Source: Chloroflexota bacterium
GTDB lineage: Bacteria > Chloroflexota > Dehalococcoidia > Bin125
Reading direction: 5' to 3'
Length of the DNA stretch: 64,000 nt
NCBI GenBank assembly: GCA_009838915.1
Contig: VXQT01000013.1
Span: 315,161-379,160 of the forward strand
Shown: positions 1-64,000 of the stretch, one piece after another
Position numbering within the stretch: the stretch's first letter is position 1
Layout of the letters: each line of letters starts with the position of its first letter
Program-made: the position numbers and the translations under genes
The notes under the pieces: generated by a model
Database searches by the model: none
Told to the model about the DNA's origin: nothing
The model's input: only the letters and a program-made list of their open reading frames with translations

Positions 1-1296
1 GCTGTCCAGTCCCGCCGGCACTGCGATCGCCGGCGACTGGATCAAGTTGGCCAGCGGCGTGTACAGAATCGATGTCGTCCAGGGACTGACATGCTTTCCT
101 GCTATGAAGTCGATACTCTCGCCGTGGCGCAGCGCGGAGATGGCGCTGGTTGGTGTCAACAGGATGTCGTACTGCTGAAACCACGCCCGCATGCGGCGCT
201 GCAACATATCGAGGTCGGCATACGCCTGAGCGACCTGAACCCCGGTCAACGAACGACCGCGCCTGAGACTGCCTTGCGTGTAGTCGCTCAGATCCTCTTC
301 GCGGCCAACGCACAGCGGTCCATAGTTGGCTGCCGCGCCAACGGCCGAGAGCGTTGGAAACACCTCATTAGGATCAGCGATCGGCGGCGAGGCTTCTTCG
401 ACCCTTGCGCCGCTGCCGGACAACAGCGCGGCGGCCCGTTCGACACGCTGCGCAATTTCCGGTTCGCACGGCGTTGGCCAACCCAGTTGCGTCGTCCAGG
501 CAACTCGAAGTCCCTTGACATCTTCTTGCTCGATGCTGTGGAACCAGCTGTGATACCCATCTCGATATGCGATCGGGTCGGAGTGCGCATCATCGCTCAT
601 GGCCGTCATCATCATCGCAATGTCCACGACTGATCGCGCTAGCACGCCGTCGCTCGATATCTGAGACATCCCTGCGCCGCGGCTGCGTCGGGGAATCCGT
701 CGCCCCGTGGGCTTGAACCCGAACACACCGCAGCAGGCGGCGGGAACGCGAACCGAGCCGCCGCCGTCGGTGCCGTGATGCAACGGGCCGTATCCGGCCG
801 CGCAGGCCGCAGCCGCGCCGCCGCTCGAGCCGCCGGCGGTGCGTTCGATGTTCCAGGGATTCGCGGTCGGCGCTCCCAGACGATTCATCGTCTGTGCGGC
901 CAATCCGAACTCCGACGTGTTGGTCTTGCCCAGGAATACGGCGCCAGCCTCCCGCAGGCGTTCAATGAACAGCTCGTCGCGGGCGGCCGGTTGTCGCGAG
1001 GTGACCAGCGATCCCATGGTCGTCGGCGCGCCCTGCACGTCGACCAGGTCCTTGATCGTGATTGGAATGCCCAGCAACGCAGGCGGCTCGTCCGACTCAC
1101 ATAACCGCCACTCCCGCGCAGCGAGCTTGGCCTGCGACCGCGCCTCCTCCCGAGTCTGCGTGATGAACGCGCGCAGCAACGGCTCGAGGCGGTCAATGCG
1201 TTCGTACAGGGCGTCGACCACCTCGATCGGCGACAGACTCCGCGCGTCGTATGCCGCGCGCAGATCGGCAGCCGAAAGCTCGTGAATCTCAGGCAC
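1..1296 (-). CDS. Amidase (amidase-signature family), partial; C-terminal end lies beyond the window edge
   Basis: The minus-strand frame is open from the GTG at 1296 to position 1 and translates to VPEIHELSAADLRAAY...GGSSGGAAAA...DILLTPTSAISAL, with the GGSSGG amidase signature. The GTG overlaps the TAG stop of the upstream peptidase (TAGTG). It is absent from the ORF track because no stop falls inside the window. Confidence 0.8.
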   Translation of the reverse strand, partial: MPEIHELSAADLRAAYDARSLSPIEVVDALYERIDRLEPLLRAFITQTREEARSQAKLAAREWRLCESDEPPALLGIPITIKDLVDVQGAPTTMGSLVTSRQPAARDELFIERLREAGAVFLGKTNTSEFGLAAQTMNRLGAPTANPWNIERTAGGSSGGAAAACAAGYGPLHHGTDGGGSVRVPAACCGVFGFKPTGRRIPRRSRGAGMSQISSDGVLARSVVDIAMMMTAMSDDAHSDPIAYRDGYHSWFHSIEQEDVKGLRVAWTTQLGWPTPCEPEIAQRVERAAALLSGSGARVEEASPPIADPNEVFPTLSAVGAAANYGPLCVGREEDLSDYTQGSLRRGRSLTGVQVAQAYADLDMLQRRMRAWFQQYDILLTPTSAISALRHGESIDFIAGKHVSPWTTSILYTPLANLIQSPAIAVPAGLDS

Positions 1297-3266
1297 TACA
1301 GGTTCTCAATCTCGACCGGCTCGATCTCCCCGGCCGGACTAAAGCCGAAGATGCGGCCGTAGAAGTCGAGCTCCGCCTCCGTCGCGCGCTGAATGTTGGC
1401 CGCCTGGCGGAATCCGTGCTGCTCGCCCTCGAAGGCGATGTAGGCGACCGGCAGACCCTTCTTGCGCAGCGCGTCCACCATCCGTTCTGCCTGGTTGGGC
1501 GGCACGATCTTGTCCTCCAGCCCTTGCAAGAAGATGACCGGGCAGGAGAGCCGGTCGACGGAGTGAATCGGGGAGCGCTGCTCGTACAGCTCGGCTCGTT
1601 CGGGGTACGGCCCGATAAGCGAGTCGAGGTAGCGCGACTCGAACTTGTGCGTGTCCTCTGCCAGCGCGGCGGCGTCCGAAACGCCGTAGTAGGACGCGCC
1701 GGCGGTGAAGACTTCGCCGAACGTGAGCGCGCAGAGCGTGGTGTAGCCGCCCGCCGAGCCGCCGCGGATCGCCAACCGATTCGGGTCGACATCGCCCCGC
1801 TCGACCAGGTACCGAGCCGCCGCTTCGCAGTCTTCGCGGTCGGCGATGCCCCAGTTGCCGTTGAGTTGGCGCCGGTACTCGGTGCCGTAACCGGTCGAAC
1901 CTCGATAGTTGACGTCTACCACGGCGAAGCCTCGGGTGGTCCAGAACTGGATCGCCAGAGCGAAGCCCGGGTTGGTCGCGCTGGTCGGTCCACCGTGGAT
2001 GAACGTCACCAGCGGCGGCAGTTCGTCTTCGGGACCCGCGAAGTCTGGATTGTTCGGCGCGTAGTAGTAGGCATGCGATACCAGGCCGCCGGCGGTGGGG
2101 TAGGTGATTGCTTCGGCCTGGGAGAAGTAGGCAGCGTCGACATCGGGCGCCGCCGACGCGCGCAGCGTTTCGATCTCTCCTGAATCAACGTCGATGGCCA
2201 CAATCGCCGCGCCGACGTCGGGTCCGGCTGCGGCGCAAATGGCGCGGGGGCCGACCGCAGCAGTGAAAAACCCGAAGGTGCTGAACGGCGTATCGAGTTC
2301 TCTCAGTTCTCCCTCTTCCACGTCAATCACGCCGAGCCGGCGGCCATCCTCATTGCCGTACTGCGCCACGATGCAACACTCGTCCATAACGGCGTAGCTG
2401 GACATCGAGAACTCCCATTGCGGCTGACCGAACTCGGCATCAATCGGCAGGACGGAGACGAGTTCCGTGCCGGTCCAGCGCTGGATGTTCCACCAACCCG
2501 ACTCGTCCGAGACGCAGTACAGCGTCCCGTCCGGGCCCCACTGGGGCTCGATGATCGAGACGTTGCCCTTCGCGTCGCCGGCGATTCGGCGTGGAGACAA
2601 CAGCGAGCCGCTGGCCGCGACCTCGGCGAGCCACAGTTCGGTCGCGTCCCAGGGCATGTTTGGGTGATTCCAACAAATCCAGGCCAGTCGCCGGCCGTCG
2701 GGACTCAGCCGGGGAGAAGAACAGAAGTCGAAGCCTTCGTGCAGCCGGGTAATGTCGTCTGCATCGGACGCGCTGCCGTCGGTCGAGATCGAGGCCAGGT
2801 AGTTCTCCGCCTCCAGTCCCTCGCGGCGGTGATCTTCGGCCACACAGATCAGCCGCCCGCGTTCGTCGTCAACTGTCGCATCCGCATAGCGGACCGCGAT
2901 CTCGGGAGTCAACGGCGTCGGTTCGCCCGAGCCGTCCACGTCGCGTCGATAGAGACGCTGGTCGCTGAAGTTGGAGAAGTAGGCGACACCGTCTGACACT
3001 GCGAGCGAGCCGCCGCCGTACTCGTGGACCAGCGTGCGGGCGCTGAAGTCAGGTGTAGTGATCTCGCTCAGTTCGCCCGATGCGGAATAGCGCATCGCGG
3101 CGTAGCGGCCGCGCTCGTCCGGTCGGGACTCGACCCAATAGAGGTCGTCGCCGTCAACATCGAGCTCATCGAAACGCAGCGCGCCCTGGGTCAGCATCTC
3201 GGTCTTGACTGGCGATTCCCAGGAACCGTACGGCGCAGGTGTTGGTTTGCCCGGGTGTTCACTCAT
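1296..3266 (-). CDS. S9 family serine peptidase (prolyl oligopeptidase/acylaminoacyl-peptidase type, beta-propeller + alpha/beta hydrolase)
   Basis: Same frame as track ORF 1296..3413, with the start reassigned to MSEHPGKPT (ATG at 3266). Nucleophile motif GGSAGGYTT and a C-terminal ...FEGEQHGF catalytic region. Confidence 0.85.
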   Translation of the reverse strand: MSEHPGKPTPAPYGSWESPVKTEMLTQGALRFDELDVDGDDLYWVESRPDERGRYAAMRYSASGELSEITTPDFSARTLVHEYGGGSLAVSDGVAYFSNFSDQRLYRRDVDGSGEPTPLTPEIAVRYADATVDDERGRLICVAEDHRREGLEAENYLASISTDGSASDADDITRLHEGFDFCSSPRLSPDGRRLAWICWNHPNMPWDATELWLAEVAASGSLLSPRRIAGDAKGNVSIIEPQWGPDGTLYCVSDESGWWNIQRWTGTELVSVLPIDAEFGQPQWEFSMSSYAVMDECCIVAQYGNEDGRRLGVIDVEEGELRELDTPFSTFGFFTAAVGPRAICAAAGPDVGAAIVAIDVDSGEIETLRASAAPDVDAAYFSQAEAITYPTAGGLVSHAYYYAPNNPDFAGPEDELPPLVTFIHGGPTSATNPGFALAIQFWTTRGFAVVDVNYRGSTGYGTEYRRQLNGNWGIADREDCEAAARYLVERGDVDPNRLAIRGGSAGGYTTLCALTFGEVFTAGASYYGVSDAAALAEDTHKFESRYLDSLIGPYPERAELYEQRSPIHSVDRLSCPVIFLQGLEDKIVPPNQAERMVDALRKKGLPVAYIAFEGEQHGFRQAANIQRATEAELDFYGRIFGFSPAGEIEPVEIENL

Positions 3267-3354
3267 CGTTGCCCTATCTCTCCAGAAACCTGCAATCATC
3301 GTAGGCGAGGATCTGAGATCAGCTCGCGCAGGCACACCGCGAGGGGGATGAGAC

Positions 3355-6237
3355 GTGACCTCACAACAACCGGCGAGGGTCCGCACGACGATTGAGGCGG
3401 CGGCCCAAGCCAATCAAGACCGCCGTCTGGTGGACGCCCCGTTGGCGGCAGATGTGCGACTGCTCAGCAGCATGCTGGGCAACACGATTCGCCGCGTCGA
3501 CGGCGAAGAGGTATTCAACGCGGTCGAGCAACTGCGCGGCCTTGCACAGCGTCGCCGCGGTGTTCGCCAGGATCCGGAGCCCCAGCTCACCGCCGAGATC
3601 GTGGAACTGGTGCATGGATGGCCGCTCTGGTTGGCGGCGGAGGTTGGAAATGCGTTCCTTACCTACTTCCTGCTGACCAACACCGCCGAGGAAGCGCACC
3701 GCATTAGACGCCGACGCCTGCGTTCCGGCAACAACCATGTCGCGCCGCGATCGCTGTCTGCAGTTGTAGAGCAGCTCCTGGCGCGCGGATTCGATGATGC
3801 GATGATTCGCGCACAGGCGGCCGGGATCCACCTGCAACCGGTGTTCACTGCCCATCCGACCGAGTCCCAGCGGTTGACCATGTTGGGGACACTCCAGGAT
3901 GTGCATCAACTCCTGCTCGAACGCGAGCATGCGATCTCGGCCGAGCTGGAGGAAATCGACGCCGCGCTGCGAACCCACATCGAAGGGCTTTGGCAAGCCG
4001 ATCACCTGCGCCACCGCCGACCGACGGTGTTGGAAGAGTCCCGGCTGCTGCTGCGCACCTTTGAAACCACGCTTTGGGACGCGGTGCCGGACGTGACCGC
4101 GCGATTCCGTCACGCGACCGGCGTTACCGCGTCGGAGTCGCCGGCGCCCGTGGTGCTCGGTTCGTGGATGGGCGGCGACGCCGACGGCAATCCGAACGTG
4201 ACCCCGGACCTGACCTGGCAGACCGCTCTGACCATGCGCGCGCGGGTGCTTCGGTTGCATGTCCAGGCGGTCCGCGCGATGGACACCATGCTTCCGCACT
4301 CCGCTCGCCGCGTGTCATCTTCGGCCGGCCTGGAGGAATCGCTCAGGCGTGACGAGCGGCGTATGCCTCGGATCGAGGAACGACTCAAGCACCGCAATCA
4401 AGCCGAGCGATATCGGCACAAGATTCGCTACATGTCGGCAAGGTTGCAGGCCACGCTCGAAGCCGACTACGCGCTGCTCGACACTCGGGCCGCAAACGTC
4501 CATGACGCGCGGCTGGACTCCGAGGAACCCGACGGTGTGCCCTACGACTCCGCGCAGGAGTTCGTCAGCGACCTTGAGTCGATCTCTGAGAGCCTGCGGC
4601 TGCACGGTGCAGACGCTGCTGCAGACACCGTGGTCCAGCCGCTCATTGACCGCGCCCGCGCCTTCGGGTTTCACCTCGCGGCACTTGACATCCGCGATCA
4701 CGCCGATCGCTTCCATGCTGCGGCCAATGCGGTACTCGAGGGACTCGACATTCAGCCGCCGGGCGGCAGTTACCTCGAGCTGGACAAGTCGCAGCGCGAG
4801 GAGTTCCTGGCCGGCGAGTTGGACCGCGACTACTTCCCGGTGGGCCACGCCATGTCGACGCACGACGACGAAACGCTGCGCCGCTTCCGCACCGCCCGAC
4901 GCATTCAACGCATCTGCGGACCGGAGGCAATGCAGACCTGCATCGTCTCGATGAGCGAGACCGCTGCCGACGTGCTCGCGCCGGTGCTGGTCGCAAGGCA
5001 GGCAGGCCTGAACGACATCGACCTACGCGCGCCCGGCGGACAGATTCGGATCGCGCCGCTGTTCGAGCGCGTCGCCGACCTCGACCGAGCGCCGGGAGTG
5101 TTGCGCTCGCTGTTCTCACACGAGGCCTACAGGCGGCATCTCCGCGCGCACGACAACCTGCAAGAAGTGATGGTCGGCTACTCGGACTCGGCCAAGGACG
5201 CCGGCGTGCTGCCCTCGCTCTGGGGTCTCTACCGGGCGCAGGACCTGATGCACGAGGTCGCGCGGGAGGCCGGCATCAAGCTGATGTTCTTCCACGGCCG
5301 CGGCGGCACCGTAAGCCGCGGCGGCGGGCCCTCGCACGACGCCATCCTCGCCCTGCCGCCGCACACCACCGAGGGCGGGATCAAGTTCACTGAGCAGGGC
5401 GAGATGATCCAATTCACCTACGGGATGCCCGGGCTGGCCAAGTGGAATCTTGAGCAGTCCCTGGCGGCGTCGCTGGTGAAACGCTTCGATCGTGATCATG
5501 ACGACACACCCGATGCCGAGCGGGAGCGCTATCACGCCGCAATGGACGAGCTCTCGGAGATTGCCGAGCACGCATATCGGTCAAATGTGGTCGACAACCC
5601 CGAACTGCACGCCTACTTCCAGCGGGTCACGCCGATCGGCATGCTGGGCAACCTGGCCATCGGCTCGCGCCCGACGTTCCGTCCCGGCTCGGACGCCTCG
5701 CTCACATCTCTACGTGCGATTCCATGGGTCTTTGCCTGGATGCAAACACGCCACGTGATCACGGGCTGGATGGGAGTCGGCACGGCGCTCGACGAGTTCA
5801 TCACGCGTCACGGGAGCCCTGGCGAATCCTTGCTCAAGGACATGCGCGACCGCTGGCCGTTCTTCGCCACGCTGCTCTCGAACGTAGAGATGGTGCTGGC
5901 CAAGGCGGACTTCGGCGTCGCCGAACACTACGCGCGCACGCTGGGGGACGGCGATCAGGATCTGCGCACGTTCGGACGCCTGCGCGACGAGTACGTGCGC
6001 ACCGTCGACATGGTCAACCGGCTGTCCGCTCAGGATCGCCTGCTGGACGAGTCGCCGGTGCTGCAACGCTCGATTGCGCTGCGCAACCCGTACGTCGACG
6101 CGCTGAGTTTTCTTCAGGTCGATCTGCTCGGTCGAATCCGAGACTTGCCGGAGAGCGACCCTGAGTATGCAGACACGCTGGAGGCCATCCTGCGCAGCGT
6201 CAACGGAGTCGCCGCCGGACTGCGAAACACCGGCTGA
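3355..6237 (+). CDS. ppc: Phosphoenolpyruvate carboxylase
   Basis: 960 aa; the PEPC signatures VFTAHPTE and FHGRGGTVSRGGGP and the C-terminal ...LRNTG are present. GTG start preceded by GAGGGGGA. Confidence 0.93.
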   Translation: MTSQQPARVRTTIEAAAQANQDRRLVDAPLAADVRLLSSMLGNTIRRVDGEEVFNAVEQLRGLAQRRRGVRQDPEPQLTAEIVELVHGWPLWLAAEVGNAFLTYFLLTNTAEEAHRIRRRRLRSGNNHVAPRSLSAVVEQLLARGFDDAMIRAQAAGIHLQPVFTAHPTESQRLTMLGTLQDVHQLLLEREHAISAELEEIDAALRTHIEGLWQADHLRHRRPTVLEESRLLLRTFETTLWDAVPDVTARFRHATGVTASESPAPVVLGSWMGGDADGNPNVTPDLTWQTALTMRARVLRLHVQAVRAMDTMLPHSARRVSSSAGLEESLRRDERRMPRIEERLKHRNQAERYRHKIRYMSARLQATLEADYALLDTRAANVHDARLDSEEPDGVPYDSAQEFVSDLESISESLRLHGADAAADTVVQPLIDRARAFGFHLAALDIRDHADRFHAAANAVLEGLDIQPPGGSYLELDKSQREEFLAGELDRDYFPVGHAMSTHDDETLRRFRTARRIQRICGPEAMQTCIVSMSETAADVLAPVLVARQAGLNDIDLRAPGGQIRIAPLFERVADLDRAPGVLRSLFSHEAYRRHLRAHDNLQEVMVGYSDSAKDAGVLPSLWGLYRAQDLMHEVAREAGIKLMFFHGRGGTVSRGGGPSHDAILALPPHTTEGGIKFTEQGEMIQFTYGMPGLAKWNLEQSLAASLVKRFDRDHDDTPDAERERYHAAMDELSEIAEHAYRSNVVDNPELHAYFQRVTPIGMLGNLAIGSRPTFRPGSDASLTSLRAIPWVFAWMQTRHVITGWMGVGTALDEFITRHGSPGESLLKDMRDRWPFFATLLSNVEMVLAKADFGVAEHYARTLGDGDQDLRTFGRLRDEYVRTVDMVNRLSAQDRLLDESPVLQRSIALRNPYVDALSFLQVDLLGRIRDLPESDPEYADTLEAILRSVNGVAAGLRNTG

Positions 6238-6281
6238 CTTACTCCGCAGGCTGCGAGACCTCCGAAAGCGGCGGAACGGCT

Positions 6282-6944
6282 CTATCGCTTGAGCAGCAGG
6301 GTCAGCCCATCGCCGACTGTGAGCTGCACCGAATCGACACGTGGATCGTCGGTCACTCGTCGATTGAACGCGTCGATCGCTTTCGTGTCCGCATCGTTCG
6401 CCTCGGGATCGGCGACCTGGCCGCCCCAGAGGGTGTTGTCGACGGCGATCAGACCGCCCGGACGCAGCAGGTCGAGCGCAGCCTCGAAGTAACTCCAGAT
6501 CGGTTCCTTGTCCGCATCGATGAAGGCGAAGTCGAAGTTGCCTCCGCCCTCTCGCCGCAACTTGCCGAGTGTGTCGAGCGCGGGGCCGAGACGCAGGTCG
6601 ATCTTGTCGGCGACCCCGGCGTCGGCCCAGTAGCGCCTCGCGATTGTGGTCCATTCCTCGCTCATGTCACAGGCGATGACGCGGCCGTCGTCCGGCAGCG
6701 CCTGGGCGACCGCCAGCGCGGATGCGCCGGTGAAAGTGCCGATCTCCAGGGTGCGTCGCGCACCGATCAGGCGGACCAGCCAGCTGAGCAGCCGCGCCTG
6801 GTCGGCGCCGATCTGCATGCCGCCCGCGGGCAGCGCCGAGGTCTCCGCTCGAAGGCGCTGCCAGGTGTCGTCTTCCCTGGTCGAAGCCTCCTCCATGTAC
6901 GACGTGAGCTCCGCAGTGATGTGGATCGAGCGGATTGAAGTCAT
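6282..6944 (-). CDS. Class I SAM-dependent O-methyltransferase (family 3, caffeoyl-CoA OMT-like)
   Basis: Motifs TLEIGTFTGASAL and FDFAFIDADK. Start reassigned to MTSIRS (ATG 6944), which has a GGAGG ribosome-binding site 6 nt upstream. Confidence 0.8.
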   Translation of the reverse strand: MTSIRSIHITAELTSYMEEASTREDDTWQRLRAETSALPAGGMQIGADQARLLSWLVRLIGARRTLEIGTFTGASALAVAQALPDDGRVIACDMSEEWTTIARRYWADAGVADKIDLRLGPALDTLGKLRREGGGNFDFAFIDADKEPIWSYFEAALDLLRPGGLIAVDNTLWGGQVADPEANDADTKAIDAFNRRVTDDPRVDSVQLTVGDGLTLLLKR

Positions 6945-7070
6945 GTGACCCTCCGTAACCAAATCACGAGACTGCCCCCAAATGGTTGCATGATGGACCG
7001 ATCCCGATAACACTATCGACTTAGTTGATTAAACAGCAGTTCGGTCTAGCAACAAGGAGAGGGCAGGGAC

Positions 7071-7388
7071 ATGGCCAACGACAAACCGAAGACGAAGGTC
7101 CAGATAGCGAAGGCGATCGAGGAAAAGACGGGAATCGCCAGCCGCGACGTCAACGAGGTGCTCGATGGCCTCGCGGACGTGGTGCTGGAGGACCTGTCCA
7201 GCGGAGGTCCCGGCTCGGTGACCGTCGCCGGCCTGATCAAGGTGGACATCGTCGCGCAGACGGCGCGCCCGGAGCGCGAGGGTCGCAACCCGGCCACCGG
7301 CGAGACGATCACCATTGCCGCGCGGCCTGCACTGGATCGCGGAAAGGTACGCGTGCGAGCGCTCAAGCGCCTCCGCGACGTGCTCTAG
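7071..7388 (+). CDS. hup: HU family nucleoid-associated DNA-binding protein
   Basis: 105 aa, ...RNPATGETITIAARP... HU/IHF arm motif. Ribosome-binding site GGAGAGGG. It lies inside the spurious N-terminal extension of track ORF 7025..8599. Confidence 0.85.
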   Translation: MANDKPKTKVQIAKAIEEKTGIASRDVNEVLDGLADVVLEDLSSGGPGSVTVAGLIKVDIVAQTARPEREGRNPATGETITIAARPALDRGKVRVRALKRLRDVL

Positions 7389-7405
7389 CCGCCGCTGCGA
7401 CATCA

Positions 7406-8599
7406 ATGTCATCCCTTCCTGCTGCGAACGACGCCGGAAGGGAACTGATCGAGCGTCTGACTCCGCATCGGGAGCAGCTGGCGGATCTCGCGATCACGCA
7501 TGACCGCGAGGCCTCGTTTCCGTTTGCGTCCTTCGAATTGCTGCGCGAGATCGGCTGGTTCTCCGCGCCCATCCCGCGCGAGTACGGCGGCGACGAGTGT
7601 TCGCTGACCGATCTCGTCGCCGCACAGACTGCGCTGGCCAAGATCGATATGGCGCTCGCCTTCTCCTGCGGCATGCACCTGATGTCGGTTGGATCGGAGC
7701 GTTCGAATCGCAACTGGCCTGACCAGCTGCGCGAGCGCATCTTCCGCTCCGTCGTGGAGGACGGCGCACTCTGCAACCAGGTTGCGACGGAGCCCGATCT
7801 GGGTTCGCCGCAGGGCGGCGGACGCCCACAGACAGCGCTCACGCCGGGCGGACCGGGTCGCTGGCGGATCAACGGACGCAAGTCCTTCACCACGCTCGCG
7901 CCCGCGCTGACCTGGTTCCTGACCTACTGCGCAATCGAGGACGGATCGGGAATGCTCGCGCGGGTGGCCGTGCATCGCGACTCGCCCGGCTTGCGGATTG
8001 AAGAGACCTGGGACGTCGTCGGATTGCGATCAACAGGTTCGCACGATGTCTGGTACGAAGACGTTGCGGTGACGGACGACGAGTTTCTGGTTCGCCAGGA
8101 TCCCTCGCAGGCGGGCCAACGGCATGGCGACTTCGCCTGGTTCGCGCTGCTCGTCGCGGCGGCCTCGTTGGGCGTCGCGGAGGCCGCGCGCGACTACACG
8201 GTCGAGTTCGCGCGTCATCGTCGGCCTACGGGCGCGCCCGGCCCCATCGGCAGCATACCCATCGTGCGGGCACAGGTCGGCGAGATCGACCTTCGTCTGA
8301 TGTCGGCGCGGGCGCTGCTGCATGAAACCGCATCGGCATGGGATCGACTCGACGACGAGCAGCGCTACCAGCTCGGTCCGCGAGTCGCCGCGGCCAAGCT
8401 GCACGCCGGGGACATCGCCGTGGACGTGGTTGACCGCTGCATGAGACTGGTCGGCGGCGTTTCGCTGCACCGCTCGCAGCCGCTGGAGCGCTACTACCGA
8501 GACGTGCGAGGACCGCTGCACAACCCGCCGATCACGCCGCGCGGCCTCGAACTGATCGCCGCTGATGCGCTCGATCCGCTGCCCGACGTTGACTTGTAG
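7406..8599 (+). CDS. Acyl-CoA dehydrogenase family protein
   Basis: Same frame as track ORF 7025..8599; the true start is MSSLPAANDAG (ATG 7406) just after the HU stop. Acyl-CoA dehydrogenase-like N-terminal and middle/C-terminal regions (...YGGDECSLTDLVAAQ..., ...RCMRLVGGVSLHRSQPLERYYRDVR...). Confidence 0.8.
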   Translation: MSSLPAANDAGRELIERLTPHREQLADLAITHDREASFPFASFELLREIGWFSAPIPREYGGDECSLTDLVAAQTALAKIDMALAFSCGMHLMSVGSERSNRNWPDQLRERIFRSVVEDGALCNQVATEPDLGSPQGGGRPQTALTPGGPGRWRINGRKSFTTLAPALTWFLTYCAIEDGSGMLARVAVHRDSPGLRIEETWDVVGLRSTGSHDVWYEDVAVTDDEFLVRQDPSQAGQRHGDFAWFALLVAAASLGVAEAARDYTVEFARHRRPTGAPGPIGSIPIVRAQVGEIDLRLMSARALLHETASAWDRLDDEQRYQLGPRVAAAKLHAGDIAVDVVDRCMRLVGGVSLHRSQPLERYYRDVRGPLHNPPITPRGLELIAADALDPLPDVDL

Positions 8600-9748
8600 C
8601 TACTTCTTGAACGTCGAGAGCAGTCGCTCGGCAATACCCAGCCGTTGTTGGTCCAGCCCACCGGCTGTCAGTCTGAGCCACCGTACTTCGCGCGCCCATC
8701 GCTCCAGCGGCAGATCGGCGGAGCCGCCGGCCGGACCGTGCAGCTGCATCGCCCGATCGACAACAGTGTTGGCCGCATCCAGGGCGAAGGCCAATGCGGG
8801 CAGCGCCTGTTCCTCGAGCTCTTCGGCCGCCGAGAGATAGAGCGCGCGGGACGCGGATATGGCGATCTCGTTGTCGGCGAGGGCAAGTCTAGCCCGCTCG
8901 CCCTGCGCGAGCGGCGCTCCGTGTTCTCGACGCGACCAGACCACGCCTCGGCACATATCCTGGGCGGCCGACGCGATGCCAGTCAGATGCGCCGCCGTGA
9001 ACAGCCGTCGGCGCAGGACCAGGCCGTTGGCGAACGCCGGTCCGGCGTTGACCTCGCCCAAGACGTTCGACTCCGGCAGCTTCACCGCCGAGAGGTTCAG
9101 TTCCATCGTGTCGCGGCCCGTCGCGATTGTCGGCCAGGGTCTCCAGCGCTGAAAGCCCACTCGATCACACTCGACCACAATCGCAGAGATTCCCGACCGC
9201 TCGCCGGGCGTCTCCTCGGTGTTGCAGTAGACGATGCCGAAGTCGGCATTTGCGGCGTCGGCGACGAACAGCTTGGTGCCGTCCAGCATCCAACCCAACG
9301 GATGTCTCTGCGCCCGGATCCGCACGCCGTCGGTGGGCAGGAACGCGAGATCGGGGTCTTCCAGACCGCGGAAACACGACGCTTCGCGGCGCAGGAGCGG
9401 TTCGAGGAGTCGCGCACGCTGATCGTCGTCGCCGGCGTAGAGCTGCGGCGGCGGGTCGGGATCAAAGAGGCCATAGGCTGGATTGAGCGCGCCCGCTCGA
9501 TGCTGGGAGAGCTCTTCGGCGATGCGCAGGCGGTCGCCGTCCGGCAGATCGATCTGCGGACCTACCGATGCGCCGCGCGGCGCCATCAGGTGGTCAATGC
9601 CGAGCTCGCCCGCCCGTGCGAGCAGCGTGTCGAAGACGTCGTCCGGCAGGCGCGCGGCGTTGGCGTCGATCCGGCGCTCCTGCAGCCAGATTTCGTTGCG
9701 GACAAAGCGGCGAACGGCTTGAACGATCAGATCAAGTGATTCGCTCAC
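8600..9748 (-). CDS. Acyl-CoA dehydrogenase family protein
   Basis: 382 aa with an acyl-CoA dehydrogenase C-terminal domain (...AAQDMCRGVVWSRREHGAPLAQ...AMQLHGPAGG...). GTG start with a GGTGAG ribosome-binding site. Tail-to-tail and abutting the acyl-CoA dehydrogenase at 7406-8599. Confidence 0.75.
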   Translation of the reverse strand: MSESLDLIVQAVRRFVRNEIWLQERRIDANAARLPDDVFDTLLARAGELGIDHLMAPRGASVGPQIDLPDGDRLRIAEELSQHRAGALNPAYGLFDPDPPPQLYAGDDDQRARLLEPLLRREASCFRGLEDPDLAFLPTDGVRIRAQRHPLGWMLDGTKLFVADAANADFGIVYCNTEETPGERSGISAIVVECDRVGFQRWRPWPTIATGRDTMELNLSAVKLPESNVLGEVNAGPAFANGLVLRRRLFTAAHLTGIASAAQDMCRGVVWSRREHGAPLAQGERARLALADNEIAISASRALYLSAAEELEEQALPALAFALDAANTVVDRAMQLHGPAGGSADLPLERWAREVRWLRLTAGGLDQQRLGIAERLLSTFKK

Positions 9749-9766
9749 GATCCACTCACCGTCCGC

Positions 9767-10981
9767 TCATCCCAGCGCGCCGCTCTCGGCCAGCGCCGCG
9801 ATCTCATCGTCCGACAATCCTGTCTCCCGCAGGACCTGTTGGGTGTGCTGCCCGGTCTTCGGAGCCGGTCCTCGCGGCCCGATATCCGCGCCCTCGATCT
9901 CGAACGGCGTGTTGAGCGTACGGAACCTGCCTTGCGCACCGTCGATCATGCTCCAGGCGCTCATTTCTTCCATCTGCGGGTCTGCAATGACCTCCGGCAA
10001 CTCGGCAACCGGAGCCCAGGTCAAGGCTTCGGCGTCCAGCCTTGAAATCCACTCGACGAGCGGCCTCGTGCGAAAGGTTGCGGCAATCTCGGATGTGAGT
10101 TTGGAGGTGTGTGCCGCCCGCCCGAGCAGGGTCGCGTAGCGCTCGTCGGCGGCCAGGTCCTCGCGACCCAGCGCCCGGCAGGCCGGCTCCCAGTAACGAT
10201 CGCCGGTCGGCATGACCAACATCAGCCAGCGCCCGTCGGCGGTCTCGTAGGAGTTGAACAGCGGATTGCCGGGCAGCACGCGATTGATTCGCTGCGGCTG
10301 TTGCTCCGTGATCAGCGCCGCCGAGACGTCCGAGCCAATCGTCCAGGCGCCCGTCCGTTGCAACGTCACCTCGACGTACTGTCCTTCACCCGTCATGTCG
10401 CGCAATCGCAGCGCCGCCAGCGTGCCTGCCAGCAGGTTGAGCGCCGTCGCGTGGTCGCCCTGTCCCGGACGGCAGGGCATCGGCGGACCGCCCGGCTCGC
10501 CGATCAGGCTCATGATCCCCGACCGCGACCAGAAGGCCGAGTAGTCGAAGGCGGTCTTGGCGTTGTCGGGCCCGCGAGTGCCGTAGCCGGTCAGCACCAC
10601 GTAGATCAGACCGGGATTGACCCGCTGCAGCGACTCGCGCGACAGGTCGTATCGCTCGATGCGCGGCGCGGTGAGGTTGGTGATGAAGATGTCGGAGTCG
10701 GCGACCATCCGCTTGACTGTCTCGCCGGCGCCAGGACGCTCCAGCGACAGCGCCACGCCGCGCTTGCCGCGGTTGTCCAGCTCAAACGGCGCGTCGACGT
10801 CGGTGTCCGGATCGAAGTCCGCCTTCTGGCCGCGCATCAGGGTTGTGCGCCAGGCGTCGCCTCCGGGATGTTCAACCTTGACCACGTCGGCGCCAAGATC
10901 AGCCATCAAGGCTGCTGCCGAGGGCGCGGCGAGCCAGTTTGCCACCTCCACAACCCGAATTCCCTCAAGCGGCGCAACCAT
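9767..10981 (-). CDS. CoA-transferase family III (CaiB/BaiF) protein
   Basis: N-terminus LEGIRVVEVANWLAAPSAAALMADLGADVVKVE and family-wide conservation. Lies 18 bp upstream of the acyl-CoA dehydrogenase at 8600-9748, so a probable operon. Confidence 0.88.
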   Translation of the reverse strand: MVAPLEGIRVVEVANWLAAPSAAALMADLGADVVKVEHPGGDAWRTTLMRGQKADFDPDTDVDAPFELDNRGKRGVALSLERPGAGETVKRMVADSDIFITNLTAPRIERYDLSRESLQRVNPGLIYVVLTGYGTRGPDNAKTAFDYSAFWSRSGIMSLIGEPGGPPMPCRPGQGDHATALNLLAGTLAALRLRDMTGEGQYVEVTLQRTGAWTIGSDVSAALITEQQPQRINRVLPGNPLFNSYETADGRWLMLVMPTGDRYWEPACRALGREDLAADERYATLLGRAAHTSKLTSEIAATFRTRPLVEWISRLDAEALTWAPVAELPEVIADPQMEEMSAWSMIDGAQGRFRTLNTPFEIEGADIGPRGPAPKTGQHTQQVLRETGLSDDEIAALAESGALG

Positions 10982-11043
10982 AGCCAGACCCTTCGTTAGC
11001 TTGCAGTCCGATCCTACTTGCCGCAGCAGTGAAGGAGCCGATC

Positions 11044-12408
11044 ATGCAGCACCGACCGACCGCCGCTCGCGTACCCGACTCGGGCATTTGCGAACTGTTC
11101 ACCCGCGAGGCGCGCTGGCAGTCCTGGCTCGACGTCGAGGCGGCCCTCGCACGCGCCGAGGCCGAGCTTGACATGATTCCCGCCGACGCCGCCGTGCAGA
11201 TCACCGAACACTGCCGGCTCGAGCTGTTGGACATGGAGAAGATTGAAGCAATTCTGGCCGTCACGGCGCATCCGCTGGTCCCACTGATCTGGGAGTTGGA
11301 CCGAATCCTCGGCGACGAGATCGGCGGCTACGTACACTGGGGCGCGACCACGCAAAACATCACTCAGACCGGCGACATCTTGCAACTGCGCAAGGCGCAC
11401 GAGATCATCCTGGGACAGATCGGGCAGGTCCTGGCGCTGCTCGCGCCCTTGGCAGAGCGCCACGCCGACGATCCTTGCGCCGGGCGCACGCACGGACAGC
11501 ACGCCGTCCCGGCAACCTTCGGCTACAAGGTCGGCGCATGGATCGACGAGCTCTGCCGACACGTCGAGCGGCTGCACGATGCTGAACCGCGCATCTTCGT
11601 AGCCATGCTAGGCGGCGCAGCCGGCACGCTCGCCTCATTCGGCGCGCCCGGTCTCGCAGTTCAGGAAGGCCTGGCGCGGCACCTCGACCTGCTGCCGATG
11701 CCGGTCCCCGGTCGCACCAGCCATGACCACCACGCCGAGTACGCCGCCATCCTGGCGATGCTTGCCGCTACCTCTCGCAAGATCGCGGACGAGACCTACA
11801 CGTTGATGAAGCCCGAGTTCGGCGAGATCGAGGAGCCGGTGCCGCCCGGCACCGTGGGCAGCAGCACGATGCCGCAGAAACGCAATCCCAAGCTCTCACA
11901 GGACATTCGCGCCGCCGCCGCGCAGGTGACGACGCTGTTCCCGCTCGCGCTCGACGCGATGCGCACGGAACACGAGGCCGACGGTTCGACCAGCGTCATG
12001 ATCGAGCGAGTCCTCCACGGCTCGATCGAGCTAGTCGGTGACATCCTCTCACGGCTGGCGGTCCTGTTCGACGGCATCGAGGTGAAGCCTGAGCGAATGC
12101 GACAGAACCTTGACCTGTCCGGCGGACTGATCATGAGCGAACGAATCATGCTCGCGCTGGGCGAGCGTGTCGGTCGTCAGCGCGCCCACGATGTGGTCTA
12201 CGAACACGCGCAGGACGCCGCCGTGCAACAGGTCTCGTTCCGCGATCTGCTGGTCGCTGACGAAGAAGTCCGCCGACATCTCTCGGAGGCGGAGCTCGAC
12301 CATTTGCTGGACCCAGCTTCGTACACAGGCGCATGTGGGGACATCGCCCGAGCACAGGCCCAACGGGCGCGCGAGTTCGCGGAAGGTCTAGACTCCGCCC
12401 AGAGCTGA
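11044..12408 (+). CDS. Fumarate-lyase superfamily enzyme (3-carboxy-cis,cis-muconate cycloisomerase / adenylosuccinate lyase-like)
   Basis: GSSTMPQKRNP signature motif. AGGAG ribosome-binding site 7 nt before the ATG at 11044 (track ORF began at 11029). Confidence 0.8.
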   Translation: MQHRPTAARVPDSGICELFTREARWQSWLDVEAALARAEAELDMIPADAAVQITEHCRLELLDMEKIEAILAVTAHPLVPLIWELDRILGDEIGGYVHWGATTQNITQTGDILQLRKAHEIILGQIGQVLALLAPLAERHADDPCAGRTHGQHAVPATFGYKVGAWIDELCRHVERLHDAEPRIFVAMLGGAAGTLASFGAPGLAVQEGLARHLDLLPMPVPGRTSHDHHAEYAAILAMLAATSRKIADETYTLMKPEFGEIEEPVPPGTVGSSTMPQKRNPKLSQDIRAAAAQVTTLFPLALDAMRTEHEADGSTSVMIERVLHGSIELVGDILSRLAVLFDGIEVKPERMRQNLDLSGGLIMSERIMLALGERVGRQRAHDVVYEHAQDAAVQQVSFRDLLVADEEVRRHLSEAELDHLLDPASYTGACGDIARAQAQRAREFAEGLDSAQS

Positions 12409-12439
12409 GCAACACCCCTGTTGCGGAATCGAGTGCAAC

Positions 12440-13123
12440 ATGTTGAAGTGGATCGTCCCCGTCACGAAGAAAGAGGGCATCGACAGCGATACCTTCTACG
12501 AGTTCTGGCGCTGCATCCATGCGCCGCACGTCGCCAACCTGGCCAAGCCGGAGCGCTACTGCGTCACGCTCTTCGACAGTACGGCGTCATTGGGCGGCGC
12601 GCCGGCTGCAGAGGAGATGGCCTACGACGGCCTGGCCGAACTCTGGTTCCGCGACTTCGAGCACTTCACCGACGCCTTCGGCGAGCATCGCGGAAATCTC
12701 CGCACGATCGACGGCTTCCAGGAACTGATCGAGCCGACAACCGACGCGATGTTCACGACCGAGCACTCTTATGTCAATGCACCAACGAATGAGGATGCCC
12801 TGAAGTGGGTCGCGTTCGTCAGGCGCGGTGAGAGCGTGACGCCCGACCAGCTCTTCGCCGCCTGGCGTAACGAGCACTCACCGAGAGTGACCAATACGAT
12901 CGCCCGATCCGAGGGCGCCTGCATCGGTTACACCACCTCACACGCCGACCAGGGCGGAGCGGACCCCACATGGGACGGCATCGCCTCCCTCTGGTATGCC
13001 GACGCCGGCGCTGTGGCGAGGGGTCTCCCGCCCTCGGACGAACCGGGCGATCCGTTCCCGGGACTGATCGACGGGGCGGCAACGGTCATCCTGCAGGGAC
13101 GCGAGATCACGGTCGTCTCCTAG
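12440..13123 (+). CDS. Tandem EthD-domain (Dabb-type alpha+beta barrel) protein
   Basis: Two internal repeats: ...FYEFWRCIHAPHV...YDGLAELWFRDFEHF... and ...LFAAWRNEHSPRV...WDGIASLWYADAGAV... Confidence 0.7.
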   Translation: MLKWIVPVTKKEGIDSDTFYEFWRCIHAPHVANLAKPERYCVTLFDSTASLGGAPAAEEMAYDGLAELWFRDFEHFTDAFGEHRGNLRTIDGFQELIEPTTDAMFTTEHSYVNAPTNEDALKWVAFVRRGESVTPDQLFAAWRNEHSPRVTNTIARSEGACIGYTTSHADQGGADPTWDGIASLWYADAGAVARGLPPSDEPGDPFPGLIDGAATVILQGREITVVS

Positions 13124-13155
13124 ACTGACAGGCAACGCTACGAACGGAGCCCGCG

Positions 13156-14493
13156 ATGCGATTTGGAATCTTCTACGAGCACCAACTACCCAAGCCGTGG
13201 AGCGAGGGACAGGAACAACAGCTCTTCCAGGACGCCCTCGATCAGGTCGAACTGGCTGACAAGCTGGGCATCGACCACGCCTGGGAAGTCGAACACCACT
13301 TCCTCGAGGAGTACTCCCACTCCTCCGCTCCGGAAGTGTTCCTGGCAGCCGCCTCGCAGCGAACGCAGAACATCCGCCTCGGGCACGGCATCGTGCTGAT
13401 GCCTCCGGGCTACAACCACCCCGCCCGCGTCGCCGAGCGGATCGCGACGCTCGATCTGGTCTCCAACGGGCGGGTCGAGTTCGGCACCGGCGAGTCGGCT
13501 TCACGCGCCGAACTCGAGGGCTACATGGTCAACCCGGAAGAGCGCCGCGCGATGTGGCGCGAGACCGTCGAGCAGGTCGCCAACATGCTGGCCATGAACC
13601 CGTATCCGGGCTACGAGGGCAAGTATTTCTCGATGCCGACTCGCAACGTCGTACCCAAGCCGGTGCAGAAGCCGCACCCGCCGCTCTGGGTTGCCTGCTC
13701 CAACCGTGACACGATTCACCTCGCCGCCAAGCTGGGCATCGGCGCGCTGACCTTCGCCTTCATCGATCCGGCCGAGGCCGAGCACTGGGTCAACGACTAC
13801 TACGAGACGATCAAGACCGAGTGCGTGCCAATCGGCCACACCGTGAACGCGAATATCGCCATGGTCTCCTCATTCTCGGTGCATCCCGACGCCGACGAGG
13901 CCGAGCGTCGCGGCGGCGATGGCTTCCGCTTCTTCCAGTTCGCCCTGGGGCATCACTATGCCGCCGGCATGCACAAGCCGGGCCGAACCAACATTTGGAA
14001 GGCCTGGGAGCAGCTCCGCGACACCTGGCCGAGCCAGGGCGGCGAGGGCGGCATTGGCACCCCGGACGAACTGCGCGAGCACCTGCGTATCTTCTCCGAG
14101 TGCGGCGTCGACCAGTCGGTCTTCATCCAGCAGGCCGGCAAGAACGAGCACGAGCACATCTGCGAGTCGCTCGAGATCTTCGCGCGCGATGTCATGCCTG
14201 AGTTCAAGGAGTTTGAGGCCGAGCGCGTCGCCAAGAAGGAAGAGGAACTCGCGCCCTACATCGAGGAAGCGTTCAAGCGCAAAGCCGAACGTAATGAGAT
14301 GATGGCCGAACTCTCGGACGAGGACATCCCCGTCTACCCGCCTTACGGCTTCGATGTGGTTACCAGCTCCAACCGTCTCAGCGAGGAGTACCACCACGAA
14401 GAGGCCGAAAAACGAGCACAGGAACAGGCCGCCCGCTTCGAGGAGATGAAGAAGACCGCCAACCTCGCGGTCGAACTGGGGGCGCGGGACTAG
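13156..14493 (+). CDS. LLM-class flavin/F420-dependent oxidoreductase (luciferase-like monooxygenase) with a charged C-terminal extension
   Basis: Luciferase-like TIM-barrel core ending ...ESLEIFARDVMPEF, followed by a ~90-aa E/K/R-rich tail. GGAG ribosome-binding site. Confidence 0.8.
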   Translation: MRFGIFYEHQLPKPWSEGQEQQLFQDALDQVELADKLGIDHAWEVEHHFLEEYSHSSAPEVFLAAASQRTQNIRLGHGIVLMPPGYNHPARVAERIATLDLVSNGRVEFGTGESASRAELEGYMVNPEERRAMWRETVEQVANMLAMNPYPGYEGKYFSMPTRNVVPKPVQKPHPPLWVACSNRDTIHLAAKLGIGALTFAFIDPAEAEHWVNDYYETIKTECVPIGHTVNANIAMVSSFSVHPDADEAERRGGDGFRFFQFALGHHYAAGMHKPGRTNIWKAWEQLRDTWPSQGGEGGIGTPDELREHLRIFSECGVDQSVFIQQAGKNEHEHICESLEIFARDVMPEFKEFEAERVAKKEEELAPYIEEAFKRKAERNEMMAELSDEDIPVYPPYGFDVVTSSNRLSEEYHHEEAEKRAQEQAARFEEMKKTANLAVELGARD

Positions 14494-14599
14494 CGACGGC
14501 TCACGCCGGTCGCGACGCGACCGACAGTTCGAAGATTGCCGCGCCAGCAGCGCCAGAGGCTGTATGTCCGTAGCGTCGTCTGGAAGATGCGAGCAGCTG

Positions 14600-15490
14600 T
14601 CAGGTCAGAGGATTGAGCGATACCGCGCTTCCGACCAGGTCAATCGCGGTGTGCAGCTTGCGCCGGCCGACAAATGCAGCGCGTCCGTACAGTTCACCGA
14701 TCGCTTCCACCGCTTCGAGCGTCGACATTGACGTGGTGATCAGCGCAAACGATTCCCGCTCGGCACGCTGCGCGACGTACGGCAGCGTCGGCTCGCCTCC
14801 GGCCAGGATCAGGCAGAGCGGTTCATAGTCGAGCGCGCCCAGGGCGATGTCGATCCGATCGTGTCGGGTGACCAACGTCTTGTCCGGGTACTTGCGGAAG
14901 TAGTCCATGCCCTCGTGCGCGCTGACCGGCCCGATTACGAGGTCTCGGGACGACTCGTCGAACAGCGCTTCATCTCCCGAGAGCGCGCCTTCGATTGCCG
15001 GCGCGATATCGTTGACCGTCGGCGCAGCAAGGTGTCGATCCTGCGGCAGCGCGCACACTGCACTTGCTGTACTTGCTCCCATGCCGCTCACCCTCGCGAT
15101 CGCCTCCGCGTCGCCGTACTGCGGCACGGCGTTGATAACCACCAGATCCGGAGCGAGCGACTCCAGCGCTCGTGCCACAGTGTCGTCGTCGGCCTCGCCG
15201 TGGCGAGTCACGAGCACCGTCCGATCACCTTCGATACCCGAGGCGTCACCTGCCTCAATCACCACGTGGTCGGTATCAAATGCGATGTCCGTCGGCGCGA
15301 CCGGCTGCCCACTGCTGCGCACGCCGTTGACCTGCGAGAGCTGCACGGCGTCGGCGGACGCGGAGTCCGAGTCGCCGACGCGCTCGAGCCGAACCGTGGC
15401 GCCGGTCGCTCGGAGCGCCGCGGCGATACCTGCGGCAACCACCGACTTACCGTCTCCGGGCAGCGTGGATGTGACGAGAATGCTGGCCAC
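14600..15490 (-). CDS. Standalone phosphotransacetylase-N-terminal-like protein (BioD/CobQ-type P-loop + DRTGG domain)
   Basis: P-loop TSTLPGDGKS and a DRTGG-like LILAGGEP motif. Start reassigned to GTG at 15490 (VASILV...) with a GGGGAG ribosome-binding site; track ORF began at 15556. Confidence 0.6.
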   Translation of the reverse strand: MASILVTSTLPGDGKSVVAAGIAAALRATGATVRLERVGDSDSASADAVQLSQVNGVRSSGQPVAPTDIAFDTDHVVIEAGDASGIEGDRTVLVTRHGEADDDTVARALESLAPDLVVINAVPQYGDAEAIARVSGMGASTASAVCALPQDRHLAAPTVNDIAPAIEGALSGDEALFDESSRDLVIGPVSAHEGMDYFRKYPDKTLVTRHDRIDIALGALDYEPLCLILAGGEPTLPYVAQRAERESFALITTSMSTLEAVEAIGELYGRAAFVGRRKLHTAIDLVGSAVSLNPLT

Positions 15491-15655
15491 GTGAGGCTCC
15501 CCATCTCCATTTGCGCACCTGGCCCTGTTGGGCCTCAGCACAGAGCCTAGAGCCAAGCGAGCATACGCGCTGAGGCCCGGGGCAGGCCATCGCTACCGCA
15601 GGCGTGGCTAGACTGACGGCATCGTCCGCTCAGAATCGTCAGCGAGGCCAGCGAG

Positions 15656-15886
15656 ATGTCCAGGCAGCCTGGCTCGGAACGCGAAGTATGGCCGCCGCCT
15701 GCGCCTGACTCCCCCCGCGCCAGAAGTCGCCGCCCGCCTCCCGAACGTCACGCGCGCTGGATTGATCCCGGAAATCGCGCCGACGAACCGCGCGAAGACG
15801 CTCCGAAGCTGCTCTGGTGGATACTTGGCGCATTGCTGCTGTTCGGCGTGTTCTCCGTCCTGATCCGCGTGTTCCTGGTCACCTAG
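15656..15886 (+). CDS. Hypothetical small membrane protein (Pro/Arg-rich N-terminus, one C-terminal TM helix)
   Basis: 76-aa ORF in a 518-bp divergent intergenic region. C-terminus LLWWILGALLLFGVFSVLIRVFLV has coding-like GC3. GAGG lies upstream of the ATG. Confidence 0.35.
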   Translation: MSRQPGSEREVWPPPAPDSPRARSRRPPPERHARWIDPGNRADEPREDAPKLLWWILGALLLFGVFSVLIRVFLVT

Positions 15887-16008
15887 CCACCGTAGTCCTG
15901 GTCTTCGGTATCTTGATTGACAATCCGCGATTGACGCTGCGGGTCTTCCGCCGCGCCCCGGCGACACTTGCGTTGCGGCCGCGACAGGCACGGGATCGGA
16001 GTTCCAGG

Positions 16009-18489
16009 ATGACGAACGAGGGGTCGGACACGCTGTTGCAGGGCGTGCGAGTGCTGGATCTGGCGACGCCGCGGGCGGAGATGACCGGACGAGTCCTCGC
16101 CGACATGGGCGCGGAAGTGATCAAGGTTGAGCCATCTGCAGGCGCCGACGCCCGTCGGCTTCCTCCGTTCAGCGACTCGGAACCCGGCCGCTCGCTGTAC
16201 TGGGCGCAGATGGGATTAGGCAAGCGCAGCGTCGTCATCGACCTGGACTCCGCGCCGGGCCGCGATGAGTTCCGTTCCCTGCTCGCAACCGCCGATGTGC
16301 TGATCGAGTCGTTCGATCCCGGCACGATGGCGAGCCTGGGACTGGGCTATGACGATGTCAAGAACGAACTCCCGGATCTGATCTACGTATCGGTGACGCC
16401 GTACGGACAGGATGGACCCCACGCCGACCGTCCGGCAACGGATCTGACGCTCGAGTCTGCCGGTGGGCTCGTCGGCCTGCAGGGTGACGGCGACCGTCCA
16501 CCGGTACCGGTGGGATTGCCGCAGGCATCGATCCATGCCGGCGTCCAAGCGGCGGCTGACACCTCGATTGCCTTGCGCGAGCGTGAGCTGTCGGGTCTCG
16601 GTCAGCACCTCGATGTGTCGATGCAGGCAGCAGTCGTATGGACGCTGATGAACGCGACCGGGTTTCCGCCAAACACGGGCGGCGATCCGCCCGGCACCTG
16701 CGCTGAGCGCGGCGGCGGCGAAGCGAACTCCGCCGGGGCGGTCATGGGCGTCCATCCTTGCCTCGACGGCTACATCGTGTTCAGCATCGTGCCCGGCGGA
16801 CTGGGACTGCGACACTCAACCCTGGTCCTCAAGTGGATTGAGGAAGAGGGTGAGCTCACTGGCGAGTTGGAGGGCGTTGACATCGACGAGTGGGCGGCCA
16901 AGATCGCTCGTCTTGTGACCGAGGATCCGGCCGAATTGGGTCGACAGGTCTTGATCGCGACCGAGAACATGCATCAGTTCGTCGCCAAGAAAACGATGGC
17001 CGAGTGTTTCGAGCGAGCGGTGCGGGACAGCTTCATGATGGCTCCGCTCTACACGATGGAGGACATCGCCAACGACTCGCACCTGGCGGCCCGAGACTTC
17101 TGGGTGGATATCGACGGACATCGATATCCCGGACCGTTCGCCAAGCTCTCGGAGACGCCGCTGCAGCTCACGCGACCGGCGCCGGCGCTTGGGCAGGACC
17201 AACATCTGCTCGCCGAGGTCGACGGTGCGCGGAGGCAGAAGTCGCGCGCTCAAATCTCCGCCAACGGCGTGCGCGGCGCGGACGGCGGCGCGCTGCATGG
17301 CGTCAAGATCGCCGATTTTGCCTGGGTCGGCGTGGGACCGCTGATCTCGAAGTCGATGGCCGACCACGGCGCAACCGTCGTGCACATCGAGTCGGCGACG
17401 CGGCCGGATGTGCTCCGACTCGCCCCGCCGTTCAAGGACAACGAGCCGGGCATGGACCGTGCTCAGTTCATGGCCAACTTCAACTCGTCAAAGATTGGGG
17501 TCGCGCTACGCCTTGACACGGAACAAGGACACGAATACGCGCGCCAGCTCATCGAGTGGGCCGACGTCGTGGTTGAATCGTTCACTCCGGGCACGATGAA
17601 GCGGTTCGGCTTCGACTTCGCCACGCTGAGCCAGGAACGTCCCGAGCTGATCATGCTCAGCACCTGCCTGCGCGGCCAATCCGGCCCGGAGTCGACATAT
17701 CCCGGCTTCGGTCTGCAAGGCGCCTGCCTCTCAGGCTTGCATAGGATCACCGGCTGGCCCGACCGTCAACCCGCGGGTACCTGGGGCGCGTACACGGACT
17801 TCATTAATCCCCGCTTCGGGTCCGGCGTGCTGGCCGCAGCAATTCGGCATCGCGACCTGACCGGTAAGGGACAGTACATCGACCTGGCACAGAGCGAAGC
17901 GGGTATCCACTTCGCAGCCCCGTTACTCCTCGATTATCTCGAAAACGGCCGCGTCGCGCGGGCGCCGGGCCACGACTCGATGTACGCGGCGCCCAACGGC
18001 GTGTTCCGCGTCGGCGAGGGCGAACGCTACGTGGCGATCGCCAGCGAAACCGCCGAGCAGTGGAGCGCGCTGCGGGATGCCGCCGGACTGGAACCCTGGT
18101 CGGGAGCCGAGTACGACGACCTTTCGGAGAGGATCGCGGCCAAATCGGAGATTGAGGCCGCGCTTGCCGACTGGTGCGCTCCGCAGACCGCCGATGCGGT
18201 GGTCGAGTGCCTGACTTCCCTCGGCGTGCCGGCGTCGGTCGTGCAATGGCCTTCCGACCTGTACCAGGATGCTCAGCTCAAGCACCGAAACTTCTTCGTC
18301 ACGTTGAATCACTCGGTGATGGGGCCGACACCATACGACGGGCTGGTCACCAGGTTCTCGGGCGGCACCGCGAACCTGCGTCGCGCGGCGCCGGCGATCG
18401 GCGAGCACACGCACTACGTACTTTCGGAGATTCTCAACGCGTCGGACGACGAGATCACGGATGCACTGGTTGCCGGCGTGTTGCAGTAG
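16009..18489 (+). CDS. Fused tandem CoA-transferase family III protein (two CaiB/BaiF domains)
   Basis: 826 aa. Domain 1 begins LQGVRVLDLATPRAEMTGRVLADMGAEVIKVE; domain 2 begins LHGVKIADFAWVGVGPLISKSMADHGATVVHIE. Start reassigned to MTNEGSD (ATG 16009, GGAG ribosome-binding site). Confidence 0.8.
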   Translation: MTNEGSDTLLQGVRVLDLATPRAEMTGRVLADMGAEVIKVEPSAGADARRLPPFSDSEPGRSLYWAQMGLGKRSVVIDLDSAPGRDEFRSLLATADVLIESFDPGTMASLGLGYDDVKNELPDLIYVSVTPYGQDGPHADRPATDLTLESAGGLVGLQGDGDRPPVPVGLPQASIHAGVQAAADTSIALRERELSGLGQHLDVSMQAAVVWTLMNATGFPPNTGGDPPGTCAERGGGEANSAGAVMGVHPCLDGYIVFSIVPGGLGLRHSTLVLKWIEEEGELTGELEGVDIDEWAAKIARLVTEDPAELGRQVLIATENMHQFVAKKTMAECFERAVRDSFMMAPLYTMEDIANDSHLAARDFWVDIDGHRYPGPFAKLSETPLQLTRPAPALGQDQHLLAEVDGARRQKSRAQISANGVRGADGGALHGVKIADFAWVGVGPLISKSMADHGATVVHIESATRPDVLRLAPPFKDNEPGMDRAQFMANFNSSKIGVALRLDTEQGHEYARQLIEWADVVVESFTPGTMKRFGFDFATLSQERPELIMLSTCLRGQSGPESTYPGFGLQGACLSGLHRITGWPDRQPAGTWGAYTDFINPRFGSGVLAAAIRHRDLTGKGQYIDLAQSEAGIHFAAPLLLDYLENGRVARAPGHDSMYAAPNGVFRVGEGERYVAIASETAEQWSALRDAAGLEPWSGAEYDDLSERIAAKSEIEAALADWCAPQTADAVVECLTSLGVPASVVQWPSDLYQDAQLKHRNFFVTLNHSVMGPTPYDGLVTRFSGGTANLRRAAPAIGEHTHYVLSEILNASDDEITDALVAGVLQ

Positions 18490-18550
18490 CCGCCAGCATC
18501 CGGACATCCCCTAAACTGCCAGCATCGAATTGCAGGGAAGGACTTGACAG

Positions 18551-19732
18551 ATGGGTAAGCGCACCATGCGCGGCGAGACGGCGATCATCGGCGTCGGTGA
18601 GACAACCTACTACAAGCGCGGACGCTCGCCGGATGCCGAGTTCAAACTCGTGATCGAGGCGATCCTCAAGGCCAGCGCTGACGCAGGCATCGACCCGCGC
18701 GAGATCGACGGCTTCGCCTCCTACTCCAACGACCGCAACGACCCCTCGCGGATCGCCGCGGCGTTGGACATCAAGGATCTGCGCTTCTCCAATATGGAAT
18801 GGGGCGGCGGCGGCGGCGGCGGTTCGGCGGCCTGCGCGCACGCCGCTGCCGCAGTCGCGACCGGACTCGCCGACACGGTGGTGGTGTTCAGAGGACTGGC
18901 TCAGGGTCAGTTCGGACGCTTCGGTCAGGGCGCACGTGTGCCTCACGTGCGCGGCGACCAGGCGTACACGGCACCCTATGGGCTGATGTCGCCGGCGCAG
19001 TCCTTCGCGATGCGTGTCCACCGCCTGTTCGACGACCACGGGATCACGCAGGACACGCTGAAGGCTTGCTCGCTCGCGTCCTACCACCACGCGCAGAACA
19101 ACCCCCGCGCCGTCATGTACGGCCGACCGCTCTCGCCCGAGGACTACGACGCCTCGCGCTGGATCGTGGAGCCCTTCCACCTGTTCGACTGCTGCCAGGA
19201 GAACGACGGCGGCGCAGCGATGATCTTTGTCTCGGCGGATCGCGCCAAGGACTTCGCCAAGACCCCGGTCTACTTCCTCGGCGGCGCCGTCGGCTCCGGC
19301 AATCGGGCGGGCTCCGGTTCGCACAACGCCACCGACTACGCCACCTCGAACTTCAAGACGGTTGCGCCGCGCATGTACGACATGGCCGAGGTCAAGCCGG
19401 AGGAAGTCGATGTCGCGCAGGTGTATGAGAACTTCACCGGTGGCGTCGTGATGAGCATCATCGAGCACGGCCTGACCAGCTACGAAGAGGCAAACGACTT
19501 CATCACCTTCGAGAACCTCACCGCGCCGGCCGGCAAGATGCCGATCAACACCAGCGGCGGCAACCTCGCCGAGTGCTACATGCACGGGCTGGAACTGAAC
19601 ATCGAAGCCGTGCGCCAGGTGCGCGGCGAGTCCTGCAACCAGGTACCGGACGTGAACGTCTCGTTGGTCGCATCCGGTCCGATGGTCACCCCGGTCTCCG
19701 ACATGATTGTCGGTTCTGAGGCGGTGCTCTAA
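18551..19732 (+). CDS. Thiolase-like lipid-transfer protein (SCP-x/Ltp-type nonspecific thiolase)
   Basis: 393 aa with thiolase-fold N- and C-terminal regions (...NTSGGNLAECYMHGLE...). Paired with the downstream DUF35 gene. Confidence 0.8.
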   Translation: MGKRTMRGETAIIGVGETTYYKRGRSPDAEFKLVIEAILKASADAGIDPREIDGFASYSNDRNDPSRIAAALDIKDLRFSNMEWGGGGGGGSAACAHAAAAVATGLADTVVVFRGLAQGQFGRFGQGARVPHVRGDQAYTAPYGLMSPAQSFAMRVHRLFDDHGITQDTLKACSLASYHHAQNNPRAVMYGRPLSPEDYDASRWIVEPFHLFDCCQENDGGAAMIFVSADRAKDFAKTPVYFLGGAVGSGNRAGSGSHNATDYATSNFKTVAPRMYDMAEVKPEEVDVAQVYENFTGGVVMSIIEHGLTSYEEANDFITFENLTAPAGKMPINTSGGNLAECYMHGLELNIEAVRQVRGESCNQVPDVNVSLVASGPMVTPVSDMIVGSEAVL

Positions 19733-20181
19733 TGGCGAATCCTCCAAGGTACTACCTGGGCGAGGGCATGCCCGCCCCTGCTCCGGCGATTGACGGACTC
19801 GACACTGAGTACTGGGAAGGTCTCAAGCGGCACAAGCTGTTCGTTCAGCACTGCCACACCTGCGACCGCCCACAGTTCGGGCCCGAATGGGTCTGCCACA
19901 TCTGCCACAGCTTCGATCTTGGCTGGCGAGAGGTCGAGGGCAACGGACGGATATTCTCCTGGGAACGGGTCTGGCACCCGGTCCATCCTGCGCTGCAGGA
20001 CTCCTGCCCCTACCTCGTTGTCCTGGTCGAGTTGCCGAACCACGAAAACGTCCGCATGGTCGGAAACTTGCTCGGCGACCCGATGCAGACGGTTCAGATT
20101 GGCGCTGAAGTCCGCCCCGTCTTCGAGGACCACGACGGCGACGATCCGTACACGCTCGTGCATTGGGAAGTCGTCGAATAG
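19732..20181 (+). CDS. DUF35 Zn-ribbon/OB-fold protein (ChsH2/thiolase-partner type)
   Basis: CHTCDRPQFGPEWVCHIC zinc ribbon plus an OB-fold. The start overlaps the thiolase stop (TAATG). Confidence 0.8.
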   Translation: MANPPRYYLGEGMPAPAPAIDGLDTEYWEGLKRHKLFVQHCHTCDRPQFGPEWVCHICHSFDLGWREVEGNGRIFSWERVWHPVHPALQDSCPYLVVLVELPNHENVRMVGNLLGDPMQTVQIGAEVRPVFEDHDGDDPYTLVHWEVVE

Positions 20182-20261
20182 CAGGCGCAACCTCACTTCG
20201 CACGCGATTGCCGCGGTTCTGACAGCGTCGCGGGCATTACTTGGCCCGCGTGCATCCGGCC

Positions 20262-21104
20262 CTAGTCGCCTGTGGCAGCCTGTGCTCGCAGAAACTCCGT
20301 GACCAACGCCGCCGTCCGCTCGGGATGTTGGATGTGCGGGAAGTGACCGCAGTCGTCCCAGACGTGGATCTCAGCGTCGGCGAAGGTCTCCTGCTGGCGC
20401 TCGGCGTATCTCCAACTGATGAACGGGTCGTTCTTGCCGTAGATCACCAGCGCCGGAAGATCGCGGGGCGACAGCGCCTGGCCCAGGATGTGTCCCTCGT
20501 CGAAGTCGGTGTTGCGATACAGCTCCAGCGTGACCCGGCGCGTGTCGCGGTCGTCCTCGGTGATCAGTTCGTCCAGCCACTGCGGATGCAGCCCGCGCGG
20601 GTTGCCCCAGCGCATGAACAGCTTGAAGGCGGGACGGGTCGTAATCAACTGGAGGATCTCGCCGGCGTGCTTCGTGCGCCAGATGTTCGCCACCAGGTTG
20701 CCGGGATAGTCCTCCAGCACGCCGCCGTCGAGCAGCATGACCGACGCGCACTTGTCCGGGTTCATTGCCGCCCACATCAGGCCTGTCTGTGTATGGAAGC
20801 TATGCATCAACAGATGGACTCGCCTGAGCCCGAGTTCGTCCAGTGCGGGTGACAGCCAGGTCTGATAGCCCTCGATCGAGTAGGGGAAGCCTTTCGGCTT
20901 GTCGGCCCGACCGAATCCGGGCAAATCGATCGCCACGACCCGCATGACCTCACTGATCGCAGGCATCACGAACTGGAAGTCGCGGCCCGAGCCCGGGACT
21001 GAGTGCAGACAGACGACGGCCTCTTCGCTGTTGTCGTCGCCAAGTTCCGTAACCACTCCAGCGACGCCGTCAATCGTGAGCCGCGACTCCCTGAGCTCAG
21101 TCAT
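20262..21104 (-). CDS. Alpha/beta-hydrolase fold protein
   Basis: Start reassigned to MTELRESRLTIDGV (ATG 21104). Canonical alpha/beta hydrolase topology (...AIDLPGFGRADKP..., ...VWDDCGHFPHIQHP...). Confidence 0.75.
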   Translation of the reverse strand: MTELRESRLTIDGVAGVVTELGDDNSEEAVVCLHSVPGSGRDFQFVMPAISEVMRVVAIDLPGFGRADKPKGFPYSIEGYQTWLSPALDELGLRRVHLLMHSFHTQTGLMWAAMNPDKCASVMLLDGGVLEDYPGNLVANIWRTKHAGEILQLITTRPAFKLFMRWGNPRGLHPQWLDELITEDDRDTRRVTLELYRNTDFDEGHILGQALSPRDLPALVIYGKNDPFISWRYAERQQETFADAEIHVWDDCGHFPHIQHPERTAALVTEFLRAQAATGD

Positions 21105-21645
21105 CGGGGGTCCTCGTCTGAGTCGGTTGGCCTGAGGCGATCTGAGCCTGAGCTGTTCTCTCGCTTCCATTGGACATCGCAGCAGTCCCATTTGCGATCG
21201 GCGTCACGCACCACGGGCAGATTTGCCAGCTCGGGTCCAGGACGCGCTCGCACGTCGCGCAAGAGGAGCGAAGCGGCAAGGTGCAGCGCGGGCAGGCAAG
21301 GTAGTCCGCCAGGATCTCGCAACCGCAGCGCGGACAGGGCGGCGTCTGCTGGAGCTCGCGGGTCAGCGCGCTCGATTCCAGCCGATGCTCCTCCGCCTCC
21401 TGCAGCGTCAGCGGCGGGCGCAACACGCGGTAGACAACCAGTCCCGGGAAGTTGAAAATCAGCACAATCAGCGTGAAGACGATCTGCGCCATCGGTTCGA
21501 TTGTGCGCTGGTGAATGTCGCGCGCCGTCCAGACCACCGCAGAGAGCCAGAGCACGACGAAGTAGGCGCCGACGATCAGCGCGAGTATCAGGCCGGTGTT
21601 CTCAGGTGAGCCCCCGGGCCAGGAGATGCCGACGCCGTCGAGCAT
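21097..21645 (-). CDS. Membrane protein with C-terminal double zinc-ribbon
   Basis: Two N-terminal TM helices, then CPRCGCEI...CPRCTLPLRSSCATCERVLDPSWQICPWC. Its stop overlaps the hydrolase start by 8 nt, which suggests translational coupling. Confidence 0.7.
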   Translation of the reverse strand: MLDGVGISWPGGSPENTGLILALIVGAYFVVLWLSAVVWTARDIHQRTIEPMAQIVFTLIVLIFNFPGLVVYRVLRPPLTLQEAEEHRLESSALTRELQQTPPCPRCGCEILADYLACPRCTLPLRSSCATCERVLDPSWQICPWCVTPIANGTAAMSNGSERTAQAQIASGQPTQTRTPDD

Positions 21646-21700
21646 GGATCGCCTCTGCTGTCATCCCCCGCTCAGGCCACTATAGGCCGAATCCCGCATT

Positions 21701-23957
<2,257 letters not shown>

Positions 23958-23971
<14 letters not shown>

Positions 23972-24884
23972 CGCGTTGTTCCTGCTCCTGCGCCCTGACG
24001 CCGCGTTCGAAGGCGCCCAGGGCGTCTCGGAGGGCGTCCTCCGCTGACACATCCAGTTCACGGGCTTCCTGCACGAGATCGAGCAGCCGTTCTCCAAAAG
24101 AGGCGCTCAGGGCTGCATCTCGCCCGAACCCGTTGCGCTCCGCGCGGCCGAGGATCGACTGCGCCCGAGCCAGCGCCGGCAGCGTCCGCGGCACACCGTC
24201 GATCACCGATTCCCGGTGCGGCCGCTCTCGCGCCTTGAGCCGCTCCCAGGCGCCCTCGACCAACTTGGGCGTGTCGGCCGTGCCGTCGCCGAAGACGTGC
24301 GGATGCCGGCGCACCAGCTTAGCCCGGATCCCCTCCGAGACGTCGTCCAGCGTGAACTCGCCCGCCTGCTCGGCCAGCTTCGCGTGCAGCACGACCTGCA
24401 TCATCAGATCCCCCAGTTCCTCGCACAGCTCGGCCGGATCGCCCGCGGCGATCGCCTCCAGCACCTCGTACGTCTCCTCCAACAGATGCGGGCGCAGACT
24501 CTCGTGCGTCTGCGCGTTGTCCCAGGGGCAACCATCGACCGGGTCACGCAGCCGATCCATCACACCGCGCACACCGTCGGGCGCCTGGCGAACATCGAAC
24601 AGCAGAATCGGCTCCAGCACCAGCGCGACCGCATCAGGTGCCAGCTCGTCGGGTATGTCGGACACCGTGGCCTCCCGGAGGCGGAACGTCGTGTCGATTA
24701 CGCGCAACGGATGATCGCTCGGATAGTGGTGAAGCGCATCCGTCAGCTTCAAGCGATCGTCAATCAACACCACCAGCCGGCCGGTCGTGATCGGCGGCTC
24801 GTCGGCCGTCGCTCTCGCGACGGTCAACGTCGCTTCGTGTTCCAGTCCGGCCGCTTCGATAATCTGAGACAGGCTCACGGACAT
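23958..24884 (-). CDS. mazG: MazG-family nucleoside triphosphate pyrophosphohydrolase with N-terminal extension
   Basis: MazG motif ...DGCPWDNAQTHESLRPHLLEETYEVLEAI... The ~110-aa N-terminal domain resembles the actinobacterial MazG architecture. Its 3' end overlaps pcrA by 14 nt (convergent). Confidence 0.85.
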
Positions 24885-24922
24885 GGGCGAACTCCGGCTG
24901 ACGATACGCTCAGGCTTGACAT

Positions 24923-25657
24923 ATGAAGCCTATCGCCCGCATCTCGCCGACCCGCCTGCTTGCCGCGCTGGCGCTGGTAGCGCTCGCGCTCGCGCTGTTC
25001 ACGCTGCCGGTCGCGTTCACGGTCCGCTACGCCACTACGTCCGCCTCCTGGTGGGAGCGAGGCTTCGAGCGCTACGACGCCACCGGCCGCACCGGTCTCC
25101 CCCAGCATGAAGTGCTCCGGATCGCGGAAGAAACACGCGACTACCTGACCAACGACGACGTTCGCCTGGCGGTACAGGTCGGCGGCGCGCCGTTCTACAG
25201 CGAGCGCGAAATCCTGCACATGATCGACGTGAAGCGGCTCATGGCTCGCACGTTCGACGCCGGCTGGGCAGCCTTGGGCTTCATCGTCGCATTCATCGCG
25301 CTGTCCGTCTGGCGGCGCAGACGCGAAGCGCCCGTAGCATTGGCGCGGTCGACGCTCTCAGCATGTGGGGTCGTGGCACTGCTGGTCGTGGTGCTTGGCG
25401 TGATTGGCATCGCAGGATTCGACTCCGCCTTCCGGCAGTTCCACTTGCTCTTCTTCACCAACGATTTGTGGCAACTCAGCTCCAGAGACGGACTGATCCA
25501 GCTCTTTCCGCAGCGGTTCTTCTTCGACACGACGATGCTGATCGGGGGCGTGACGCTGGCGTTGGTCGTCGCTGCCGGCGCAGGATCCGCAACCTATCTG
25601 TGGTGGTTGCGCCGTACCGGTCGTTCGGGTCGCAACTACGATTCGGGAGTCGCGTAA
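24923..25657 (+). CDS. Integral membrane protein, DUF1461/TIGR01906-like
   Basis: N-terminal TM helix, a central soluble region, three further TM helices, and a conserved FFTNDLWQL motif. Confidence 0.55.
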   Translation: MKPIARISPTRLLAALALVALALALFTLPVAFTVRYATTSASWWERGFERYDATGRTGLPQHEVLRIAEETRDYLTNDDVRLAVQVGGAPFYSEREILHMIDVKRLMARTFDAGWAALGFIVAFIALSVWRRRREAPVALARSTLSACGVVALLVVVLGVIGIAGFDSAFRQFHLLFFTNDLWQLSSRDGLIQLFPQRFFFDTTMLIGGVTLALVVAAGAGSATYLWWLRRTGRSGRNYDSGVA

Positions 25658-27135
25658 GCGCCTGCTTCGTACCAGCCGGCCGTGAACAACAAGCCCTCGT
25701 GACGCACGACCCAGGTGTGCTTCTGCTCCTGCTCGCCGCTGTCGGGATTGAGAAACACGTAGCTCACCCAACCGCGATCTTCAATAGCAATGAACTCCTC
25801 GCGGAAGCGACGACCCGTGACATCGGGCCCGCCGTCGAGCAAGTTCTCTCCAAGCGGCAAGTAGGGATGCGCCAGCCGGGTGCCGTCGAGCTCGTAGATG
25901 CTCACGTACCACTCGCCGTCCACGCTGTCGGGCGAGTTGTGATACGCAATCACCGCTTCGCGACCATCGGCCTCGTAACGGTCGATCGCGTCCTGTACCA
26001 GAGCCCTGGCATAAGCGGCCGGATCTTGCTCTGCGAGATCGTAGTTGCGGTCATACCAGCCCGAGCCGAACAGCAGGTCTCCCTGCCGCACGATCCAACT
26101 GTGTTTGCGCTGGTACTGCAGCTCGGCGTCGGGATTGGGGAAGACGTACGAAATCCAGCCGCTCGTTTCGATCGACAGTGTGTCCGCCGTGTAGTCGTAG
26201 CCCGTCACGTCAACGCCGGTGCCGTGCAGGTTGCTGCCCAACCAGCCCGGCCGGTCGGCGCGAGCGCCGTTGACCAGGCGGGTGCCGTTCACATTGTGGA
26301 TGAACAGGTACCACTGCCCGTCGATGCTCTGTGGTGAGTTGTAGTACTCGAATGTCGCGTCCCGCCCGAGCACGCGGTACATCTCGAGCGCCCGCTCAAC
26401 GTAGGACTGGGTGAAGGCGCCCAGTGCGTGCGTCTTCGAAGGCCCATCCTCGTACCAACCGGAGCCAAAGATCAGGCCGTCGTGGCGCACAACCCAAGAG
26501 TGCTTAATCTCCGCCTGTCCGGTGGCCGGGTTGTCGAACTGGTAGTCGACCCAGCCGCCATTGCTCCTGGCAGCTGCCACCACGACTCGTCCTGCCGGGT
26601 ACCCGTCGGGTCCGTTGATGTCGTCGTTGTGCATACCAACCAGATCGGGATTTCGGTTGGCAATGGTCACTCCACTCTCATCGATGATGAAGACATACCA
26701 TTGCCCCTCAACGCTCTCAGGTGAGTTGTAGTAGGCCAGGGTCGCTTCACGTCCGTCGCGATCGAACCGAGCGATGGCTTGCTCGACGAACCACTGCGTG
26801 TACGCGGCGGGATCCGAGATGCGGGGAGCCGTTTCCGGGACACTGACGGCAATCGGGTCGCTGGCGTACCACTCGCCGGGCTCCGCGGGAACCGGCAGGA
26901 ATCGGGCCTCAGGCGTGTGAGTCATCCAATCGCTGCCGACGACCCTGGACTGCGCCCGCACTTCGACGCGACCGACGTCCGTCTCGCGCGCCTGCACGCG
27001 CACCTCGACTTCGCCGTCTCGGTCATTGTCGGAAGCCACGAACTCGAGCGGAAGCACACCGCTGAACACAACCACGGCGGACAGTGCAGCAACAAGCAAC
27101 GCCCCGGCAATCAGGGCACGTATCTGACGGGACAT
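25636..27135 (-). CDS. Secreted protein with three tandem single-Cache (sCache_2-like) domains
   Basis: N-terminal signal/TM (MSRQIRALIAGALLVAALSAVVV). Three ~125-aa repeats each read ...YYNSP(E/Q/D)SV(E/D)GQWY(V/L)FI...G(T/V)...(A/V)N...GGW(V/I)(D/S)Y(Q/V)F.NP....(K/H)(S/T)WVVRH(D/E/G)(D/G)L(I/L)FGSGWY. The repeats are also visible at the nucleotide level. Confidence 0.7.
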   Translation of the reverse strand: MSRQIRALIAGALLVAALSAVVVFSGVLPLEFVASDNDRDGEVEVRVQARETDVGRVEVRAQSRVVGSDWMTHTPEARFLPVPAEPGEWYASDPIAVSVPETAPRISDPAAYTQWFVEQAIARFDRDGREATLAYYNSPESVEGQWYVFIIDESGVTIANRNPDLVGMHNDDINGPDGYPAGRVVVAAARSNGGWVDYQFDNPATGQAEIKHSWVVRHDGLIFGSGWYEDGPSKTHALGAFTQSYVERALEMYRVLGRDATFEYYNSPQSIDGQWYLFIHNVNGTRLVNGARADRPGWLGSNLHGTGVDVTGYDYTADTLSIETSGWISYVFPNPDAELQYQRKHSWIVRQGDLLFGSGWYDRNYDLAEQDPAAYARALVQDAIDRYEADGREAVIAYHNSPDSVDGEWYVSIYELDGTRLAHPYLPLGENLLDGGPDVTGRRFREEFIAIEDRGWVSYVFLNPDSGEQEQKHTWVVRHEGLLFTAGWYEAGAYATPES

Positions 27136-27177
27136 GGGGTATCCAGACGCTAGCAGACTCGGAGGTGCGTAAGGTCT

Positions 27178-27429
27178 CTAGTTCAGCGCGCCCATGCCGC
27201 CGCCGCAACCGCAGGAGCCGCGACCGCAGGCGCATCCGCCGCCTGTTGGCATCGCTTCAGCCGCGTCGACATCCGAGTACTGACCGGCAATCGAAACCAT
27301 CGCCGTCGTCAGCACCTTCTGCGCGACCGCGCCGCAGTCGCACTCGTACGGCTCTGAGGCGGCGCTCATTGGCCGCAGCTTGGTGAACTTCTCGTTGCAG
27401 TCTCGGCAATAGTACTCGTACATCGGCAT
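27178..27429 (-). CDS. FmdB-family zinc-ribbon protein with Cys/Gly-rich C-terminus
   Basis: MPMYEYYCRDCNEKF...YECDCG, C-terminus GGGCACGRGSCGCGGG. Start reassigned to ATG 27429 (GGAG ribosome-binding site); the track ORF extended into the tRNA. Confidence 0.75.
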   Translation of the reverse strand: MPMYEYYCRDCNEKFTKLRPMSAASEPYECDCGAVAQKVLTTAMVSIAGQYSDVDAAEAMPTGGGCACGRGSCGCGGGMGALN

Positions 27430-27525
27430 GGCTGGCGCTCCGCCTTCTTGCTCATGGTCTGCCCGCAGGATACGAAACAGACCGCGAGGATCAATCGAGC
27501 CGCTCGCGAATACACTCAGCAACAG

Positions 27526-27600
27526 CCCCCCGTAGCTCAGGGGATAGAGCACCGGTTTCCTAAACCGCGCGCGGAGGTTCGAATCCTCCCGGGGGGACCA
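27526..27600 (+). tRNA. tRNA-Arg (anticodon CCT)
   Basis: Cloverleaf by hand: acceptor CCCCCCG/CGGGGGG, D-arm GCTC..GAGC, anticodon loop TTCCTAA, T-arm GGAGG-TTCGAAT-CCTCC, encoded CCA. C1:G72 is unusual; coordinates +/-2. Confidence 0.75.
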
Positions 27601-27651
27601 GAGGACGTAGCTGCGTCCAGCCGAATCCCTAATGCCTGATACGTTGCGGCG

Positions 27652-28920
27652 ATGAGCGACCTCGCCGCCGAGAAGCGAGCCGTGCGCGGCGTGCCGCTCC
27701 CGGTGGTTGCCGTTGCGCTGGCCGTTGCAGCGACGCTACTTGGCGACTCGATGCTCTACGCCGTGATGCCCTCGCAGCCCGAGGCCTGGGCGCTCTCGCT
27801 GCCTGCGGTCGGCATCCTGCTCTCGGCCAACCGACTGGTGCGACTCGTCACCAATTCAGTGGTGGCGGTGATCTTCCAGCGACTCGGCCAGCGCGGCCCG
27901 TTTATCGCGGCTCTGTTGTTGTCAGTAGTGGTCACGCTCTGCTACGGCTGGTCCACCGCCTTCGGACTGCTCCTGGCGGCGAGGATGGTCTGGGGATTTT
28001 GCTGGTCGACTCTCCGGCTGGGCGGCTTCTGGACCGTGCTGAGCGAGGCTGGAGACCACAATCGCGGGCTGCTAATGGGCGCCTACTCGGCGATTGTGCG
28101 CATGGGATCGGTTGGCGGTGTACTGGTCGGCGCTGCCCTGACCGATCTCTTCGGACACCGCCTGACCCTGACTCTCTTCGCCGCCGTGATGGCTGGGACG
28201 GCCGTCGCCTGGGTACTCACCAGCAGGCGGCCGGCCCTGGCCGCTCGGCCGGCGCAGCGCGAGTCGGAACGCACCGATCTCCGCGTTGTGCTCACCGACC
28301 GGCGCCTGCTGGTCACTTGCGGCGCCATTCTGGTCACCGGGCTCGTCTTCTCCGGGCTGGTCACTGCCTCGCTCGGCTTCTACCTCAAAGAGCACTTCGG
28401 TCAACAGATCGCAATCCTCGGGATGGCCCTCGGCGTCACCACTGCTACGGGAATCCTGCTCGGGTCCCAGTGGCTACCGCTCTCGCCGCTGTTTGGCTAC
28501 CTCTCCGACCGCTTTGGCCGCGTCATAGTGATCAGCGCAGGCTTTGCGACCGGGGCCGCCTGGCTGGTTGTCCTGGCCGCCACCGACTCGATCTGGCTGA
28601 TCCTGGCTGCCGTTCTCTCCGCCTTCGTTGCTTCTACGTCCCTCACCGTGACCCTGCACGCGACCGCCGGCGACCTCGCTCCGCCCGAGCGTCGCAATGC
28701 CGTGCTCAGCGCCTACGCCACCTTCCTCGACCTGGGCAGCGCTCTCGGGCCGCTGATTGGCCTCTCATTCGCCAGCCTGGCGGCCCTTCAAGGTCTCTAC
28801 AGCGGAGCAGCCGTGCTGCTAGTGGTGGCAGCGCTCAGCTTCTGGCTCGTCTTTCGCGGCGGACCATCACAGGTCGCTCACTCGGACCCGAACGAGACTC
28901 AACCCACGGAGACTTGGTAG
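27652..28920 (+). CDS. MFS transporter
   Basis: 422 aa with 12 predicted TM helices and MFS-like loops. Confidence 0.8.
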   Translation: MSDLAAEKRAVRGVPLPVVAVALAVAATLLGDSMLYAVMPSQPEAWALSLPAVGILLSANRLVRLVTNSVVAVIFQRLGQRGPFIAALLLSVVVTLCYGWSTAFGLLLAARMVWGFCWSTLRLGGFWTVLSEAGDHNRGLLMGAYSAIVRMGSVGGVLVGAALTDLFGHRLTLTLFAAVMAGTAVAWVLTSRRPALAARPAQRESERTDLRVVLTDRRLLVTCGAILVTGLVFSGLVTASLGFYLKEHFGQQIAILGMALGVTTATGILLGSQWLPLSPLFGYLSDRFGRVIVISAGFATGAAWLVVLAATDSIWLILAAVLSAFVASTSLTVTLHATAGDLAPPERRNAVLSAYATFLDLGSALGPLIGLSFASLAALQGLYSGAAVLLVVAALSFWLVFRGGPSQVAHSDPNETQPTETW

Positions 28921-28930
28921 CCCTTCTGCC

Positions 28931-30250
28931 TCAACCTGCCAACGCGTCCTCAACTCTCAACGCCTGACCCAGCAGAGTTTCGTCGTGGCCAAAGCGGCCT
29001 ACGAGGGAGAGACCGAGCGGGAGGCCGTCAACGTCGCCGAACGGCAGGTTGATCACCGGCATCCCGGCGTGGGTCCAGGGCAGGTTCATTCGTGGATCAC
29101 CGGTCGAGCCCAGACCATGCGGCGCCGGACCGACCGCTGACGGCGCCAGCCAGACGTCGATGCCGGCCCGATCCATGCGCTCGTGCAGCCGCTGGCGCAG
29201 CGCGATACGACTGGCCCGTCCGGTTTCGGCAGTGGCTGGGGAGACGGCCAATCCTGTCTCGAAAAACTCCGCGCTCTGGGGACGGAACATCGCCCCGTAC
29301 TTGGCGTAACGCTCGCGATGCGTCTCTGTGAACTCGAAGACGGTCAGATCGCTGTGTCGTTTGTTGATGTCAGCGATGTCGTGCAAGGTCATCACGTCTG
29401 CAATGTCGATGCCTGCGTCGCTCAGTAGCTCCGTCGCCTGGGCCAGGGCTGCGCGGACTTCCTGCCCTGCTTGTTCCAGAAATGGCCCGGCCGGTATCCC
29501 GATTCTTGGAGTCGTCGCCTCCGCGTCTTCACCGTTTCTCCAACCCAACAGCAGGGCGGAAGCGGCCAGCGTCGCGTCCGTGACCGAGTTGACGAAGAAG
29601 CCGATCGTGTCGACTGACGGAGAGAAGTACAGCGTCCCACCGGTCGGAATCCGGTCATACGAAGGCTTGAAGCCGACCGCGCCGCAAAACGACGCAGGAC
29701 GAATGACCGAGCCGACAGTCTGTGAACCGACCGCCAACGGCGCGATTCCGGCCGCGACTGCCGCGGCCGAGCCGCTGCTCGAACCGCCGGGCGTGTGCTC
29801 CCGATCGTGGGGATTGGCTGTCGCGCCGGAGGCGAAGTAGGCGAACTCGGTGGTCACGGCCTTGCCCAGGACGAGCGCGCCCGTCTCTTTGAGCCGTGCG
29901 ACCACATCGGCTTCGCGTCCGCTGAAGGACTCCGGCGGCACCGCCGAACCGGCACGTGTCGGCATCCGGTCGACATTGAAGATGTCCTTGACTGCAACCA
30001 TCGCGCCGAAGAGCGGCGGCCGATCCTCCGGCGACGGCCAACGTTCCATGAGCGTCGCCGCCTCCGCCGAGAGCCGTTCCCGTTGCCGCGGGTCGGGCAG
30101 CATCGCGCGGACGAGCGGATTGACTTCATCCAGCCGATCGAGCGACTGCGCAATCAGGTCCTGCAATGAGAGCGCGCCGGATCGAGCCGCGGCGACCTGC
30201 TTGCTCAGGGAGAGCGGTTGCACCAGGTTGAGCGTCGTTGCGTCCGGCAT
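28931..30250 (-). CDS. Amidase (amidase-signature family)
   Basis: GGSSSGSAAAVAAG amidase signature with KD...S catalytic context. Start at ATG 30250 (MPDATT, GGAG ribosome-binding site) rather than the track's TTG at 30265. Confidence 0.85.
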   Translation of the reverse strand: MPDATTLNLVQPLSLSKQVAAARSGALSLQDLIAQSLDRLDEVNPLVRAMLPDPRQRERLSAEAATLMERWPSPEDRPPLFGAMVAVKDIFNVDRMPTRAGSAVPPESFSGREADVVARLKETGALVLGKAVTTEFAYFASGATANPHDREHTPGGSSSGSAAAVAAGIAPLAVGSQTVGSVIRPASFCGAVGFKPSYDRIPTGGTLYFSPSVDTIGFFVNSVTDATLAASALLLGWRNGEDAEATTPRIGIPAGPFLEQAGQEVRAALAQATELLSDAGIDIADVMTLHDIADINKRHSDLTVFEFTETHRERYAKYGAMFRPQSAEFFETGLAVSPATAETGRASRIALRQRLHERMDRAGIDVWLAPSAVGPAPHGLGSTGDPRMNLPWTHAGMPVINLPFGDVDGLPLGLSLVGRFGHDETLLGQALRVEDALAG

Positions 30251-30268
30251 ATCGGGTTGCTCCAATCG

Positions 30269-30321
30269 ATGCCCCCCTCTGCCTTCGGCATCTCCCCCCG
30301 CTGCGCGGGGGGAGAGAGGGG
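30269..30321. repeat. GC-rich double-hairpin intergenic repeat element, copy A (terminator-like)
   Basis: ATGCCCCCCTCTGCCTTCGGCAT + CTCCCCCCGC-TGCG-GCGGGGGGAG + AGAGGGG. Near-identical reverse-complement copy at 37668-37718. Lies between the DinB-like gene and the amidase on the minus strand. Confidence 0.7.
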
Positions 30322-30323
30322 CG

Positions 30324-30854
30324 TTAGAAGCCGAGGCCTTCCTTGCCCTGCATTGAGCGGCCGACGTTGATCTGACCCAGGTGGTTGTTCGAGTGGTTGA
30401 TGATGACCTGACCGATGATCTCCCACTTGGGAAGCTCGCCCTGGGGCACGATGCGGGTGATCGAGTTCAGGTACTCGGGAGTCATCTCAGCGATGCGCGG
30501 GACAATCACATCGGCCACGTCGTTGAGATAGCCGGCAATGGTTGCGCCGTCAGGGAACACCCAGCTTGAGACTTCCTCGTAGCTGGTACCGGTGCCCTGG
30601 TCGACCTTGGGCAGTCCCCACTCCTCGAACAGGTTCTTCGACATCCAGATCGGCTGTTCGCGCTCGAAGGCGAAGTGAATCAGGTTGTCGGCGGTGCGGG
30701 CGATGTGCCAGGCCTCGAAGCCGATGCAGTTCTGACCCTCGAATGTGCAGAAGTGGACCTCGTCCTGCGAAAGGTCCTCCATCGACTGCGCGGTCCAGCG
30801 CAGCACGCGGTCGGTGAACTTGGCCAGCGCGGCCGCGAGATCGTTGTCTGCCAT
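30324..30854 (-). CDS. DinB/DinB_2-family four-helix-bundle protein
   Basis: 176 aa with ...WHIARTADNLIHFA... and ...INHSNNHLGQI... DinB-like His motifs. GGAGG ribosome-binding site. Confidence 0.6.
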   Translation of the reverse strand: MADNDLAAALAKFTDRVLRWTAQSMEDLSQDEVHFCTFEGQNCIGFEAWHIARTADNLIHFAFEREQPIWMSKNLFEEWGLPKVDQGTGTSYEEVSSWVFPDGATIAGYLNDVADVIVPRIAEMTPEYLNSITRIVPQGELPKWEIIGQVIINHSNNHLGQINVGRSMQGKEGLGF

Positions 30855-30905
30855 CGTCAGTCCTCCAGTTGGGTTGGCTGTGTCGTCATGAGTCCTTGAT
30901 GCACG

Positions 30906-31916
30906 TTAGCCGACGATCTGCGCGAGCACGTCGGCCCACTCGCGGTCGTCCTCGGTGTCGACCGACACCTGGTGCAGGTCGACTCCAGCTGCAGTCTGTT
31001 CCTCGATATGCCGAACGCACTCGTCGAGTGATCCCCGGCAGGAGAAGCGCGGCGCGATCTCCAATGCGATCTCCGCCGCCGCGCCTGGACCACCATCCTG
31101 CCACGCGTCGCGCATGGCGGCGACTTCGTCGCCGAACCCGTGCCGCTCGAACTGCCGGAAGTAGCCCGGACCGTTGCGCACGGCAAAGAACGAGAGTCCC
31201 TGCGCGAACCCTCGGTCAAGATCCGCCTGCCGCTCCGCAGCAAGCACCACGGTCGCCGACCCAGGCGAGCGGACCTCCACCGCCTCGGCGCTCCTGCCGG
31301 CGTCCACCGACCAGTGCCGCACCTGCGCGATTGACTCAGAAACCCGGTCGTTGGGAATCCAGGTCGGCATCCAGCCGTCGGCGATCTCGGCCGTCATCTT
31401 GACCGAGGTCGGATTCAACGTCGCCAGGTGGATTGGCGGAGTGCGCTGCGACGGGATCATCCCGCTGACCAGCGCTCGCTCCACGTGAATCGTGGGGCCG
31501 TCGTAGCTGAAGCGTTCGCGCGACCAGTACAGCCGGATCAGTTCGACCGCCTCGCGGATGCGGGCGAACGGCCGCTCGAACTTGACGCCGTGAAACCGCT
31601 CGATCGCGCCAGGCGCGCTGGCGCCCAGACCAACCACCACGCGTCCCCCCGATAACTGATCGACCGTGCCGAAGCTCTGCGCCAATGTCGCCGGTGTGCG
31701 CGAGAACACGTTGACGATCGCTGATGCAATCCGCACGTTCGACGTCTCGTGCGCCAGCAGCGCCATTCCGGTGAACGCGTCGTGACCGTATCCCTCGATC
31801 ACGCAGATCGTGTCGACGCCAATCTGGTCGGCCAGCCTCGCGCGGGCGAGGAAGGTGTCGACGAAGTCGGGATTCCAGGGCAGGTTGACGGACACGCGCC
31901 GCGTCACTGATGTCAT
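30906..31916 (-). CDS. LLM-class F420/flavin-dependent oxidoreductase
   Basis: Luciferase-like domain. Start reassigned to MTSVTRR (ATG 31916), which overlaps the upstream methyltransferase stop (ATGA). Confidence 0.8.
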   Translation of the reverse strand: MTSVTRRVSVNLPWNPDFVDTFLARARLADQIGVDTICVIEGYGHDAFTGMALLAHETSNVRIASAIVNVFSRTPATLAQSFGTVDQLSGGRVVVGLGASAPGAIERFHGVKFERPFARIREAVELIRLYWSRERFSYDGPTIHVERALVSGMIPSQRTPPIHLATLNPTSVKMTAEIADGWMPTWIPNDRVSESIAQVRHWSVDAGRSAEAVEVRSPGSATVVLAAERQADLDRGFAQGLSFFAVRNGPGYFRQFERHGFGDEVAAMRDAWQDGGPGAAAEIALEIAPRFSCRGSLDECVRHIEEQTAAGVDLHQVSVDTEDDREWADVLAQIVG

Positions 31917-32731
31917 AGCCAGGGATCTCCTTCGCAGACCGTCGCCGAGAGCAGCCAAATCTTGACCGGGCAGCGAACCTGCCCGTCGGGATCCACAACG
32001 CGATCATCCTCGCGCAACTCTCCGGCGATTGCCTCAATCATCCGCTCACGGTCGGTGGGCAGAAAGCCGAACGCATCCAGCATTCCCCACCAATCGTCGA
32101 AGCTGTCCCACCAGAATTCCCGCTCAATCTCCTCAATCGTTACGTCATCCAAACGGCGCTCGTCGTTCTCGCTGAGCAGCGCCAGGCGCACCGCCTCTCG
32201 CGGATCGAATCGCATCTCGACATCAGGCCTGACCACACCGCGGCGTTCCAGATGTCCGAGCAGGCGCGTGCCGGCCGAACCGAAGAATGGCGAGCCGATT
32301 ACCGTTGCCGCGACCCTACCGCCGAGCCGCGTCAGGCGCGTCGCTTCCTTGAGCAACAAGAGCGGTCGCTCCGCGTAAGGAAGGACGAACCCAAGGGATA
32401 CCGCGCTGGCCGATCGGTCGCGAAGTCCCGTGGCGGCGGCGTCTTCCTGGATGAACCTGGGCGCCAGGACGGCACGGCGAAATCGGTCTCTGGCAAGTTC
32501 GAGTTGCACTCTCGACAGATCAGCGCCCACCGCGCTCCCGCGTGTGAGCAGCGGCGCCGCGTGGGCAATCACCGCTCCAGGACCGCAACCGAGATCGACC
32601 AGGTCGCTATCGGCCTGCAGGTTGAGCCGCTTGATCAGCTCGGACGCGGCCAGATTGATCAGTTCCGGCGCCGACTGCTCGTATGCGGCGCCACTGAGAT
32701 TGAAGGTCTCGGCGATATCCTCGTTCCGCAC
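31913..32731 (-). CDS. Class I SAM-dependent methyltransferase
   Basis: Motif I LVDLGCGPG. The track ORF N-terminus (to 32941) overlaps the divergent GDPD gene, so the start is reassigned to GTG 32731 (VRNEDIAETF); the start is uncertain. Confidence 0.65.
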   Translation of the reverse strand: MRNEDIAETFNLSGAAYEQSAPELINLAASELIKRLNLQADSDLVDLGCGPGAVIAHAAPLLTRGSAVGADLSRVQLELARDRFRRAVLAPRFIQEDAAATGLRDRSASAVSLGFVLPYAERPLLLLKEATRLTRLGGRVAATVIGSPFFGSAGTRLLGHLERRGVVRPDVEMRFDPREAVRLALLSENDERRLDDVTIEEIEREFWWDSFDDWWGMLDAFGFLPTDRERMIEAIAGELREDDRVVDPDGQVRCPVKIWLLSATVCEGDPWL

Positions 32732-32770
32732 GTGTGCTTCCCGTCCAACCAACCTCGCGCGAGTTCGCCG

Positions 32771-33502
32771 ATGTCTCACGATACCCCGCTCGACCCTCCG
32801 CTCGTCATCGCCCACCGGACGACGATGGGTCACGCGCCCGAGAACACGCTGCTCGGCATCCGCACGGCGTTGGAAATGGGCTGCGACGGCGTCGAGATCG
32901 ATGTCCGTCTCTGCGGCGACGGCGTGCCCGTACTGATCCACGACGACGACCTGAGCCGCACCACCGACGCCTCCGGACGCGTCGCCGATGCCTCGCTCGC
33001 GTCACTGGCCGCTGTCGATGCCGGACAGGGAGAGTCGGTCCCTACCCTGCGTGACGCGCTCGCGCTCGTGAACGGGCGGATGCTGTTGATCGTGGAGTTG
33101 AAGGTCACTCCCGGCGACGATGTGGTCGCGCTTTGCGACGCCGTGCTCAAGGACCTAAGCGAGGCCGACGCGATTCCCTGGACGTGGCTCTGGAGCTTCG
33201 ACTCGGAGACGGTGATCGAGTTGTCCGGCCGAGCGTCGCACAGTCGGCGGATCGCCCACCTCTGCATCGAGCCCACGCCGGAGGTCTGGCGGATCGCGGC
33301 GGAGCACCGGCTCGACGGCATCTCCATGCACGGATCCGGCCTCACCGGCGACCACGTCGCCGCCTGTCGCGCGCACGACATGGCTGCCTTCGTCTGGACA
33401 GTGAATGAACCATCCGACATCGAGCGCTGTATCGCGCTTGGCGTAACGGGCATCGTCAGCGACTACCCGGAACGCATCCAGGCGGCCCTTGACGACCGGT
33501 GA
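32771..33502 (+). CDS. ugpQ: Glycerophosphodiester phosphodiesterase family protein
   Basis: HRTTMGHAPENTLLGIRTALEMGCDGVEIDVRL... GDPD motifs. Start reassigned to MSHDTPL (ATG 32771) within track ORF 32252..33502. Confidence 0.85.
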   Translation: MSHDTPLDPPLVIAHRTTMGHAPENTLLGIRTALEMGCDGVEIDVRLCGDGVPVLIHDDDLSRTTDASGRVADASLASLAAVDAGQGESVPTLRDALALVNGRMLLIVELKVTPGDDVVALCDAVLKDLSEADAIPWTWLWSFDSETVIELSGRASHSRRIAHLCIEPTPEVWRIAAEHRLDGISMHGSGLTGDHVAACRAHDMAAFVWTVNEPSDIERCIALGVTGIVSDYPERIQAALDDR

Positions 33503-33536
33503 CCGCCGGCGTTCCTGCTATGCTCGGAGATCGCGA

Positions 33537-33613
33537 AGGGGTGTAGCTCAGTTTGGCAGAGCAACGGTCTCCAAAACCGTAGGTCGCGGGTTCGAGTCCT
33601 GCCACCCCTGCCA
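33537..33613 (+). tRNA. tRNA-Trp (anticodon CCA)
   Basis: Acceptor AGGGGTG/CACCCCT, anticodon loop CTCCAAA, T-arm GCGGG-TTCGAGT-CCTGC, encoded CCA; coordinates +/-2. Confidence 0.85.
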
Positions 33614-33631
33614 GAGCAACCCACCAGCCAT

Positions 33632-33719
33632 GCCGAGGTGGTGGAACTGGTAGACACGCAGCGTTGAGGGCGCTGTGCCCATTGCGGGCGTGGAGGTTCG
33701 AGTCCTCTCCTCGGCACCA
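33632..33719 (+). tRNA. tRNA-Leu (anticodon GAG)
   Basis: Acceptor GCCGAGG/CCTCGGC, anticodon loop TTGAGGG, long variable arm, encoded CCA; coordinates +/-2. Confidence 0.85.
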
Positions 33720-33769
33720 ACACTCGGACTACCACCGATTGCCGCCCGGTGGTTACAATGTCCCCACCA

Positions 33770-33844
33770 GCGGAAGTGGCGCAGCGGTAGCGCGTCTCCT
33801 TGCCAAGGAGAAGGTCGAGGGTTCGAATCCCTTCTTCCGCTCCA
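33770..33844 (+). tRNA. tRNA-Gly (anticodon GCC)
   Basis: Acceptor GCGGAAG/CTTCCGC, anticodon loop TTGCCAA, T-arm GAGGG-TTCGAAT-CCCTT, encoded CCA; coordinates +/-2. Confidence 0.85.
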
Positions 33845-33865
33845 CAACAACGCACCTGCGCACCA

Positions 33866-33939
<74 letters not shown>

Positions 33940-33963
33940 ACCTCTCCCCTCTGACTCCATTCC

Positions 33964-34551
33964 GTGCCCGCCTACGACTCGCAAACCGCGCTGATTGTCG
34001 TTGACATCCAGAACGACTTTGCGCATCCCGACGGCTCGCTCTACGTGAGCGGCGCGGCCGATGTGGTTGCCTACGCGAACCGCGCAATCTCCGACGCTTC
34101 GCAGTCGGGCGCGCTTGTCGTCTACACGCAGGACTGGCATCCCAAGCACACGCCGCACTTTGAGCAGGACGGCGGCATCTGGCCAGTCCACTGCGTCGGT
34201 GACAGCTGGGGAGCCGAGTTTCACACTGACCTGGCTCTCAACGCCGGCCCCACGGTGCGCAAGGGCGCTGACGGCAACGACGGCTACTCAGGGTTCACGA
34301 CCCGCGATCCGCAGAGCGGCGTGCAACAGCAGACCGAACTAGAGGAAATCCTGCTCGAAGCCGGGATTGAGCGGTGCGTCGTCGTCGGCTTGGCGACCGA
34401 CTACTGCGTGAAGGAGACGGTCCTCGACGCTTGCCGCCTTGGATTCGAAGTCCTCGCGCCCCGGGCTGGGATGGCCGCCGTCAATCTGCAGCCTGGCGAT
34501 GGCGAGGCCGCGCTGACCACGATGGCTGAGTCCGGCGCGTTGATCGAATAG
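33964..34551 (+). CDS. pncA: Nicotinamidase/pyrazinamidase (isochorismatase family)
   Basis: ALIVVDIQNDF, ...TQDWHP..., TDYCVKET motifs. Paired with pncB downstream. Confidence 0.85.
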   Translation: MPAYDSQTALIVVDIQNDFAHPDGSLYVSGAADVVAYANRAISDASQSGALVVYTQDWHPKHTPHFEQDGGIWPVHCVGDSWGAEFHTDLALNAGPTVRKGADGNDGYSGFTTRDPQSGVQQQTELEEILLEAGIERCVVVGLATDYCVKETVLDACRLGFEVLAPRAGMAAVNLQPGDGEAALTTMAESGALIE

Positions 34552-34561
34552 CGTTCACAGA

Positions 34562-35809
34562 GTGAACACGCCGTCAGCGCTGTTTGTCGATCTCTACGAG
34601 CTGACCATGGCACAGCTCTACTACGAGCGCGGCATGACCAGGGAGGCTGTCTTCGAGCTGACCGTGCGCGAACTGCCGGAGCAGTGGGACTACCTGATTG
34701 CGGCCGGTCTCGATCGCGCGCTCAGCTTCCTCGAACAACTGAGATTCTCCGAGGACGACCTGGAGTTCCTTGGCTCGCTGCCACAGTTCAGCCAGGCCTT
34801 CATCGACCAACTACGCCGACTCCGCTTCACCGGAGATGTCTGGGCGCCGCCGGAAGGCGCGATTGTCTATCCGGACGAACCTTTGATCCAGGTCATCGCG
34901 CCGCTGGCCGAGGCGCAGATCATCGAAACGGCGATGATCAACCAGATCGCCTTCCCGACGCTGGTGGCGAGCAAGGCCGCTCGCGCGGTCGATGCCGCTG
35001 CAGGACGCCCGGTGATCGAGTTCGGCGGGAGACGCGCCCACGGCGCGGAAGCGGCGATCGAAGCGTCGCGTGCGACCTACATCGCCGGCTTTGAGGCAAC
35101 GTCATCGGTCGAGGCTGGCCGGCGCTTCGGAGTCCCGATCACCGGCACGATGGCGCACAGCTTCGTCTTGGCCGAGGGCGATGAAGCGGAGGCATTCGAC
35201 GCGTTCGTCTCGCGCTATCCCGGCACGACCCTGCTGGTCGACACATACGACACGCAGCCAGGAGTTGCCAACGCTGTCAGGACTGCGCGGAGGTTCGGTC
35301 CCGGCTCCGTCGGCGCGATCCGGATTGACTCCGGGGACTTGCGTACGGAAGCCTGGCAAGCCCGAGTCATGCTCGACACCGCCGGCTTGTCCGATGTCCG
35401 CATCGTCGCCAGCGGCGGACTCGACGAGTACCAGATCGCCGACCTGGTCAGCGCCAACGCGCCAATCGACATCTTCGCCTGCGGCACCAGCATCGTCGCC
35501 CCGCCCGACGCGGCGACGTTGGACTCGGCCTACAAGATGGTCGAGTACGACGGCCGACCGGTAGCCAAGCGATCTCCGGGTAAGCCAGGCATCGGTCATC
35601 GCAAGCAAGTGTGGCGATTACCGGAGCACGACCTGATCGCCCGATTCGACGAGCCCCCCTTGGGAGAAGCCGAACCGCTCCTGCAGCAGGTCATGGCCGC
35701 CGGACAACGAACCGCGGCAGGTAGTGAGTCGCTGACTCAGATGCGCGCTCGCGCAGCGGTTGGTCGTGTTCCTCGACGGGTGGAGACCGATCCCTCGCTG
35801 CTAAGATGA
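34562..35809 (+). CDS. pncB: Nicotinate phosphoribosyltransferase
   Basis: FVDLYELTMAQ... NAPRTase N-terminus, 415 aa. Confidence 0.88.
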   Translation: MNTPSALFVDLYELTMAQLYYERGMTREAVFELTVRELPEQWDYLIAAGLDRALSFLEQLRFSEDDLEFLGSLPQFSQAFIDQLRRLRFTGDVWAPPEGAIVYPDEPLIQVIAPLAEAQIIETAMINQIAFPTLVASKAARAVDAAAGRPVIEFGGRRAHGAEAAIEASRATYIAGFEATSSVEAGRRFGVPITGTMAHSFVLAEGDEAEAFDAFVSRYPGTTLLVDTYDTQPGVANAVRTARRFGPGSVGAIRIDSGDLRTEAWQARVMLDTAGLSDVRIVASGGLDEYQIADLVSANAPIDIFACGTSIVAPPDAATLDSAYKMVEYDGRPVAKRSPGKPGIGHRKQVWRLPEHDLIARFDEPPLGEAEPLLQQVMAAGQRTAAGSESLTQMRARAAVGRVPRRVETDPSLLR

Positions 35810-35826
35810 AATCCAGACAAACATAG

Positions 35827-37620
35827 TTGGAGAACTACGGTATGACCGAGTCCAGAATCGACACTCCCGGAGTCGTGATCCCGATCTGGGACGGCGAACT
35901 CGACGACTTCGAGACTGAAGCCACCGCCTTCCGCGAGCAACAGCGCGAAGAGGTCGAGTTTATGCTCTACCGCCTGCGACAGGGAGTCTACGGACAGCGC
36001 CAGCCAGACGTGCACATGAACCGGATCAAGTTGCCTATGGGCGGTGTCACGTCCGATCAGCTCGACGGACTCGCGGAGGTCTGCGAGACCTTCGCGCCGC
36101 TGCGCAAGGGACACATCACCACCCGCCAGAACATCCAGGTCCACTTCGTACCGCTCGACCAGATGCCGGACATGCTCCGGGTCCTGGGCAAGGTCGGCCT
36201 GTCTTCGCGTGAGGCCTGCGGCAACACCGTACGCAACGTCACCGCCGACCCCTGGGCCGGCATCTCCGAGGACGAGGTCTTCGACCCTACGCCCTACGCC
36301 GGCGCGTTCGTCCGCTACTGGGTGCGCAACTCGATCACCCAGCTCCTGCCGCGCAAGTTCAAGGTCTACTTCACCGGCCGCGAGGCCGACTCCGCCATCG
36401 CCGCCATCCACGATCTCGCCTTCTTCTCACAGGTCCGTGTGATCGACGGCAAAGAGGTCCGCGGCTTCCGCGTCATGGTCGGCGGCGGCCTTTCAACGAT
36501 GCCCAAGGAAGCCGTCACGCTGACCGACTTCGTGCCGATGTCCGACTTCCTTACCCTCTCGGAGGCCGTGATCCGCATCTTCAACGCGGCCGACGAGCTG
36601 CGCAAGAACATCCTCAAGGCCCGCCTCAAGTTCCTCGTCCACCGCGTCGGCGAAGAGGCCTTCCGCGAGATGGTCGACGAAGAACTGAAGAAGGGCTGGT
36701 CAGCCGAGACGCCGCCGCTTGAGGAGTTGCTCTACATCGACGACGAGGATTCCGACGAGCGCGAGATTGCGGTCGAGCTGCCCTCGCCCAACGGCGATGC
36801 GGCGCGATTCGAGCAGTTCCTCGCCACCAACGTCCGCCCACAGGTTCAGGACGGCTACTCCGCGGTCGAGGCTTCGATCGATCAGGGCGACCTGACGCCG
36901 GAACAGTTCCGCGGCCTGGCCGAGATCCTGCGCAAGTATGGTCGCGAGCGAGCACGAACCACTCCGCAGCAGAACGTGGTCCTGCGCTGGATTCCCAACC
37001 AGGCTGTCTACGCGGTCTGGAAGGAACTCGATGCCCTCGGCATGGGCGCTCCAGACGCCCAGGAAATCGAAGACGTCGTCTCCTGCCCCGGCACCGATAG
37101 TTGCAAGCTCGGCATCACCTCGTCCATGGGTCTCAACCGCGCCGTGCAGGAGCGCGTCCGTGAGATGGCGATTGACGATCCGCTGACCCGCAAGATGCGT
37201 ATCCACATGAGCGGCTGCCCCAACAGTTGCGGCCAGCACCACATCGCCGATATCGGCTTCCACGGCGCCGCGATCAAGGTCGGCAACCGTCAGATTCCCG
37301 CCTATCACATGTTCGTCGCCGGCACCTACCGCACCGAGGAGATGCGGCTGGGCACGCTGGTACCGAAGGTCCGCATCCCGGCCAAGCGCGTTCCCGACGC
37401 CGTCGAGCGGGTGATCGACCTGTATCACTCCGACCGCCAGGACGGTCAAGAGCTGTTCAGCAGTTGGGTGGACCGGGTCGGCCTCAGTCCGATCCAGGAC
37501 ACGCTCACCGATCTCACGCTGCCGCCCGAGTTCTCCGCCGACACCCTGCCGATGTTTATCGACTGGGATCGCCAGGACATCTACATTCTCCAGCGCGGCG
37601 AGGGCGAGTGCGCCGTCTAA
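35827..37620 (+). CDS. sir: Ferredoxin-dependent sulfite/nitrite reductase hemoprotein (siroheme-[4Fe-4S])
   Basis: Cys cluster motifs CPGTDSCKLGITSS and MSGCPNSCGQHH. 597 aa with a two-fold NirA/Sir architecture. Coordinates are taken from the ORF track; my hand-count puts the TTG one base earlier. Confidence 0.88.
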   Translation: MENYGMTESRIDTPGVVIPIWDGELDDFETEATAFREQQREEVEFMLYRLRQGVYGQRQPDVHMNRIKLPMGGVTSDQLDGLAEVCETFAPLRKGHITTRQNIQVHFVPLDQMPDMLRVLGKVGLSSREACGNTVRNVTADPWAGISEDEVFDPTPYAGAFVRYWVRNSITQLLPRKFKVYFTGREADSAIAAIHDLAFFSQVRVIDGKEVRGFRVMVGGGLSTMPKEAVTLTDFVPMSDFLTLSEAVIRIFNAADELRKNILKARLKFLVHRVGEEAFREMVDEELKKGWSAETPPLEELLYIDDEDSDEREIAVELPSPNGDAARFEQFLATNVRPQVQDGYSAVEASIDQGDLTPEQFRGLAEILRKYGRERARTTPQQNVVLRWIPNQAVYAVWKELDALGMGAPDAQEIEDVVSCPGTDSCKLGITSSMGLNRAVQERVREMAIDDPLTRKMRIHMSGCPNSCGQHHIADIGFHGAAIKVGNRQIPAYHMFVAGTYRTEEMRLGTLVPKVRIPAKRVPDAVERVIDLYHSDRQDGQELFSSWVDRVGLSPIQDTLTDLTLPPEFSADTLPMFIDWDRQDIYILQRGEGECAV

Positions 37621-37667
37621 AGCCTCCATCTCCACCCGCTCTGCGGGGAACTCTGCATCCGCTCACT

Positions 37668-37718
37668 CCCCTCTCCCCCCGCTCCGCGGGGGGAGATGCC
37701 GAAGGCAGAGGGGGGCAT
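37668..37718. repeat. GC-rich double-hairpin intergenic repeat element, copy B (terminator-like; reverse complement of copy A)
   Basis: CCCCTCT + CCCCCCGC-TCCG-GCGGGGGGAG + ATGCCGAAGGCAGAGGGGGGCAT. A weaker hairpin CCCGCTCTGCGGG sits just upstream. Lies between the sir stop and the trmH-like start. Confidence 0.7.
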
Positions 37719-37740
37719 ACCGAGGCCTTAGACCCGCCAA

Positions 37741-38340
37741 GTGATCACCGAACGCCGCCTTGCTCGTATGCGCGAAGTGCTGGAGCGCCGCCACGATGAC
37801 CTGGTTGTGGTGCTCGAGAACATCCATGACGCCCACAACGCCTCCGCCATTCTGCGCAGTTGCGACGCCTTCGGCGTCGGCCGGGTCGCGCTGGTCTACA
37901 CCAACCAGGTCTTCCCCGAGATTTCAGGCGGCGTCGCGGCCAAGGTCCCGAAATGGCTGCAGATCGACCGCTTTGCGTCGGCCGAGGACTGCGTCTCTGC
38001 TCTGCACGACGAGGGAATCAAGGTCTACGCCACCGAACTCACGGACGACGCACACGACTATCTCGGCGTCGACTTCGGCGGACCCTGCGCCATCGTCCTC
38101 GGAAACGAGCACGCAGGCTGCTCAGCGGAGATGGTCGCACTGGCGGACGGCGCGGTCATCGTCCCGATGGCCGGCTTCGTACAGTCGCTGAACGTCTCAG
38201 TGGCAGCGGCGGTGATTCTGGCCGAGATCGCACGTCAACGACGAGAGTTTCAGCCTGGCTGGAGCGAACGCAAGGCGGCTCAACTGCAGCGCTGGATTGA
38301 GCGCGAGTCGTCGGGGGCTGACTCTCCGGGTGTCGTGTAG
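37741..38340 (+). CDS. trmH: SpoU/TrmH-class tRNA/rRNA 2'-O-methyltransferase
   Basis: ...LVVVLENIHDAHNASAILRSCDAFGV..., ...IVLGNEHAGCS..., ...VQSLNVSVAAAVILAEI... SpoU motifs. GTG start. Confidence 0.85.
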   Translation: MITERRLARMREVLERRHDDLVVVLENIHDAHNASAILRSCDAFGVGRVALVYTNQVFPEISGGVAAKVPKWLQIDRFASAEDCVSALHDEGIKVYATELTDDAHDYLGVDFGGPCAIVLGNEHAGCSAEMVALADGAVIVPMAGFVQSLNVSVAAAVILAEIARQRREFQPGWSERKAAQLQRWIERESSGADSPGVV

Positions 38341-38382
38341 CATCGCGTTGGACAACCTCGAACAGACGAGAAGGAGCACAGA

Positions 38383-38799
38383 ATGGCTGACTACGCCGGC
38401 AGACTGCCCGTGGCAACGCCTGAGTCACAGCCCTACTGGGACGGCCTCAAAGAACACAAGCTGATGCTGCCCACCTGCGACGACTGCGGCCCGCACTTCT
38501 ACCCGCGACCGTTCTGTCCCATGCCCAAGTGCTTCAACTGGGACATCAAGTGGATGCAGGCCTCGGGCAAGGGCAAGGTGCATACCTTCGTCATCTCGCA
38601 CCAACCGATCCCCCCCTACAACAGCGAGGACAACGCGCCTCCGTACGTGATCGCCGTGATCGAACTCGAAGAGGGCCCGCGGATGATGTCCAACCTGATC
38701 ATTGACGACCCCTACTCGACCACCGTCGACATGGATGTCGAGATTGTCTTCGACGATGTAACCGACGAGGTCACGCTGCCCAAATTCAAGCCTGTCTAG
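38383..38799 (+). CDS. DUF35 Zn-ribbon/OB-fold protein
   Basis: ...LPTCDDCGPHFYPRPFCPMPKC... zinc ribbon plus an OB-fold. AAGGAG ribosome-binding site. Precedes the thiolase-like gene. Confidence 0.8.
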   Translation: MADYAGRLPVATPESQPYWDGLKEHKLMLPTCDDCGPHFYPRPFCPMPKCFNWDIKWMQASGKGKVHTFVISHQPIPPYNSEDNAPPYVIAVIELEEGPRMMSNLIIDDPYSTTVDMDVEIVFDDVTDEVTLPKFKPV

Positions 38800-38838
38800 A
38801 CGCCGACAACCAAGGCTCAATCGAAACGGAGACCACTC

Positions 38839-40041
38839 ATGGATCAGATTCGACACAAGGTCGCCATTGTCGGCGCTGCCGAGACCGATGATCTGGGTCA
38901 GCTACCCCATATGTCCCGCCTCGCGCTACATGCGCAGGCTGCCAAGAACGCGCTCGACGACGCCGGTATCTCGCTGGCCGACGTTGACGGTCTGCTCTGC
39001 GCCGGCGCTATCCCCAACGAGGTCGCCGAGTATCTCGGCATCCAGCCGCGCTACATCGACGGCACCTCCGTCGGCGGCTGCTCCTTCATGATTCACGTCC
39101 GCCACGCCGTCGCCGCGATCATGGCCGGCTACTGCGATGTCGCTCTGGTGACGCACGGTGAGAGCGGACGCTCCGGGGTCGACGCACCGCGCGGCGGCTC
39201 GGCATCGTCGCCGGGCGGACAGTACGAGGCGCCCTTCGCCATTGGCGGCGCGCCCACCACCTTCTCGATTCCCGTCCTGCGCCACTTCCACGAGTACGGC
39301 ACGACCAAAGAACACCTCGCCCACATCGCCGCGGCGACCCGCGCCTGGGCCAACCTCAACCCGATGGCGATGATGGGCAGCCACCGCCGGACACCTGAGC
39401 GCGGCGGCGGACCGATCACGCCGCAGGACGTGCTCAACTCGCGGATGATCTGCTACCCGTTTAACCTGCTCGACTGCTGCGTCGTCGCCGACGGCGGCGG
39501 CGCGCTCGTGCTCGTCTCCGAGGAACGGGCAAAGGACTACGCGAAGGACCCCGTTTACGTGCTGGGCGCAGGCGAGGCGGCGGCCCATTGGATGGTCTCG
39601 CAAATGCGCGACCACACAACCGCCGACGGCTACCGGATTGCCGGCGAGGCCGCCTACAAGAGCGCAGGGCTGGGACCGCAGGACATCGACCACTGCATGT
39701 TCTACGACGCCTTCACCTTCACCCCGTTGATGGCGGCCGAGGACCTGGGCTTCGTGCCCAAGGGCGAGGGCGGACCCTTCTTCGCCGAGACCAAGACCGG
39801 CCCAGACGGCGAGGTCATCTACAAGTCCGGCCCTGGCGGCGACTTCCCGATGAACACCAACGGCGGCGGCCTCTCCTACTGCCACACGGGCATGTATGGG
39901 ATGTTCGCGATCATCGAGTCTGTGCGCCAGCTGCGCGGCGAGTGCGGCGAACGCCAGGTGCCGAACGTCAACGTCAGCATGGCCCACGGCCCCGGCGGCA
40001 TGTTCGCCTCGGCCGGCACCTTGATCCTCGCGAACGCGTAA
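38839..40041 (+). CDS. Thiolase-like lipid-transfer protein (SCP-x/Ltp-type)
   Basis: 400 aa thiolase fold (...NTNGGGLSYCHTGMYGMF...). Partner of the upstream DUF35 gene. Confidence 0.8.
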   Translation: MDQIRHKVAIVGAAETDDLGQLPHMSRLALHAQAAKNALDDAGISLADVDGLLCAGAIPNEVAEYLGIQPRYIDGTSVGGCSFMIHVRHAVAAIMAGYCDVALVTHGESGRSGVDAPRGGSASSPGGQYEAPFAIGGAPTTFSIPVLRHFHEYGTTKEHLAHIAAATRAWANLNPMAMMGSHRRTPERGGGPITPQDVLNSRMICYPFNLLDCCVVADGGGALVLVSEERAKDYAKDPVYVLGAGEAAAHWMVSQMRDHTTADGYRIAGEAAYKSAGLGPQDIDHCMFYDAFTFTPLMAAEDLGFVPKGEGGPFFAETKTGPDGEVIYKSGPGGDFPMNTNGGGLSYCHTGMYGMFAIIESVRQLRGECGERQVPNVNVSMAHGPGGMFASAGTLILANA

Positions 40042-40061
40042 GGGCCCAGGCTCCATGCCGT

Positions 40062-40089
40062 GATCGGGCGGCCTGCGGGCTGCCCGATC
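40062..40089. terminator. GC-rich hairpin between convergent genes (putative bidirectional terminator)
   Basis: GATCGGGC-ggcctgcgggct-GCCCGATC (8-bp stem) between the thiolase (+) and the MFS gene (-). No U-tract. Confidence 0.4.
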
Positions 40090-40106
40090 CGATCCATCGG
40101 AAACAG

Positions 40107-41432
40107 CTACACCATGCGCGCGGGCGGATCGGGCCGGCGCGCCAGCAGGACGCTGAACGCGGCGCAGAGCAGCAGGCCGACAAAGACGATGTAGATCAGG
40201 TCGTACGACCCGCGATTGTCTATCACCAGACCCGAGACGAACGGTCCGAAGGCATTGAGAATCAGTTGAGGCGGCGCGGTGACTGAGCGGATGCGGCCCA
40301 CGGAGTAGCGCCCGAAGTAGTCGGGAAACGAAATCCGGTTGAGCGGCAACTGCGCGCCGAACGAGAGTCCGTGCCAGACGGCGAAGACGAACGCCATCCA
40401 GACTGTGTCGGTGAGAATGAACCAGACAACCGCGCTGGCCGTGACGCAGATCACCAACGGCAGCGCATAGCGCACCGCCATCCGCTGCCGCAGCTCGCCT
40501 CCGAACACGCCGCCGATGATCCCCATGCCCGCCCACAGCGCGAGGGCCGAGCGGGCGGTGTCAGCGTCAATCCCGTTCTGGGTCATGTGCGAGACGAAGG
40601 TGAAATTCACCGACCCACCGACCACCATCAGCATGGTGGTGCCGAAGAGGAGCAGCCAGAACGCGCGCGTGCGGATCGCCTCGCGTACCGTCCAGTCGGG
40701 ATCGTCCGCCGCCGGGGGCGCCGAGTCGGCGTCCATGCGTCGCCCGCTGCGGCGCAGACCGTCGGGGCGCAGCCCGACATCCTCCGGTCGACGCCGCATG
40801 ATCAGCGGCGGGACGAGGCCAACCACGACGATCAACAACGCCATCAGCAGGAAGGCTTCACGCAACCCGCCCAACCAGAATCCTGCCGTGATCACGAGCG
40901 GGAAGATCATCATCCCGCTGCGGGTGCCGATCATGGTCAGGCCCATTGCCGATCCTCGGCGCTGGATGAACCAGTTGGCGATCACGACCACTACCGCGAT
41001 GTCGATCACTGCCACCGTGATTCCGCGTCCGACGCCCCAGAGCAGCAGGAACTGCCACAGGCTGTCGATGAATCCCAGCGCCGCCATCACGCCGGCGACC
41101 AGGCCGACCGACACGAACAGCAGCATGCGCGGGCCGTGCCGATCGGCGATCGGACCGACGAATGTCGCCAGAACGCCGCCGCCGATACCGCCGATCACCA
41201 TCGTCAGTGCGATCGATGCCGTGCTCCAGCCGTACTCCGCCTGCAACTCGGGCGTCAATGCGCCAAGTACCGGATTGAAGAACGACACCGCCGCGAATGA
41301 ACTCATCGACGCCGCGGCAGCAATCCACCAACCGGCGAAGACGCGCCGGAACGGCCTCGAATACAGGAAGCCGGGAAGACGCTGGCGGCGTCGCTCGGGG
41401 AGCAGTTGGCGCGACGGATCGGGCAGGCTCAT
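40107..41432 (-). CDS. MFS transporter
   Basis: 12 predicted TM helices. Start reassigned to MSLPDPS (ATG 41432), avoiding overlap with the divergent dehydrogenase start. Confidence 0.75.
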   Translation of the reverse strand: MSLPDPSRQLLPERRRQRLPGFLYSRPFRRVFAGWWIAAAASMSSFAAVSFFNPVLGALTPELQAEYGWSTASIALTMVIGGIGGGVLATFVGPIADRHGPRMLLFVSVGLVAGVMAALGFIDSLWQFLLLWGVGRGITVAVIDIAVVVVIANWFIQRRGSAMGLTMIGTRSGMMIFPLVITAGFWLGGLREAFLLMALLIVVVGLVPPLIMRRRPEDVGLRPDGLRRSGRRMDADSAPPAADDPDWTVREAIRTRAFWLLLFGTTMLMVVGGSVNFTFVSHMTQNGIDADTARSALALWAGMGIIGGVFGGELRQRMAVRYALPLVICVTASAVVWFILTDTVWMAFVFAVWHGLSFGAQLPLNRISFPDYFGRYSVGRIRSVTAPPQLILNAFGPFVSGLVIDNRGSYDLIYIVFVGLLLCAAFSVLLARRPDPPARMV

Positions 41433-41486
41433 GAACGCCACTACCCTACCGCCAGACGAACACTCGAGTTCCGACACGGAGGCGGC

Positions 41487-42488
41487 ATGTCCAACTCATT
41501 GCTGCGCATCGGCGTAACGACCGAGCTCCATGAGCGCGCCGGCGCGCGGCTCCGCGAGGTCGCGCCCGACGCTGAGCCGGTCCTGCTCCATCCCGACGGT
41601 TCCTGGTCCGGCAATCCCGACCACCTCGACGGCTTTTTCTTCTCCGAGGATCTCTACTATCTGCCAGAAGCCGCCGGCGCCTTCATCGGTCTGCTGAACA
41701 CTGCGCGCCCCAGGTGGATGCAGACGGCCAGCACCGGCGTCGATCACGCCATTTTCGCCCACCTGATCGACTCCGGATCAATAGTCACCAATTCACCAGG
41801 CGTGCACGGCAGCCCCATCGCCGAGTACGTCTTTGCCTACATCCTCAGTCATGCCAAGCGGCTGCCTCAGCACGCGGCCCATCAAGTACAACGGCAGTGG
41901 TCTCCGCTGGACTCGGTCGAGCTGGCCGGGCAGACCCTGGGTATTGTCGGCTACGGCGGCATCGGGGAGGCCTGCGCCCGGCTCGGCCAGGCGTTCGGAA
42001 TGCGCACGATCGCGACCAAGCGACGTCCACCCAGCGACGACGTGCTGGACCTGCACCTCGCTCCCGACCGGCTGCATGACCTGCTCGCGGAAAGCGATTA
42101 TGTCGTGCTCTGCTGCCCGCTGACCGACGAGACGCTCAACCTGATCGACGCGGAGGCGCTGGCGGCCATGAAGCGCGATGCGCTGCTGATCAATGTCGCT
42201 CGAGGCAGGGTCGTGGATCACGATGCGCTGGGCGAGGCGCTGCGCAACGGAACGATCGCAGGGGCGGTGCTCGATGTCGTCCCGACGGAACCGTTGGCGG
42301 CCGACTCGCCGCTGTGGGACCTGCCCAACTGCCGGATCACGCCGCACGACTCATGCCACGTCGACGCCTCGTACCAGCGAACTGCGGAGTTCTTCTTCAC
42401 CAACCTGGCCCACCTGGTCGCCGGTGAGCCGCTGGAGTGGGTGGTCACCGACATTGAACTGTCCGATCCCAGTGAGGGAGACGTCTAG
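41487..42488 (+). CDS. D-isomer-specific 2-hydroxyacid dehydrogenase family protein (NAD-binding)
   Basis: GIVGYGGIG Rossmann motif and a catalytic ...ITPHDS...H... region. Start reassigned to MSNSLLRIGV (ATG 41487, GGAGG ribosome-binding site). Confidence 0.8.
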   Translation: MSNSLLRIGVTTELHERAGARLREVAPDAEPVLLHPDGSWSGNPDHLDGFFFSEDLYYLPEAAGAFIGLLNTARPRWMQTASTGVDHAIFAHLIDSGSIVTNSPGVHGSPIAEYVFAYILSHAKRLPQHAAHQVQRQWSPLDSVELAGQTLGIVGYGGIGEACARLGQAFGMRTIATKRRPPSDDVLDLHLAPDRLHDLLAESDYVVLCCPLTDETLNLIDAEALAAMKRDALLINVARGRVVDHDALGEALRNGTIAGAVLDVVPTEPLAADSPLWDLPNCRITPHDSCHVDASYQRTAEFFFTNLAHLVAGEPLEWVVTDIELSDPSEGDV

Positions 42489-42496
42489 GAGCCCCA

Positions 42497-43750
42497 ATGA
42501 CCAACAACACACACACACCCGGGCCCTTGGCCGGCATCCGCGTTCTGGACCTGACCTGGGTTCTCGCGGGACCATATGCCGCCATGATCCTCTGCGACCT
42601 GGGCGCAGAGGTCGTCAAGGTCGAGCGACCACCGCACGGCGACGTCGCCCGCACGACCGGGCCGTTTGTCAACAACGAATCGATGTACTTCCAGTCGGTC
42701 AACCGGGGCAAGAAGAGCATCTCGATTGATCTGCGCTCCGACGAGGGCCGCGACCTCTTTCTCCGCCTGGTCGACCAAGCCGATGTCGTCATGGAGAACT
42801 TCACGCCCGGCGTGATGGACAAGCTGGGCATCGGACCCGAAGCGCTCCTCGCGCGCAATCCGCGCCTGATCTTCGCCTCGACCTCAGGTTTCGGACAGAC
42901 CGGACCCTGGCGCGACAAGCCGGCGCTCGACATCATCGTCCAAGGCATGGGCGGGGTGATGAGCATCACCGGCTATCCGGACGAACCGCCGGCTCGCCCC
43001 GGCACGTCGATCGGCGACATTTGCGGTGGTCTCTACACCGCGGTCGGCATCCTCGCCGCATTGCGCGAGCGCGAACAGAGCGGCCAGGGGCAATCAGTCG
43101 ACATCTCGATGCTCGACTGCCAGATCGCGATCCTTGAGAACGCCGTGGCACGGTACTACGCGACCGGCGAGGAACCCGGCCCGTTGGGCACGCGACACCC
43201 GTCGGCGACGCCCTTCCAGGCGTTTCCGACGTCCGACGGCTGGATCGTCGTGGCGCTGTCCTGGGGCATCGCGACGCAGTGGGAGATCTTCTGCGCCGAG
43301 CTAGGTCTGCCAGAGCTGGTCGGCGACGAGCGCTTCGACACATCGTTCAAGCGCACCGAGAATCACGCCGAGCTTGAGCCGCTGCTGTTCGACGCCACGC
43401 GCAAACGAAGCACCGATCACTGGGTATCGACGCTTGCGCCGTACAGCATTCCGATTGGCCCGCTAAACACGATTGGACAGGCCGTGCAACAGGAGCAGAT
43501 CGCCGCGCGCGAGATGATTACTAGCGTCCAGCATCCGGTCGCAGGCGAGGTGACTATGGCCGCGTCGCCGCTCAAGTTGTCGCGCACTCCGGGTCGGGTC
43601 TACGGCCACGGCCCGCAGTTCGGCCAGGATACCGTCAATGTGCTGAGTGAATGGCTCGACATCGCGCCGGAGGAGACCGAACGGCTTGCCGACGCGGGCA
43701 TCGTCCTGACCGAAGGCGGCCCGGACATTGCCGCCTATCTGAGCGCTTGA
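42497..43750 (+). CDS. CoA-transferase family III (CaiB/BaiF) protein
   Basis: LAGIRVLDLTWVLAGPYAAMILCDLGAEVVKVE with full-length family conservation. AGGAG ribosome-binding site. Confidence 0.88.
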   Translation: MTNNTHTPGPLAGIRVLDLTWVLAGPYAAMILCDLGAEVVKVERPPHGDVARTTGPFVNNESMYFQSVNRGKKSISIDLRSDEGRDLFLRLVDQADVVMENFTPGVMDKLGIGPEALLARNPRLIFASTSGFGQTGPWRDKPALDIIVQGMGGVMSITGYPDEPPARPGTSIGDICGGLYTAVGILAALREREQSGQGQSVDISMLDCQIAILENAVARYYATGEEPGPLGTRHPSATPFQAFPTSDGWIVVALSWGIATQWEIFCAELGLPELVGDERFDTSFKRTENHAELEPLLFDATRKRSTDHWVSTLAPYSIPIGPLNTIGQAVQQEQIAAREMITSVQHPVAGEVTMAASPLKLSRTPGRVYGHGPQFGQDTVNVLSEWLDIAPEETERLADAGIVLTEGGPDIAAYLSA

Positions 43751-43751
43751 C

Positions 43752-44111
43752 GTGACGATCGGGGAACGACTCACGACTCTCCTTGTCGCGCTCAAGCGGC
43801 GGCTGCGACCGGAGCCAATCGAGATCGAGCTGGATGTCGTCGAGCAGCTCATCGTGCAGCACCTGCTGCTCGTTGAACAGGCAACGTTTGGCGACTTGGT
43901 TGACGCGGTGCTCGTCTCCCGACCGACTGCAAACCAGCAACAGGTGCGGCTTTCGTTGATTCGCTTCGAGTCGTTCCGACTCATCAACCGCATCCTGCAT
44001 CCCGAGTTAGAGCCCGGGAAACAGATGTCGTTTACGCTCACTGCGGACGGTCTGCGGCTTCGGGCGGTGATCCCCGCCGTGCCCCGATCGCGCATCCAAA
44101 CCTGGCTCTGA
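43752..44111 (+). CDS. Hypothetical small protein, possible winged-helix DNA-binding regulator
   Basis: 119 aa with a GTG start one base after the CoA-transferase stop. Coding-like GC3. Helix-rich ...VEQLIVQHLLLVEQATFGDLVDAV... Function unknown. Confidence 0.4.
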   Translation: MTIGERLTTLLVALKRRLRPEPIEIELDVVEQLIVQHLLLVEQATFGDLVDAVLVSRPTANQQQVRLSLIRFESFRLINRILHPELEPGKQMSFTLTADGLRLRAVIPAVPRSRIQTWL

Positions 44112-44137
44112 TTCCGCGTTCACTGGAGGACTGTTTG

Positions 44138-45136
44138 ATGGCGAAGTACAAGGTCTATCACATCGACTCGCGGCCAGAACGTCAACCGCACGCTGCGGAA
44201 GCCGAGCAGATTGCCAAGGCCGACGCCGAGTTGATCCCGCTCTCGCCGGAGCAGCAGGAGGACGTTGCCGCGCATGTTGCCGATGCAGACGGCATCATCT
44301 GCGGCTACCGGCAGGTGGGTAAGGAGATCTTCGACGCCGCGCCCAATCTCAAGGTCGTGGTGCGCTATGGGATCGGCTTCGACAACATCGACTGGCAGAC
44401 AGCGATCGATTACGACATCGTCGTCTGCAACATCACCGACTACTGCATCAACGAAGTCGCCACGCACGCGATCTCGCTACTCTTGGCGCTGAACCGGAAG
44501 CTGATCGCGCACAACGATGCCGCCCGCGCGGGAGAGCGAGTTCCGCTGGGTCCGTCGGGACCGCTCTACGGCGAGACCCTGGGACTGGTCGCATTCGGGC
44601 ACATCGCGCAGCAGGCCGCAATCCGTGCGCAGGCGTTCGGGCTCAACGTCATCGCCTTTGACCCGTACCAGGACCCGGCCGCCGCCGAAGCGGCCGGTGT
44701 GCGTCTCACTTCACTGGAAGAAGTCATGCAAGCCGACTACGTTTCGGTGCATCCGCCGCTGAGCCCGGAAACGCGCGGACTGGTGGGCGCCGATCAACTG
44801 GCGCTGATGAAACCGACGGCGTACCTGATCACCACCTGCCGCGGGGGCGTGGTTGACGAGCAGGCGCTCTACGACGCGCTGAAGCGCGGTCAACTGGCGG
44901 GTGCGGGCGTTGACGTGTGGGATCCCGAGCCGGTGCACAAGGATCACCCGCTGCTCGAGTTCGACAACGTGATCGCCACGCCGCACTCCGCCTTCTACTC
45001 CGACAACTCGATGCCGCTGCTGCTTCAGCGTGTCGGAGAGGCCGCGGCGGATGTTCTGCAGGGGTACATGCCTCGGTCAGTGGTCAACAAGGCGGTCCTG
45101 GACAGGGTCACGCTGTCGCCGCATCCGGATCGCTAG
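44138..45136 (+). CDS. D-isomer-specific 2-hydroxyacid dehydrogenase family protein
   Basis: GLVAFGHIAQ NAD-binding motif and a catalytic ...TPHSAFYS... region. GGAGGA ribosome-binding site 7 nt before the ATG at 44138. Confidence 0.8.
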   Translation: MAKYKVYHIDSRPERQPHAAEAEQIAKADAELIPLSPEQQEDVAAHVADADGIICGYRQVGKEIFDAAPNLKVVVRYGIGFDNIDWQTAIDYDIVVCNITDYCINEVATHAISLLLALNRKLIAHNDAARAGERVPLGPSGPLYGETLGLVAFGHIAQQAAIRAQAFGLNVIAFDPYQDPAAAEAAGVRLTSLEEVMQADYVSVHPPLSPETRGLVGADQLALMKPTAYLITTCRGGVVDEQALYDALKRGQLAGAGVDVWDPEPVHKDHPLLEFDNVIATPHSAFYSDNSMPLLLQRVGEAAADVLQGYMPRSVVNKAVLDRVTLSPHPDR

Positions 45137-45336
45137 GCACACACCCAGCTAGACCAGCGGGCTTGGCGCCGCATTCGCCCGGGCTGCAATGGACGCGGCC
45201 TGCCGCGAACACTGAATCGAAACTCTTCGTCCAGCCGAAACTTCGGCCTCATCGTGTACGCTTTTCTGCAATGTAGACGACATTGGAGTGTGCCCGATCC
45301 ACGCCGTCAGGCGGGTGGGCGGTGGAGGATTTGCCA

Positions 45337-46113
45337 ATGCGACCCAACACGGTGAAGCGACTCTGGGCGGAGGGCAAGCCCGCCTTCGGCGCCTGGCTTG
45401 GTACCTGTTCGCCACTTGCGGCCGAATCGATGGCGCATCAGGGTTGGGACTGGCTCGTCGTTGACGGCGAACATTCGCCCGTCGATCTCCAGACCATGAT
45501 TCAGATGTTCCAGGCCATCTCGACGACCGACACGATTCCCATGGCCCGGGCACAGTGGAACGACCCCGTGATCATCAAGCGCATCCTTGACGGCGGCGCG
45601 TACGGCGTGGTGATTCCCTGGGTCAACAACCGCGCCGAGGCGGAGCAGGCTGTTTCGGCCTGCCGCTACCCGCCCGACGGACTGCGCGGCTTCGGCGCGT
45701 ATCGAGGCTTCCTTTATGGCGGGCCCGATTACGGAGACGAGGCAAACAACGAGATTGCCTGCATCATTCAGATCGAGACGATCGAGGCAGTCGAGCGGAT
45801 CGACGAGATCCTATCCGTTCCCGGCATCGACGCGACGTGCATCGGACCGGCCGACCTTGCCAAATCGATGGGCATCCCGGTCCGACCCGACAATCCGCAC
45901 CCGGACCATGTTGCCGCGTGCGCCGAAGTGCTGGCCGCCTCTCAACGGATCGACAACCGAGTCGCGCCGGGCATCTTCACCTCCGGTCCGGTTGAAGCCA
46001 AGCGCCGCGCCGAGGAGGGCTGGCTGTACATCCCATCCGGCAGTGATGGGCAGTTCATGGCTCAGGCCTCCGCCCAGGGATTGCGCACCGTCCGCAGCTA
46101 CGGTCAGGACTAG
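45337..46113 (+). CDS. HpcH/HpaI-family class II aldolase (2-keto-3-deoxy-acid aldolase)
   Basis: ...WDWLVVDGEHSPVD..., ...RYPPDGLRGFG... Start reassigned to MRPNTVKRLW (ATG 45337, GGAGG ribosome-binding site). Confidence 0.8.
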   Translation: MRPNTVKRLWAEGKPAFGAWLGTCSPLAAESMAHQGWDWLVVDGEHSPVDLQTMIQMFQAISTTDTIPMARAQWNDPVIIKRILDGGAYGVVIPWVNNRAEAEQAVSACRYPPDGLRGFGAYRGFLYGGPDYGDEANNEIACIIQIETIEAVERIDEILSVPGIDATCIGPADLAKSMGIPVRPDNPHPDHVAACAEVLAASQRIDNRVAPGIFTSGPVEAKRRAEEGWLYIPSGSDGQFMAQASAQGLRTVRSYGQD

Positions 46114-46115
46114 GC

Positions 46116-47228
46116 ATGGCCTGGACTGGACGGGAAGCGCCAGAGAATCGACGCCGATTCGACGCCGAACAACTGCGCGGCTTCACTTCGGCGATTCTGC
46201 GGTCGTACGGCGTTCCGCAACAGGATGCGGAAGTCGGTGCGGACGTGTTGATTGACGCTGATCTTGTAGGGATCGACTCACACGGAATCGCTCACTTGCC
46301 CTGGCACATTGGTTACGCGCCGGGCTTCGAGTCCGGCGTGGTCAATCCAACCCCGGAGATCAAGGTTCTACGCGAGACACCGGTATCGGCGGCCTGGGAC
46401 GGGGATGGCGGGTTTGGCACAATCGTCTGCCACAAGGCGATGTCGACCTGCATCGAGAAAGCACAGACCAGCGGTCTGGGCATGGTCACCGTGCGCAACG
46501 GACGCCACTTCGGCGCGGCCGGCTACTACGCGCACATGGCGGTCGAACACGATCTGATCGGTATGGCGATGTGCAACGCGCCGCCGATCGGACTCGCGTC
46601 GGGCGGCAAGCGCCGAGTCTATGGTACGAACCCGATCGCAATGGCGGCTCCGGTCGACGATGACACCCCGTTTCGCCTCGACATCGCCACGACAGCCGTA
46701 GCCGGCGGCAAGCTTGAAATCGCGGGCCGGCAGGGCAAGCCGCTGCCGGTCGGCTGGGCGCTCGACGAAGACGGTAAGCACACCGACGACCCGTTTATCC
46801 TGCGAAAGAACGGCGGCCTGCTGCCGCTCGGATCGACGATCACGACCAGCTCCCACAAGGGTTACGGACTGGGGCTGATGGTTGACATCCTGACGGGCGT
46901 GCTTTCGGGGGACGGTTCGGGCATGTTCATTCCCCGTGGGCAAAGCCTGATCCAGGGTCAGTGGTTCGCCGCCTGGCGAATCGACCTGTTCTGCGATCCG
47001 GACGAGTTCAAATCCAACATGAAGCGCATGGTCGACGCGATCCGCGATGTGCCGCCGGTGGACGAGGTAGAGCGGGTCGTAATCCCGGGTGATCCTGAAG
47101 AGATCGCTCGCGCCGACCGCAGCCTCAAGGGCGTGCCGCTGGACGACGAGACGATTGAACAGCTGATCGCGCTGGGAGAGCAACGCGGCGTCGCGTTCCC
47201 GGCTCCAATGCAGGGAGGCGGAGCGTAG
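46116..47228 (+). CDS. Ldh2-family (malate/L-lactate/L-sulfolactate type) NAD(P)H-dependent dehydrogenase
   Basis: ...GIDSHGIAHLP..., ...GTNPIAMAAP..., ...HKGYGLGLMVDILTG... Ldh_2 family motifs. Confidence 0.8.
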   Translation: MAWTGREAPENRRRFDAEQLRGFTSAILRSYGVPQQDAEVGADVLIDADLVGIDSHGIAHLPWHIGYAPGFESGVVNPTPEIKVLRETPVSAAWDGDGGFGTIVCHKAMSTCIEKAQTSGLGMVTVRNGRHFGAAGYYAHMAVEHDLIGMAMCNAPPIGLASGGKRRVYGTNPIAMAAPVDDDTPFRLDIATTAVAGGKLEIAGRQGKPLPVGWALDEDGKHTDDPFILRKNGGLLPLGSTITTSSHKGYGLGLMVDILTGVLSGDGSGMFIPRGQSLIQGQWFAAWRIDLFCDPDEFKSNMKRMVDAIRDVPPVDEVERVVIPGDPEEIARADRSLKGVPLDDETIEQLIALGEQRGVAFPAPMQGGGA

Positions 47229-47716
47229 TGTCAGAGATCAACACCCAGACCGACAGTTTGATTGAGAACATCCTCAATAACTACGGACGCGCCGCTGGCG
47301 TATTCGACCCGAATCGGCTTGAAGTCTGGGAAGAGTTGGGACTGACGATGTCCCAGTTACGCGTCCTGTACCTGTTGCAGGCCGGACCGGGAACCCCAGC
47401 CGGCGCGGTGGCGGCATATCTCAAGGTGCGCCCCTCGACCGCGACCGGCATCATCGATCGGCTCGTTCGCGACGGCCTTGTGCGTCGCGAGCGGGACGAC
47501 CTGGATCGTCGCCGGGTTCGAATCTGGCTAACCGACCAGGGGATGAAGGTGATCAACGAGATTCGCACGCGCAATCGCGCGGTGATCTGGAAGATCTTTC
47601 GCAACTTCAGCGAGCAAGAGCTCCAGGAAATCAACCGGACCTTTGCCCTGTTAACCTCTGAGGCGGAACGCCAGGGAGTACTTGCGCCCTGGCCGCCTGA
47701 TCCCGAGGTGATGTAA
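47228..47716 (+). CDS. MarR-family transcriptional regulator
   Basis: ...LTMSQLRVLYLL...GIIDRLVRDGLVRRERDDLDRRRVRIWLTDQG... winged helix. GTG start overlapping the upstream stop. Confidence 0.85.
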   Translation: MSEINTQTDSLIENILNNYGRAAGVFDPNRLEVWEELGLTMSQLRVLYLLQAGPGTPAGAVAAYLKVRPSTATGIIDRLVRDGLVRRERDDLDRRRVRIWLTDQGMKVINEIRTRNRAVIWKIFRNFSEQELQEINRTFALLTSEAERQGVLAPWPPDPEVM

Positions 47717-49644
47717 TGACAACGCGCCCTCCCGGCGGCGGCAACGGACCATCGCCGGGGGCGCCTGGTGGTCCCCCAATGACACAGGAAGGACCGCCGC
47801 CCGGCATGAGCATGGGCGAAGTGCCGCCCGGTTGGCTCTTGCCACAGCGCCGCAAGGTGCTGATCATGCTCTGCGTCATGCTGGCGCTGTTCTTGGCTGC
47901 GCTCGATCAAACGATCTGGAGCGTGGCCGCGCCCAAGGCGGTCGGCGATCTCGGCGGACTGGATCTCTTCGCCTGGCCGGCGACCTCCTATCTGCTCGGC
48001 TCTACCGTGATCGTGCCGATCATCGGCAAACTCTCGGACGCGCACGGACGCAAACCCTACCTGCTCGCCGGCATCGTCATCTTCCTGGTTGCTTCGGCCC
48101 TCTGCGGGGCGTCGGGAAGCATGTGGGAGCTGATCGGCTTCCGTCTGCTGCAAGGCTTCGGCGCGGCCTTCATCATGGCCAACGCCTTTACCACGATGGG
48201 CGACTACTTCGCCCCCGCCGAGCGCGGGCGCTGGGCAGGCATCATCGCCGGCACCTTCGCCCTGGCCAGCATCATTGGACCGCTGGCCGGCGGCGTGCTG
48301 ACCGACGAACTCTCCTGGCGTTGGGTCTTCTACATCAACATTCCCGTCGGCGGCCTGGGGCTGCTGGCGATCACGATGCTGATGCCCAGGCAGAAGCCGC
48401 AGCATCCCAACCGCCAACCGACCGACTGGCTGGGAGCCGGCCTGCTGATCGTCGCAGCAACGCCGCTCTTGCTTGCCTTTTCGATGGGCGGCAACCAATT
48501 CGGTTGGCTTGACTCGCCAATCGTTGCCTGCTTGATCGTGGCCGTGGTTGCAGCCTTCGCATGGTGGAGGACCGCGCGGCGCAAGGGCGACGACGGGATC
48601 ATGCCTCTGCCGATGTTCCAGAACCGGATCTACCTGTTCTGCACGGTCGTGATGTTCCTGATCGGCATCGCGATGATGGGCGCGATGTTCAATCTGCCGT
48701 TCTTCCTGCAAGGCGCACAGGGCATCTCGGCCACCAATTCCGGCCTGGTCACGCTGCCGATGAGCCTCGGCGTGGTTCCCGCTTCCGTCGCGGCTGGCCA
48801 GATCCTGTCCAGAACCGGTCGCTACAAGCCGCTCGCGATCATCGGCGGCGGCGGCGCGGCGTTCGCGCTGTTCATGCTGTCGCAACTCAACGTGGATTCC
48901 AATCTCAACATGGCCCGCCTCTACATGTTCATCATGGGCGGATCGATGGGGATCTTGATGCCGCTGTATTCGCTGCTGATGCAGAACTCGCTGCCGTTCA
49001 GGCTGCTGGGCGTCGGCACGGCGACCAATCAGTTCTTCCGACAAATGGGCGCAGCAATGGGCATCTCGTTGTTCGGCGCCATGATCGTGTCCGGATTCTC
49101 GTCGCAGTTAAGCAAGGCGTTCCCGGATGGCTTTGAACGGCTGAAGGAGCAACCCGAACTCCTGCTTAACCCCGAGGCGCTGCAGGGATTTCGACAGCAG
49201 TTGGAACAACAGTCGCCGGGCTCCGCCGATGCGGTCATCCAGTCGGCGCGAGAGGCTCTGGCCGTGCCGGTCACCGATGTCTTCCTCTACGGTGCGATCG
49301 TCATGGCGGTAGTGCTCGCTATTGCAGTGATCTTGCCCCGGATGAGATTCCAGACGCAGGAAGAGATGATGGCCGAGGCTCGGGCGGCAGCAGCCAATCG
49401 CCCTCCCGGCGCGCCTCGATCAGCCGCACCGATTGGCTCTCCCAATGGCGGCCGACCCCTCTCTTCCTACCCGGACTCTGCGGGAACTGCAGTTTCCGAA
49501 CGTCCTACAGTAGAAAGACACCCCGTGGCTGCTTCGCCTGCAGAAGCGACGGCGAACGGCGGCGGCGGCAACGGATTGCACGAGTCGGTGCCGATGATCG
49601 CGTCCTGGGCGACACAACGGCGCCGACATCCAGACAGCGCATGA
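47716..49644 (+). CDS. MFS transporter, DHA2 (14-TM EmrB/QacA) drug-efflux family
   Basis: 642 aa with ~14 TM helices, a Pro/Gly-rich N-terminus and a long C-terminal tail. ATGA overlap with marR. Confidence 0.8.
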   Translation: MTTRPPGGGNGPSPGAPGGPPMTQEGPPPGMSMGEVPPGWLLPQRRKVLIMLCVMLALFLAALDQTIWSVAAPKAVGDLGGLDLFAWPATSYLLGSTVIVPIIGKLSDAHGRKPYLLAGIVIFLVASALCGASGSMWELIGFRLLQGFGAAFIMANAFTTMGDYFAPAERGRWAGIIAGTFALASIIGPLAGGVLTDELSWRWVFYINIPVGGLGLLAITMLMPRQKPQHPNRQPTDWLGAGLLIVAATPLLLAFSMGGNQFGWLDSPIVACLIVAVVAAFAWWRTARRKGDDGIMPLPMFQNRIYLFCTVVMFLIGIAMMGAMFNLPFFLQGAQGISATNSGLVTLPMSLGVVPASVAAGQILSRTGRYKPLAIIGGGGAAFALFMLSQLNVDSNLNMARLYMFIMGGSMGILMPLYSLLMQNSLPFRLLGVGTATNQFFRQMGAAMGISLFGAMIVSGFSSQLSKAFPDGFERLKEQPELLLNPEALQGFRQQLEQQSPGSADAVIQSAREALAVPVTDVFLYGAIVMAVVLAIAVILPRMRFQTQEEMMAEARAAAANRPPGAPRSAAPIGSPNGGRPLSSYPDSAGTAVSERPTVERHPVAASPAEATANGGGGNGLHESVPMIASWATQRRRHPDSA

Positions 49645-49656
49645 GGCGGAGCAAGC

Positions 49657-50160
49657 ATGACCACGCCAAATGGACACGAAGCAACCGACCTCGAAGCCGG
49701 GGGCGAACATGCAAGCAGCACGGTCCTCGCGCTGGACGGCTGGGGCCCCGTCGTGCCCGAGCCCGCGGCTAACGGCGCGAACGGATCCAATGGCGTCGAG
49801 CCAGACGTGATGGGGCATCATGAACCGGAGCCGGCCACCGTATCCACCACAGATGGTCGTGATCGACTCGACTCATGGCGAGAGCGACTGGAGCGCACCA
49901 TTCCCCGTTCAGTAACGGAGCTACCCATTGACAGTCAGCTGGTGACGATTCTTGCGTCGGCCGCCGCGATGTCGATCGCCGTGTTTGCGGTCATCCTTCT
50001 GGGTCGGCGCTTGATGACGCTCGACCTTCAGGCGTCCGCGTCGTTCGCCGACTCTGCCGGTCTTCGCCGCCGCCTGGCGCTGGCCATCGATCCGTCACTG
50101 ACACCGGCGCCGGTGCGGCCGAGCCGACCCTCGATCCTGTCAAGGCTGCTGGAGCTCTGA
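49657..50160 (+). CDS. Hypothetical protein (single TM helix)
   Basis: 167 aa. GGAG ribosome-binding site 7 nt upstream. Lies 12 nt after the MFS stop, so probably co-transcribed. Confidence 0.4.
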   Translation: MTTPNGHEATDLEAGGEHASSTVLALDGWGPVVPEPAANGANGSNGVEPDVMGHHEPEPATVSTTDGRDRLDSWRERLERTIPRSVTELPIDSQLVTILASAAAMSIAVFAVILLGRRLMTLDLQASASFADSAGLRRRLALAIDPSLTPAPVRPSRPSILSRLLEL

Positions 50161-50193
50161 CGAGGAGCGAAGGAACTGTGCGAGGCCGCGAGG

Positions 50194-54747
<4,554 letters not shown>

Positions 54748-54908
54748 ATCGAAGGCGACTATCTCTCTCGGTCTATCGACTGAAACAGTCAATGCGTACA
54801 CAGGCGCTGGCGGTGGAGAATACGTGAATATTCGCACAAATGACGTTGCCACGCTAGCGACACGATTACAACGTGCTCGCGCAGGAACACAACGACTGGC
54901 GCTGTCGA

Positions 54909-56264
54909 CTAGAGGATTTCCGCTCGGCGCAAATCCGACAATGCGGCGCTGAAGCGGTCGATGGTCGAATCGATCTGCGATTCCGTGTGCACGCAGGAGA
55001 CCAGCGCGCCCATGCCCATCAGATCAACGCCGTGGTTGATCAGGGCTCGGCGAAACGGCCAGGCGACCTCCGACGGCGTTCCCGGCAAGGTCGCTTGCGC
55101 GCCGCCATGTTGGTCCCAGTTCCATGTCACGCCGTCCTCGGGTCGGTCGAGGTTCTGTCCCAGCACGATGTGCACCATCGAGGCATCGGCCCAGGCGGAG
55201 CCAGGCGCCTCGGCCTCGAGCAGGGCTCGGTTGAGGCCTCGCGACAACTGCGCGGCCCGGGCGTTGGCGATGCTCAGCGGATCTTCCTCGGCGATAGCCC
55301 GCAGCGCCCGCTCGCCGGCGACCGCCGAGAGGGGATTGGCATTGAAGGTGCCTGGGTGCGCGACCCGGCCGCTGCCGGCGTCGAAGCTGATCTGATCGAG
55401 CAGCTCGGCTCGTCCCACGACCGCGCCGCCCGGCAGGCCTCCGGCCGCGATCTTGGCCAGCGTGGTCAGGTCCGGCCGGACACCGATCCGCTCCTGCACA
55501 CCGCCGGCGCTGGCCCGGAAGCCGGTCACGACTTCGTCGAAAATCAGCATCGTGCCGGTACGTTCAGCTAGATCCCGCAATTCGCGCGGCACCGACGGAT
55601 CGAGCGGGCACGTGCCCCACGAGTAGCCGGTCGGCTCGAGAATTACAGCGGCGTAGTCCCGGGCGTCCAGCGCCTCGGCGATGCCGGCGATATCCGTCTG
55701 GTCGAAGACCGAGATCAGCTCCTGCATCGCGGTCGGTTGGCCGTTGGCCGCGATTGGCCCGGCCGATGTCCGACCGGCGGCAAACACGCTGTCGTTCCAG
55801 CCGTGGAAGTGGTGCCTGAGCCGCAGTAAGCGGTCTCGTCCGGTGGCGGCGCGGGCCAGGCGGACGGCCATCATCGTCGCCTCGGTGCCCGACGAGGTGA
55901 AGCGCACCTTCTCGGCGCTTGGCAGCAGCCGCTTGATCGCCAGTGCCCAGCGGCGTTCGAGGTCGCTTGAGCCGCCCATGTGCGTGCCTCGTGCGACCTG
56001 CTCGGTAACTGCTTCGACCAGGTACGGATGGCTGTGGCCGAAGATCAGCGCGCCGTGGCCCATGACGTAGTCGATGTACTCGTTGCCGTCGGCGTCCCAC
56101 TTCTGTGCGCCGACCGCGCGGTCGACCGTGATCCCGAACGGATCGAAGTGACGCGCGTCGTGGGTGACGCCGCCGGGAAAGATCGTCCTCGCTTCTTCCG
56201 CTCTTCTCGCCGACTCCGCGTGCTTCTCCAGGAACTCCCGATCAATCGCCGTCGAGCCGCTCAT
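54909..56264 (-). CDS. Class III aminotransferase, glutamate-1-semialdehyde 2,1-aminomutase (HemL)-like
   Basis: ...FDEVVTGFR..., ...RFTSSGTEATM... Start at ATG 56264 (MSGSTAI, GGAGG ribosome-binding site) rather than the track's GTG at 56297. Confidence 0.8.
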   Translation of the reverse strand: MSGSTAIDREFLEKHAESARRAEEARTIFPGGVTHDARHFDPFGITVDRAVGAQKWDADGNEYIDYVMGHGALIFGHSHPYLVEAVTEQVARGTHMGGSSDLERRWALAIKRLLPSAEKVRFTSSGTEATMMAVRLARAATGRDRLLRLRHHFHGWNDSVFAAGRTSAGPIAANGQPTAMQELISVFDQTDIAGIAEALDARDYAAVILEPTGYSWGTCPLDPSVPRELRDLAERTGTMLIFDEVVTGFRASAGGVQERIGVRPDLTTLAKIAAGGLPGGAVVGRAELLDQISFDAGSGRVAHPGTFNANPLSAVAGERALRAIAEEDPLSIANARAAQLSRGLNRALLEAEAPGSAWADASMVHIVLGQNLDRPEDGVTWNWDQHGGAQATLPGTPSEVAWPFRRALINHGVDLMGMGALVSCVHTESQIDSTIDRFSAALSDLRRAEIL

Positions 56265-56349
56265 GGCCTGTGCCTCCGCTGTTGCTTCTTCCGACACTAA
56301 CGCACAGGGACGGGCCGGACGCAGGCCGAGGTCAAACTAGAGTGGCGGC

Positions 56350-57054
56350 ATGACGAACTGGCGGATCACCCGCGGGCGCGCGGCCTGGCTGGCACTGCTT
56401 GGCATTGCCGTGGTCGCCTTGCTGATCGGCGCGTACTTCGCCTATGAGCGCTGGTTCCCCTGGGAGCAGGCGGAGATCGAGGAGTGGATTGACGGCTTCG
56501 GCGTCTGGGGACCTATCGTGTACATCGCCGTATTCGCCGCCTCGATGCTCTTTGCGCCGCTGCCTACGGCGCCGATGCCGTTGGTCGCCGCCGCTGTCTT
56601 TGGTCCCGCGCTCGGGTTTCTCTACACGATTTCGGCCACGGCGATCGGTTCGACGATCTGCTTCTGGGTGGCCAGGCGATTGGGACGACCGGCGCTGCGC
56701 CGGCTGACATCGCAGCGGGCCCTGGACAAGATCGACGAGCTGGGCGAGCGGCTCGGCATCCGCCTGCTGATCGTGCTGAGGCTGTTTCCCGTCGCCGGCG
56801 TTGACTACGTGTCCTATGCCGCCGGCCTCACGCAGATGCGGTTCGCGACCTACATCGTGATCTCGGTGCTGGCCTCGTCGCCGATTTTGGTGCTCGCCGC
56901 CGTTCTCGGCGACGCCGTGCTCGAACGCAACCGCGAACTGCTGATCGGCGCGGCGGTCGGCATCGTGGGGTTCTTCGCCCTGCCGGTCGTCTGGGTTTGG
57001 TGGCGGCAGCGCCGAGCCTCGCGCGGCGTTCAACCCGCGCCGACGGAGCGCTAG
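56350..57054 (+). CDS. TVP38/TMEM64 (DedA/SNARE-associated) family membrane protein
   Basis: ...FAPLPTAPMPLVAAAVFGP... and VAGVDYVSYAAGLT motifs with multiple TM helices. Confidence 0.75.
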   Translation: MTNWRITRGRAAWLALLGIAVVALLIGAYFAYERWFPWEQAEIEEWIDGFGVWGPIVYIAVFAASMLFAPLPTAPMPLVAAAVFGPALGFLYTISATAIGSTICFWVARRLGRPALRRLTSQRALDKIDELGERLGIRLLIVLRLFPVAGVDYVSYAAGLTQMRFATYIVISVLASSPILVLAAVLGDAVLERNRELLIGAAVGIVGFFALPVVWVWWRQRRASRGVQPAPTER

Positions 57055-57063
57055 CCTCCAACC

Positions 57064-57654
57064 ATGCCGCTCTCCGACGCGCCCTCGCTGCTCACCCTCA
57101 TGTGGTCGCCGCTGACCGTGGTCACGGCTCAGCACGAAGGTCAACGGGGCGGACAGATTGCCGTCGGCGCGTTCGCGGCGTCGATCGTGCCCGCTCAGCC
57201 TCGAGTCCTCGTCCAGATTCAGAAGCGCAACCACACCAACTCGCTGATCCAGGCCTCGGGCAAACTGGCCGTGCACGTCATCGCCCGCGACCAGTGGCAC
57301 TGGGTCAAGCACTGGGGCTTCCGCTCGCAAACCGAAGTGGACAAGTTCGAGGGCGTCGACTGGTTCGAACACCAAGACGGCTTACCTGTGCTGGAGGGCG
57401 TGCTCGGCTGGATGACCTGCCGAGTCGTCAATCACATGGACGGCGGCGACATGGCGATCTGGCTGGCCGATGTCACCGACGCCACGCGAAACACCCGAGC
57501 CCAAGCGATCCGCTGGCACGAAGTGCAACAGGTGCTGCCGCCCGATTGGGCCGAGGAGTACGCCCGCAAGCTCAACCACGACGTCCCTGACTCGGGCCGG
57601 CGGATGTCGGAACTCTCAGCCGAGCCGCCCTGGAGTGTCAGTAGCGAACCGTAG
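57064..57654 (+). CDS. Flavin reductase-domain protein (NAD(P)H:FMN oxidoreductase, HpaC/RutF-like)
   Basis: ...LMWSPLTVVTAQHEGQRGGQIAVGAFAASI... flavin_reduct domain. Confidence 0.7.
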   Translation: MPLSDAPSLLTLMWSPLTVVTAQHEGQRGGQIAVGAFAASIVPAQPRVLVQIQKRNHTNSLIQASGKLAVHVIARDQWHWVKHWGFRSQTEVDKFEGVDWFEHQDGLPVLEGVLGWMTCRVVNHMDGGDMAIWLADVTDATRNTRAQAIRWHEVQQVLPPDWAEEYARKLNHDVPDSGRRMSELSAEPPWSVSSEP

Positions 57655-57669
57655 GAGCTGCGCGCCGTC

Positions 57670-58470
57670 CTAGCGGCCCTTCCAGTTCGGCGTTCGCTTC
57701 TCGGCGAAGGCTCGCGGGCCTTCGATCAGGTCCTCGGACTGTCCCATGATGCGCTGCTGGTGGAACGTGTGCGTGAGCGCGGCCGGAAGCGGTAGGTCGA
57801 GGCCCTTGTAGGCGGACTCCTTCGAGGCCCGTACCGAGATCGGCGCACAGAGCAGAATTTCACCGGCCCAGCGGCGGGCTGTATCCATCAGCTCGGCGGC
57901 CGGTACGACCTCGTTGACCAGTCCCCACTGGTGGGCGATCGGCGCGGGGATATGATTGCCGGTCAGCATGTAGCCCATCGCGATCTTGAGCGGGATGTGG
58001 CGCGGCAGTCGGTGGACGCCGCCGGCGCCGGCCATCAGACCCACGCGCGGCTCGGGCAGACCCAGGCGGGCGTGATCGGCAGCGATGATAATGTCGCAGG
58101 CCATCGCCATCTCACAGCCGCCGCCCAGCGCGAACCCGTTGACCGCGGCGATCATCGGTTTGGGACACTCCCAGTCGGCAGTGATCCCGCCGAATCCGCC
58201 GCGCACGGGCGCGAACGACGGGCGCTCGTTAGCCGGCACGCGCGACATCTCGGCTGTGTATTTCAGGTCGTTACCGGCCGAGAACGCGCGCTCGCCCGCG
58301 CCGGTCAGAATTGCGACCCAGGCCGAGTCGTCGTTGGCGAACGTGTTCCACGCGTCGGACAGCTCTTCAGTCGTCGGCGGATGGATTGAGTTCATCCGCT
58401 CCGGTCGATTGATCGTGATCGTGACGATGTTCTCGTCCTGCTCGTACTTGATGAACTCGTAGTTGGCCAT
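57670..58470 (-). CDS. Enoyl-CoA hydratase/isomerase (crotonase) family protein
   Basis: ...VTITINRPERMNS..., ...AILTGAGERAFSAGNDL... crotonase motifs. Confidence 0.88.
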   Translation of the reverse strand: MANYEFIKYEQDENIVTITINRPERMNSIHPPTTEELSDAWNTFANDDSAWVAILTGAGERAFSAGNDLKYTAEMSRVPANERPSFAPVRGGFGGITADWECPKPMIAAVNGFALGGGCEMAMACDIIIAADHARLGLPEPRVGLMAGAGGVHRLPRHIPLKIAMGYMLTGNHIPAPIAHQWGLVNEVVPAAELMDTARRWAGEILLCAPISVRASKESAYKGLDLPLPAALTHTFHQQRIMGQSEDLIEGPRAFAEKRTPNWKGR

Positions 58471-58524
58471 AGCGATCCCCCATCAGGTGTCGGTGTGCTC
58501 AGTCTCGTGTTGCGGTCGCGCGGG

Positions 58525-59346
58525 CTAATGCTGGACGCACGTCCCGCCGTCCACATTGTAGGACTGACCTGTGATCCACTCGCCCTCGCGAGCGCAGAGG
58601 AAGGCCGTGATGAAGGCGATGTCCTCGCCTTCGCCCGCGCGGCCCATCGGTATCCGCGTATCGATTGCTCGCTGCCAGAATTCGCCGCGACCCATATCGT
58701 CCATCCGCGAGGTGTCGATGATGCCCGGACAGATCGCGTTGACTCTGATGCCGTGCTGCCCGATCTCCTGCGCCATGCATGCCGTCAGCGCCTGCAATCC
58801 CGCCTTCGACGACGCGTACGCGGCAGTGTTCGGACCGAGCATCTTGCCGGCGATCGAGGAGATGTTGATGATCGCGCCGCCCTCGCCCTGTTCAATCAGC
58901 TTCCGCCCAAACACCTGCGACATGTAGAAGACGCCGTTGAGGTTGACATCGAGCACCAACCGCCAGAGGTCGGGATCGAGGTCGATCACTGGTACGCGGT
59001 CGGAGCCGCGCGCGGCCCCGGCGTTGTTAATCACGAAATCGACGCGGCCGAACTCCGCCAGCGTCGTCTCCAACAACGCCTCGACCGCTCCATAGTCGGC
59101 GACATCGGAGACCAGCGGCAGGGCGCTGCGTCCTTCGGCGCGGACTTCGTCGGCGACCGATTCGATGTCGCGCCAGCCGACGGCCTTCTCGTCGTCGGGA
59201 TAGTGCTCCAGGGCGCGGCCGGTGCCGGTCAGGACCACATCGCAACCTTGCCGCGCCAGTTCAACCGCGATCGGCCTGCCGATGCTGCGCATCCGGCCCG
59301 CGCCGGTCACTACCGCTACTTTGCCTTCGAGTCCGCTCAATTGCAT
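58525..59346 (-). CDS. SDR-family oxidoreductase
   Basis: Glycine-rich NAD-binding motif (V)TGAGRMRSIG; catalytic NISS...YASSKAG region matches the SDR YxxxK motif. Confidence 0.85.
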   Translation of the reverse strand: MQLSGLEGKVAVVTGAGRMRSIGRPIAVELARQGCDVVLTGTGRALEHYPDDEKAVGWRDIESVADEVRAEGRSALPLVSDVADYGAVEALLETTLAEFGRVDFVINNAGAARGSDRVPVIDLDPDLWRLVLDVNLNGVFYMSQVFGRKLIEQGEGGAIINISSIAGKMLGPNTAAYASSKAGLQALTACMAQEIGQHGIRVNAICPGIIDTSRMDDMGRGEFWQRAIDTRIPMGRAGEGEDIAFITAFLCAREGEWITGQSYNVDGGTCVQH

Positions 59347-59393
59347 GACTGCTCCTGTTCCGCCGAGTCTTCGCGGCGAGGCTAGCAGCCGAT

Positions 59394-59786
59394 CTACTCG
59401 TCCTCGTCCTCAACCTCGTCAGAGTCGTCAAGCGCTGCATCGTCTTCGTAGAACTCCTCCGACTCCGCCAGTTCCCTGATGTCGCCCAGGATCTTCTCCA
59501 GGTGGGGGCCGTTGCCGGCGCCGCGGATCATGCGCAGCAGCGGTCCGAGCAGACCTGAGAACTCCAGCTCGGCTTCGGCACGGGTGAATCCACCGCCCGC
59601 GCGCTCGAATCGAAAGTCGTAACGAGCGCCGGTGAGCGCGGTTGACCAGCCAATCGCATAGTGCCGAGGCGACTCGCTGACTAACTCCTTGAACGCCCCC
59701 TCCGTAATCGCCAGCTCCAACACCTCCAGCGAGGCCTCAAAGGCATCAATCGGCTCCGCCTCAATCTCCAGATCACGGATGGTCAT
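59394..59786 (-). CDS. SRPBCC-family (polyketide cyclase/CoxG-like) small protein with acidic C-terminal tail
   Basis: Start reassigned to MTIRDLEIEAEP (ATG 59786, GGGAG ribosome-binding site). C-terminus DDSDEVEDEDE. Fold assignment is tentative. Confidence 0.5.
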   Translation of the reverse strand: MTIRDLEIEAEPIDAFEASLEVLELAITEGAFKELVSESPRHYAIGWSTALTGARYDFRFERAGGGFTRAEAELEFSGLLGPLLRMIRGAGNGPHLEKILGDIRELAESEEFYEDDAALDDSDEVEDEDE

Positions 59787-59864
59787 TCGCTGACTCCCGC
59801 TGCCGCCGCTGGCCAGGCGTCTATTCGCCCACGAGGGCAGTGATTCGCAATACGCTGATCTCCT

Positions 59865-60893
59865 GTGACGCAGCGTAAACCCCAAGTCTCCGATCTCGGA
59901 TGCATCCCCGACCTCAACTCCGAGGAACAGGCCGCATATGAGGTCGGGCTGGCCGTGCGGGCGGATGCTGAGGCGCGCGCTCCTGGCTGGGTTGCGCGGA
60001 CCGTCGATGTTGCGCTCAACACGAACCATGGGTTTCCCCGAGGCGAAGCTCGGATTGCGCTGCAACTTGGACCGGCGGAGGAGGTCGTGGCGGCGTTGCT
60101 GCCGGCGTTGCTGTCGGCAAACAAACGGATGCGGCGACGCTCGATGACGCTGCTGCCTCGGCTTGACCCGGACGAAGTCTGCCGACAGCTTGACCCGGTC
60201 CTGGAGTCGGGCGAGCGCAACTCGCGCCGTGCGGCCTGCGTGGCGCTAGCCGCCATCGGAGCGCCGGCGTCGGCGTTGCTGGAACGCCTGACCGACGATC
60301 CGGACGGCGCGATCCGCAACCGCGCCCGCCGCGCACTCGACGCCGTCGCCGCTCGACCGCCCGACAACGACAATCGCAATCTGTCGTACGTTCGACCCTT
60401 CGGGCTTCCCTATCGCGACGCGCCACCGCCCAGGCCTGAGTCTTTCGCCGTCGCCGCGTTCAACTTCTCTTACGGCGTCAATCTGGGCACGCTAGTGCGC
60501 AGCGCCGAAGCAGCCGGAGCCGAGTCGGTCTGGATCATCGGTCGCGACTTCTACTACCGGCCCTCGACCAAGGGCACCGACTGGTGGCTGCCGGTTGAGA
60601 CCTTCGACTCAGTCAACGACTGTCTGGCTCGCGCAGTCGAGGAGGGATTCGAAGTCGTCGCATTGCAACAGGGATCCAAGGCGCAGCCGGTCTGGGAGGC
60701 TGAGTGGCCTCAGCGTCCGCTGATCGTTGCCGGAAACGAAGGCGACGGACTGCCGTCGTCCTTCGTCGACGCGGCAGTTCTGCAGCTCGAGTTGCCAGTG
60801 TTCGGGCAGATCGACAGCCTGAACGTCGCCGTCGCCACTTCGGTCGCGATGTACGCCTTCCGAGGTTGGCAAGCTCGGCAGCAGCGGACGTGA
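59865..60893 (+). CDS. HEAT-repeat (PBS-lyase type) / SpoU-class RNA methyltransferase fusion protein
   Basis: N-terminal ...ERNSRRAACVALAAIG...DDPDGAIRNRARRALDAV HEAT repeats. C-terminal ...LIVAGNEGDGLPSSFVDAAVLQLELPVFGQIDSLNVAVATSVAMY SpoU motifs. GTG start is uncertain. Confidence 0.65.
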   Translation: MTQRKPQVSDLGCIPDLNSEEQAAYEVGLAVRADAEARAPGWVARTVDVALNTNHGFPRGEARIALQLGPAEEVVAALLPALLSANKRMRRRSMTLLPRLDPDEVCRQLDPVLESGERNSRRAACVALAAIGAPASALLERLTDDPDGAIRNRARRALDAVAARPPDNDNRNLSYVRPFGLPYRDAPPPRPESFAVAAFNFSYGVNLGTLVRSAEAAGAESVWIIGRDFYYRPSTKGTDWWLPVETFDSVNDCLARAVEEGFEVVALQQGSKAQPVWEAEWPQRPLIVAGNEGDGLPSSFVDAAVLQLELPVFGQIDSLNVAVATSVAMYAFRGWQARQQRT

Positions 60894-61819
60894 TGCGCCG
60901 GTTCAGTCGACGGGCGATCCTGCGAGCAGGCGCGGTCTGCGCCGTCGGCGCCGCTCTCGGACCGCATGTCCCGTCAACCGCTCGTGAAACCAGTGAGATT
61001 CCGCTGGTCGAGGGCTGGAACAGCGCCACCTGGTGCGGTCCCGACACGCCCATCGCCGATGCCGTCAGTTCCCTGCCGTTGATCTCGGCGTACGGCTGGA
61101 ACGTCCCGAATCAGCGTTGGCTCGCGTATGCGCCGAGTGCGCCAGTCAACTCGATCGGCACGTTGGTGCACGGCCAACCGCTGCGACTGCGACTCAAGTC
61201 CGACGCAGTCTGGAGACAGCCAAGTTATCGCGGCCCCTTGCCCGAACCAGTCGAGCTCCCCGTTGGCTGGTCGTACCTCGGCTGGTCAGGACTACGCGAG
61301 ACGGTCTGGACTACGTTCGGCGAAGATCCCTATGGACCCGTCGCCGAGGTCTGGCGCTGGAACACAGACTACGCGCAGTGGTACTCCTACGTCCCCGGAG
61401 AGTCCGCACAGCAGCTCTTCGCGGTGCTGCATCCCGGCAACGCGGTGTGGGTCAAGATGCGAGTCGGTTCGGCGCGCTGGAACCCGGCAGGCGGGATCGT
61501 CCAGGCCGACCTTGCGTCACGGGTCGTGCCGGGAGAAATCACCTACTACCACCCATCGTTGGCCGGCGGCGTGATGTACTGTCCGCCGCACAACCGCTAC
61601 GACCCGCAGGACGTGACGGTCGGCGCGGCGGTCACCTGGCCCTGCGGCACGCGGCTGCGCATCTGGCGGGACGAGCGCTTCGTCGACGTGATCGTGCAGG
61701 ACACCGGACTCCTCGGGCACAATCATGTCGACCTCTCGGAAGCGGCGTTCCAGCGGTTGGCAACGCTTCCTGAAGGCCGTGTAAGGGTCTTGATCGAAGT
61801 ACTCGCGGGACCCGACTAG
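60893..61819 (+). CDS. Tat-secreted RlpA-like double-psi beta-barrel (DPBB) protein
   Basis: Start reassigned to MRRFSRRAILRAG (Tat motif, ATG 60893) overlapping the upstream stop (TGATG). C-terminal ...YCPPHNRYDPQDVTVGAAVTWPCGTRLRIWRDERFVDVIVQDTG... RlpA-like DPBB. Confidence 0.65.
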   Translation: MRRFSRRAILRAGAVCAVGAALGPHVPSTARETSEIPLVEGWNSATWCGPDTPIADAVSSLPLISAYGWNVPNQRWLAYAPSAPVNSIGTLVHGQPLRLRLKSDAVWRQPSYRGPLPEPVELPVGWSYLGWSGLRETVWTTFGEDPYGPVAEVWRWNTDYAQWYSYVPGESAQQLFAVLHPGNAVWVKMRVGSARWNPAGGIVQADLASRVVPGEITYYHPSLAGGVMYCPPHNRYDPQDVTVGAAVTWPCGTRLRIWRDERFVDVIVQDTGLLGHNHVDLSEAAFQRLATLPEGRVRVLIEVLAGPD

Positions 61820-61872
61820 TGGCATCCGATCTTCGCCGACCGCGCATAGGCTGTCTGCAAGGAGAACCGCTC

Positions 61873-62991
61873 ATGCGCCATCTGTCATCGCTTCCCGCCG
61901 CAATCGTCTCCGCCGTGCTCGCGGCGGCGATCACGGCGGGAGTCATGCTCTCAGTAAGCGGAGGCGCCGCCCAACCTGACGGCGGTCATGATGGCGGACC
62001 GCGCAATATCGCGCTCCCTACTCCCGAGTTGGAGACCGTGCAGCCTACGCCTAAGGTCCCGATTGAGCCCGGGGAGCCCCTGCTGGAACCTGGTTTCGCA
62101 GCGGCTGACTGGTCGCAGGCCTATGCAATCGCCGTGCCCTCTCTGGTCACGGTGGTCACCGACGACGGCAGCGGTTCCGGATTCTTCGTCAGCGACGACG
62201 GTCATGTCATGACAAACTTGCACGTGCTTGGCGAGAACGAACGGGTGGTGATCATCACGCAAGACGGCAGCAGGGTCGAGGGTGAGTTGGTTGCGCGCGA
62301 TATCGGCAACGACTTGGCGCTGATCAAGATTGATCCTGACGGCATCGAAGTCGTCTTGCCGTCCTACGGCTCGCTGGACGACCTGCGCATCGGCGACCCC
62401 GTCGGTGCGCTCGGCGCGCCCTACGCGCTGCCGAACACCTTGACCGTAGGCATCGTCTCGGGCCTGGGCCGTCTGCGACAGAGCGGCAATCGCACGACTG
62501 AGCCGCTGCGCAACACGATCCAGACCGACGCCGCGCTCAATCCCGGCAACTCGGGAGGAATGCTGATTGACGCCCGCGGACGGGTCGTAGGAATCCCCAC
62601 GCAGATCGAGACTCCCGATCAGACGTGGAGTGGGATCGGATTCGCGGTCAGTGCCGACGCCATGCTGCGCTCGTTGCCCACCATGTTGACCGGGGAGGAT
62701 GCCGAGCGCAGTTATCTGGGCGTCTCGTTCGACACAAGCGACGGGGGACTCGCGGTTGCGGACGTGATCTGCGACTCTCCGGCCGACGAGGCCGGCTTGC
62801 GGGATGGAGACGTAGTGCTCGCGATCAATGACGAAGAGGCCGTAACACTCGACCAGCTCATGGAGCGAATGGCGTCGCTGATCCCGGGTGACGACCTTAC
62901 GATCACGGTGCGGCGCGGCGCGAGGAGTCTCACCTTGAACGCGACCGCAGGCAATTGGCCGGCGACGCTGGCAGGGAGTGGATGCGGCTAG
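61873..62991 (+). CDS. htrA: HtrA/DegP-family trypsin-like serine protease with C-terminal PDZ domain
   Basis: ...TNLHV..., ...DLALIKI..., ...GNSGGMLID... catalytic triad context, and PDZ ...GLRDGDVVLAINDEEA.... Start reassigned to MRHLSSLPA (ATG 61873). Confidence 0.88.
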   Translation: MRHLSSLPAAIVSAVLAAAITAGVMLSVSGGAAQPDGGHDGGPRNIALPTPELETVQPTPKVPIEPGEPLLEPGFAAADWSQAYAIAVPSLVTVVTDDGSGSGFFVSDDGHVMTNLHVLGENERVVIITQDGSRVEGELVARDIGNDLALIKIDPDGIEVVLPSYGSLDDLRIGDPVGALGAPYALPNTLTVGIVSGLGRLRQSGNRTTEPLRNTIQTDAALNPGNSGGMLIDARGRVVGIPTQIETPDQTWSGIGFAVSADAMLRSLPTMLTGEDAERSYLGVSFDTSDGGLAVADVICDSPADEAGLRDGDVVLAINDEEAVTLDQLMERMASLIPGDDLTITVRRGARSLTLNATAGNWPATLAGSGCG

Positions 62992-63003
62992 CGCCCAATC
63001 CAC

Positions 63004-64000
63004 TCACTCGCCCACTCGCCTGGCCAGGGGCGTGGCGAGCATGAGTACCGCACAGATCACCAGGCAGACGCCCATCGTTAGCAGTCCAGCCCTCGCACCG
63101 AGCAGGTCCGCCAGTCCACCGGTTACCAGCGCTCCGACGAGGATCATGCCACGCGCGATGTTCATCAGGCTCAGCGCGCGGCCGGCCATGCCCTCGGTCG
63201 TCTGCGCGAGCAATGTCAAGTTGGCCAAGGACATCACATTGGTCGAGCAGGCCGCAGCGACGAAGACACAGATCGCGACAACCACAAGGTGCGGCGCACC
63301 CGACATTCCCGCTAGCACCACGCCGGCCGCAATCAGTAGCACCGCCATCAGTCGCCCGGGAGCCGGGATCGTGCGCCAGCCGGCCAGGAGCAGTGAGCCG
63401 GCCGCCGCGCCGGCGCCTCCCACCGCGATCAGGTACCCAACCCAGGAGCGCGGTTCGCCGAGCACGTCGATCACCATCAGCGGCACGAAGACGCTCTGGT
63501 AGGGCACAAGGAAGATGAACATGACCACCGAGATCGCAAGCACCGCCAGTGGCCAGCGGGTCTCGAACGCCCAGCGCACCCCGCCCAACGTCTGGCGCAC
63601 CAATGAACCGCCCGCGCGGCCGGCTGCGGCTCCGGCTTCCCCGCGTGTGCGGATCATGGCGCTGCACACCACTGCGCCGACGTAGATGGCGGTCATCGCT
63701 CCGTAGATCCAGACGAAGTCGGCTATGGCCAGCAGCACGCCGGCCAGCAGCGCGCCGCCGATGCGCATCACCGTGTTGGCCGTCTGGGAGAGCGCCACGG
63801 CCGGTCGCAGGGATGCTGCCGGGACCATCGAGGGCAGTATCGCCTGCCGAGCCGGCTGGAAGAAGGCGATGTTCACGCCCGCCGCCGCCGCGAGCGCAAT
63901 CACATGCCAGGCTTCGGCGAGATCGAACAGCAACAGCACGAACAGCGCTCCGGCTGCCGCGACGTTGCCCGCCTGCGAGAGCACGAGGATGGAGCGGCGC
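63004..64000 (-). CDS. MFS transporter, partial (N-terminus beyond window edge)
   Basis: TM-rich MFS-like sequence. The frame stays open to the window end. Confidence 0.7.
   Translation of the reverse strand, partial: RRSILVLSQAGNVAAAGALFVLLLFDLAEAWHVIALAAAAGVNIAFFQPARQAILPSMVPAASLRPAVALSQTANTVMRIGGALLAGVLLAIADFVWIYGAMTAIYVGAVVCSAMIRTRGEAGAAAGRAGGSLVRQTLGGVRWAFETRWPLAVLAISVVMFIFLVPYQSVFVPLMVIDVLGEPRSWVGYLIAVGGAGAAAGSLLLAGWRTIPAPGRLMAVLLIAAGVVLAGMSGAPHLVVVAICVFVAAACSTNVMSLANLTLLAQTTEGMAGRALSLMNIARGMILVGALVTGGLADLLGARAGLLTMGVCLVICAVLMLATPLARRVGE

Follow-up and report, generated by a model that had tools for sequence, protein, structure and literature searches.

Described two-domain and heteromeric relatives

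Subunits of family III CoA-transferases fold only as interlocked pairs with the active sites at the subunit interface, and their nucleophile is an aspartate, numbered D169 in Frc and D212 in SUGCT. Frc, YfdW, CaiB and SUGCT each form a symmetric homodimer that has two active sites. In contrast, the benzylsuccinate CoA-transferase BbsEF is built from two separate polypeptides, BbsE and BbsF, and was reportedly described by Leutwein and Heider in 2001 as an alpha2beta2 enzyme. In its structure (PDB 9fn0) the position of the nucleophile is taken by a tyrosine in chain A and by Asp178 in chain B. A literature search for a paper on the BbsEF structure found none. BbsEF works together with a thiolase-fold protein that contains DUF35 and cleaves C-C bonds, as the transferase analysed here probably does too.

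Unfused E-type and F-type genes also lie next to each other on a Variovorax sp. SRS16 plasmid (WP_162571374 and WP_162571373) and on a plasmid of A. aromaticum EbN1, where the pair sits beside UbiD/UbiX in what we take to be the o-phthalate succinyl-CoA transferase cluster. In both pairs the first gene has Phe or Tyr in place of the Asp and the second gene has the Asp. Downstream of the Variovorax pair come a thiolase-family gene and a gene for a Zn-ribbon/OB-fold (DUF35) protein, in a module that adds MaoC and enoyl-CoA hydratase genes, while the EbN1 pair adjoins a decarboxylase system and not an aldolase.

[quoted passage not shown] 2018, Nat Commun, PMC6006322), and the characterised members are the DMSP CoA-transferase/lyase DddD and PtmU4, which functions in thioacid formation (PMC6006322). 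The protein analysed here is like these enzymes in that two CoA_transf_3 domains follow each other in a single polypeptide of about 800 aa, joined by a linker with little conservation. As in these enzymes, the halves resemble each other most towards their N-termini, and the conserved catalytic Asp belongs to the C-terminal domain. Its domains (residues 10-397 and 429-801) are laid out much as those of Endozoicomonas DddD (1-416 and 439-821; PMC7174347). The first-pass annotation had implied that such a fusion is novel. This is not supported, since the two-domain type is known (PMC6006322): the fused architecture is a documented, widespread and abundant enzyme type, and the fusion itself carries little weight. 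The host here belongs to the Chloroflexota, whereas a 2017 census of two-domain enzymes consisted mostly of Actinobacteria and Proteobacteria. SAR202 and other Dehalococcoidia have large CaiB/BaiF expansions, whose proposed function is to channel recalcitrant organic matter into CoA-dependent oxidation (PMC5395668).

The fused gene is intact

The CoA-transferase gene occupies positions 16009..18489 on the forward strand of the window, that is, the whole stretch of 64,000 nucleotides. The reading frame is free of stops from 15817 to 18489 and the ATG at 16009 gives a protein of 826 aa. Gene callers on identical contigs also give 826 aa, and homologues share a start at the same MT... N-terminus. 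Pfam matched PF02515 twice in the protein without overlap (E=6.7e-164). When each half was scanned alone, the N-terminal half (aa 10-397, positions 16036..17199, + strand) covered positions 1-365 of the 366 in the profile with 259 bits and the C-terminal half (aa 429-801, positions 17293..18411, + strand) covered all 366 with 292 bits. This bears out the earlier claim that two family III domains are fused in one 826-aa chain. The N-terminal motif ascribed to both halves, V/I-x-D-x-(T/A)-x-x-x-(A/V)-G-P, was found in the C-half (IADFAWVGVGP) but not in the N-half (VLDLATPRAEMTG), which is without the G-P.

Between the domains lies a linker (aa 398-428, positions 17200..17292, + strand) that is read through in frame and varies in length and sequence. 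In an alignment of 37 homologues it contained indels and showed no conservation. A frameshift or a lost stop in this region could in principle have merged two adjacent genes, and unfused adjacent pairs with 4-nt overlaps do occur in other bacteria. However, the same 826-aa protein was called from an identical gene on 7 contigs that belong to separate assemblies, and fused homologues of about 820 aa number in the hundreds, with identity as low as 30%. We therefore do not regard the fusion as a frameshift artefact. The two halves were also contiguous in 80 of the 80 loci fetched, which come from separate species-representative genomes with a few MAGs supplying two loci each. The junction, which had been flagged for a check of the reading frame, is sound, and we rule out a merging of two genes by assembly or sequencing as having a negligible chance of being correct.

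The length of the protein is typical of its relatives. At the 90% identity level more than 100 clusters have lengths of 810-850 aa, down to 55% identity, and at 50% clustering the length is 740-900 aa in 130 of the 150 best representatives. Almost none of the distant fused homologues in these clusters carries a protein name, and one relative of 418 aa is labelled 'BbsF subunit'.

The single chain was modelled with AlphaFold2 (pLDDT 86.3, pTM 0.91). Only the linker was disordered, with pLDDT of 49-71. In this model the pTM of 0.91 implies that the halves are confidently placed relative to each other, a placement compatible both with pairing within one chain and with a domain-swapped dimer. A Foldseek search with the model returned the BbsEF chains as top matches, with a TM(target) of 0.92 for 9fn0_B against the whole model.

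The two halves differ in nucleophile and ancestry

We found that only one of the two halves has retained the family III nucleophile. In the C-half, Asp597 (codon 17797..17799 on the + strand, verified) is invariant in 37/37 close homologues and in 131/131 fused homologues of the wide family. In the alignment it matches BbsF D178, which appears in the title of PDB 9fol ('D178-CoA adduct'), where 178 is the residue count from the alignment of the C-half to 9fn0_B. In the N-half the position of the family's Asp is taken by Ser174 (codon 16528..16530 on the + strand, verified). In alignments this serine faces the catalytic Asp in 4ed9, Brucella Frc and Rv3272 (D175) and a Tyr in 9fn0_A. Position 174 is Ser, Ala, Gly, Pro or Tyr in the 37 close homologues and acidic in none of them; in the wide family it is Tyr, Phe or Trp in 88 of 131 and acidic in only 7. 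The first-pass annotation had proposed looking for the catalytic Asp in both halves, and of these the C-half keeps it and the N-half has lost it. Judged from these alignments, the N-half is predicted to be non-catalytic and the C-half to be catalytic, with Asp597 as the putative nucleophile.

Of the solved structures, BbsEF comes closest to both halves. The N-half has its best PDB match in 9fn0_A (E=1.9e-40) and the C-half in 9fn0_B (E=4.9e-65), and these matches are reciprocally best, with each half only about 32-33% identical to its match. The halves are about 25-34% identical to each other; BLASTP of half against half gave 34% identity over residues 10-208 versus 13-215 and little elsewhere. 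In a neighbour-joining tree of the halves, built on Poisson-corrected distances, the split between N-type and C-type sequences was recovered in 200/200 bootstraps, the exact N clade in 191/200 and the exact C clade in 174/200. The first genes of the split pairs fell with the N-halves and the second genes with the C-halves, at 35-39% identity to the matching halves for the Variovorax and EbN1 proteins. The arrangement is like that of BbsEF, where an E-type subunit without the Asp pairs with an F-type subunit that has it, and the order of the fused halves, E-type then F-type, is the gene order of the split pairs. It is unlike BbsEF and the split pairs in that one open reading frame replaces two separate polypeptides, or two genes overlapping by 4 nt. 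By the tree and the matches, the two halves are ancient paralogues that correspond to the E-type and the F-type subunit of heteromeric enzymes, so the protein is best described as a fused heterodimer with one predicted active site.

Each half is a full-length PF02515 domain, which is what a covalent homodimer with two working active sites would show, and the first-pass annotation had spoken of fused twins. We rule out two equivalent halves, a reading that we consider very improbable, on the grounds that the N-half is without the family's nucleophile, identity between the halves is low, and they belong to different ancient clades. A further suggestion, that the protein is a covalent pseudo-dimer with asymmetric active sites, agrees with Ser174 in one half and Asp597 in the other. 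The protein shares with Frc, YfdW, CaiB and SUGCT the fold, the Asp nucleophile (in the C-half) and presumably the obligatory pairing of domains; it differs from those symmetric homodimers as an asymmetric chain with, as its alignments predict, a single site. This links the two-domain family to the heteromeric BbsEF type. Since the N-half corresponds to the inactive E subunit and the C-half to the catalytic F subunit, annotation should not count two active sites or use the name 'CaiB'.

The CoA-transferase gene is part of a conserved three-gene arrangement

Downstream of the CoA-transferase gene, and in the same orientation, lies a gene for an Ltp2-type thiolase-fold retro-aldolase-like protein of 393 aa (18551..19732, + strand; PDB 6ok1_A, E=1.3e-72). 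It is followed by a gene for a stand-alone DUF35 protein with a Zn-ribbon and an OB-fold (19732..20181, + strand; PF12172 and PF01796), whose start codon begins at the last base of the stop of the aldolase-like gene. The PDB matches of the DUF35 protein include 9myr_B (8e-18) and 6ok1_B, ChsH2(DUF35) (4e-15). In the aldolase-like protein the residues corresponding to Tyr294 and Tyr344 of TcLtp2 are conserved, the YDHF motif reads YENF, and a Gly-rich stretch, placed by eye and not by alignment, stands at the expected site of the thiolase Cys nucleophile.

We also considered whether the downstream pair could be a BbsAB-type thiolase and rejected this, as the match to 6ok1 (1e-72) is far stronger than that to the BbsB-like 7pxp (6e-14) and both Ltp2 tyrosines are kept. 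The BbsB model gave 66 bits against a cutoff of 750. The locus departs from the BbsEF system in its thiolase-fold partner. It is also unlike that system in having no bbs operon context (BbsCD dehydrogenase, BbsG, BbsH, BbsAB thiolase) and in a host that is not a known anaerobic toluene degrader. The same transferase, thiolase-family and DUF35 module is present in Variovorax.

The catabolic neighbourhood that the first-pass annotation described is largely there: two single-domain family III genes (9767-10981 on the - strand and 42521-43705 on the + strand), acyl-CoA dehydrogenase genes (7025-8599 and 8600-9748) and the DUF35 gene. Its 'thiolase' is more precisely an Ltp2-aldolase-like protein.

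Synteny with the fused gene was observed for the Ltp2-like gene in 45, for the DUF35 gene in 42 and for an upstream DRTGG gene in 43 of the 80 loci. The Ltp2-like and DUF35 genes accompany the fused gene at every locus where the fused protein is at least 69% identical, except L035, and two loci (L007 and L039) end too early to judge. Identity ranges from 87 to 99% for the aldolase in those loci in which it ranges from 70 to 93% for the transferase. Relatives at 50-60% identity have no aldolase neighbour, and we therefore limit any pathway reading to this orthologous group. The specific feature of this locus is that the three genes, for the transferase, the Ltp2-type retro-aldolase and the stand-alone DUF35 protein, are kept together, and they make up a concrete unit that could be expressed and screened for substrates.

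Compared by published descriptions, these partner genes set the locus apart from both DddD and PtmU4. An enzyme of the PtmU4 kind would convert an acyl-CoA to a thiocarboxylic acid, and PtmU4 has the same two-domain architecture with the Asp in the C-terminal domain (PMC6006322). However, the thioacid cassette includes an acyl-CoA synthetase (PtmA3), and no such gene or other AMP-binding enzyme is among the annotated flanking genes here. The thioacid group has been reported only from Actinobacteria, Beta- and Gammaproteobacteria (PMC6006322), and the Asp of PtmU4 is at 430 and not near 600, which implies a different domain layout. Formation of a thioacid is thus a very remote prospect for this protein.

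A proposed activate-and-cleave pathway

From the architecture, the half that keeps the Asp, the evolutionary type of the halves and the synteny we infer a catalytic cycle, a role for the N-half, pairing within the chain, a class of substrate and a recycling of CoA. Our main reading, to which we give a probability of roughly 0.65, is that the protein unites the subunits of a heteromeric family III CoA-transferase in a single chain and operates in an activate-and-cleave pathway. Two partner domains would be joined in one chain by the flexible linker of about 30 residues. By the standard family III mechanism Asp597 would attack the donor acyl-CoA to give an aspartyl mixed anhydride and then an Asp-CoA thioester, from which CoA would pass to the incoming carboxylic acid. 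The N-half with Ser174 would most likely act as a structural partner that the interlocked fold cannot do without and that helps to wall a single acid-binding pocket, giving one active site per polypeptide.

The transferase is probably co-transcribed with the Ltp2-type retro-aldolase and its DUF35 partner. Its substrate would be a bulky or branched acid, probably beta-hydroxylated or hydrated at a later step, which it would attach to CoA. The beta-hydroxyacyl-CoA would then be split by the aldolase into a carbonyl compound and a short acyl-CoA, and the latter could be reused as CoA donor in an ATP-independent cycle. The three-gene arrangement suggests such an ATP-free activate-and-cleave module in sponge-associated Dehalococcoidia. 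More tentatively, the three proteins might form a self-contained ATP-free lyase cycle in these bacteria acting on a bulky beta-hydroxy acid, such as a sterol-like or alicyclic side-chain acid, with the Asp-less N-half pocket perhaps binding a ligand or adding a second chemical step. If so, it would follow the logic of citrate lyase or of the itaconate/citramalyl-CoA route, built from a steroid-type aldolase.

The three-gene unit contains neither a hydratase nor a dehydrogenase, and the route to the beta-hydroxyacyl-CoA is therefore unexplained unless the substrate is already hydroxylated. Seven of 7 matches to NCBIfam equivalogs (succinate-glutarate, mesaconate, formyl-CoA, oxalate and carnitine CoA-transferases) were below cutoff, the best with 301 bits against a cutoff of 750. 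No equivalog thus assigns a donor or an acceptor.

Strong conservation around the Asp-less site, which a purely structural N-half does not obviously require, speaks against a structural role alone: Q172, H176, G178 and Q180 are invariant in the 37 close homologues. The conserved pocket could add a lyase- or hydratase-type step or hold a second ligand, making the enzyme bifunctional. A second step in the N-half would fill the hydratase gap of the operon, where the Variovorax version has its MaoC and enoyl-CoA hydratase genes. There is precedent in DddD, a two-domain enzyme with dual CoA-transferase/lyase activity (PMC6006322, PMC7174347), and Landry 2017 noted that some SAR202 CaiB proteins best match DddD and speculated on lyase functions. 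However, the residues of the N-half site are not kept across the wider two-domain family, in which position 174 is variable and H176 is retained in only 58 of 131. The N-half also evolves faster, being more diverged than the C-half in 78 of 79 loci. DddD is reported to be an outgroup to the other two-domain enzymes (PMC6006322). Its operon has a DMSP transporter and genes for processing 3-hydroxypropionate, and no gene of its partner families (BCCT transporter, alcohol- or aldehyde dehydrogenase) was found among the Pfam-annotated flanking genes from about 7 to 21 kb of the window. We consider a bifunctional enzyme unlikely.

Family III also includes intramolecular CoA transferases (Mct- or ThnP-like) and racemases or epimerases (MCR-like) (PMC9813914, PMC11659651), and for such an enzyme the substrate would be a dicarboxylic or 2-methyl-branched acyl-CoA. 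MCR chains are among the PDB matches of the protein, and there are weak NCBIfam matches to 2-methylfumaryl-CoA isomerase. However, the latter reach 100 bits against a cutoff of 725 and are far weaker than the BbsEF/SUGCT-type matches. Similarly, the MCR match has an E value of about 1e-17 compared with 1e-65 for BbsF, and all PDB matches that are characterised enzymes with such activities have a single domain. An activity of this sort appears quite improbable, and we retain the single-chain heteromeric CoA-transferase as our reading of the protein.

Other features of the locus

A promoter scan of positions 15400-20500 gave no promoter-like site, and a terminator scan of the same interval gave one terminator-like match, inside the ORF, which is fewer than in shuffled sequences. 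An Rfam scan of the 450-bp intergenic region upstream of the gene returned no match. Other neighbours of the CoA-transferase gene encode a luciferase-like monooxygenase and an alpha/beta hydrolase. The syntenic upstream gene is divergently transcribed (14600..15556, - strand) and encodes a DRTGG-domain protein (PF07085). It matches the Pta model NF004167 over positions 195-365, below cutoff, and resembles the N-terminal part of phosphate acetyltransferase.

An intact gene encodes two CaiB/BaiF domains in one chain

The fused transferase lies within a stop-free plus-strand ORF (15817-18489), and translation of the window from the ATG at 16009 gives a protein of 826 aa. A Pfam search returned two PF02515 (CoA-transferase family III) matches in this protein (E = 6.7e-164). 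When the halves were searched alone, both the N-half (aa 10-397, 259 bits) and the C-half (aa 429-801, 292 bits) covered the full 366-position profile. The two matches do not overlap, which bears out the first-pass annotation of two CaiB/BaiF domains in one chain.

That annotation also raised the concern that a frameshift at ~17200-17300 had joined two adjacent genes. We found that the junction between the halves (nt 17200-17292, aa 398-428) reads in frame throughout and that the identical 826-aa protein is a single gene call on 7 contigs from separate assemblies, with the same neighbours (e.g. ENA ERZ23492297 and NCBI GCA_009845245.1). Clustering at 90% identity gave over 100 groups of relatives 810-850 aa long, with identities as low as 55%. 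In an exhaustive HMMER search of a database of 1.84 billion representatives, 130 of the best 150 matches were 740-900 aa long and aligned end-to-end at 30-51% identity. Both halves were also contiguous in all 80 loci taken from assemblies of other species' genomes; each locus came from a separate species-representative genome, save for a few MAGs that gave two. The in-frame read, the 7 identical contigs, the fused homologues and the 80 loci together exclude a frameshift artefact.

The two halves are not equivalent

BLASTP aligned the N-half to the C-half with 34% identity across the first ~200 residues and little further on. BbsEF is a classic heteromeric family III enzyme, and the best PDB match of the N-half was its E-type chain (9fn0_A, E = 1.9e-40, residues 8-382) and that of the C-half its chain B (9fn0_B, E = 4.9e-65); cross-matches of the halves were far weaker. 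In the alignment Asp597 of the C-half occupies the nucleophile column, opposite Asp178 of chain B, the residue named in the 9fol title 'D178-CoA adduct'. In the N-half, Ser174 stands where 4ed9, Brucella Frc and Rv3272 have their nucleophile Asp (D175 in Rv3272, mutated in 5yiy), and 9fn0_A has Tyr in this column. Among 37 close fused homologues position 174 was S, A, G, P or Y and never acidic, whereas D597 was present in all 37. The C-half Asp was likewise found in 131/131 fused representatives at 30-51% identity; at the N-half position the same proteins had Y, F or W in 88 cases and an acidic residue in only 7. The first-pass annotation had asked whether both halves conserve the catalytic Asp; only the C-half does, and with the limited identity of the halves this contradicts a symmetric twin. 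The asymmetry proposed for a covalent pseudo-dimer is real; the equivalent twins give way to what is most likely a fused heterodimer, and the design is not novel.

The seven wide-family proteins with Asp or Glu aligned at the N-half 'dead' position were P0170, P0130, P0126, P0146, P0169, P0225 and P0262, where alignment drift is possible. Judged by these, a minority of two-domain enzymes might have two nucleophiles.

Each domain had also been said to begin with a motif ending in G-P. This holds for the C-half (IADFAWVGVGP) and fails for the N-half (VLDLATPRAEMTG). Within its own orthologous group the N-half (aa 15-27, window 16009-16100) has a conserved PRAEM(T/A)G instead of the family x-x-x-A-G-P loop; the BbsE-like chain 9fn0_A retains G-P. 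This loop is a second sign of a remodelled CoA or acid pocket in the N-half.

C-half identity exceeded N-half identity in 78 of 79 loci (mean gap 6.3 points), which fits a catalytic C-half with a less constrained partner.

The halves correspond to the subunits of E/F-type heteromers

A neighbour-joining tree was built from the halves, four single-domain enzymes, two unfused gene pairs and the BbsE-like and BbsF-like chains, whose sequences were taken from HMMER alignments. Every N-half fell with the first subunits and every C-half with the second. Bootstrapping separated the two sets in 200/200 replicates and recovered the exact clades in 191/200 (N) and 174/200 (C); finer groupings near BbsEF had only ~41% support.

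The unfused pairs came from a tblastn search of plasmids, in which two loci had two adjacent genes spanning the query. In Variovorax sp. SRS16, 416-aa and 412-aa 'CoA transferase' genes overlap by 4 nt; downstream of them come, in order, genes for a thiolase-family protein, a Zn-ribbon/OB-fold (DUF35) protein, a hypothetical protein and a MaoC dehydratase. Directly upstream is a fused 847-aa paralogue, with only an enoyl-CoA hydratase gene between it and the pair (plasmid 3, locus L081, 1611-7450); this cluster would lend itself well to a natural comparison of fused with split forms. The pair on Aromatoleum aromaticum EbN1 plasmid 2 has a TRAP transporter and the UbiD/UbiX decarboxylase genes as neighbours, a locus that we take to be the anaerobic o-phthalate cluster; the succinyl-CoA:phthalate CoA-transferase of that cluster consists of two subunits. 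At the nucleophile position, the first gene of either pair encodes Phe or Tyr and the second Asp.

AlphaFold2 modelled the full chain from the 37-sequence alignment with a mean pLDDT of 86.3 and a pTM of 0.91, a value that requires confident mutual placement of the halves; low confidence was limited to the termini, loop 237-244 and the linker. The top Foldseek PDB matches were BbsEF chains (target-normalised TM 0.92-0.93 for B/D, 0.79 for A), followed by SUGCT. From this model we infer that the two halves interlock.

The transferase is encoded with an Ltp2-like aldolase and a DUF35 protein

A gene for a 393-aa thiolase-fold protein (18551-19732, +) begins 61 nt past the fused gene, and the start codon of a 149-aa DUF35 gene (19732-20181, +) begins at the last base of its stop. 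The thiolase-fold protein is nearest to TcLtp2 (6ok1_A, 1.3e-72); an assignment as BbsB was rejected (7pxp, 6e-14). TcLtp2 is a steroid side-chain retro-aldolase with catalytic Tyr294, in a YDHF motif, and Tyr344 (PMC12329534). Equivalents of both tyrosines are kept here, with YDHF replaced by YENF, which changes the oxyanion-hole His to Asn. A Gly-rich stretch lies at the expected site of the thiolase Cys nucleophile, as placed by eye without alignment. The DUF35 protein matches ChsH2(DUF35).

The order of a divergent DRTGG gene followed by the transferase, Ltp2-like and DUF35 genes is kept in 42-45 of the 80 loci, with the DRTGG gene upstream in 43. At transferase identities of 69% or more this order is seen everywhere except in L035, where the next 6 kb contain no aldolase, and in L007 and L039, whose sequence stops too soon to judge. 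These neighbours are mostly absent from relatives at 50-60% identity. In the same loci the aldolase is 87-99% identical at the amino acid level versus 70-93% for the transferase. An upstream single-domain CaiB gene with an acyl-CoA dehydrogenase was found in 39 of the 80 loci. The DRTGG protein (14600-15556, -) resembles the N-terminal non-catalytic part of phosphate acetyltransferase and could be a regulatory or acyl-CoA-sensing partner.

Proposed working and place among known enzymes

Family III monomers interlock and fold only as a pair, with the active site at the interface and an Asp that forms covalent intermediates (PMC10871334, PMC6006322). Applied here, this suggests that the fused transferase is most likely one chain that forms a heterodimer with a single active site. 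The donor acyl-CoA would be attacked by Asp597 to give a mixed anhydride and then an Asp-CoA thioester, from which CoA would go to the acceptor acid; the N-half would act as a structural partner that the fold cannot do without, and would form part of the pocket wall. The product acyl-CoA may be the substrate of the Ltp2-type aldolase, whether made straight from a beta-hydroxy acid or hydrated elsewhere first, and the short acyl-CoA freed by the aldolase may be reused as CoA donor. Such recycling would parallel the bbs pathway, in which BbsAB regenerates succinyl-CoA for BbsEF.

According to Dong et al., DddD is the only characterised two-domain example before PtmU4, PtmU4 homologues have a conserved Asp in the C-terminal domain, Asp430 was mutated to test whether it is required, and a 2017 database search gave 2,401 two-domain homologues (PMC6006322). 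The CaiB domains of Endozoicomonas DddD span 1-416 and 439-821 (PMC7174347). Landry et al. (2017) reported CaiB/BaiF expansions in SAR202, some with DddD as best match. The fused transferase has all the defining features of the two-domain family, the annotated flanking genes fit the context of neither DddD nor PtmU4, and it reached none of the NCBIfam equivalog cutoffs. We therefore class it as an uncharacterised protein of known architecture, for which only the connection to E/F-type heteromers and the pairing with the aldolase and DUF35 protein are new.

The surrounding window

The 450-bp intergenic region between the divergent DRTGG and transferase genes (15557-16008) had no Rfam match and no sigma-70-like promoter; a 76-aa ORF called within it (~15656-15886) had no Pfam match. 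Upstream genes (11029-14493) encode a 445-aa luciferase-like monooxygenase, an EthD-family protein (12440-13123) and an adenylosuccinate-lyase/3-carboxymuconate-cycloisomerase-like lyase that scores under every NCBIfam cutoff, in line with the expansions of oxidative enzymes reported for SAR202-type Chloroflexota. Two further family III genes encode a single domain (9767-10981, -; 42521-43705, +), and both have the catalytic Asp region; the latter, distant from the operon, most resembles oxalate/YfdE-type transferases (347 bits; cutoff 522). Four tRNA genes lie within 400 nt (33537-33936) and one is isolated (27526-27597). GC content is flat throughout the window (0.63-0.67). The housekeeping genes on either side, PEP carboxylase (3355-6237, 960 aa, full-length PF00311) and a PcrA/UvrD helicase (21701-23971), place the operon in ordinary chromosome with no obvious mobile element.

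Follow-up and report, generated by a model that had tools for sequence, protein, structure and literature searches.

The 64-kb stretch of DNA analysed here, referred to as the window, comes from a genome of marine or sponge-associated Chloroflexi. It carries two pairs of genes, each consisting of one gene for a thiolase-like protein (LTP_1 and LTP_2) and one for a DUF35 protein (DUF35_1 and DUF35_2). The coordinates of these genes, their neighbours and two hairpins are listed in Table 1. In pair 1 (18551-20181), LTP_1 is followed by DUF35_1, and the junction between them, CTC-TAATG-GCG, contains a single A that is common to the stop and the start codon. In pair 2 (38383-40041), DUF35_2 comes first and LTP_2 follows after a gap of 39 nt. 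The four reading frames, their order and the TAATG overlap are as a preliminary description of this DNA had given them. Pair 1 and pair 2 are 31% identical, and sequence comparison places them in two large separate families. The pair genes are intact and not degenerate, since they have Shine-Dalgarno sites, GC3 values at the top of the window (0.87 and 0.86) and invariant or near-invariant zinc-ligand Cys residues. Each of the two GC-rich hairpins probably marks the end of the transcription unit of its pair; the one behind pair 1 has no T-tract and was not called by a consensus terminator scan.

Table 1. Position of the two gene pairs, neighbouring genes and hairpins in the window.
Feature	Coordinates	Strand	Remarks
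ACAD-fold gene	7406-8599	+	
ACAD-fold gene	8600-9748	-	
CaiB family III CoA-transferase	9767-10981	-	
Lyase_1/ADSL_C gene	11029-12408		
Tandem EthD	12440-13123		
LLM gene	13156-14493		
DRTGG gene	14600-15556	-	DRTGG is the sole domain detected
Double-domain family III (CaiB-type) CoA-transferase	16009-18489	+	Pfam CoA_transf_3 twice, 9.8e-164
LTP_1	18551-19732	+	393 aa, ATG to TAA
DUF35_1	19732-20181	+	149 aa
GC-rich hairpin	20225-20253	+	between convergent DUF35_1 and alpha/beta-hydrolase genes; ViennaRNA fold of 20182-20262
Second LLM gene	30906-31958		
DUF35_2	38383-38799	+	138 aa
LTP_2	38839-40041	+	400 aa
GC-rich hairpin	40059-40091	+	between convergent LTP_2 and MFS genes; ViennaRNA fold of 40042-40107, -34 kcal/mol
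CaiB family III CoA-transferase	42497-43750	+	
ECH	57670-58470	-	
SDR	58525-59346	-	

The neighbours that had been named for the pairs (three CaiB genes with four domains, two ACAD genes, an ECH, an SDR, an LLM, a tandem EthD and a fumarate-lyase-type gene) are all present. The protein described as BioD/DRTGG has the DRTGG domain, but its supposed BioD part has no domain match. The double-domain CaiB gene, whose longest open reading frame starts at 15817 and which gene calling on the source contigs gives as 826 aa, ends 61 nt before LTP_1 and is probably co-transcribed with pair 1. Its nearest NCBIfam models are dicarboxylate CoA-transferases, with scores under all cutoffs. No further gene of the 64-kb window has a thiolase fold, and a classical thiolase signature is likewise absent, in agreement with the reported absence of a classical beta-oxidation thiolase, and neither a MaoC hydratase nor an aldehyde dehydrogenase was found in it. 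About 18 kb lie between pair 1 and pair 2, occupied by genes for UvrD/PcrA, MazG, Lit, a sensor protein, MFS, amidase, DinB, PncA, NAPRTase, sulfite reductase and SpoU, and the ECH and SDR genes are another 18 kb past pair 2.

The pairing itself is conserved far beyond this genome. A DUF35 gene lies directly downstream of the pair-1 homologue at 77 of 80 loci (51/52 distant and 26/28 close ones) and directly upstream of the pair-2 homologue at 76 of 80 metagenome loci, and 29 of 120 pair-2 homologues are natural fusions of DUF35 to the thiolase-like protein with the order unchanged. This adjacency is not due to chance. The opposite gene orders of the two pairs had been singled out as a feature of the locus. 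The orders do differ, but since each is fixed in its own widespread family, the difference is a family trait and not a local peculiarity. Members of the pair-1 family occur in marine Chloroflexota, Gamma- and Alphaproteobacteria, Myxococcota, Acidimicrobiales and Acidobacteriota. Between Dehalococcoidia species their amino acid sequences are about 96% identical, against only 70-88% for the neighbouring genes, and across phyla they are 66-73% identical, values that point to unusually strong constraint on the family. A CaiB gene is directly upstream at all 28 Dehalococcoidia loci and at three further Chloroflexota loci (L032, L033 and L037), while in other phyla a divergent MaoC-type hydratase gene is upstream at 19 of 52 loci, mostly within about 300 nt. 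Those orthologues of pair 2 that are part of an operon and closest to it occur in Chelatococcus, Roseibium and a metagenome-assembled genome with the fused form, where MaoC, DUF35, LTP, aldehyde dehydrogenase, SDR, ACAD and double CaiB genes follow one another in this fixed order. The LTP proteins of these operons are 62-63% identical to LTP_2, and the start of the aldehyde dehydrogenase gene overlaps the LTP stop, so that the two are translationally coupled. Around the metagenome homologues that are 50-61% identical to LTP_2, this hydratase and aldehyde dehydrogenase context is absent.

The preliminary description had assigned both pairs, along with every CoA-related gene in the window, to one catabolic mosaic, with a steroid-like or other unusual acyl-CoA as its substrate. 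Many CoA-linked genes do occur within the 64 kb, the Ltp2 and Sal relatives have so far been documented from steroid catabolism only, and sponges are rich in sterols. Nevertheless, such an arrangement is very unlikely. With some 18 kb of housekeeping genes between them, the pairs do not form one catabolic island. The sole conserved cluster of the window consists of the double CaiB, LTP_1 and DUF35_1 genes and an upstream CaiB/ACAD/OMT/DRTGG block, and it is conserved within the Dehalococcoidia only; downstream of pair 1, the gene content differs even between relatives with 97% identical LTP_1. Wider synteny is confined to the Dehalococcoidia, and the flanks of the pairs are otherwise not conserved. 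Nothing speaks for a steroid substrate in the window, where no steroid-type ChsH1/H2, ChsE or ring-cleavage genes were found, or at the homologous loci, where the partner hydratases are of the generic MFE-2 type and the pair-2 operons carry TRAP/TTT carboxylate transporters. The substrates are probably not steroids, and an unusual branched or alicyclic acyl-CoA, which had also been proposed, would be a reasonable candidate.

LTP_1 has a Pfam Thiolase_C_1 domain (5e-26). Its best PDB match is 6OK1_A (Ltp2; 1.3e-72, residues 6-390), and 6OK1 is also the top Foldseek match (7e-34, TM 0.81). Against the NCBIfam lipid-transfer protein model PRK07855, which we take to be Ltp2-like, LTP_1 scores 357.7 bits, below the cutoff of 469; against the BbsB model LTP_1 scores 66 and LTP_2 115, with a cutoff of 750. 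The nucleophile elbow of LTP_1 reads W84-GGGGGGG-S, with a Gly run (G85-G91) and no conserved Cys, invariantly in 121 sequences. The motif Y292-E-N-F and Y343 are likewise invariant in 121 homologues. In the alignment, Y292 pairs with Tyr294 of Ltp2 and Y343 with Tyr344, the segment A-E-C-Y343-M-H-G being aligned to G-E-A-Y344-I-H-G, and Tyr343 takes the place of the His in the thiolase G-H-P-x-G motif. LTP_1 is a thiolase-fold protein like Ltp2, and its predicted activity is that of a retro-aldolase.

The known system nearest to pair 1 is TcLtp2-ChsH2(DUF35), the retro-aldolase of the steroid C3 side-chain (6OK1; Thermomonospora curvata, with its counterpart in the M. tuberculosis igr operon). 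TcLtp2 and LTP_1 share the SCP2-type thiolase fold, Gly in place of the nucleophilic Cys and both catalytic Tyr residues, and each has a DUF35 partner that looks obligate and carries a C4 zinc ribbon. A MaoC hydratase gene adjoins TcLtp2, as it does pair-1 homologues in other phyla. The two proteins are, however, only 37-38% identical. TcLtp2 has Y-D-H-F where LTP_1 has Y-E-N-F, and therefore the oxyanion-hole His (His296 of Ltp2) is an Asn and the Asp a Glu in LTP_1; these two substitutions and the score under the PRK07855 cutoff speak against reading pair 1 as an aldolase. The DUF35 of the TcLtp2 system is the C-terminal domain of the hydratase ChsH2, whereas DUF35_1 is a separate protein, and the TcLtp2 locus includes ChsH1/H2 and ChsE1/E2, while pair 1 has a double CaiB upstream and no steroid genes nearby.

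In a tree built without sequences of SCP2 thiolases, SLP, Atf1 and AedK, every one of the 300 bootstraps sets all the aldolase-like proteins apart from 7YVY, 6ESQ and BbsB, which are thiolases. LTP_1 and LTP_2 both fall inside the Ltp2/Sal aldolase clade (300/300), the LTP_1 family being placed beside TcLtp2 as its sister (287 of 300 bootstraps, 96%), and LTP_2 together with 4U4E (300/300). Neither protein clusters with ordinary acetoacetyl-CoA thiolases. The canonical nucleophilic Cys is missing from both, and the His of the thiolase motif HDxF is a Tyr in both (Y-E-N-F in LTP_1, Y-D-A-F in LTP_2). The thiolase label that the two proteins had been given is therefore probably wrong, while the suggested relation to the Ltp2-ChsH2 retro-aldolase is borne out by the combination of an SCP2-type thiolase fold with DUF35 and by membership in the Ltp2/Sal clade.

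LTP_2 also has a Pfam Thiolase_C_1 domain (6e-57). Its PDB matches run from 4U4E_A (8.6e-125) through 9MYR_A (Sal) and 6OK1_A (Ltp2) to the thiolases, which come last, and Foldseek agrees. The layout of its active site is V-G-G80-C81-S, Y289-D-A-F, H349 and Y353; 121 homologues and 80 metagenome loci keep this signature, and the 201 family-2 sequences with a readable motif have Y289 without exception. The closest solved structure, 4U4E, is a 'putative thiolase' of Sphaerobacter thermophilus (Chloroflexota) from structural genomics. It is 57% identical to LTP_2 (Foldseek 1e-40) and has the same layout, GG-x-S / Y-D-x-F / S-Y-x-H-x-G-M-Y-G, but with Ser at the position of Cys81 and with Y-D-S-F. 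The nearest characterised relative of pair 2 is CtSal-Shy(DUF35), the aldolase of the bile-acid C5 side-chain in Comamonas testosteroni (9MYR), which is followed by the aldehyde dehydrogenase Sad. Like LTP_2, CtSal has a Gly where the canonical Cys would be and a Tyr (Tyr302) first in Y-D-x-x, and the two are 33% identical; CtSal groups with 4U4E and family 2 in 70% of bootstraps. Shy DUF35 is the best match of DUF35_2, and the succession of hydratase, aldolase and aldehyde dehydrogenase recurs in the orthologous operons of pair 2. On the other hand, the CtSal motif is Y-D-C-Y with Cys304 as the catalytic acid, where LTP_2 has Ala291 in Y-D-A-F. CtSal has Gln352 where the canonical His349 is retained in LTP_2, and the LTP_2 family has a Cys or Ser one residue past the Gly. 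The DUF35 of Shy is attached to the hydratase and has a Cys3His zinc site, whereas that of pair 2 is free-standing or fused to the aldolase and has four Cys residues; the hydratase and aldehyde dehydrogenase of the Shy-Sal-Sad context are absent near pair 2 of the window.

LTP_2 is thus predicted to be a 4U4E/Sal-like aldolase, and its main rival is a true thiolase. The search for a catalytic Cys, which in LTP_1 ends at the Gly run, gives a mixed answer here: the canonical column holds G80 in gap-free alignments, although a register shift is possible, and Cys81 is next to it. If Cys81 were a shifted nucleophile, with His349 as its activator and a structural DUF35, pair 2 could be a BbsAB- or SCP2-like thiolase for bulky or branched 3-oxoacyl-CoA. 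Cys81 is kept in 116 of 121 homologues (96%) and in 80 of 80 metagenome homologues, a set in which one search pattern demanded VGGCS and which is therefore biased for this count. His349 is invariant and occupies the position of the GHP histidine in 7YVY and BbsB. The AF2 model of LTP_2 places Cys81 two residues ahead of helix 83-95, which would be compatible with a nucleophilic elbow, although the AF2 models are of only moderate quality (pLDDT about 74, active-site loops below 50). The DUF35-first order equals bbsA-bbsB, there is a weak hit to BbsA, the SDR, ACAD and hydratase genes of the alphaproteobacterial operon make up a full beta-oxidation set, and among 80 more distant homologues about 14 are directly followed by an SDR gene. 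This thiolase is nevertheless rather unlikely. Besides the Gly of the canonical column, position 81 is taken by Ser in four fused same-operon orthologues (P0201, P0206, P0215 and P0220) and in 4U4E, and by Gly in one more same-operon orthologue (P0219). The HDxF His is an invariant, aldolase-like Tyr, no true thiolase is as close to the family as Sal and Ltp2 are, BbsA is only a weak match for DUF35_2 (E = 0.16), and the gene coupled to LTP in the operon encodes an aldehyde dehydrogenase.

Both DUF35 proteins have the Pfam domains zf-ChsH2 (PF12172) and OB_ChsH2_C (PF01796), over the gathering scores, and are free-standing Zn-ribbon/OB-fold proteins with four predicted zinc-binding Cys residues each. 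The ribbon of DUF35_1 is CxxC-x10-CxxC (C41, C44, C55 and C58), with all four Cys invariant in 86 of 86 sequences, and that of DUF35_2 is CxxC-x9-C-x4-C (C32, C35, C45 and C50), with the Cys kept in at least 75 of 79. The genes are therefore not the degenerate remnants that the preliminary description had allowed for. The best PDB matches of DUF35_1 are the aldolase-partner domains 9MYR_B (8e-18) and 6OK1_B (4e-15), against 2e-5 for the archaeal thiolase partner 6ESQ_E; those of DUF35_2 are 9MYR_B (1.4e-22) and 6OK1_B (ChsH2, 6e-17). For both proteins, DUF35s of the thiolase or PhlB type are far weaker matches than those of the aldolase type. This bears on a condensing or biosynthetic direction, in which the pairs would act as an archaeal-type thiolase/HMG-CoA synthase scaffold, an analogy drawn early on, or as a PhlABC-type acyltransferase. 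DUF35 does scaffold such complexes (6ESQ, 5M3K), and the window proteins are similar in fold to PhlC and the archaeal thiolase (TM about 0.75). However, HMGCS is missing from the annotated genes of both the window and the homologous loci examined, a PhlA/KAS-III-like gene occurs in neither, and the catalytic Cys is absent, which makes this direction extremely improbable. The DUF35 of the archaeal thiolase/HMGCS complex (6ESQ) and that of the benzoylsuccinyl-CoA thiolase BbsAB (7PXP) are bound to an SCP2-type thiolase-fold subunit, as is expected of both pairs, and the bbs pathway also has family III CoA-transferases. BbsB and 6ESQ are, however, true thiolases with the canonical Cys and H-D-A/C-F, where the window proteins have Gly and Tyr.

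The favoured reading, at a probability of about 0.6, adds to the observed clade membership, loss of the canonical Cys, retention of the catalytic Tyr, conserved DUF35 adjacency and pair-2 fusion the prediction that the pairs are two unlinked modules, in each of which a thiolase-fold aldolase of the Ltp2/Sal clade and its own DUF35 split non-steroid 3-hydroxyacyl-CoAs by a retro-aldol reaction. On the model of the alpha-beta-beta-alpha structures of Ltp2-ChsH2(DUF35) and Sal-Shy(DUF35), each pair would form a DUF35-stabilised complex that splits a 3-hydroxyacyl-CoA into a carbonyl compound and acetyl-CoA or propionyl-CoA, without thiolysis of a 3-oxoacyl-CoA. The catalytic roles of the Ltp2 residues have been described (PMC12329534). 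By homology, Tyr292 of pair 1 would be the base acting on the beta-hydroxyl and Tyr343 the acid, with Asn294 in place of the oxyanion-hole His. In this lineage, the upstream double CaiB would attach CoA to the acid substrate. A ketone, the kind of product that Ltp2 makes, would fit the finding that none of the 80 pair-1 loci has an aldehyde dehydrogenase gene within 6 kb, while the position of the pair-2 orthologues between a MaoC hydratase and a coupled aldehyde dehydrogenase fits an aldehyde-forming aldolase like Sal. Since the window has neither of the latter two genes, the source of the 3-hydroxyacyl-CoA is unexplained unless CaiB loads 3-hydroxy acids directly.

A more specific proposal, which we put forward tentatively, is that the pair-1 family is a hitherto unrecognised 3-hydroxyacyl-CoA lyase for non-steroid substrates, spread across phyla among heterotrophs of the sea and other waters, and that the pair-2/4U4E family is an aldehyde-forming aldolase with a new catalytic set of Tyr, His and Cys/Ser. 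The former might, for example, cleave tertiary beta-hydroxy CoA esters that derive from alicyclic or beta-branched acids, with a ketone as product, a reaction of the type of (1-hydroxycyclohexan-1-yl)acetyl-CoA lyase (EC 4.1.3.35), an activity to which, to our knowledge, no gene is assigned. The latter would drive an 'aldolytic beta-oxidation' of small carboxylates. In that case, thiolase-fold aldolases would serve catabolism in general instead of being confined to steroids, and thousands of 'acetyl-CoA acetyltransferase' annotations would be wrong.

In the literature consulted, DUF35-dependent thiolase-fold aldolases are documented for steroid side-chain and ring degradation only (Ltp2, Sal, Atf1 and AedK). 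The two families described here are labelled "acetyl-CoA acetyltransferase" or "thiolase" in public sources, have an aldolase-type active site and occur in contexts without a link to steroids. If the predicted function is right, a widespread error of annotation could be corrected. A C-C cleavage step would be added to models of branched and alicyclic acid degradation in SAR202-like and sponge-associated Chloroflexi and marine Proteobacteria, and new aldolases with different active-site variants would become available for biocatalysis. If the prediction fails, the window holds an ordinary pair of uncharacterised thiolase paralogues.

A gene order like that of pair 1, with the aldolase gene before a gene for a free-standing DUF35 of about 140 aa, is found in the HBC operon of M. 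neoaurum, which consists of atf1 (aldolase), chsH4 (a free-standing 138-aa DUF35), chsE6 and kstR3, is induced by sterols and has a C24 steroid CoA ester as its substrate (PMC10398937). The comparison with pair 1 covers gene order and the size of the DUF35. Since chsH4 is free-standing, the DUF35 partner of such an aldolase need not be fused to a hydratase.

The two pairs of a thiolase-like protein (LTP) and a Zn-ribbon/OB-fold DUF35 protein in the window are best explained as two independent aldolase/DUF35 modules. A probability of about 0.6 is assigned to this reading, which is firmer for pair 1 (LTP_1 followed by DUF35_1) than for pair 2 (DUF35_2 followed by LTP_2). All four open reading frames are present exactly where the preliminary description had placed them, and all of the neighbours it named are found: three CaiB genes (four domains in all), two genes with an acyl-CoA dehydrogenase (ACAD) fold, Lyase_1, tandem EthD, LLM, DRTGG, ECH and SDR. 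It was also right that a classical thiolase is missing, as the window holds neither a further thiolase-fold gene nor a classical thiolase signature. While these observations are confirmed, the interpretation attached to them is only in part supported, the points without support or in need of correction being a single catabolic mosaic, the meaning of the opposite gene order and a steroid-like substrate.

Coordinates of the two pairs in the window and of the conserved pair-2 operon at three homologous loci
Feature	Coordinates	Strand	Description
LTP_1	18551-19732	+	393 aa; Pfam Thiolase_C_1
DUF35_1	19732-20181	+	149 aa; TAATG overlap with LTP_1; Pfam zf-ChsH2 + OB_ChsH2_C
DUF35_2	38383-38799	+	138 aa; Pfam zf-ChsH2 + OB_ChsH2_C
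LTP_2	38839-40041	+	400 aa; Pfam Thiolase_C_1
Pair-2 operon, locus L091	4093-14240		
Pair-2 operon, locus L175	4332-14261		
Pair-2 operon, locus L092	4806-14880		

The two thiolase-like proteins are only 31% identical to each other. In a neighbour-joining tree with 300 bootstraps, for which reference sequences were rebuilt from PDB alignments, the LTP_1 family groups with the steroid side-chain aldolase TcLtp2 (287/300). The LTP_2 family groups with 4U4E, a putative thiolase structure from Sphaerobacter (300/300), and these are joined by a second steroid side-chain aldolase, CtSal (210/300). All of them are separated from the true DUF35-partnered thiolases 7YVY, 6ESQ and BbsB in each of the 300 replicates. 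LTP_1 aligns over its full length with TcLtp2 (6OK1_A, 1.3e-72), while the nearest relative of LTP_2 is the uncharacterised 4U4E (8.6e-125), followed by Sal (9MYR_A) and Ltp2. The same rankings are obtained with Foldseek from AF2 models of moderate quality (pLDDT 74.6 and 74.3, with active-site loops below 50): 6OK1, 4U4E, 9MYR and then thiolases for LTP_1, and 4U4E, 9MYR, 6OK1 and then thiolases for LTP_2. Between family 1, the homologues of LTP_1, and its next relatives there is a gap: among representatives of 50%-identity clusters its own members are 62-65% identical and the next relatives at most 47%.

SCP2 thiolases have a Cys at the canonical nucleophile position and the motif H-D-C-F (PMC12329534). 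This position is a Gly in TcLtp2, in which Y294-D-H-F provides the base and the oxyanion hole and Tyr344 the acid, and likewise in CtSal, which has the motif Y302-D-C304-Y and Gln352 as a further catalytic residue (PMC12329534). LTP_1 has W84-GGGGGGG-S, Y292-E-N-F and A-E-C-Y343-M-H-G, all invariant among 121 homologues. Aligned with TcLtp2, these motifs retain the two-tyrosine layout of Ltp2, lack the nucleophile and carry Asn where Ltp2 has its oxyanion-hole His. The signature of LTP_2, V-G-G80-C81-S, Y289-D-A-F and S-Y-x-H349-x-G-x-Y353, recurs in metagenome homologues. In a set of 121 homologues, Tyr289, His349 and Tyr353 are invariant and 116 sequences have Cys81. In both pairwise and multiple alignments it is Gly80 that occupies the canonical Cys column, with Cys81 one residue later; the AF2 evidence on this register, a helix start at residue 83 and nothing else, is weak. 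In an alignment of 97 full-length relatives of LTP_1, each standing for a 50%-identity cluster (cluster representatives P0241-P0390), almost every sequence has Gly at the canonical Cys position and a motif that begins with Tyr. At the third position of the motif, N, C, A and H occur with similar frequency, Y-[DE]-N-F being the commonest form, which implies that thiolase-fold aldolases include many active-site variants. Relative to Ltp2 and Sal, family 1 is distinguished by Y-E-N-F with Tyr, and family 2, the homologues of LTP_2, by Y-D-A-F with His and Cys/Ser; several defining features of Ltp2 and Sal proper are lacking in both families.

The DUF35 proteins point to the same class of enzyme. 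The best matches of both are the aldolase-partner domains of CtShy (9MYR_B; 8e-18 for DUF35_1, 1e-22 for DUF35_2) and ChsH2 (6OK1_B; 4e-15 and 6e-17), while the thiolase and acyltransferase partners 6ESQ_E, PhlB and BbsA match much more weakly. Four predicted zinc-binding cysteines are conserved, as CxxC-x10-CxxC in family 1 and CxxC-x9-Cx4C in family 2. The partner gene is directly 3' of the LTP_1 homologue at 51 of 52 distant and 26 of 28 close loci, and 5' of the LTP_2 homologue at 76 of 80 metagenome loci. The opposite gene order of the two pairs thus reflects an arrangement that is constant within each family. Natural DUF35::thiolase-like fusions in the order of pair 2 make up 29 of its 120 best homologues (P0173-P0225; P0201 has 578 aa).

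Pair-2 orthologues of 62-63% identity in Chelatococcus, Roseibium and a fused-form metagenome-assembled genome (MAG) lie in one fixed operon, ordered CaiB, MaoC hydratase, DUF35, LTP, aldehyde dehydrogenase, SDR, ACAD and a double CaiB of 822-841 aa. The first CaiB shares the operon strand in Chelatococcus but not in the other two, where it is encoded on the opposite strand, and the start of the aldehyde dehydrogenase overlaps the stop of the LTP. TRAP or TTT transporters and regulators are located nearby. The arrangement reproduces the hydratase, aldolase and aldehyde dehydrogenase logic of Shy-Sal-Sad, and it looks like an "aldolytic" acid-degradation pathway in culturable bacteria. Because the operon also holds every activity of a beta-oxidation cycle, a genuine BbsAB-like or SCP2-like thiolase is still a live, if less probable, alternative for pair 2. 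Residue 81 is Ser in four and Gly in one of the fused orthologues and Ser in 4U4E, which argues against Cys81 as an obligatory thiolytic nucleophile. One of these five, P0201, sits in the conserved MaoC-DUF35-LTP-aldehyde dehydrogenase operon. An aldolase is preferred for pair 2 as well, and its subclade likely forms an aldehyde. More distant homologues (50-61% identity) keep the DUF35 partner alone, often with an SDR downstream.

Members of family 1 with 66-73% identity occur in Pseudomonadales/Azotimanducaceae, Myxococcota, Acidimicrobiales, Alphaproteobacteria and Acidobacteriota. At 19 of 52 loci in other phyla, as counted by tblastn, a two-domain MaoC hydratase of the MFE-2 hydratase-2 type is encoded upstream in divergent orientation, mostly within about 300 nt. 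GC3-based gene calling with clustering gave only 6 such loci; many genes of lower-GC genomes escaped it, and tblastn counts and Pfam-annotated contigs were used instead. In a gammaproteobacterial example, the MaoC gene faces LTP-DUF35 and a 471-aa gene, with unrelated genes around them. The 471-aa protein (545 aa as the longest ORF) is encoded directly 3' of pair-1 homologues at about seven gammaproteobacterial loci (L176 9625-11040; L047 11617-13254) and has no significant Pfam match. LLM, PhyH, SDR and ECH genes recur at other loci of family 1 in no fixed operon, and none of 80 loci has an aldehyde dehydrogenase gene less than 6 kb from the family 1 member. An ankyrin-repeat gene adjoins a pair-1 homologue in a gammaproteobacterial genome (L084/L085 5271-6257); proteins with such repeats are characteristic of sponge symbionts.

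LTP_1 is 95-99% identical to most of its counterparts in 28 Dehalococcoidia species representatives (L004-L031; median 96%), while for adjacent genes identity ranges from 61 to 89% (medians 71-80%). About 33% of the conserved codons of LTP_1 differ synonymously among these representatives, which speaks against recent horizontal transfer as the source of the high identity and indicates very strong purifying selection. Constraint of this strength is unusual in a peripheral catabolic enzyme.

The aldolase function of both families is a prediction. Each LTP would form a complex stabilised by its own DUF35 protein, and this complex would split a 3-hydroxyacyl-CoA into a carbonyl compound and a short acyl-CoA. 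In the Dehalococcoidia lineage, the CoA ester would be formed by CaiB2x, the double-domain family III CoA-transferase encoded directly 5' of LTP_1, which may reuse the acyl-CoA product as CoA donor. Since LTP_1 is Ltp2-like and no locus has an aldehyde dehydrogenase nearby, the product of pair 1 is likely a ketone. The steroid-like substrate named among others in the preliminary description is not favoured, because generic hydratases, carboxylate transporters and the absence of steroid genes point to other substrates. The atf1-chsH4 genes of M. neoaurum are a precedent for a free-standing DUF35 protein partnering a thiolase-like aldolase (PMC10398937), and the related pairs AedK/AedL act in oestrogen degradation (PMC8913865). 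All DUF35-partnered thiolase-like aldolases in the literature searched are steroid-linked. The ibuprofen-degradation proteins IpfD/IpfE are an additional SCPx-like/DUF35 precedent. Searches for literature tying SAR202 or sponge Chloroflexi to such pairs, or for cyclohexylacetyl-CoA lyase genes, found nothing useful. Families 1 and 2 differ from the steroid-linked aldolases in their active-site variants, their domain organisation and their non-steroid context.

The window belongs to a setting of marine or sponge-associated Dehalococcoidia MAGs (e.g. GCA_009843075.1). The two pairs do not form the one CoA-catabolic mosaic first proposed, as they are separated by housekeeping genes (UvrD/PcrA, MazG, Lit, a sensor, PncA, NAPRTase, sulfite reductase and SpoU) and synteny is limited to CaiB2x-LTP_1-DUF35_1 with the upstream CaiB/ACAD/ACAD/OMT/DRTGG block, within Dehalococcoidia only. 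The remainder of the window includes PEP carboxylase, glutamate synthase and proteases; no homologue of MaoC or aldehyde dehydrogenase was found anywhere in the window. LTP_1 and LTP_2 have the highest GC3 of all window genes. Both units have ribosome-binding sites, a GC-rich hairpin at the end and a convergent gene opposite, and their limits were judged from these and from gap sizes. A consensus scan around pair 1, not used for this purpose, gave no promoter-like sites and terminator-like sites no commoner than expected by chance. No neighbouring protein scores above any curated NCBIfam cutoff, so there is no substrate clue from this source beyond CaiB2x being nearest to dicarboxylate CoA-transferases. 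The best scores of the ACAD-fold gene at 7406-8599 (+), also below the cutoffs, are with SfnB/DszC-type flavin monooxygenases, and it may therefore not encode an acyl-CoA dehydrogenase. CaiB2x has an ambiguous start (890 aa from a GTG at 15817, 826 aa as called from 16009), and gene calls for the alpha/beta-hydrolase at 20262-21191 differ in length (309 or 280 aa), the longer form overlapping a DZR zinc-ribbon gene.

In most relatives (L004-L023), the CaiB/ACAD/ACAD/OMT block is oriented like CaiB2x-LTP_1-DUF35_1, and EthD2 and LLM were not found at the matching place; the segment 6282-15556 of the window thus appears to be inverted and to carry an insertion. Downstream of pair 2, the cluster at 41406-49644 contains two 2-Hacid_dh genes flanking a CaiB gene and a 119-aa ORF, an HpaI/GarL-like class II aldolase, Ldh_2, MarR and MFS. 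The 119-aa ORF (43752-44111) was considered as a hidden hot-dog hydratase and rejected, having no Pfam match even at E = 0.1. MFS, 2-Hacid_dh, CaiB, the small ORF, 2-Hacid_dh, the HpaI-like aldolase and Ldh_2 occur in the same order next to the pair-2 homologue of a relative with 71% identity (L174), and a functional link between this cluster and pair 2 is therefore possible.

Follow-up and report, generated by a model that had tools for sequence, protein, structure and literature searches.

The window, a stretch of 64,000 nucleotides from the genome of a sponge-associated Chloroflexota bacterium, carries on its minus strand (25636..27135) a real and intact open reading frame of 499 amino acids, whose stop codon lies at 25636-25638. 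The product, an exported protein with three Cache repeats, has more than 1800 homologs, including one (P0002) at 99% identity. Upstream on the same strand, 42 nt from the Cache start codon, is a gene for an FmdB-type zinc-ribbon protein of 83 aa (27178..27429; Pfam Zn_ribbon_8, 39.1 bits). This gene directly precedes the Cache gene in 30 of 31 related loci, while the contig of the remaining one (L027) is cut at that end; the two genes are possibly co-transcribed. On the other side, a convergent gene for a Lit-family membrane protein (24923..25657, plus strand; PF07314, 93.9 bits) overlaps the 3′ end of the Cache gene by 22 nt with its own 3′ end and is present in 31 of 31 loci. Since the uvrD-mazG-lit-cache-Zn-ribbon block as a whole is syntenic across the clade, the adjacency of lit and cache carries no specific signal. 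A functional link between Lit, a member of a lipoprotein transacylase family, and the Cache protein was considered on account of the many lipoprotein paralogs of the latter, and was rejected as unsupported; the window protein is cysteine-free. A tRNA-Arg gene (27526-27600) marks exactly the start of a strain-variable island. Scanning positions 25300-27800 with a sigma-70 consensus, which may not suit Chloroflexota, returned no promoter-like sites, together with one terminator-like site that falls inside the coding region and within chance expectation.

Residues 1-35 of the Cache protein (27031..27135, minus strand) form a predicted export signal, recognized from hydrophobicity, a helix in the structural model, and conservation among orthologs. 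A basic n-region (MSRQIR) precedes a 24-residue hydrophobic stretch, after which FVAS and DN flank the putative cleavage point. Kyte-Doolittle hydropathy reaches 2.53 at residues 7-25 and does not exceed 0.6 elsewhere, and the AF2 model forms a helix at residues 3-24. Residues 7-30 are thus the sole hydrophobic segment, and the hydrophobicity profile gives no second membrane helix. Among 28 orthologs, S35 is invariant and A33 is at least 90% conserved, which fits the -1/-3 rule of signal peptidase I. The segment would serve as a signal anchor or, if cleaved, as a Sec signal peptide; these conserved residues suggest cleavage. Export and cleavage are predicted here by simple rules and not by a trained predictor; by those rules, the basic region and the single export segment place the protein outside the cytoplasm, as is typical of sCache_2 domains and in agreement with the secreted or periplasmic location of the original prediction. 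No cysteine occurs anywhere in the protein, which excludes the lipobox of bacterial lipoproteins, and it has no SLH or sortase anchor either.

The original prediction described a protein built solely from three Cache repeats. The three repeats are confirmed, but residues 36-105 (26821..27030, minus strand) constitute a separate, beta-rich domain of about 70 aa with 16 invariant columns, no Pfam match, and no known relatives. This domain is specific to the orthologs at the window locus, where it occupies the position taken in paralogs by a lipid, collagen-like, or SLH anchor.

The remainder of the protein consists of tandem repeats of 127-134 aa each, with pairwise BLASTP E-values of about 1e-29 to 1e-36; the repeats were compared in pairs because BLASTP of the whole protein against itself returned the identity match alone. 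Repeat R1 (residues 106-232; 26440..26820, minus strand) holds the best Pfam stretch (129-216), matches TlpB (3ub6) and PscD (5g4y) in phmmer, and is modelled with pLDDT mostly above 90; its assignment as sCache_2-type draws on Pfam, phmmer, the model, and pocket mapping. R2 (residues 233-365; 26041..26439, minus strand) is assigned to the same type by BLASTP to R1 (7e-29) and R3 (1e-35) and by pocket mapping. It carries a conserved extra loop (GARADRPGWLGSNLHGTGVDVTGYDY) and is the most conserved repeat, with a mean column conservation across orthologs of 0.86 versus 0.77-0.78 for R1 and R3. R3 (residues 366-499; 25639..26040, minus strand), assigned by BLASTP, the model, and pocket mapping, brings the protein to its end 9 residues past its last beta-strand.

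Several lines of evidence support the assignment of R1-R3 as Cache domains of the sCache_2 type: HMM matches, profile-to-PDB comparison, and predicted fold. The Pfam model sCache_2 (PF17200; gathering cut-off 25) matches in two stretches with 57.6 bits, and relatives with more repeats reach up to 563 bits. The protein also scores 50.7 bits against dCache_2 (PF08269; threshold 26.5); since the dCache_2 model derives from duplicated sCache_2 (PMC4822843), any tandem sCache_2 pair would match it. The AF2 model gives every repeat an N-terminal helix of its own, and members of the family contain anywhere from 1 to 16 copies. A profile of the repeats retrieved sCache_2 structures exclusively from the PDB, led by PscD (5g4y, 5e-07), Adeh_3718 (4k08, 5.9e-07), and TlpB (9.4e-06). 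The AF2 model (pLDDT 83.7 overall, repeats mostly above 90) shows the sCache_2 arrangement of helices (e.g., 109-127 and 129-136) followed by a five-stranded sheet, and it resembles liganded sCache_2 sensor domains, the best single-domain Foldseek matches being 4exo/2qhk, 4k08, 3ub6-9, and 5g4y at target TM 0.54-0.66. The Cache-like nature originally proposed for these domains therefore holds.

The repeats are old. The original prediction of a recent internal duplication rested on a similarity of the three repeats said to be recognizable in the DNA, with one motif given as an example. This motif has one exact copy (26450-26476) and one copy with a single mismatch (26051-26077), whereas the third repeat lacks it; it is simply the coding sequence of a conserved peptide, L(I/L)FGSGWY(E/D). 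Pairwise identity among R1-R3 is 39-47% in protein and 53-56% in DNA; third-codon positions are 42-48% identical at a GC3 of 0.78, so that synonymous sites are near-saturated. This low nucleotide and third-position identity indicates an old duplication rather than a recent one, and each repeat type is kept across species at 0.6-0.95 identity.

Cache domains are regarded as the largest family of sensor modules outside the prokaryotic cell, and the paper that defined their current models describes them as exclusive to proteins with a signalling output, SMP_2 alone excepted (PMC4822843). The window protein departs from this pattern. It has one hydrophobic segment, residues 7-30, instead of the Cache-sensor topology of Upadhyay et al. 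2016, and none of the outputs of Cache sensors (MCP, HisKA/HATPase, GGDEF/EAL, or kinase) (PMC4822843). The Pfam search of the protein found no output domain of any kind, as originally predicted. Because Cache domains usually sit in chemoreceptors and histidine kinases (PMC4822843), the protein could be imagined as the remnant of such a receptor whose C-terminal part was lost by frameshift or truncation. This explanation is refuted: 28 orthologs with 58-83% identity share one C-terminal end point, the DNA directly downstream is occupied by the conserved convergent lit gene, and the second transmembrane segment of a receptor is absent. Moreover, the best 120 homologs consist of Cache repeats alone, with no space for an output domain past the last repeat, and no output Pfam family was found in these 120 together with the 147 closest representatives, of 2248 matches.

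The protein belongs to a large, uncharacterised family of 222 clusters at E<=1e-30, whose members contain between 1 and 16 repeats. Copy number varies even at the same syntenic locus, where orthologs have 2, 3, 4, or 5 repeats. Internal repeats are at least 90% identical in 20 of 121 family proteins, with expansions of up to 100% identity, and at the other extreme the repeats of one protein can be as little as ~42% identical. An N-terminal hydrophobic signal is found in 223 of 267 members; 81 of these have a lipobox, and in 18 of the 81 it leads into collagen-like GXY runs. P0110 and two further representatives have SLH domains, and P0123, P0142, and P0065 have sortase-type tails. With the signal peptide or anchor and the lipobox, these make at least four modes of surface attachment in the family. 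Extracellular modules are the sole fusion partners of the repeats in the 147 closest representatives. The 39 representatives with extra regions have no output domains among them; they carry PPC, Collagen, SLH, Cadherin-like, Laminin_G_3, Ig, Peptidase_S8, 5_nucleotid_C, a VCPO-like domain, SBP_bac_3, SBP_bac_5, and Peripla_BP_6/ANF_receptor. The open-access literature searched for Cache in connection with sponges/Chloroflexi, Dehalococcoidia, or surface anchors yielded nothing relevant.

These fusions bear on the original suggestion that the protein is a solute-binding protein feeding adjacent transporters. It resembles the solute-binding proteins of ABC, TRAP, and TTT systems in being extracytoplasmic and in probably binding solutes without catalysis, and such proteins are often lipid-anchored in monoderms. 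Some distant relatives are physically fused to SBP_bac_3, SBP_bac_5, or Peripla_BP_6, an MFS gene lies 517 nt from the Cache gene, and one paralog (P0034) sits beside an ABC importer. The explanation is nevertheless very improbable and largely refuted by synteny. The MFS gene lies beyond the zinc-ribbon gene and the tRNA, within the strain-variable island; it is adjacent in only 1 of 31 related loci, and its place is taken by unrelated genes in a strain whose Cache protein is 99% identical. MFS carriers are not known to use binding proteins, and the ABC system near P0034 already has its own Peripla_BP_6 binding protein. The conserved neighbourhood contains no ABC, TRAP, or TTT genes, and no transporter recurs in the neighbourhoods of three paralogs. 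The protein itself matches no solute-binding family and has the Cache fold, not the bilobed Venus-flytrap fold, nor do solute-binding proteins show such variation in the number of tandem copies.

Eukaryotic alpha2delta and CACHD1, bacterial YycH/YycI, and binding-protein-dependent sensors all modulate a partner in trans. In the same manner, the surface array might bind a ligand and act as a co-sensor, modulating a separate membrane sensor kinase, transporter, or channel by protein-protein contact. Alpha2delta and CACHD1 likewise have several extracellular Cache modules, a membrane tether, and no built-in enzymatic output, and the window model matches CACHD1 (8s7c) with a Foldseek E of 2.3e-05. 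These eukaryotic proteins combine dCache_1-type modules with VWA and exert their effect on a channel or receptor to which they bind, whereas the window protein matches neither VWA nor dCache_1 in Pfam, and the resemblance lies at the level of fold alone. The conserved, membrane-adjacent N-terminal domain of the orthologs could serve as a docking element, one paralog (L035) has a histidine kinase and binding-protein genes within 6 kb, and Cache domains elsewhere serve nearly always as sensory inputs (PMC4822843). Against these points, no conserved signalling gene was found at the 31 ortholog loci or beside three paralogs, although a partner may be encoded elsewhere in the genome, and the family is fused to enzymes, adhesion modules, and binding proteins rather than to transducers. 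A repeat number that varies from 2 to 5 at one locus, and from 1 to 16 in the family, is also hard to reconcile with a fixed docking geometry. A co-sensor role accordingly seems rather unlikely.

PscD, Adeh_3718, the V. parahaemolyticus MCP (2qhk/4exo), and McpP, all carboxylate-binding receptors, belong to the same Pfam family and have the same fold as the window repeats, although identity is only about 18-23% and the window protein has three head-to-tail copies, one export segment, and no output. In PscD, Tyr90, His103, Tyr143, and Lys156 hydrogen-bond the ligand carboxylate (PMC5062169). Sequence and profile alignments, made at ~20% identity to the crystal structures, place these residues opposite the family consensus Y, H, Y, and K, and their equivalents across 517 family repeats are Y in 97%, H in 73% (N in 19%), Y in 98%, and K in 99%. 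The full YHYK quartet is present in 373 of the 517 repeats (72%), and YNYK in 19%. As Tyr, Tyr, and Lys are conserved across sCache_2 generally (PMC5062169), part of this conservation could be structural. When a single sequence is searched against the PDB, the top match (8e-05) is TlpB of Helicobacter pylori (3ub6-3ub9), which Foldseek also retrieves (target TM ~0.55); TlpB is a urea-binding chemoreceptor and, unlike the window protein, has an output domain. Its ligand, urea, is no carboxylate, and the TlpB pocket is unlike those of carboxylate binders (PMC5062169), so that membership in the family does not by itself reveal the class of ligand.

Within the window protein, the alignment gives YNYK for R1 (Y147, N160, Y198, K211) and for R2 (Y276, N289, Y330, K344), with Asn in place of His in both, and the full Tyr-His-Tyr-Lys quartet for R3 (Y410, H423, Y459, K472), in which H423 is invariant among orthologs. 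The aromatic sandwich positions, F149 and F200 in R1, are Phe in this family and Trp in the carboxylate-binding receptors. The pocket back wall, Phe126 in PscD, is Gly in 83% of family repeats; this difference makes a different ligand size likely and suggests ligands larger than C2-C3 acids. At this position, R1 has G182, R2 has T316, and R3 has R445. The variable pocket positions of R1/R2/R3 read F/F/S, N/N/H, and G/T/R, and each is kept among orthologs. Conservation of the polar residues despite ~42% identity between repeats suggests that the pockets are under selection. On this evidence from residues, the small-molecule binding originally proposed is plausible, the ligand-contacting residues of carboxylate-binding sCache_2 domains being retained.

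Such conservation also weighs on the idea of a structural surface protein or adhesin, in which the Cache fold would mainly be a rigid repeat unit of a surface layer or fibre that attaches to matrix macromolecules of the sponge host or to other cells, and small-molecule binding would be vestigial. Several observations in the family favour this idea. Surface-layer proteins and adhesins typically use the anchors of this family (SLH domains, sortase signals, and a lipobox with a collagen-like stalk), relatives bear fused Cadherin-like, Laminin_G_3, and Ig modules, and repeats expand with up to 100% internal identity. One paralog lies near a cadherin/LRR protein in a region rich in mobile elements, and attachment proteins are reportedly enriched among sponge symbionts (PMC8163846). 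A pure scaffold would not be expected, however, to keep polar pocket residues at 97-99% in repeats that are ~42% identical, nor to keep specificity positions that are distinct for each repeat and conserved among orthologs, and the window protein has no adhesin-type domain. We judge a purely structural role unlikely.

A further architectural parallel lies in Gram-positive surface proteins with tandem carbohydrate-binding modules or SLH/sortase attachment. These share with the Cache family their anchors (SLH, LPXTG-like, and lipobox with stalk), a variable number of tandem binding modules, and fusions to extracellular enzymes. They differ in that the repeated module here is Cache, and the window protein lacks SLH, sortase, and lipobox anchors alike. 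We know of no Cache domain described as a surface-display binding module.

Taking these observations together, we lean modestly towards an explanation in which the Cache protein is a non-signalling, surface-tethered array of three different small-ligand pockets for carboxylate-bearing ligands. The protein would be exported via its N-terminal segment and remain associated with the cell envelope. In each repeat, the canonical sCache_2 pocket would take up a ligand by means of its Tyr/(His or Asn)/Tyr/Lys residues, the same set that holds the carboxylate in PscD and Adeh_3718. The three pockets probably differ in specificity, because the specificity positions differ between repeats yet are conserved among orthologs. 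Ligand binding would not be relayed to any built-in output; instead, the array would capture or hold carboxylate-bearing molecules at the surface, whether these are metabolites in free form or acidic groups of host polymers, and its capacity or avidity would be tuned by the gain or loss of whole repeats.

A broader and more tentative proposal, which we regard as possible and no firmer than that, is that tandem Cache arrays are an unrecognised class of non-signalling bacterial surface proteins. In this class, the commonest extracellular sensor of prokaryotes would have become a copy-number-tunable module for capture or adhesion, with which sponge-symbiotic Chloroflexota may hold host-derived acids or acidic glycans, and which may be a prokaryotic counterpart of alpha2delta and CACHD1. 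If this is true, the Cache domain has a second role, that of a simple binding module, and genome annotation and signal-transduction censuses that count every Cache as a sensor would need adjusting. The proposal would also bear on the origin of output-less Cache proteins in animals, and the family offers ready-made, naturally diversified ligand pockets for binding studies. Finally, it would bear on how abundant, uncultured sponge symbionts interact with the molecules that their hosts produce.

The Cache gene occupies 25636-27135 on the minus strand as an intact reading frame of 499 codons. Its product scores 57.6 bits against the Pfam sCache_2 model (gathering cut-off 25) and 50.7 bits against the related dCache_2 model; no further Pfam domain is significant, and an NCBIfam scan gave sub-threshold similarity only, to Cache-containing sensors. 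Three tandem repeats, R1 (residues 106-232), R2 (233-365) and R3 (366-499), match one another in BLASTP with E-values of 1e-29 to 1e-36 and 39-47% identity, confirming the triplicate Cache architecture of the original prediction. The protein is not built solely from these repeats, as had been proposed, because residues 36-105 make up a conserved domain of their own that matches no Pfam family.

That the protein might be a broken or truncated sensor is essentially refuted and retains next to no probability. All 28 orthologs (58-83% identity) share its C-terminal end position, and the top 120 homologs contain Cache repeats only, with insufficient space for an output domain after the last repeat. 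The single hydrophobic segment spans residues 7-30, and past the stop codon the DNA is taken up by a convergent gene of the Lit family (PF07314, 93.9 bits), an arrangement kept in all 31 related loci. The Cache and Lit 3' ends overlap, by 22 nt in mechanical ORF calls (25636-25657) and by 4 nt in the gene calls of the related contig L028, which leaves no space for an intervening terminator. The Cache gene is a real, intact member of a large uncharacterised family.

At 24 residues the N-terminal hydrophobic stretch is long, but the orthologs never vary at S35 and conserve A33 to at least 90%, whereas the remainder of the segment is variable; this pattern is consistent with signal peptidase I cleavage by the -1/-3 rule (FVAS|DN). 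Clear AXA|Q sites or lipoboxes are present in many of the paralogs, and in the window protein the export segment is predicted to be either a cleaved signal or an uncleaved anchor. The conserved 70-residue domain, for which other identification attempts were also without result, occupies the position of the paralogs' anchoring device and may therefore hold the protein to the envelope or serve as a stalk.

AlphaFold2, run with the ortholog alignment, yielded a model (mean pLDDT 83.7, pTM 0.69) in which the three repeats score mostly above 90 and are preceded by a helix (3-24), disorder (25-40) and a small beta domain (42-98) at lower confidence. Its best single-domain PDB matches are liganded sCache_2 sensors, namely 4exo/2qhk, 4k08 (Adeh_3718), TlpB (3ub6-9) and PscD (5g4y), with target TM values of 0.54-0.66. 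Multi-PAS proteins and CACHD1, an output-less animal multi-Cache protein, also match when taken as arrays, but superpose poorly. HMM score and fold both make the domain a genuine sCache_2 member.

In PscD, Tyr90, His103, Tyr143 and Lys156 hydrogen-bond the ligand carboxylate, Trp92 and Trp145 sandwich it, and Phe126 forms the back wall (PMC5062169). Equivalent positions were assigned by a single-sequence alignment and an independent profile alignment (PscD, Adeh_3718, 2qhk/4exo), which agree. In R1, R2 and R3, respectively, Tyr90 corresponds to Y147, Y276 and Y410 (Y in 97% of 517 family repeats), His103 to N160, N289 and H423 (H 73%, N 19%), Tyr143 to Y198, Y330 and Y459 (Y 98%), and Lys156 to K211, K344 and K472 (K 99%); the full Y-H-Y-K quartet occurs in 373 of the 517 repeats. 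Trp92 is replaced by F149, F278 and S412 (F 85%), Trp145 by F200, F332 and F461 (F 64%, Y 21%), and Phe126 by G182, T316 and R445 (G 83%). Repeats that otherwise share about 42% identity have thus kept these polar pocket residues, an argument that each would still bind something with a carboxylate-like group. The specificity positions differ among the three repeats, each being conserved among orthologs, which argues for three different predicted ligands or binding modes. Conservation is highest in R2 (0.86 vs 0.77-0.78), which also carries a conserved extra loop. A structural or adhesin role with vestigial pockets would fit the anchors and some fusion partners found in the family, but not this pocket conservation, and is improbable.

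The repeats had also been described as recognisable at the DNA level and recently duplicated. Neither detail holds. The resemblance in DNA is slight: the motif cited, which encodes the conserved peptide L(I/L)FGSGWY(E/D), occurs once as a perfect match (26450-26476) and once with one mismatch (26051-26077), but is missing from the third repeat. The duplication is old because the repeats share only 53-56% nucleotide identity overall and third codon positions match in only 42-48% of codons (gene GC3 0.78), where composition alone would by estimate yield roughly one third. Consistent with this, identity across species within a repeat type is 0.6-0.95, against about 0.42 between types.

All close relatives are Chloroflexota/Dehalococcoidia metagenome-assembled genomes, and isolate names (RHO, IRC, SB06xx, bin125) together with PMC8163846 point to marine sponges as their probable source. 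Across the 31 related loci, compared down to about 50% protein identity, the gene order is fixed: Zn-ribbon gene (30/31), Cache gene, convergent Lit (31/31), MazG (31/31) and UvrD/PcrA (29/31), loci without the Zn-ribbon gene or uvrD being cut by a contig end or carrying an insertion. The mechanical 124-aa Zn_ribbon_8 ORF (27178-27552, minus strand) overlaps an opposite-strand tRNA; the gene itself most likely starts at ATG 27429 and encodes 83 aa (MPMYEYYCRDC...), as called in related contigs. About two-thirds of related genomes share, at variable distance upstream of the Cache locus, a block encoding an amidase, a DinB_2 protein and a luciferase-like (LLM) oxidoreductase (28931-31958, minus strand, in the window).

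The window's MFS gene (27652-28920) has a counterpart adjoining the Cache locus in only 1 of the 31 related loci. Between it and the Zn-ribbon gene lies tRNA-Arg(CCT) (27526-27600, plus strand). Strain L030, whose Cache protein is 99% identical, shows 97.8% nucleotide identity exactly to the tRNA end, none beyond, and unrelated genes at the MFS position. Because similarity stops exactly there, a strain-variable island has its edge at the tRNA; in L028-L031 this island contains a 1521-1544-aa AAA_30 protein and unknown ORFs. The MFS gene lies inside this island, and the proposal that the Cache protein feeds adjacent transporters is therefore unsupported; as an explanation it is essentially refuted and very improbable. 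Three lipoprotein-type paralog neighbourhoods have nothing in common: one lies among transposases near a cadherin/LRR protein, another between thrS and infC, and the third beside a complete LIV-type ABC system with its own binding protein. On the other flank, the 97.8% identity to L030 runs from 27600 down to 23398, followed by about 400 unaligned nt (22993-23398) and then 87.8%; UvrD (21701-23971, plus strand) is 71% identical over its best segment and neighbouring MazG 100%, which looks like a recombination breakpoint inside uvrD (22993-23398).

An exhaustive search over 1.84 billion cluster representatives retrieved 2248 proteins at E<=1e-3, 689 at E<=1e-10 and 222 at E<=1e-30. Of the best 150 representatives, 147 sequences were newly retrieved and have 1 to 16 repeats; orthologs at the conserved locus have 2, 3, 4 or 5 repeats, and 20 of 121 proteins contain internal repeats at least 90% identical. 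Because of this variation and these near-identical copies, whole-domain gain and loss is ongoing in the family, though not in the window protein. The syntenic locus holds two repeats in L025 (8001-9092) and five in L021-L024 (8001-9900), and the homolog P0043 lacks the R2 type, its repeats being R1, a second one resembling R1, and R3; whole repeats have therefore been swapped in and out at one locus. In other genomes, further, smaller Cache-repeat genes occur within a few kb of the main one, namely a gene for a 348-aa protein upstream of P0050 (L034, 3293-4339, plus strand) and a single-repeat ORF (L013, 1223-1804, minus strand), which suggests several paralogs per genome.

A hydrophobic export segment opens 223 of the 267 members examined; 81 of these 223 have a lipobox-like motif, followed in 18 by collagen-like Gly-X-Y runs. 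Other members carry SLH domains or end in sortase-type signals (PPDTG, MPETG or LPATG, then a hydrophobic stretch and an Arg-rich tail). The lipoprotein paralog P0061 (L032, 8001-10172) combines a collagen-like stalk with five repeats, of which three are 100% identical, and belongs to a 90%-identity cluster of 788 sequences; its gene lies among transposase, integrase and ParB genes, with a cadherin/LRR protein about 7 kb away. A domain scan of 39 representatives with long regions outside the repeats found no HAMP, MCPsignal, HisKA, HATPase_c, GGDEF, EAL or protein kinase domain, which, with the Pfam result for the window protein and its Cache-only best homologs, bears out the predicted lack of an output domain. 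The extra domains found were PPC, Collagen, RCC1, SLH, Cadherin-like, Laminin_G_3, Ig, Peptidase_S8, 5_nucleotid_C, SIMPL, DUF6851 with VCPO-like, SBP_bac_3 (two proteins) and SBP_bac_5 with Peripla_BP_6/ANF_receptor. P0266 (2036 aa) joins SBP_bac_5, Cache repeats, Peripla_BP_6 and ANF_receptor in one polypeptide, a predicted chain of several unrelated solute-binding folds; P0128 carries a 5'-nucleotidase C-terminal domain, Cache repeats and a hydrophobic tail at its C-terminus, and P0151 joins Laminin_G_3 and Ig domains to Cache repeats. All lines of evidence put the repeat in an extracellular, envelope-attached position, alongside enzymes, adhesion modules and binding proteins. The main rival, a co-sensor acting on a separate membrane transducer, would be compatible with a partner encoded elsewhere, but it is unlikely given that repeat number varies, given what the repeats are fused to, and given that no signalling gene is a conserved neighbour.

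Upadhyay et al. 2016 (PMC4822843) described placement between two transmembrane helices and co-occurrence with output domains as general for Cache; the window protein shows neither. It would work most like the binding modules of surface proteins or like solute-binding proteins, although fold and gene context exclude membership in either. In overall logic it comes closest to the animal alpha2delta/CACHD1 group, but its domains are of another type and it has no VWA domain. In the open-access literature searched, no description of output-less tandem sCache_2 arrays and no paper linking Cache domains with sponge Chloroflexota was found, and Cache is absent from the text of a large sponge-MAG study. 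The best-supported reading, which we hold to be somewhat better than an even bet, is that the protein would be a non-signalling, surface-associated array of three distinct predicted ligand pockets that may capture or hold carboxylate-bearing molecules at the cell surface. The domain itself is familiar, but neither the architecture nor the use that it would imply is.

Follow-up and report, generated by a model that had tools for sequence, protein, structure and literature searches.

Class II (purine-motif) intrastrand triplex repeats are known from Escherichia coli under three successive names, BoxC, then PIT, then TMECO (Holder et al. 2015, PMC4666352), in reports that run from Bergler 1992 through Hoyne & Maher 2000 and 2002 to Holder et al. 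2015. There are 23 TMECO copies in K-12; they are intergenic, often arranged as inverted pairs combining two sub-types, and are associated with locally raised genomic variability (PMC4666352). The repeat forms a stable triplex in vitro, as judged by CD and NMR, and was undetected in vivo (PMC4666352), and PIT/BoxC elements reportedly act neither as promoters nor as terminators (Hoyne & Maher 2002, as cited in PMC4666352). The published ITxF search admitted loops of 1-6 nt only (PMC4666352), so the variant described below, whose second loop is a mini-hairpin, would be missing from the published catalogue.

The DNA analysed here (the window) is a 64,000-nt stretch from a Chloroflexota bacterium. 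Its largest inverted repeat, 30269-30319 / 37668-37718, is 51 nt long and 94% complementary, in agreement with an original prediction that 30269-30321 and 37668-37718 are near-identical reverse complements. The two copies, A (minus strand) and B (plus strand), are inverted with 7348 nt between them and share an identical 33-nt core, GCGGGGGGAGATGCCGAAGGCAGAGGGGGGCAT, that is found nowhere else in the window at up to 3 mismatches. None of 100 shuffles contained a match to this core, so the earlier view that the match is too long for chance holds. The 46-nt sequence of the module on its G-rich strand is TCTCCCCCCGCTCCGCGGGGGGAGATGCCGAAGGCAGAGGGGGG. The parts of the copies and their neighbours are as follows.

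30271..30321, minus strand: copy A, complete module (triplex-motif finder flags 30273-30314, minus strand)
30321-30315, minus strand: copy A, outer C-tract CCCCTCT
30315-30305, minus strand: copy A, pyrimidine stem Y, TCTCCCCCCGC
30304-30302, minus strand: copy A, loop 1, GCA
30301-30291, minus strand: copy A, purine stem R1, GCGGGGGGAGA
30290-30281, minus strand: copy A, mini-hairpin T-GCC-GAA-GGC
30280-30272, minus strand: copy A, mirror purine tract R2, AGAGGGGGG
37668..37716, plus strand: copy B, complete module (triplex-motif finder flags 37673-37714, plus strand)
37668-37673, plus strand: copy B, outer C-tract CCCCTC
37672-37682, plus strand: copy B, pyrimidine stem Y, TCTCCCCCCGC
37683-37685, plus strand: copy B, loop 1, TCC
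37686-37696, plus strand: copy B, purine stem R1, GCGGGGGGAGA
37697-37706, plus strand: copy B, mini-hairpin T-GCC-GAA-GGC
37707-37715, plus strand: copy B, mirror purine tract R2, AGAGGGGGG
37626..37648, plus strand: truncated third copy, CCATCTCCACCCGCTCTGCGGGG (C-tract and top of hairpin 1 only)
30324..30854, minus strand: DinB_2-family gene, stop 30324-30326 (context, outside the element)
28931..30250, minus strand: amidase gene, ATG at 30250, Shine-Dalgarno sequence GGAG at 30263-30260 (context, outside the element)
35827..37620, plus strand: sulfite-reductase-like gene (sir, as named in the original prediction), stop 37618-37620 (context, outside the element)
37741..38340, plus strand: SpoU/TrmH-like methyltransferase gene, named from its translation (context, outside the element)

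Copy A sits in the 73-nt spacer between the DinB_2 and amidase genes, beginning 3 nt past the DinB_2 stop and ending about 20 nt before the amidase ATG, while copy B lies between the sir stop and the SpoU/TrmH-like start, about 25 nt from the latter. The genes flanking each copy are co-directional (minus strand for A, plus strand for B) and both copies read the same way, so that, as had been predicted, they have one orientation relative to the upstream gene (DinB_2 on the minus strand, sir on the plus strand). The truncated copy lies directly upstream of copy B and agrees with the 5' half of the module at 20 of 23 positions, a score that none of 1000 shuffles reaches; a 'weaker hairpin', CCCGCTCTGCGGG, noted earlier before copy B is indeed related, and is the 5' half of this fragment. 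Copy A is identical in six assemblies of one sponge-associated (Ircinia) MAG species. A search for the exact sequence of the TrmH-like protein returned no record. The best-supported reading of the two copies and the fragment is that they are passengers in two intercistronic spacers, co-transcribed with the flanking genes.

Elsewhere in the window, four tRNA genes (Trp-CCA, Leu-GAG, Gly-GCC, Cys-GCA) are clustered at 33537-33939, between copies A and B, and a tRNA-Arg-CCT is found at 27526-27600. The region 25887-26755 contains a direct repeat of about 80 nt in three diverged copies (64-74% identity, spaced at about 390-400 nt), probably a repeated protein domain in a minus-strand gene. Rfam 15, in gathering and E-value modes, returns only tRNAs for the window, only junk below 16 bits around copy A, and nothing at 18 other diverse loci of the family. 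A tRNA- or rRNA-derived insertion, HDV-like or hammerhead ribozymes, a k-turn and a switch that sequesters the Shine-Dalgarno sequence were rejected, as neither a defining motif nor an Rfam signal was found for any of them.

Both window copies carry three blocks on one strand, Y, the complementary R1 and the mirror-image R2, in the class II (C-G-G) order. By direct reading these give nine perfect triads (A.A-T, G.G-C, A.A-T, then six G.G-C), that is, stems of 9 nt free of mismatches in both copies, within the 6-15 nt and at most 1 mismatch of the class. A motif finder set to 7-nt stems and at most 1 mismatch makes 4 strand calls in the whole window against 0.7 in shuffles. The opposite strands (30292-30322, plus, and 37666-37694, minus) also satisfy the rule, making a 'double' motif; on that strand of Chloroflexi copies, the sequence complementary to the upstream C-tract serves as a mirror purine tract with a short loop. 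This R2 tract, the defining feature of the module, was absent from the earlier description, which can be refined in other ways too. Its first hairpin is present, with a loop of 3 nt (GCA or TCC) rather than 4 and a stem of 11 bp counting the flanking T-A pair. Its second, 'ATGCC...GGCAT', gives way on comparison across the family to a 4-bp mini-hairpin, TGCC-GAA-GGCA, the trailing CAT being unconserved.

The resemblance to BoxC/PIT/TMECO is thus one of design: a C-rich stem, a short loop, a complementary G-rich stem, a second loop and an antiparallel mirror G-rich stem, with stems of about 9 nt and no U-tract, in a multi-copy, mostly intergenic repeat that frequently forms inverted pairs of two sub-types. 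The pairing is a property of the dispersed family; the window itself holds two single copies and a fragment. The sequence family is a different one. The TMECO consensus, CCCTCNCCC N3-6 GGGNGAGGG N3 GGGNGAGGG, does not match the window copies, the tracts of the module being TCTCCCCCC / GGGGGGAGA / AGAGGGGGG in place of CCCTCNCCC / GGGNGAGGG / GGGNGAGGG. The loops, too, depart from the short, unstructured kind (1-6 nt in ITxF): loop 1 has 3 nt closed by two extra G-C pairs, and the second loop, only 3 nt in TMECO, is a 10-nt mini-hairpin in the window copies and up to 15 nt in relatives, capped by GNA. Three further differences concern behaviour: the TMECO pattern is reported in proteobacterial genomes, whereas the module occurs in Chloroflexota, Bacteroidota, cyanobacteria, CPR and Firmicutes; TMECO is reported as always intergenic, whereas some module copies lie in frame within genes; and E. 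coli TMECO has no sense bias, in contrast to Chloroflexi copies of the module. We consider it probable, though well short of certain, that the repeat is an architectural variant of the BoxC/PIT/TMECO type of potential intrastrand triplex and behaves as selfish or structural DNA. What appears to be new, on the best-supported reading, is the variant with a mini-hairpin loop and a taxonomic range far wider than reported for the TMECO pattern.

That range became apparent on searching for the module pattern. At least 112 blocks of 8 kb in a genome collection match GGGAGATGCCNNNGGCAGAGGG; among the matches listed, Dehalococcoidia/Chloroflexota MAGs account for 71 blocks, many of these MAGs being complete chromosomes of 3.0-3.6 Mb with up to 13 or more positive blocks each, and other phyla, with at least 25 genomes, for 41, these family loci not being phylogenetically independent. 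Carriers outside Chloroflexota include Flavobacteriaceae (among them the isolates Aequorivita nionensis and Sinomicrobium pectinilyticum), Saprospiraceae, Lentimicrobiaceae and Chitinophagales, as well as cyanobacteria, Paceibacterota, Saccharibacteria, Dialister, Christensenellaceae, Cloacimonas and Chitinivibrionales. In metagenomes, a second pattern, CTCCCCN{2,8}GGGGAGATGCCNNNGGCA, matched at least 120 contigs, mostly of 30-45% GC, with 126 hits among the matches listed. Six viral contigs (IMG/VR) have a match; BLAST of plasmids and phages gave chance-level matches only, and a literature search by module sequence string found nothing. Copies A, B and the truncated copy are therefore members of a short non-coding DNA repeat family that is very large and crosses phyla. 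The expectation of a dispersed, REP-like repeat is borne out, with hundreds of copies, mostly just downstream of stop codons, and the spread across many genomes and phyla contradicts the local-duplication relic that the original prediction had named as its alternative.

The same evidence bears on whether copies A and B could mark the two ends of a 7.4-kb composite mobile element, as its terminal inverted repeats, or remain from a local inverted duplication. Their inverted arrangement and spacing would suit such an origin, but the interval holds housekeeping genes and the four-tRNA cluster, the locus is identical in the six assemblies, and the same module occurs at hundreds of unrelated loci; we regard this explanation as very improbable indeed.

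Comparison across the family, with counts made by our own scripts in place of a MAFFT alignment, which left the variable-loop 5' arm unaligned, defines the anatomy of the module. In AT-rich genomes the unit is sharp-edged and 34-40 nt long: TC(T/G)CCCC, a loop of 2-9 nt, GGGGAGA, TGCC-GNA-GGCA and GAGGGG. On the G-rich strand the order is thus Y TCTCCCCCC, loop, R1 GGGGGGAGA, the GNA-capped mini-hairpin and R2 AGAGGGGGG, which mirrors R1. Variable loops and complementary extensions of the stem (GC/GC in Chloroflexi, AAAUA/UAUUU in viral contigs) speak for hairpin 1, and the stems of the mini-hairpin show compensatory change (TGCC/GGCA, TGTCAC/GTGACA, TGTCCC/GGGACA, TGTCGC/GCGACA, TGCCGC/GCGGCA, TGCCC/GGGCA). 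About 90% of copies have GNA as the loop of this mini-hairpin. Triloops of the GNA kind are characteristic of stable DNA hairpins, and C-GNA-G mini-hairpins are reportedly, after Hirao et al., exceptionally stable in DNA.

The 3' purine tract R2 is an integral part of the module, because it is kept in more than 90% of the hits listed from a metagenome scan that did not require it: GAGGGG comes next in 92 of the 126 hits listed and GAAGGG in 17 of 126, the other hits being nearly all one-base variants. R2 always mirrors R1, and the relation recurs in the subfamilies GGGAAAG/GAAAGGG, GGGGAAG/GAAGGGG and GGGAAGG/GGAAGG, each with a matching pyrimidine tract, the symmetry being partly by construction because the search patterns fixed part of both tracts. 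Covariation is also seen in the run lengths of the C-tract and the two successive G-tracts (Spearman 0.53-0.67, p<1e-9). When a minimal copy is folded by Watson-Crick rules, R2 stays unpaired.

The three tracts suggest how the element may work. When the G-rich strand becomes single-stranded, in replication, in repair or as the non-template strand in transcription, Y and R1 would form a hairpin; R2 could then fold back antiparallel to R1 to give the nine G.G-C and A.A-T reverse-Hoogsteen triads, the GNA-capped mini-hairpin acting as a compact turn between R1 and R2. Triplexes of this kind may form in vivo and, by analogy with TMECO, might impede polymerases or affect genome stability. Two observations allow other pairings. 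Loop 1 begins with TT or TC in 70% of copies, which makes an alternative Y:R2 helix possible in place of a triplex. Against a triplex, too, pairing between R2 and the upstream C-tract of Chloroflexi copies can produce a conventional three-way junction, whether as RNA or as DNA, and these copies therefore need no triplex. In mRNA, the window copies would be expected to fold as a very stable three-way hairpin and not to act as intrinsic terminators.

This leads to the question of a role at the level of the transcript, in line with the terminator-like element of the original prediction and analogous to REP in malEFG: a stable three-way junction or double hairpin serving as a terminator that lacks a U-tract, as a stabiliser of mRNA 3' ends or as a processing site. 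Orientation, counted from GC3-filtered ORF calls, is in part as that idea would have it. Both window copies are sense to their flanking genes, and among single copies in unidirectional spacers of high-GC Chloroflexi genomes 29 are sense and 10 antisense (binomial p=0.003), with 14 further single copies between convergent genes and only 5 between divergent genes. Copies typically start within a few tens of nt (about 0-100) of the upstream stop. Copy A folds as RNA at -45 kcal/mol (z=-3.5), mismatches in the mini-hairpin, read on the G-rich strand, are more often of the G.T type (about 7) than A.C (2), and one metallophosphoesterase spacer keeps the module in four species (L061, L082, L108, L118) with compensatory change in hairpin 1. 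The sense bias and the mismatch excess fit a transcript-level role as well.

Other counts do not follow. Single copies in low-GC genomes are unbiased (8 sense, 11 antisense), doublets divide 9 to 9, and intragenic copies are mostly antisense. The predicted orientation rule accordingly holds as a tendency in Chloroflexi and is not a property of the family, in which many copies are inverted doublets, lie between convergent genes or are intragenic; where the bias exists, it could instead reflect a preference for a replication strand or for the non-template strand. The RNA fold of copy B is no better than shuffles (z=-1.3), whereas DNA folds of both strands are strong, with z about -3.6 to -4.1. 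The conserved 3' purine tract stays unpaired in minimal copies. Like an intrinsic (Rho-independent) terminator, the module is a GC-rich hairpin just after a stop codon. The absence of a U-tract, remarked on from the start, is confirmed at both copies, whose tails are CAUCGAUUGG and CAUACCGAGG, and a terminator scan calls no site at either. The start of the next gene, which has a Shine-Dalgarno sequence of its own, follows after 20-25 nt. Unlike intrinsic terminators, too, the module keeps its sequence across phyla, occurs in both orientations and also inside genes, and in gut-bacterial mosaic units is followed by a separate hairpin with a U-tract. With PIT/BoxC also reported to lack terminator activity (Hoyne & Maher 2002, as cited in PMC4666352), a terminator-like role at the window copies is not upheld, and we consider an RNA-level function in any of its forms unlikely, if still deserving some weight, as the main explanation of the family.

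On our preferred reading, a potential intrastrand triplex behaving as selfish or structural DNA, the repeat gathers just after stop codons, builds inverted doublets and larger mosaics, and occasionally persists in frame in genes. Dehalococcoidia copies frequently form inverted doublets of two sub-types, a TGCC-type module with one of TGTCAC or TGTCCC type. Sponge Dehalococcoidia also carry an abundant palindromic composite of about 190 nt (L024 5700-6000 and about 18 similar loci, by alignment), which reads: terminal inverted repeat GGAGACCTTTG, TGCC-type module, a conserved spacer with CCTATCTGGTC, an inverted GTCAC-type module and terminal inverted repeat CAAAGGTCTCC. This composite is MITE/REPIN-like. 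The bare module has no terminal inverted repeat beyond its own palindrome, and no target-site duplication is evident in AT-rich flanks. Its distribution points to mobility; in a search for empty sites at the metallophosphoesterase junction, all four orthologous loci were filled.

Larger arrangements occur as well. A Dehalococcoidia chromosome has a tandem duplication of a 367-nt unit that contains an inverted module doublet (L102 2859-3310). In gut Firmicutes and Bacteroidales bins the module lies inside dispersed 170-190-nt units, in which several GNA-loop hairpins are followed at the end by a terminator-like hairpin with a U-tract (L081 7000-7500; L244 100-900 and 4000-4200; L127 4055-4260 and 7882-8100). 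Near-identical gut units are common to Dialister and a 'Paludibacteraceae' bin, which indicates either HGT or mis-binning. A TnpB/IscB omega-RNA or other guide RNA was considered for these units and rejected, the neighbouring genes being unrelated (an SLH protein, an aldehyde dehydrogenase).

Such arrangements recall REP, BIME and REPIN elements, and one could suppose that the modules are classical REP/REPIN sequences mobilised by a RAYT (an IS200/IS605-like Y1 transposase) through single-stranded hairpin intermediates. The likeness is considerable: GC-rich palindromes of 35-50 nt in high copy number downstream of genes, spaced inverted doublets, larger mosaics bearing terminal inverted repeats in Dehalococcoidia, and GNA triloops of the kind seen in stable DNA hairpins. 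Occasional intragenic copies likewise have a counterpart in intragenic REPs, but the GTAG or CGTC tag by which REPs are recognised is missing from both ends of the module (TCTCCCC... and ...GAGGGG) (PMC3733652). Moreover, about 840 kb of genome loci show no transposase-like ORF recurring beside copies, the core of the module is nearly identical across phyla although a REP family is as a rule confined to one lineage, and the mirror purine tract is foreign to REP. Membership in the classical REP/REPIN class is therefore improbable.

Persistence within genes can be followed at several loci. In AT-rich genomes the module is in frame in Pfam-verified genes for MnmE (L034 2453-2474), MetRS (L013 7869-7890, L091 5091-5112), IMPDH (L021 900-921), an AcrB-family RND pump (L097 1807-1828) and an MTS-type N6-methyltransferase, in the last directly after the NPPF motif (L041 749-770). 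Chloroflexi have in-frame copies within a prolyl oligopeptidase (L086 2879-2900) and a prophage terminase (L073 4497-4518). A QueA fragment (L015) also carries the module, its Pfam domain match beginning downstream of the insert. By inspection, the module core has no stop codon in any of its six frames, and the peptides encoded are PSAFGISP, PPLPSASPP or GEMPxAEG. The insert in MnmE replaces a variable loop with a net gain of about 3 residues; it is old, as it is shared in decaying form, and with no clean boundaries, by orthologues down to 82% identity. Rickettsia palindromic elements (RPE) likewise have members in frame inside functional genes, but they are 100-150 nt long and confined to one genus, whereas the module is 35-50 nt long, unrelated in sequence, mainly intergenic and present in many taxa.

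Which enzyme might move the module is suggested by its neighbours in other phyla. At six metagenome loci a gene for a DUF559 protein (PF04480, a Vsr-like PD-(D/E)XK nuclease) lies beside or between modules. Seven further homologues were chosen by protein similarity alone (L245, L246, L252, L255, L257, L258, L259), from Bacteroidota isolates, Acidobacteriota-labelled and other MAGs and one record labelled Agrobacterium tumefaciens. Triplex-type motifs occur within 200 nt of six of the seven genes, and of the seventh likewise by eye; the seven loci together hold 11 motifs in 21.9 kb against 0.1 in shuffles. The motifs often stand on both sides of the gene in inverted orientation and commonly overlap its stop codon, and L259 has outer inverted repeats, GCCGCGGAGCC/GGCTCCGCGG, as well. 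DUF559 genes with flanking motifs, and the E. coli gene of the same family, are at the following positions.

L244 218-622: DUF559 gene with flanking motifs
L229 14132-14506: DUF559 gene with flanking motifs
L258 1201-1560: DUF559 gene with flanking motifs
L259 1201-1554: DUF559 gene with flanking motifs
L246 1501-1875: DUF559 gene with flanking motifs
L256, NC_000913.3 1351407-1351760: E. coli ycjD (DUF559)

DUF559 genes thus adjoin motifs of the present kind and, in E. coli, a TMECO: one lies 168 nt downstream of ycjD, in the fabI (envM) region, which is reportedly where BoxC was first described. Synteny breaks off about 40 nt before this TMECO in some 38% of the complete E. coli genomes, O157:H7 and ST131 among them. 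The loci concerned are L256 2163 (NC_000913.3 about 1351162) and L260; in O157:H7 a TetR/RND efflux island follows fabI instead. The TMECO report makes no mention of ycjD or of any endonuclease (Holder, PMC4666352). Neither the window nor about 720 kb of Chloroflexi loci contains a DUF559 gene, and no other neighbouring gene recurs at Chloroflexi module loci. The DUF559 nuclease is therefore a candidate mobilising enzyme, seen beside such motifs in other phyla and not in the Chloroflexi loci searched. A broader proposal would unite the hairpin-loop modules, BoxC/TMECO and hairpin-plus-G-tract motifs in one superfamily partnered by the DUF559 nuclease, in the manner of REP and RAYT but built around another protein fold. 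A structure-specific nuclease, encoded by a gene that itself stands between inverted copies, would recognise or nick the strand in its folded triplex or hairpin form and so drive copying of the repeats. We put this forward tentatively, as a doubtful proposal; if true, it would explain the near-identical cores across phyla and the genomic instability at TMECO loci.

BoxC/PIT/TMECO repeats have been known since 1992, with no function and no mechanism of spread generally accepted for them; the named TMECO pattern was described in Proteobacteria. The module presented here is a sister design with a mini-hairpin as second loop. It is plentiful in the Chloroflexi symbionts of sponges and also occurs, its core hardly changed, in Bacteroidota, cyanobacteria, CPR and Firmicutes. 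Because the three tracts co-vary, because the module persists inside essential genes and because published searches limited to loops of at most 6 nt would miss it, the triplex-type design looks selected rather than a curiosity of E. coli. The modules would also be strong obstacles to polymerases and to assembly, and useful markers in MAGs. Finally, the recurrent DUF559 neighbourhood, including ycjD by what is presumably the original BoxC site, offers a concrete candidate for the long-missing protein partner of these repeats.
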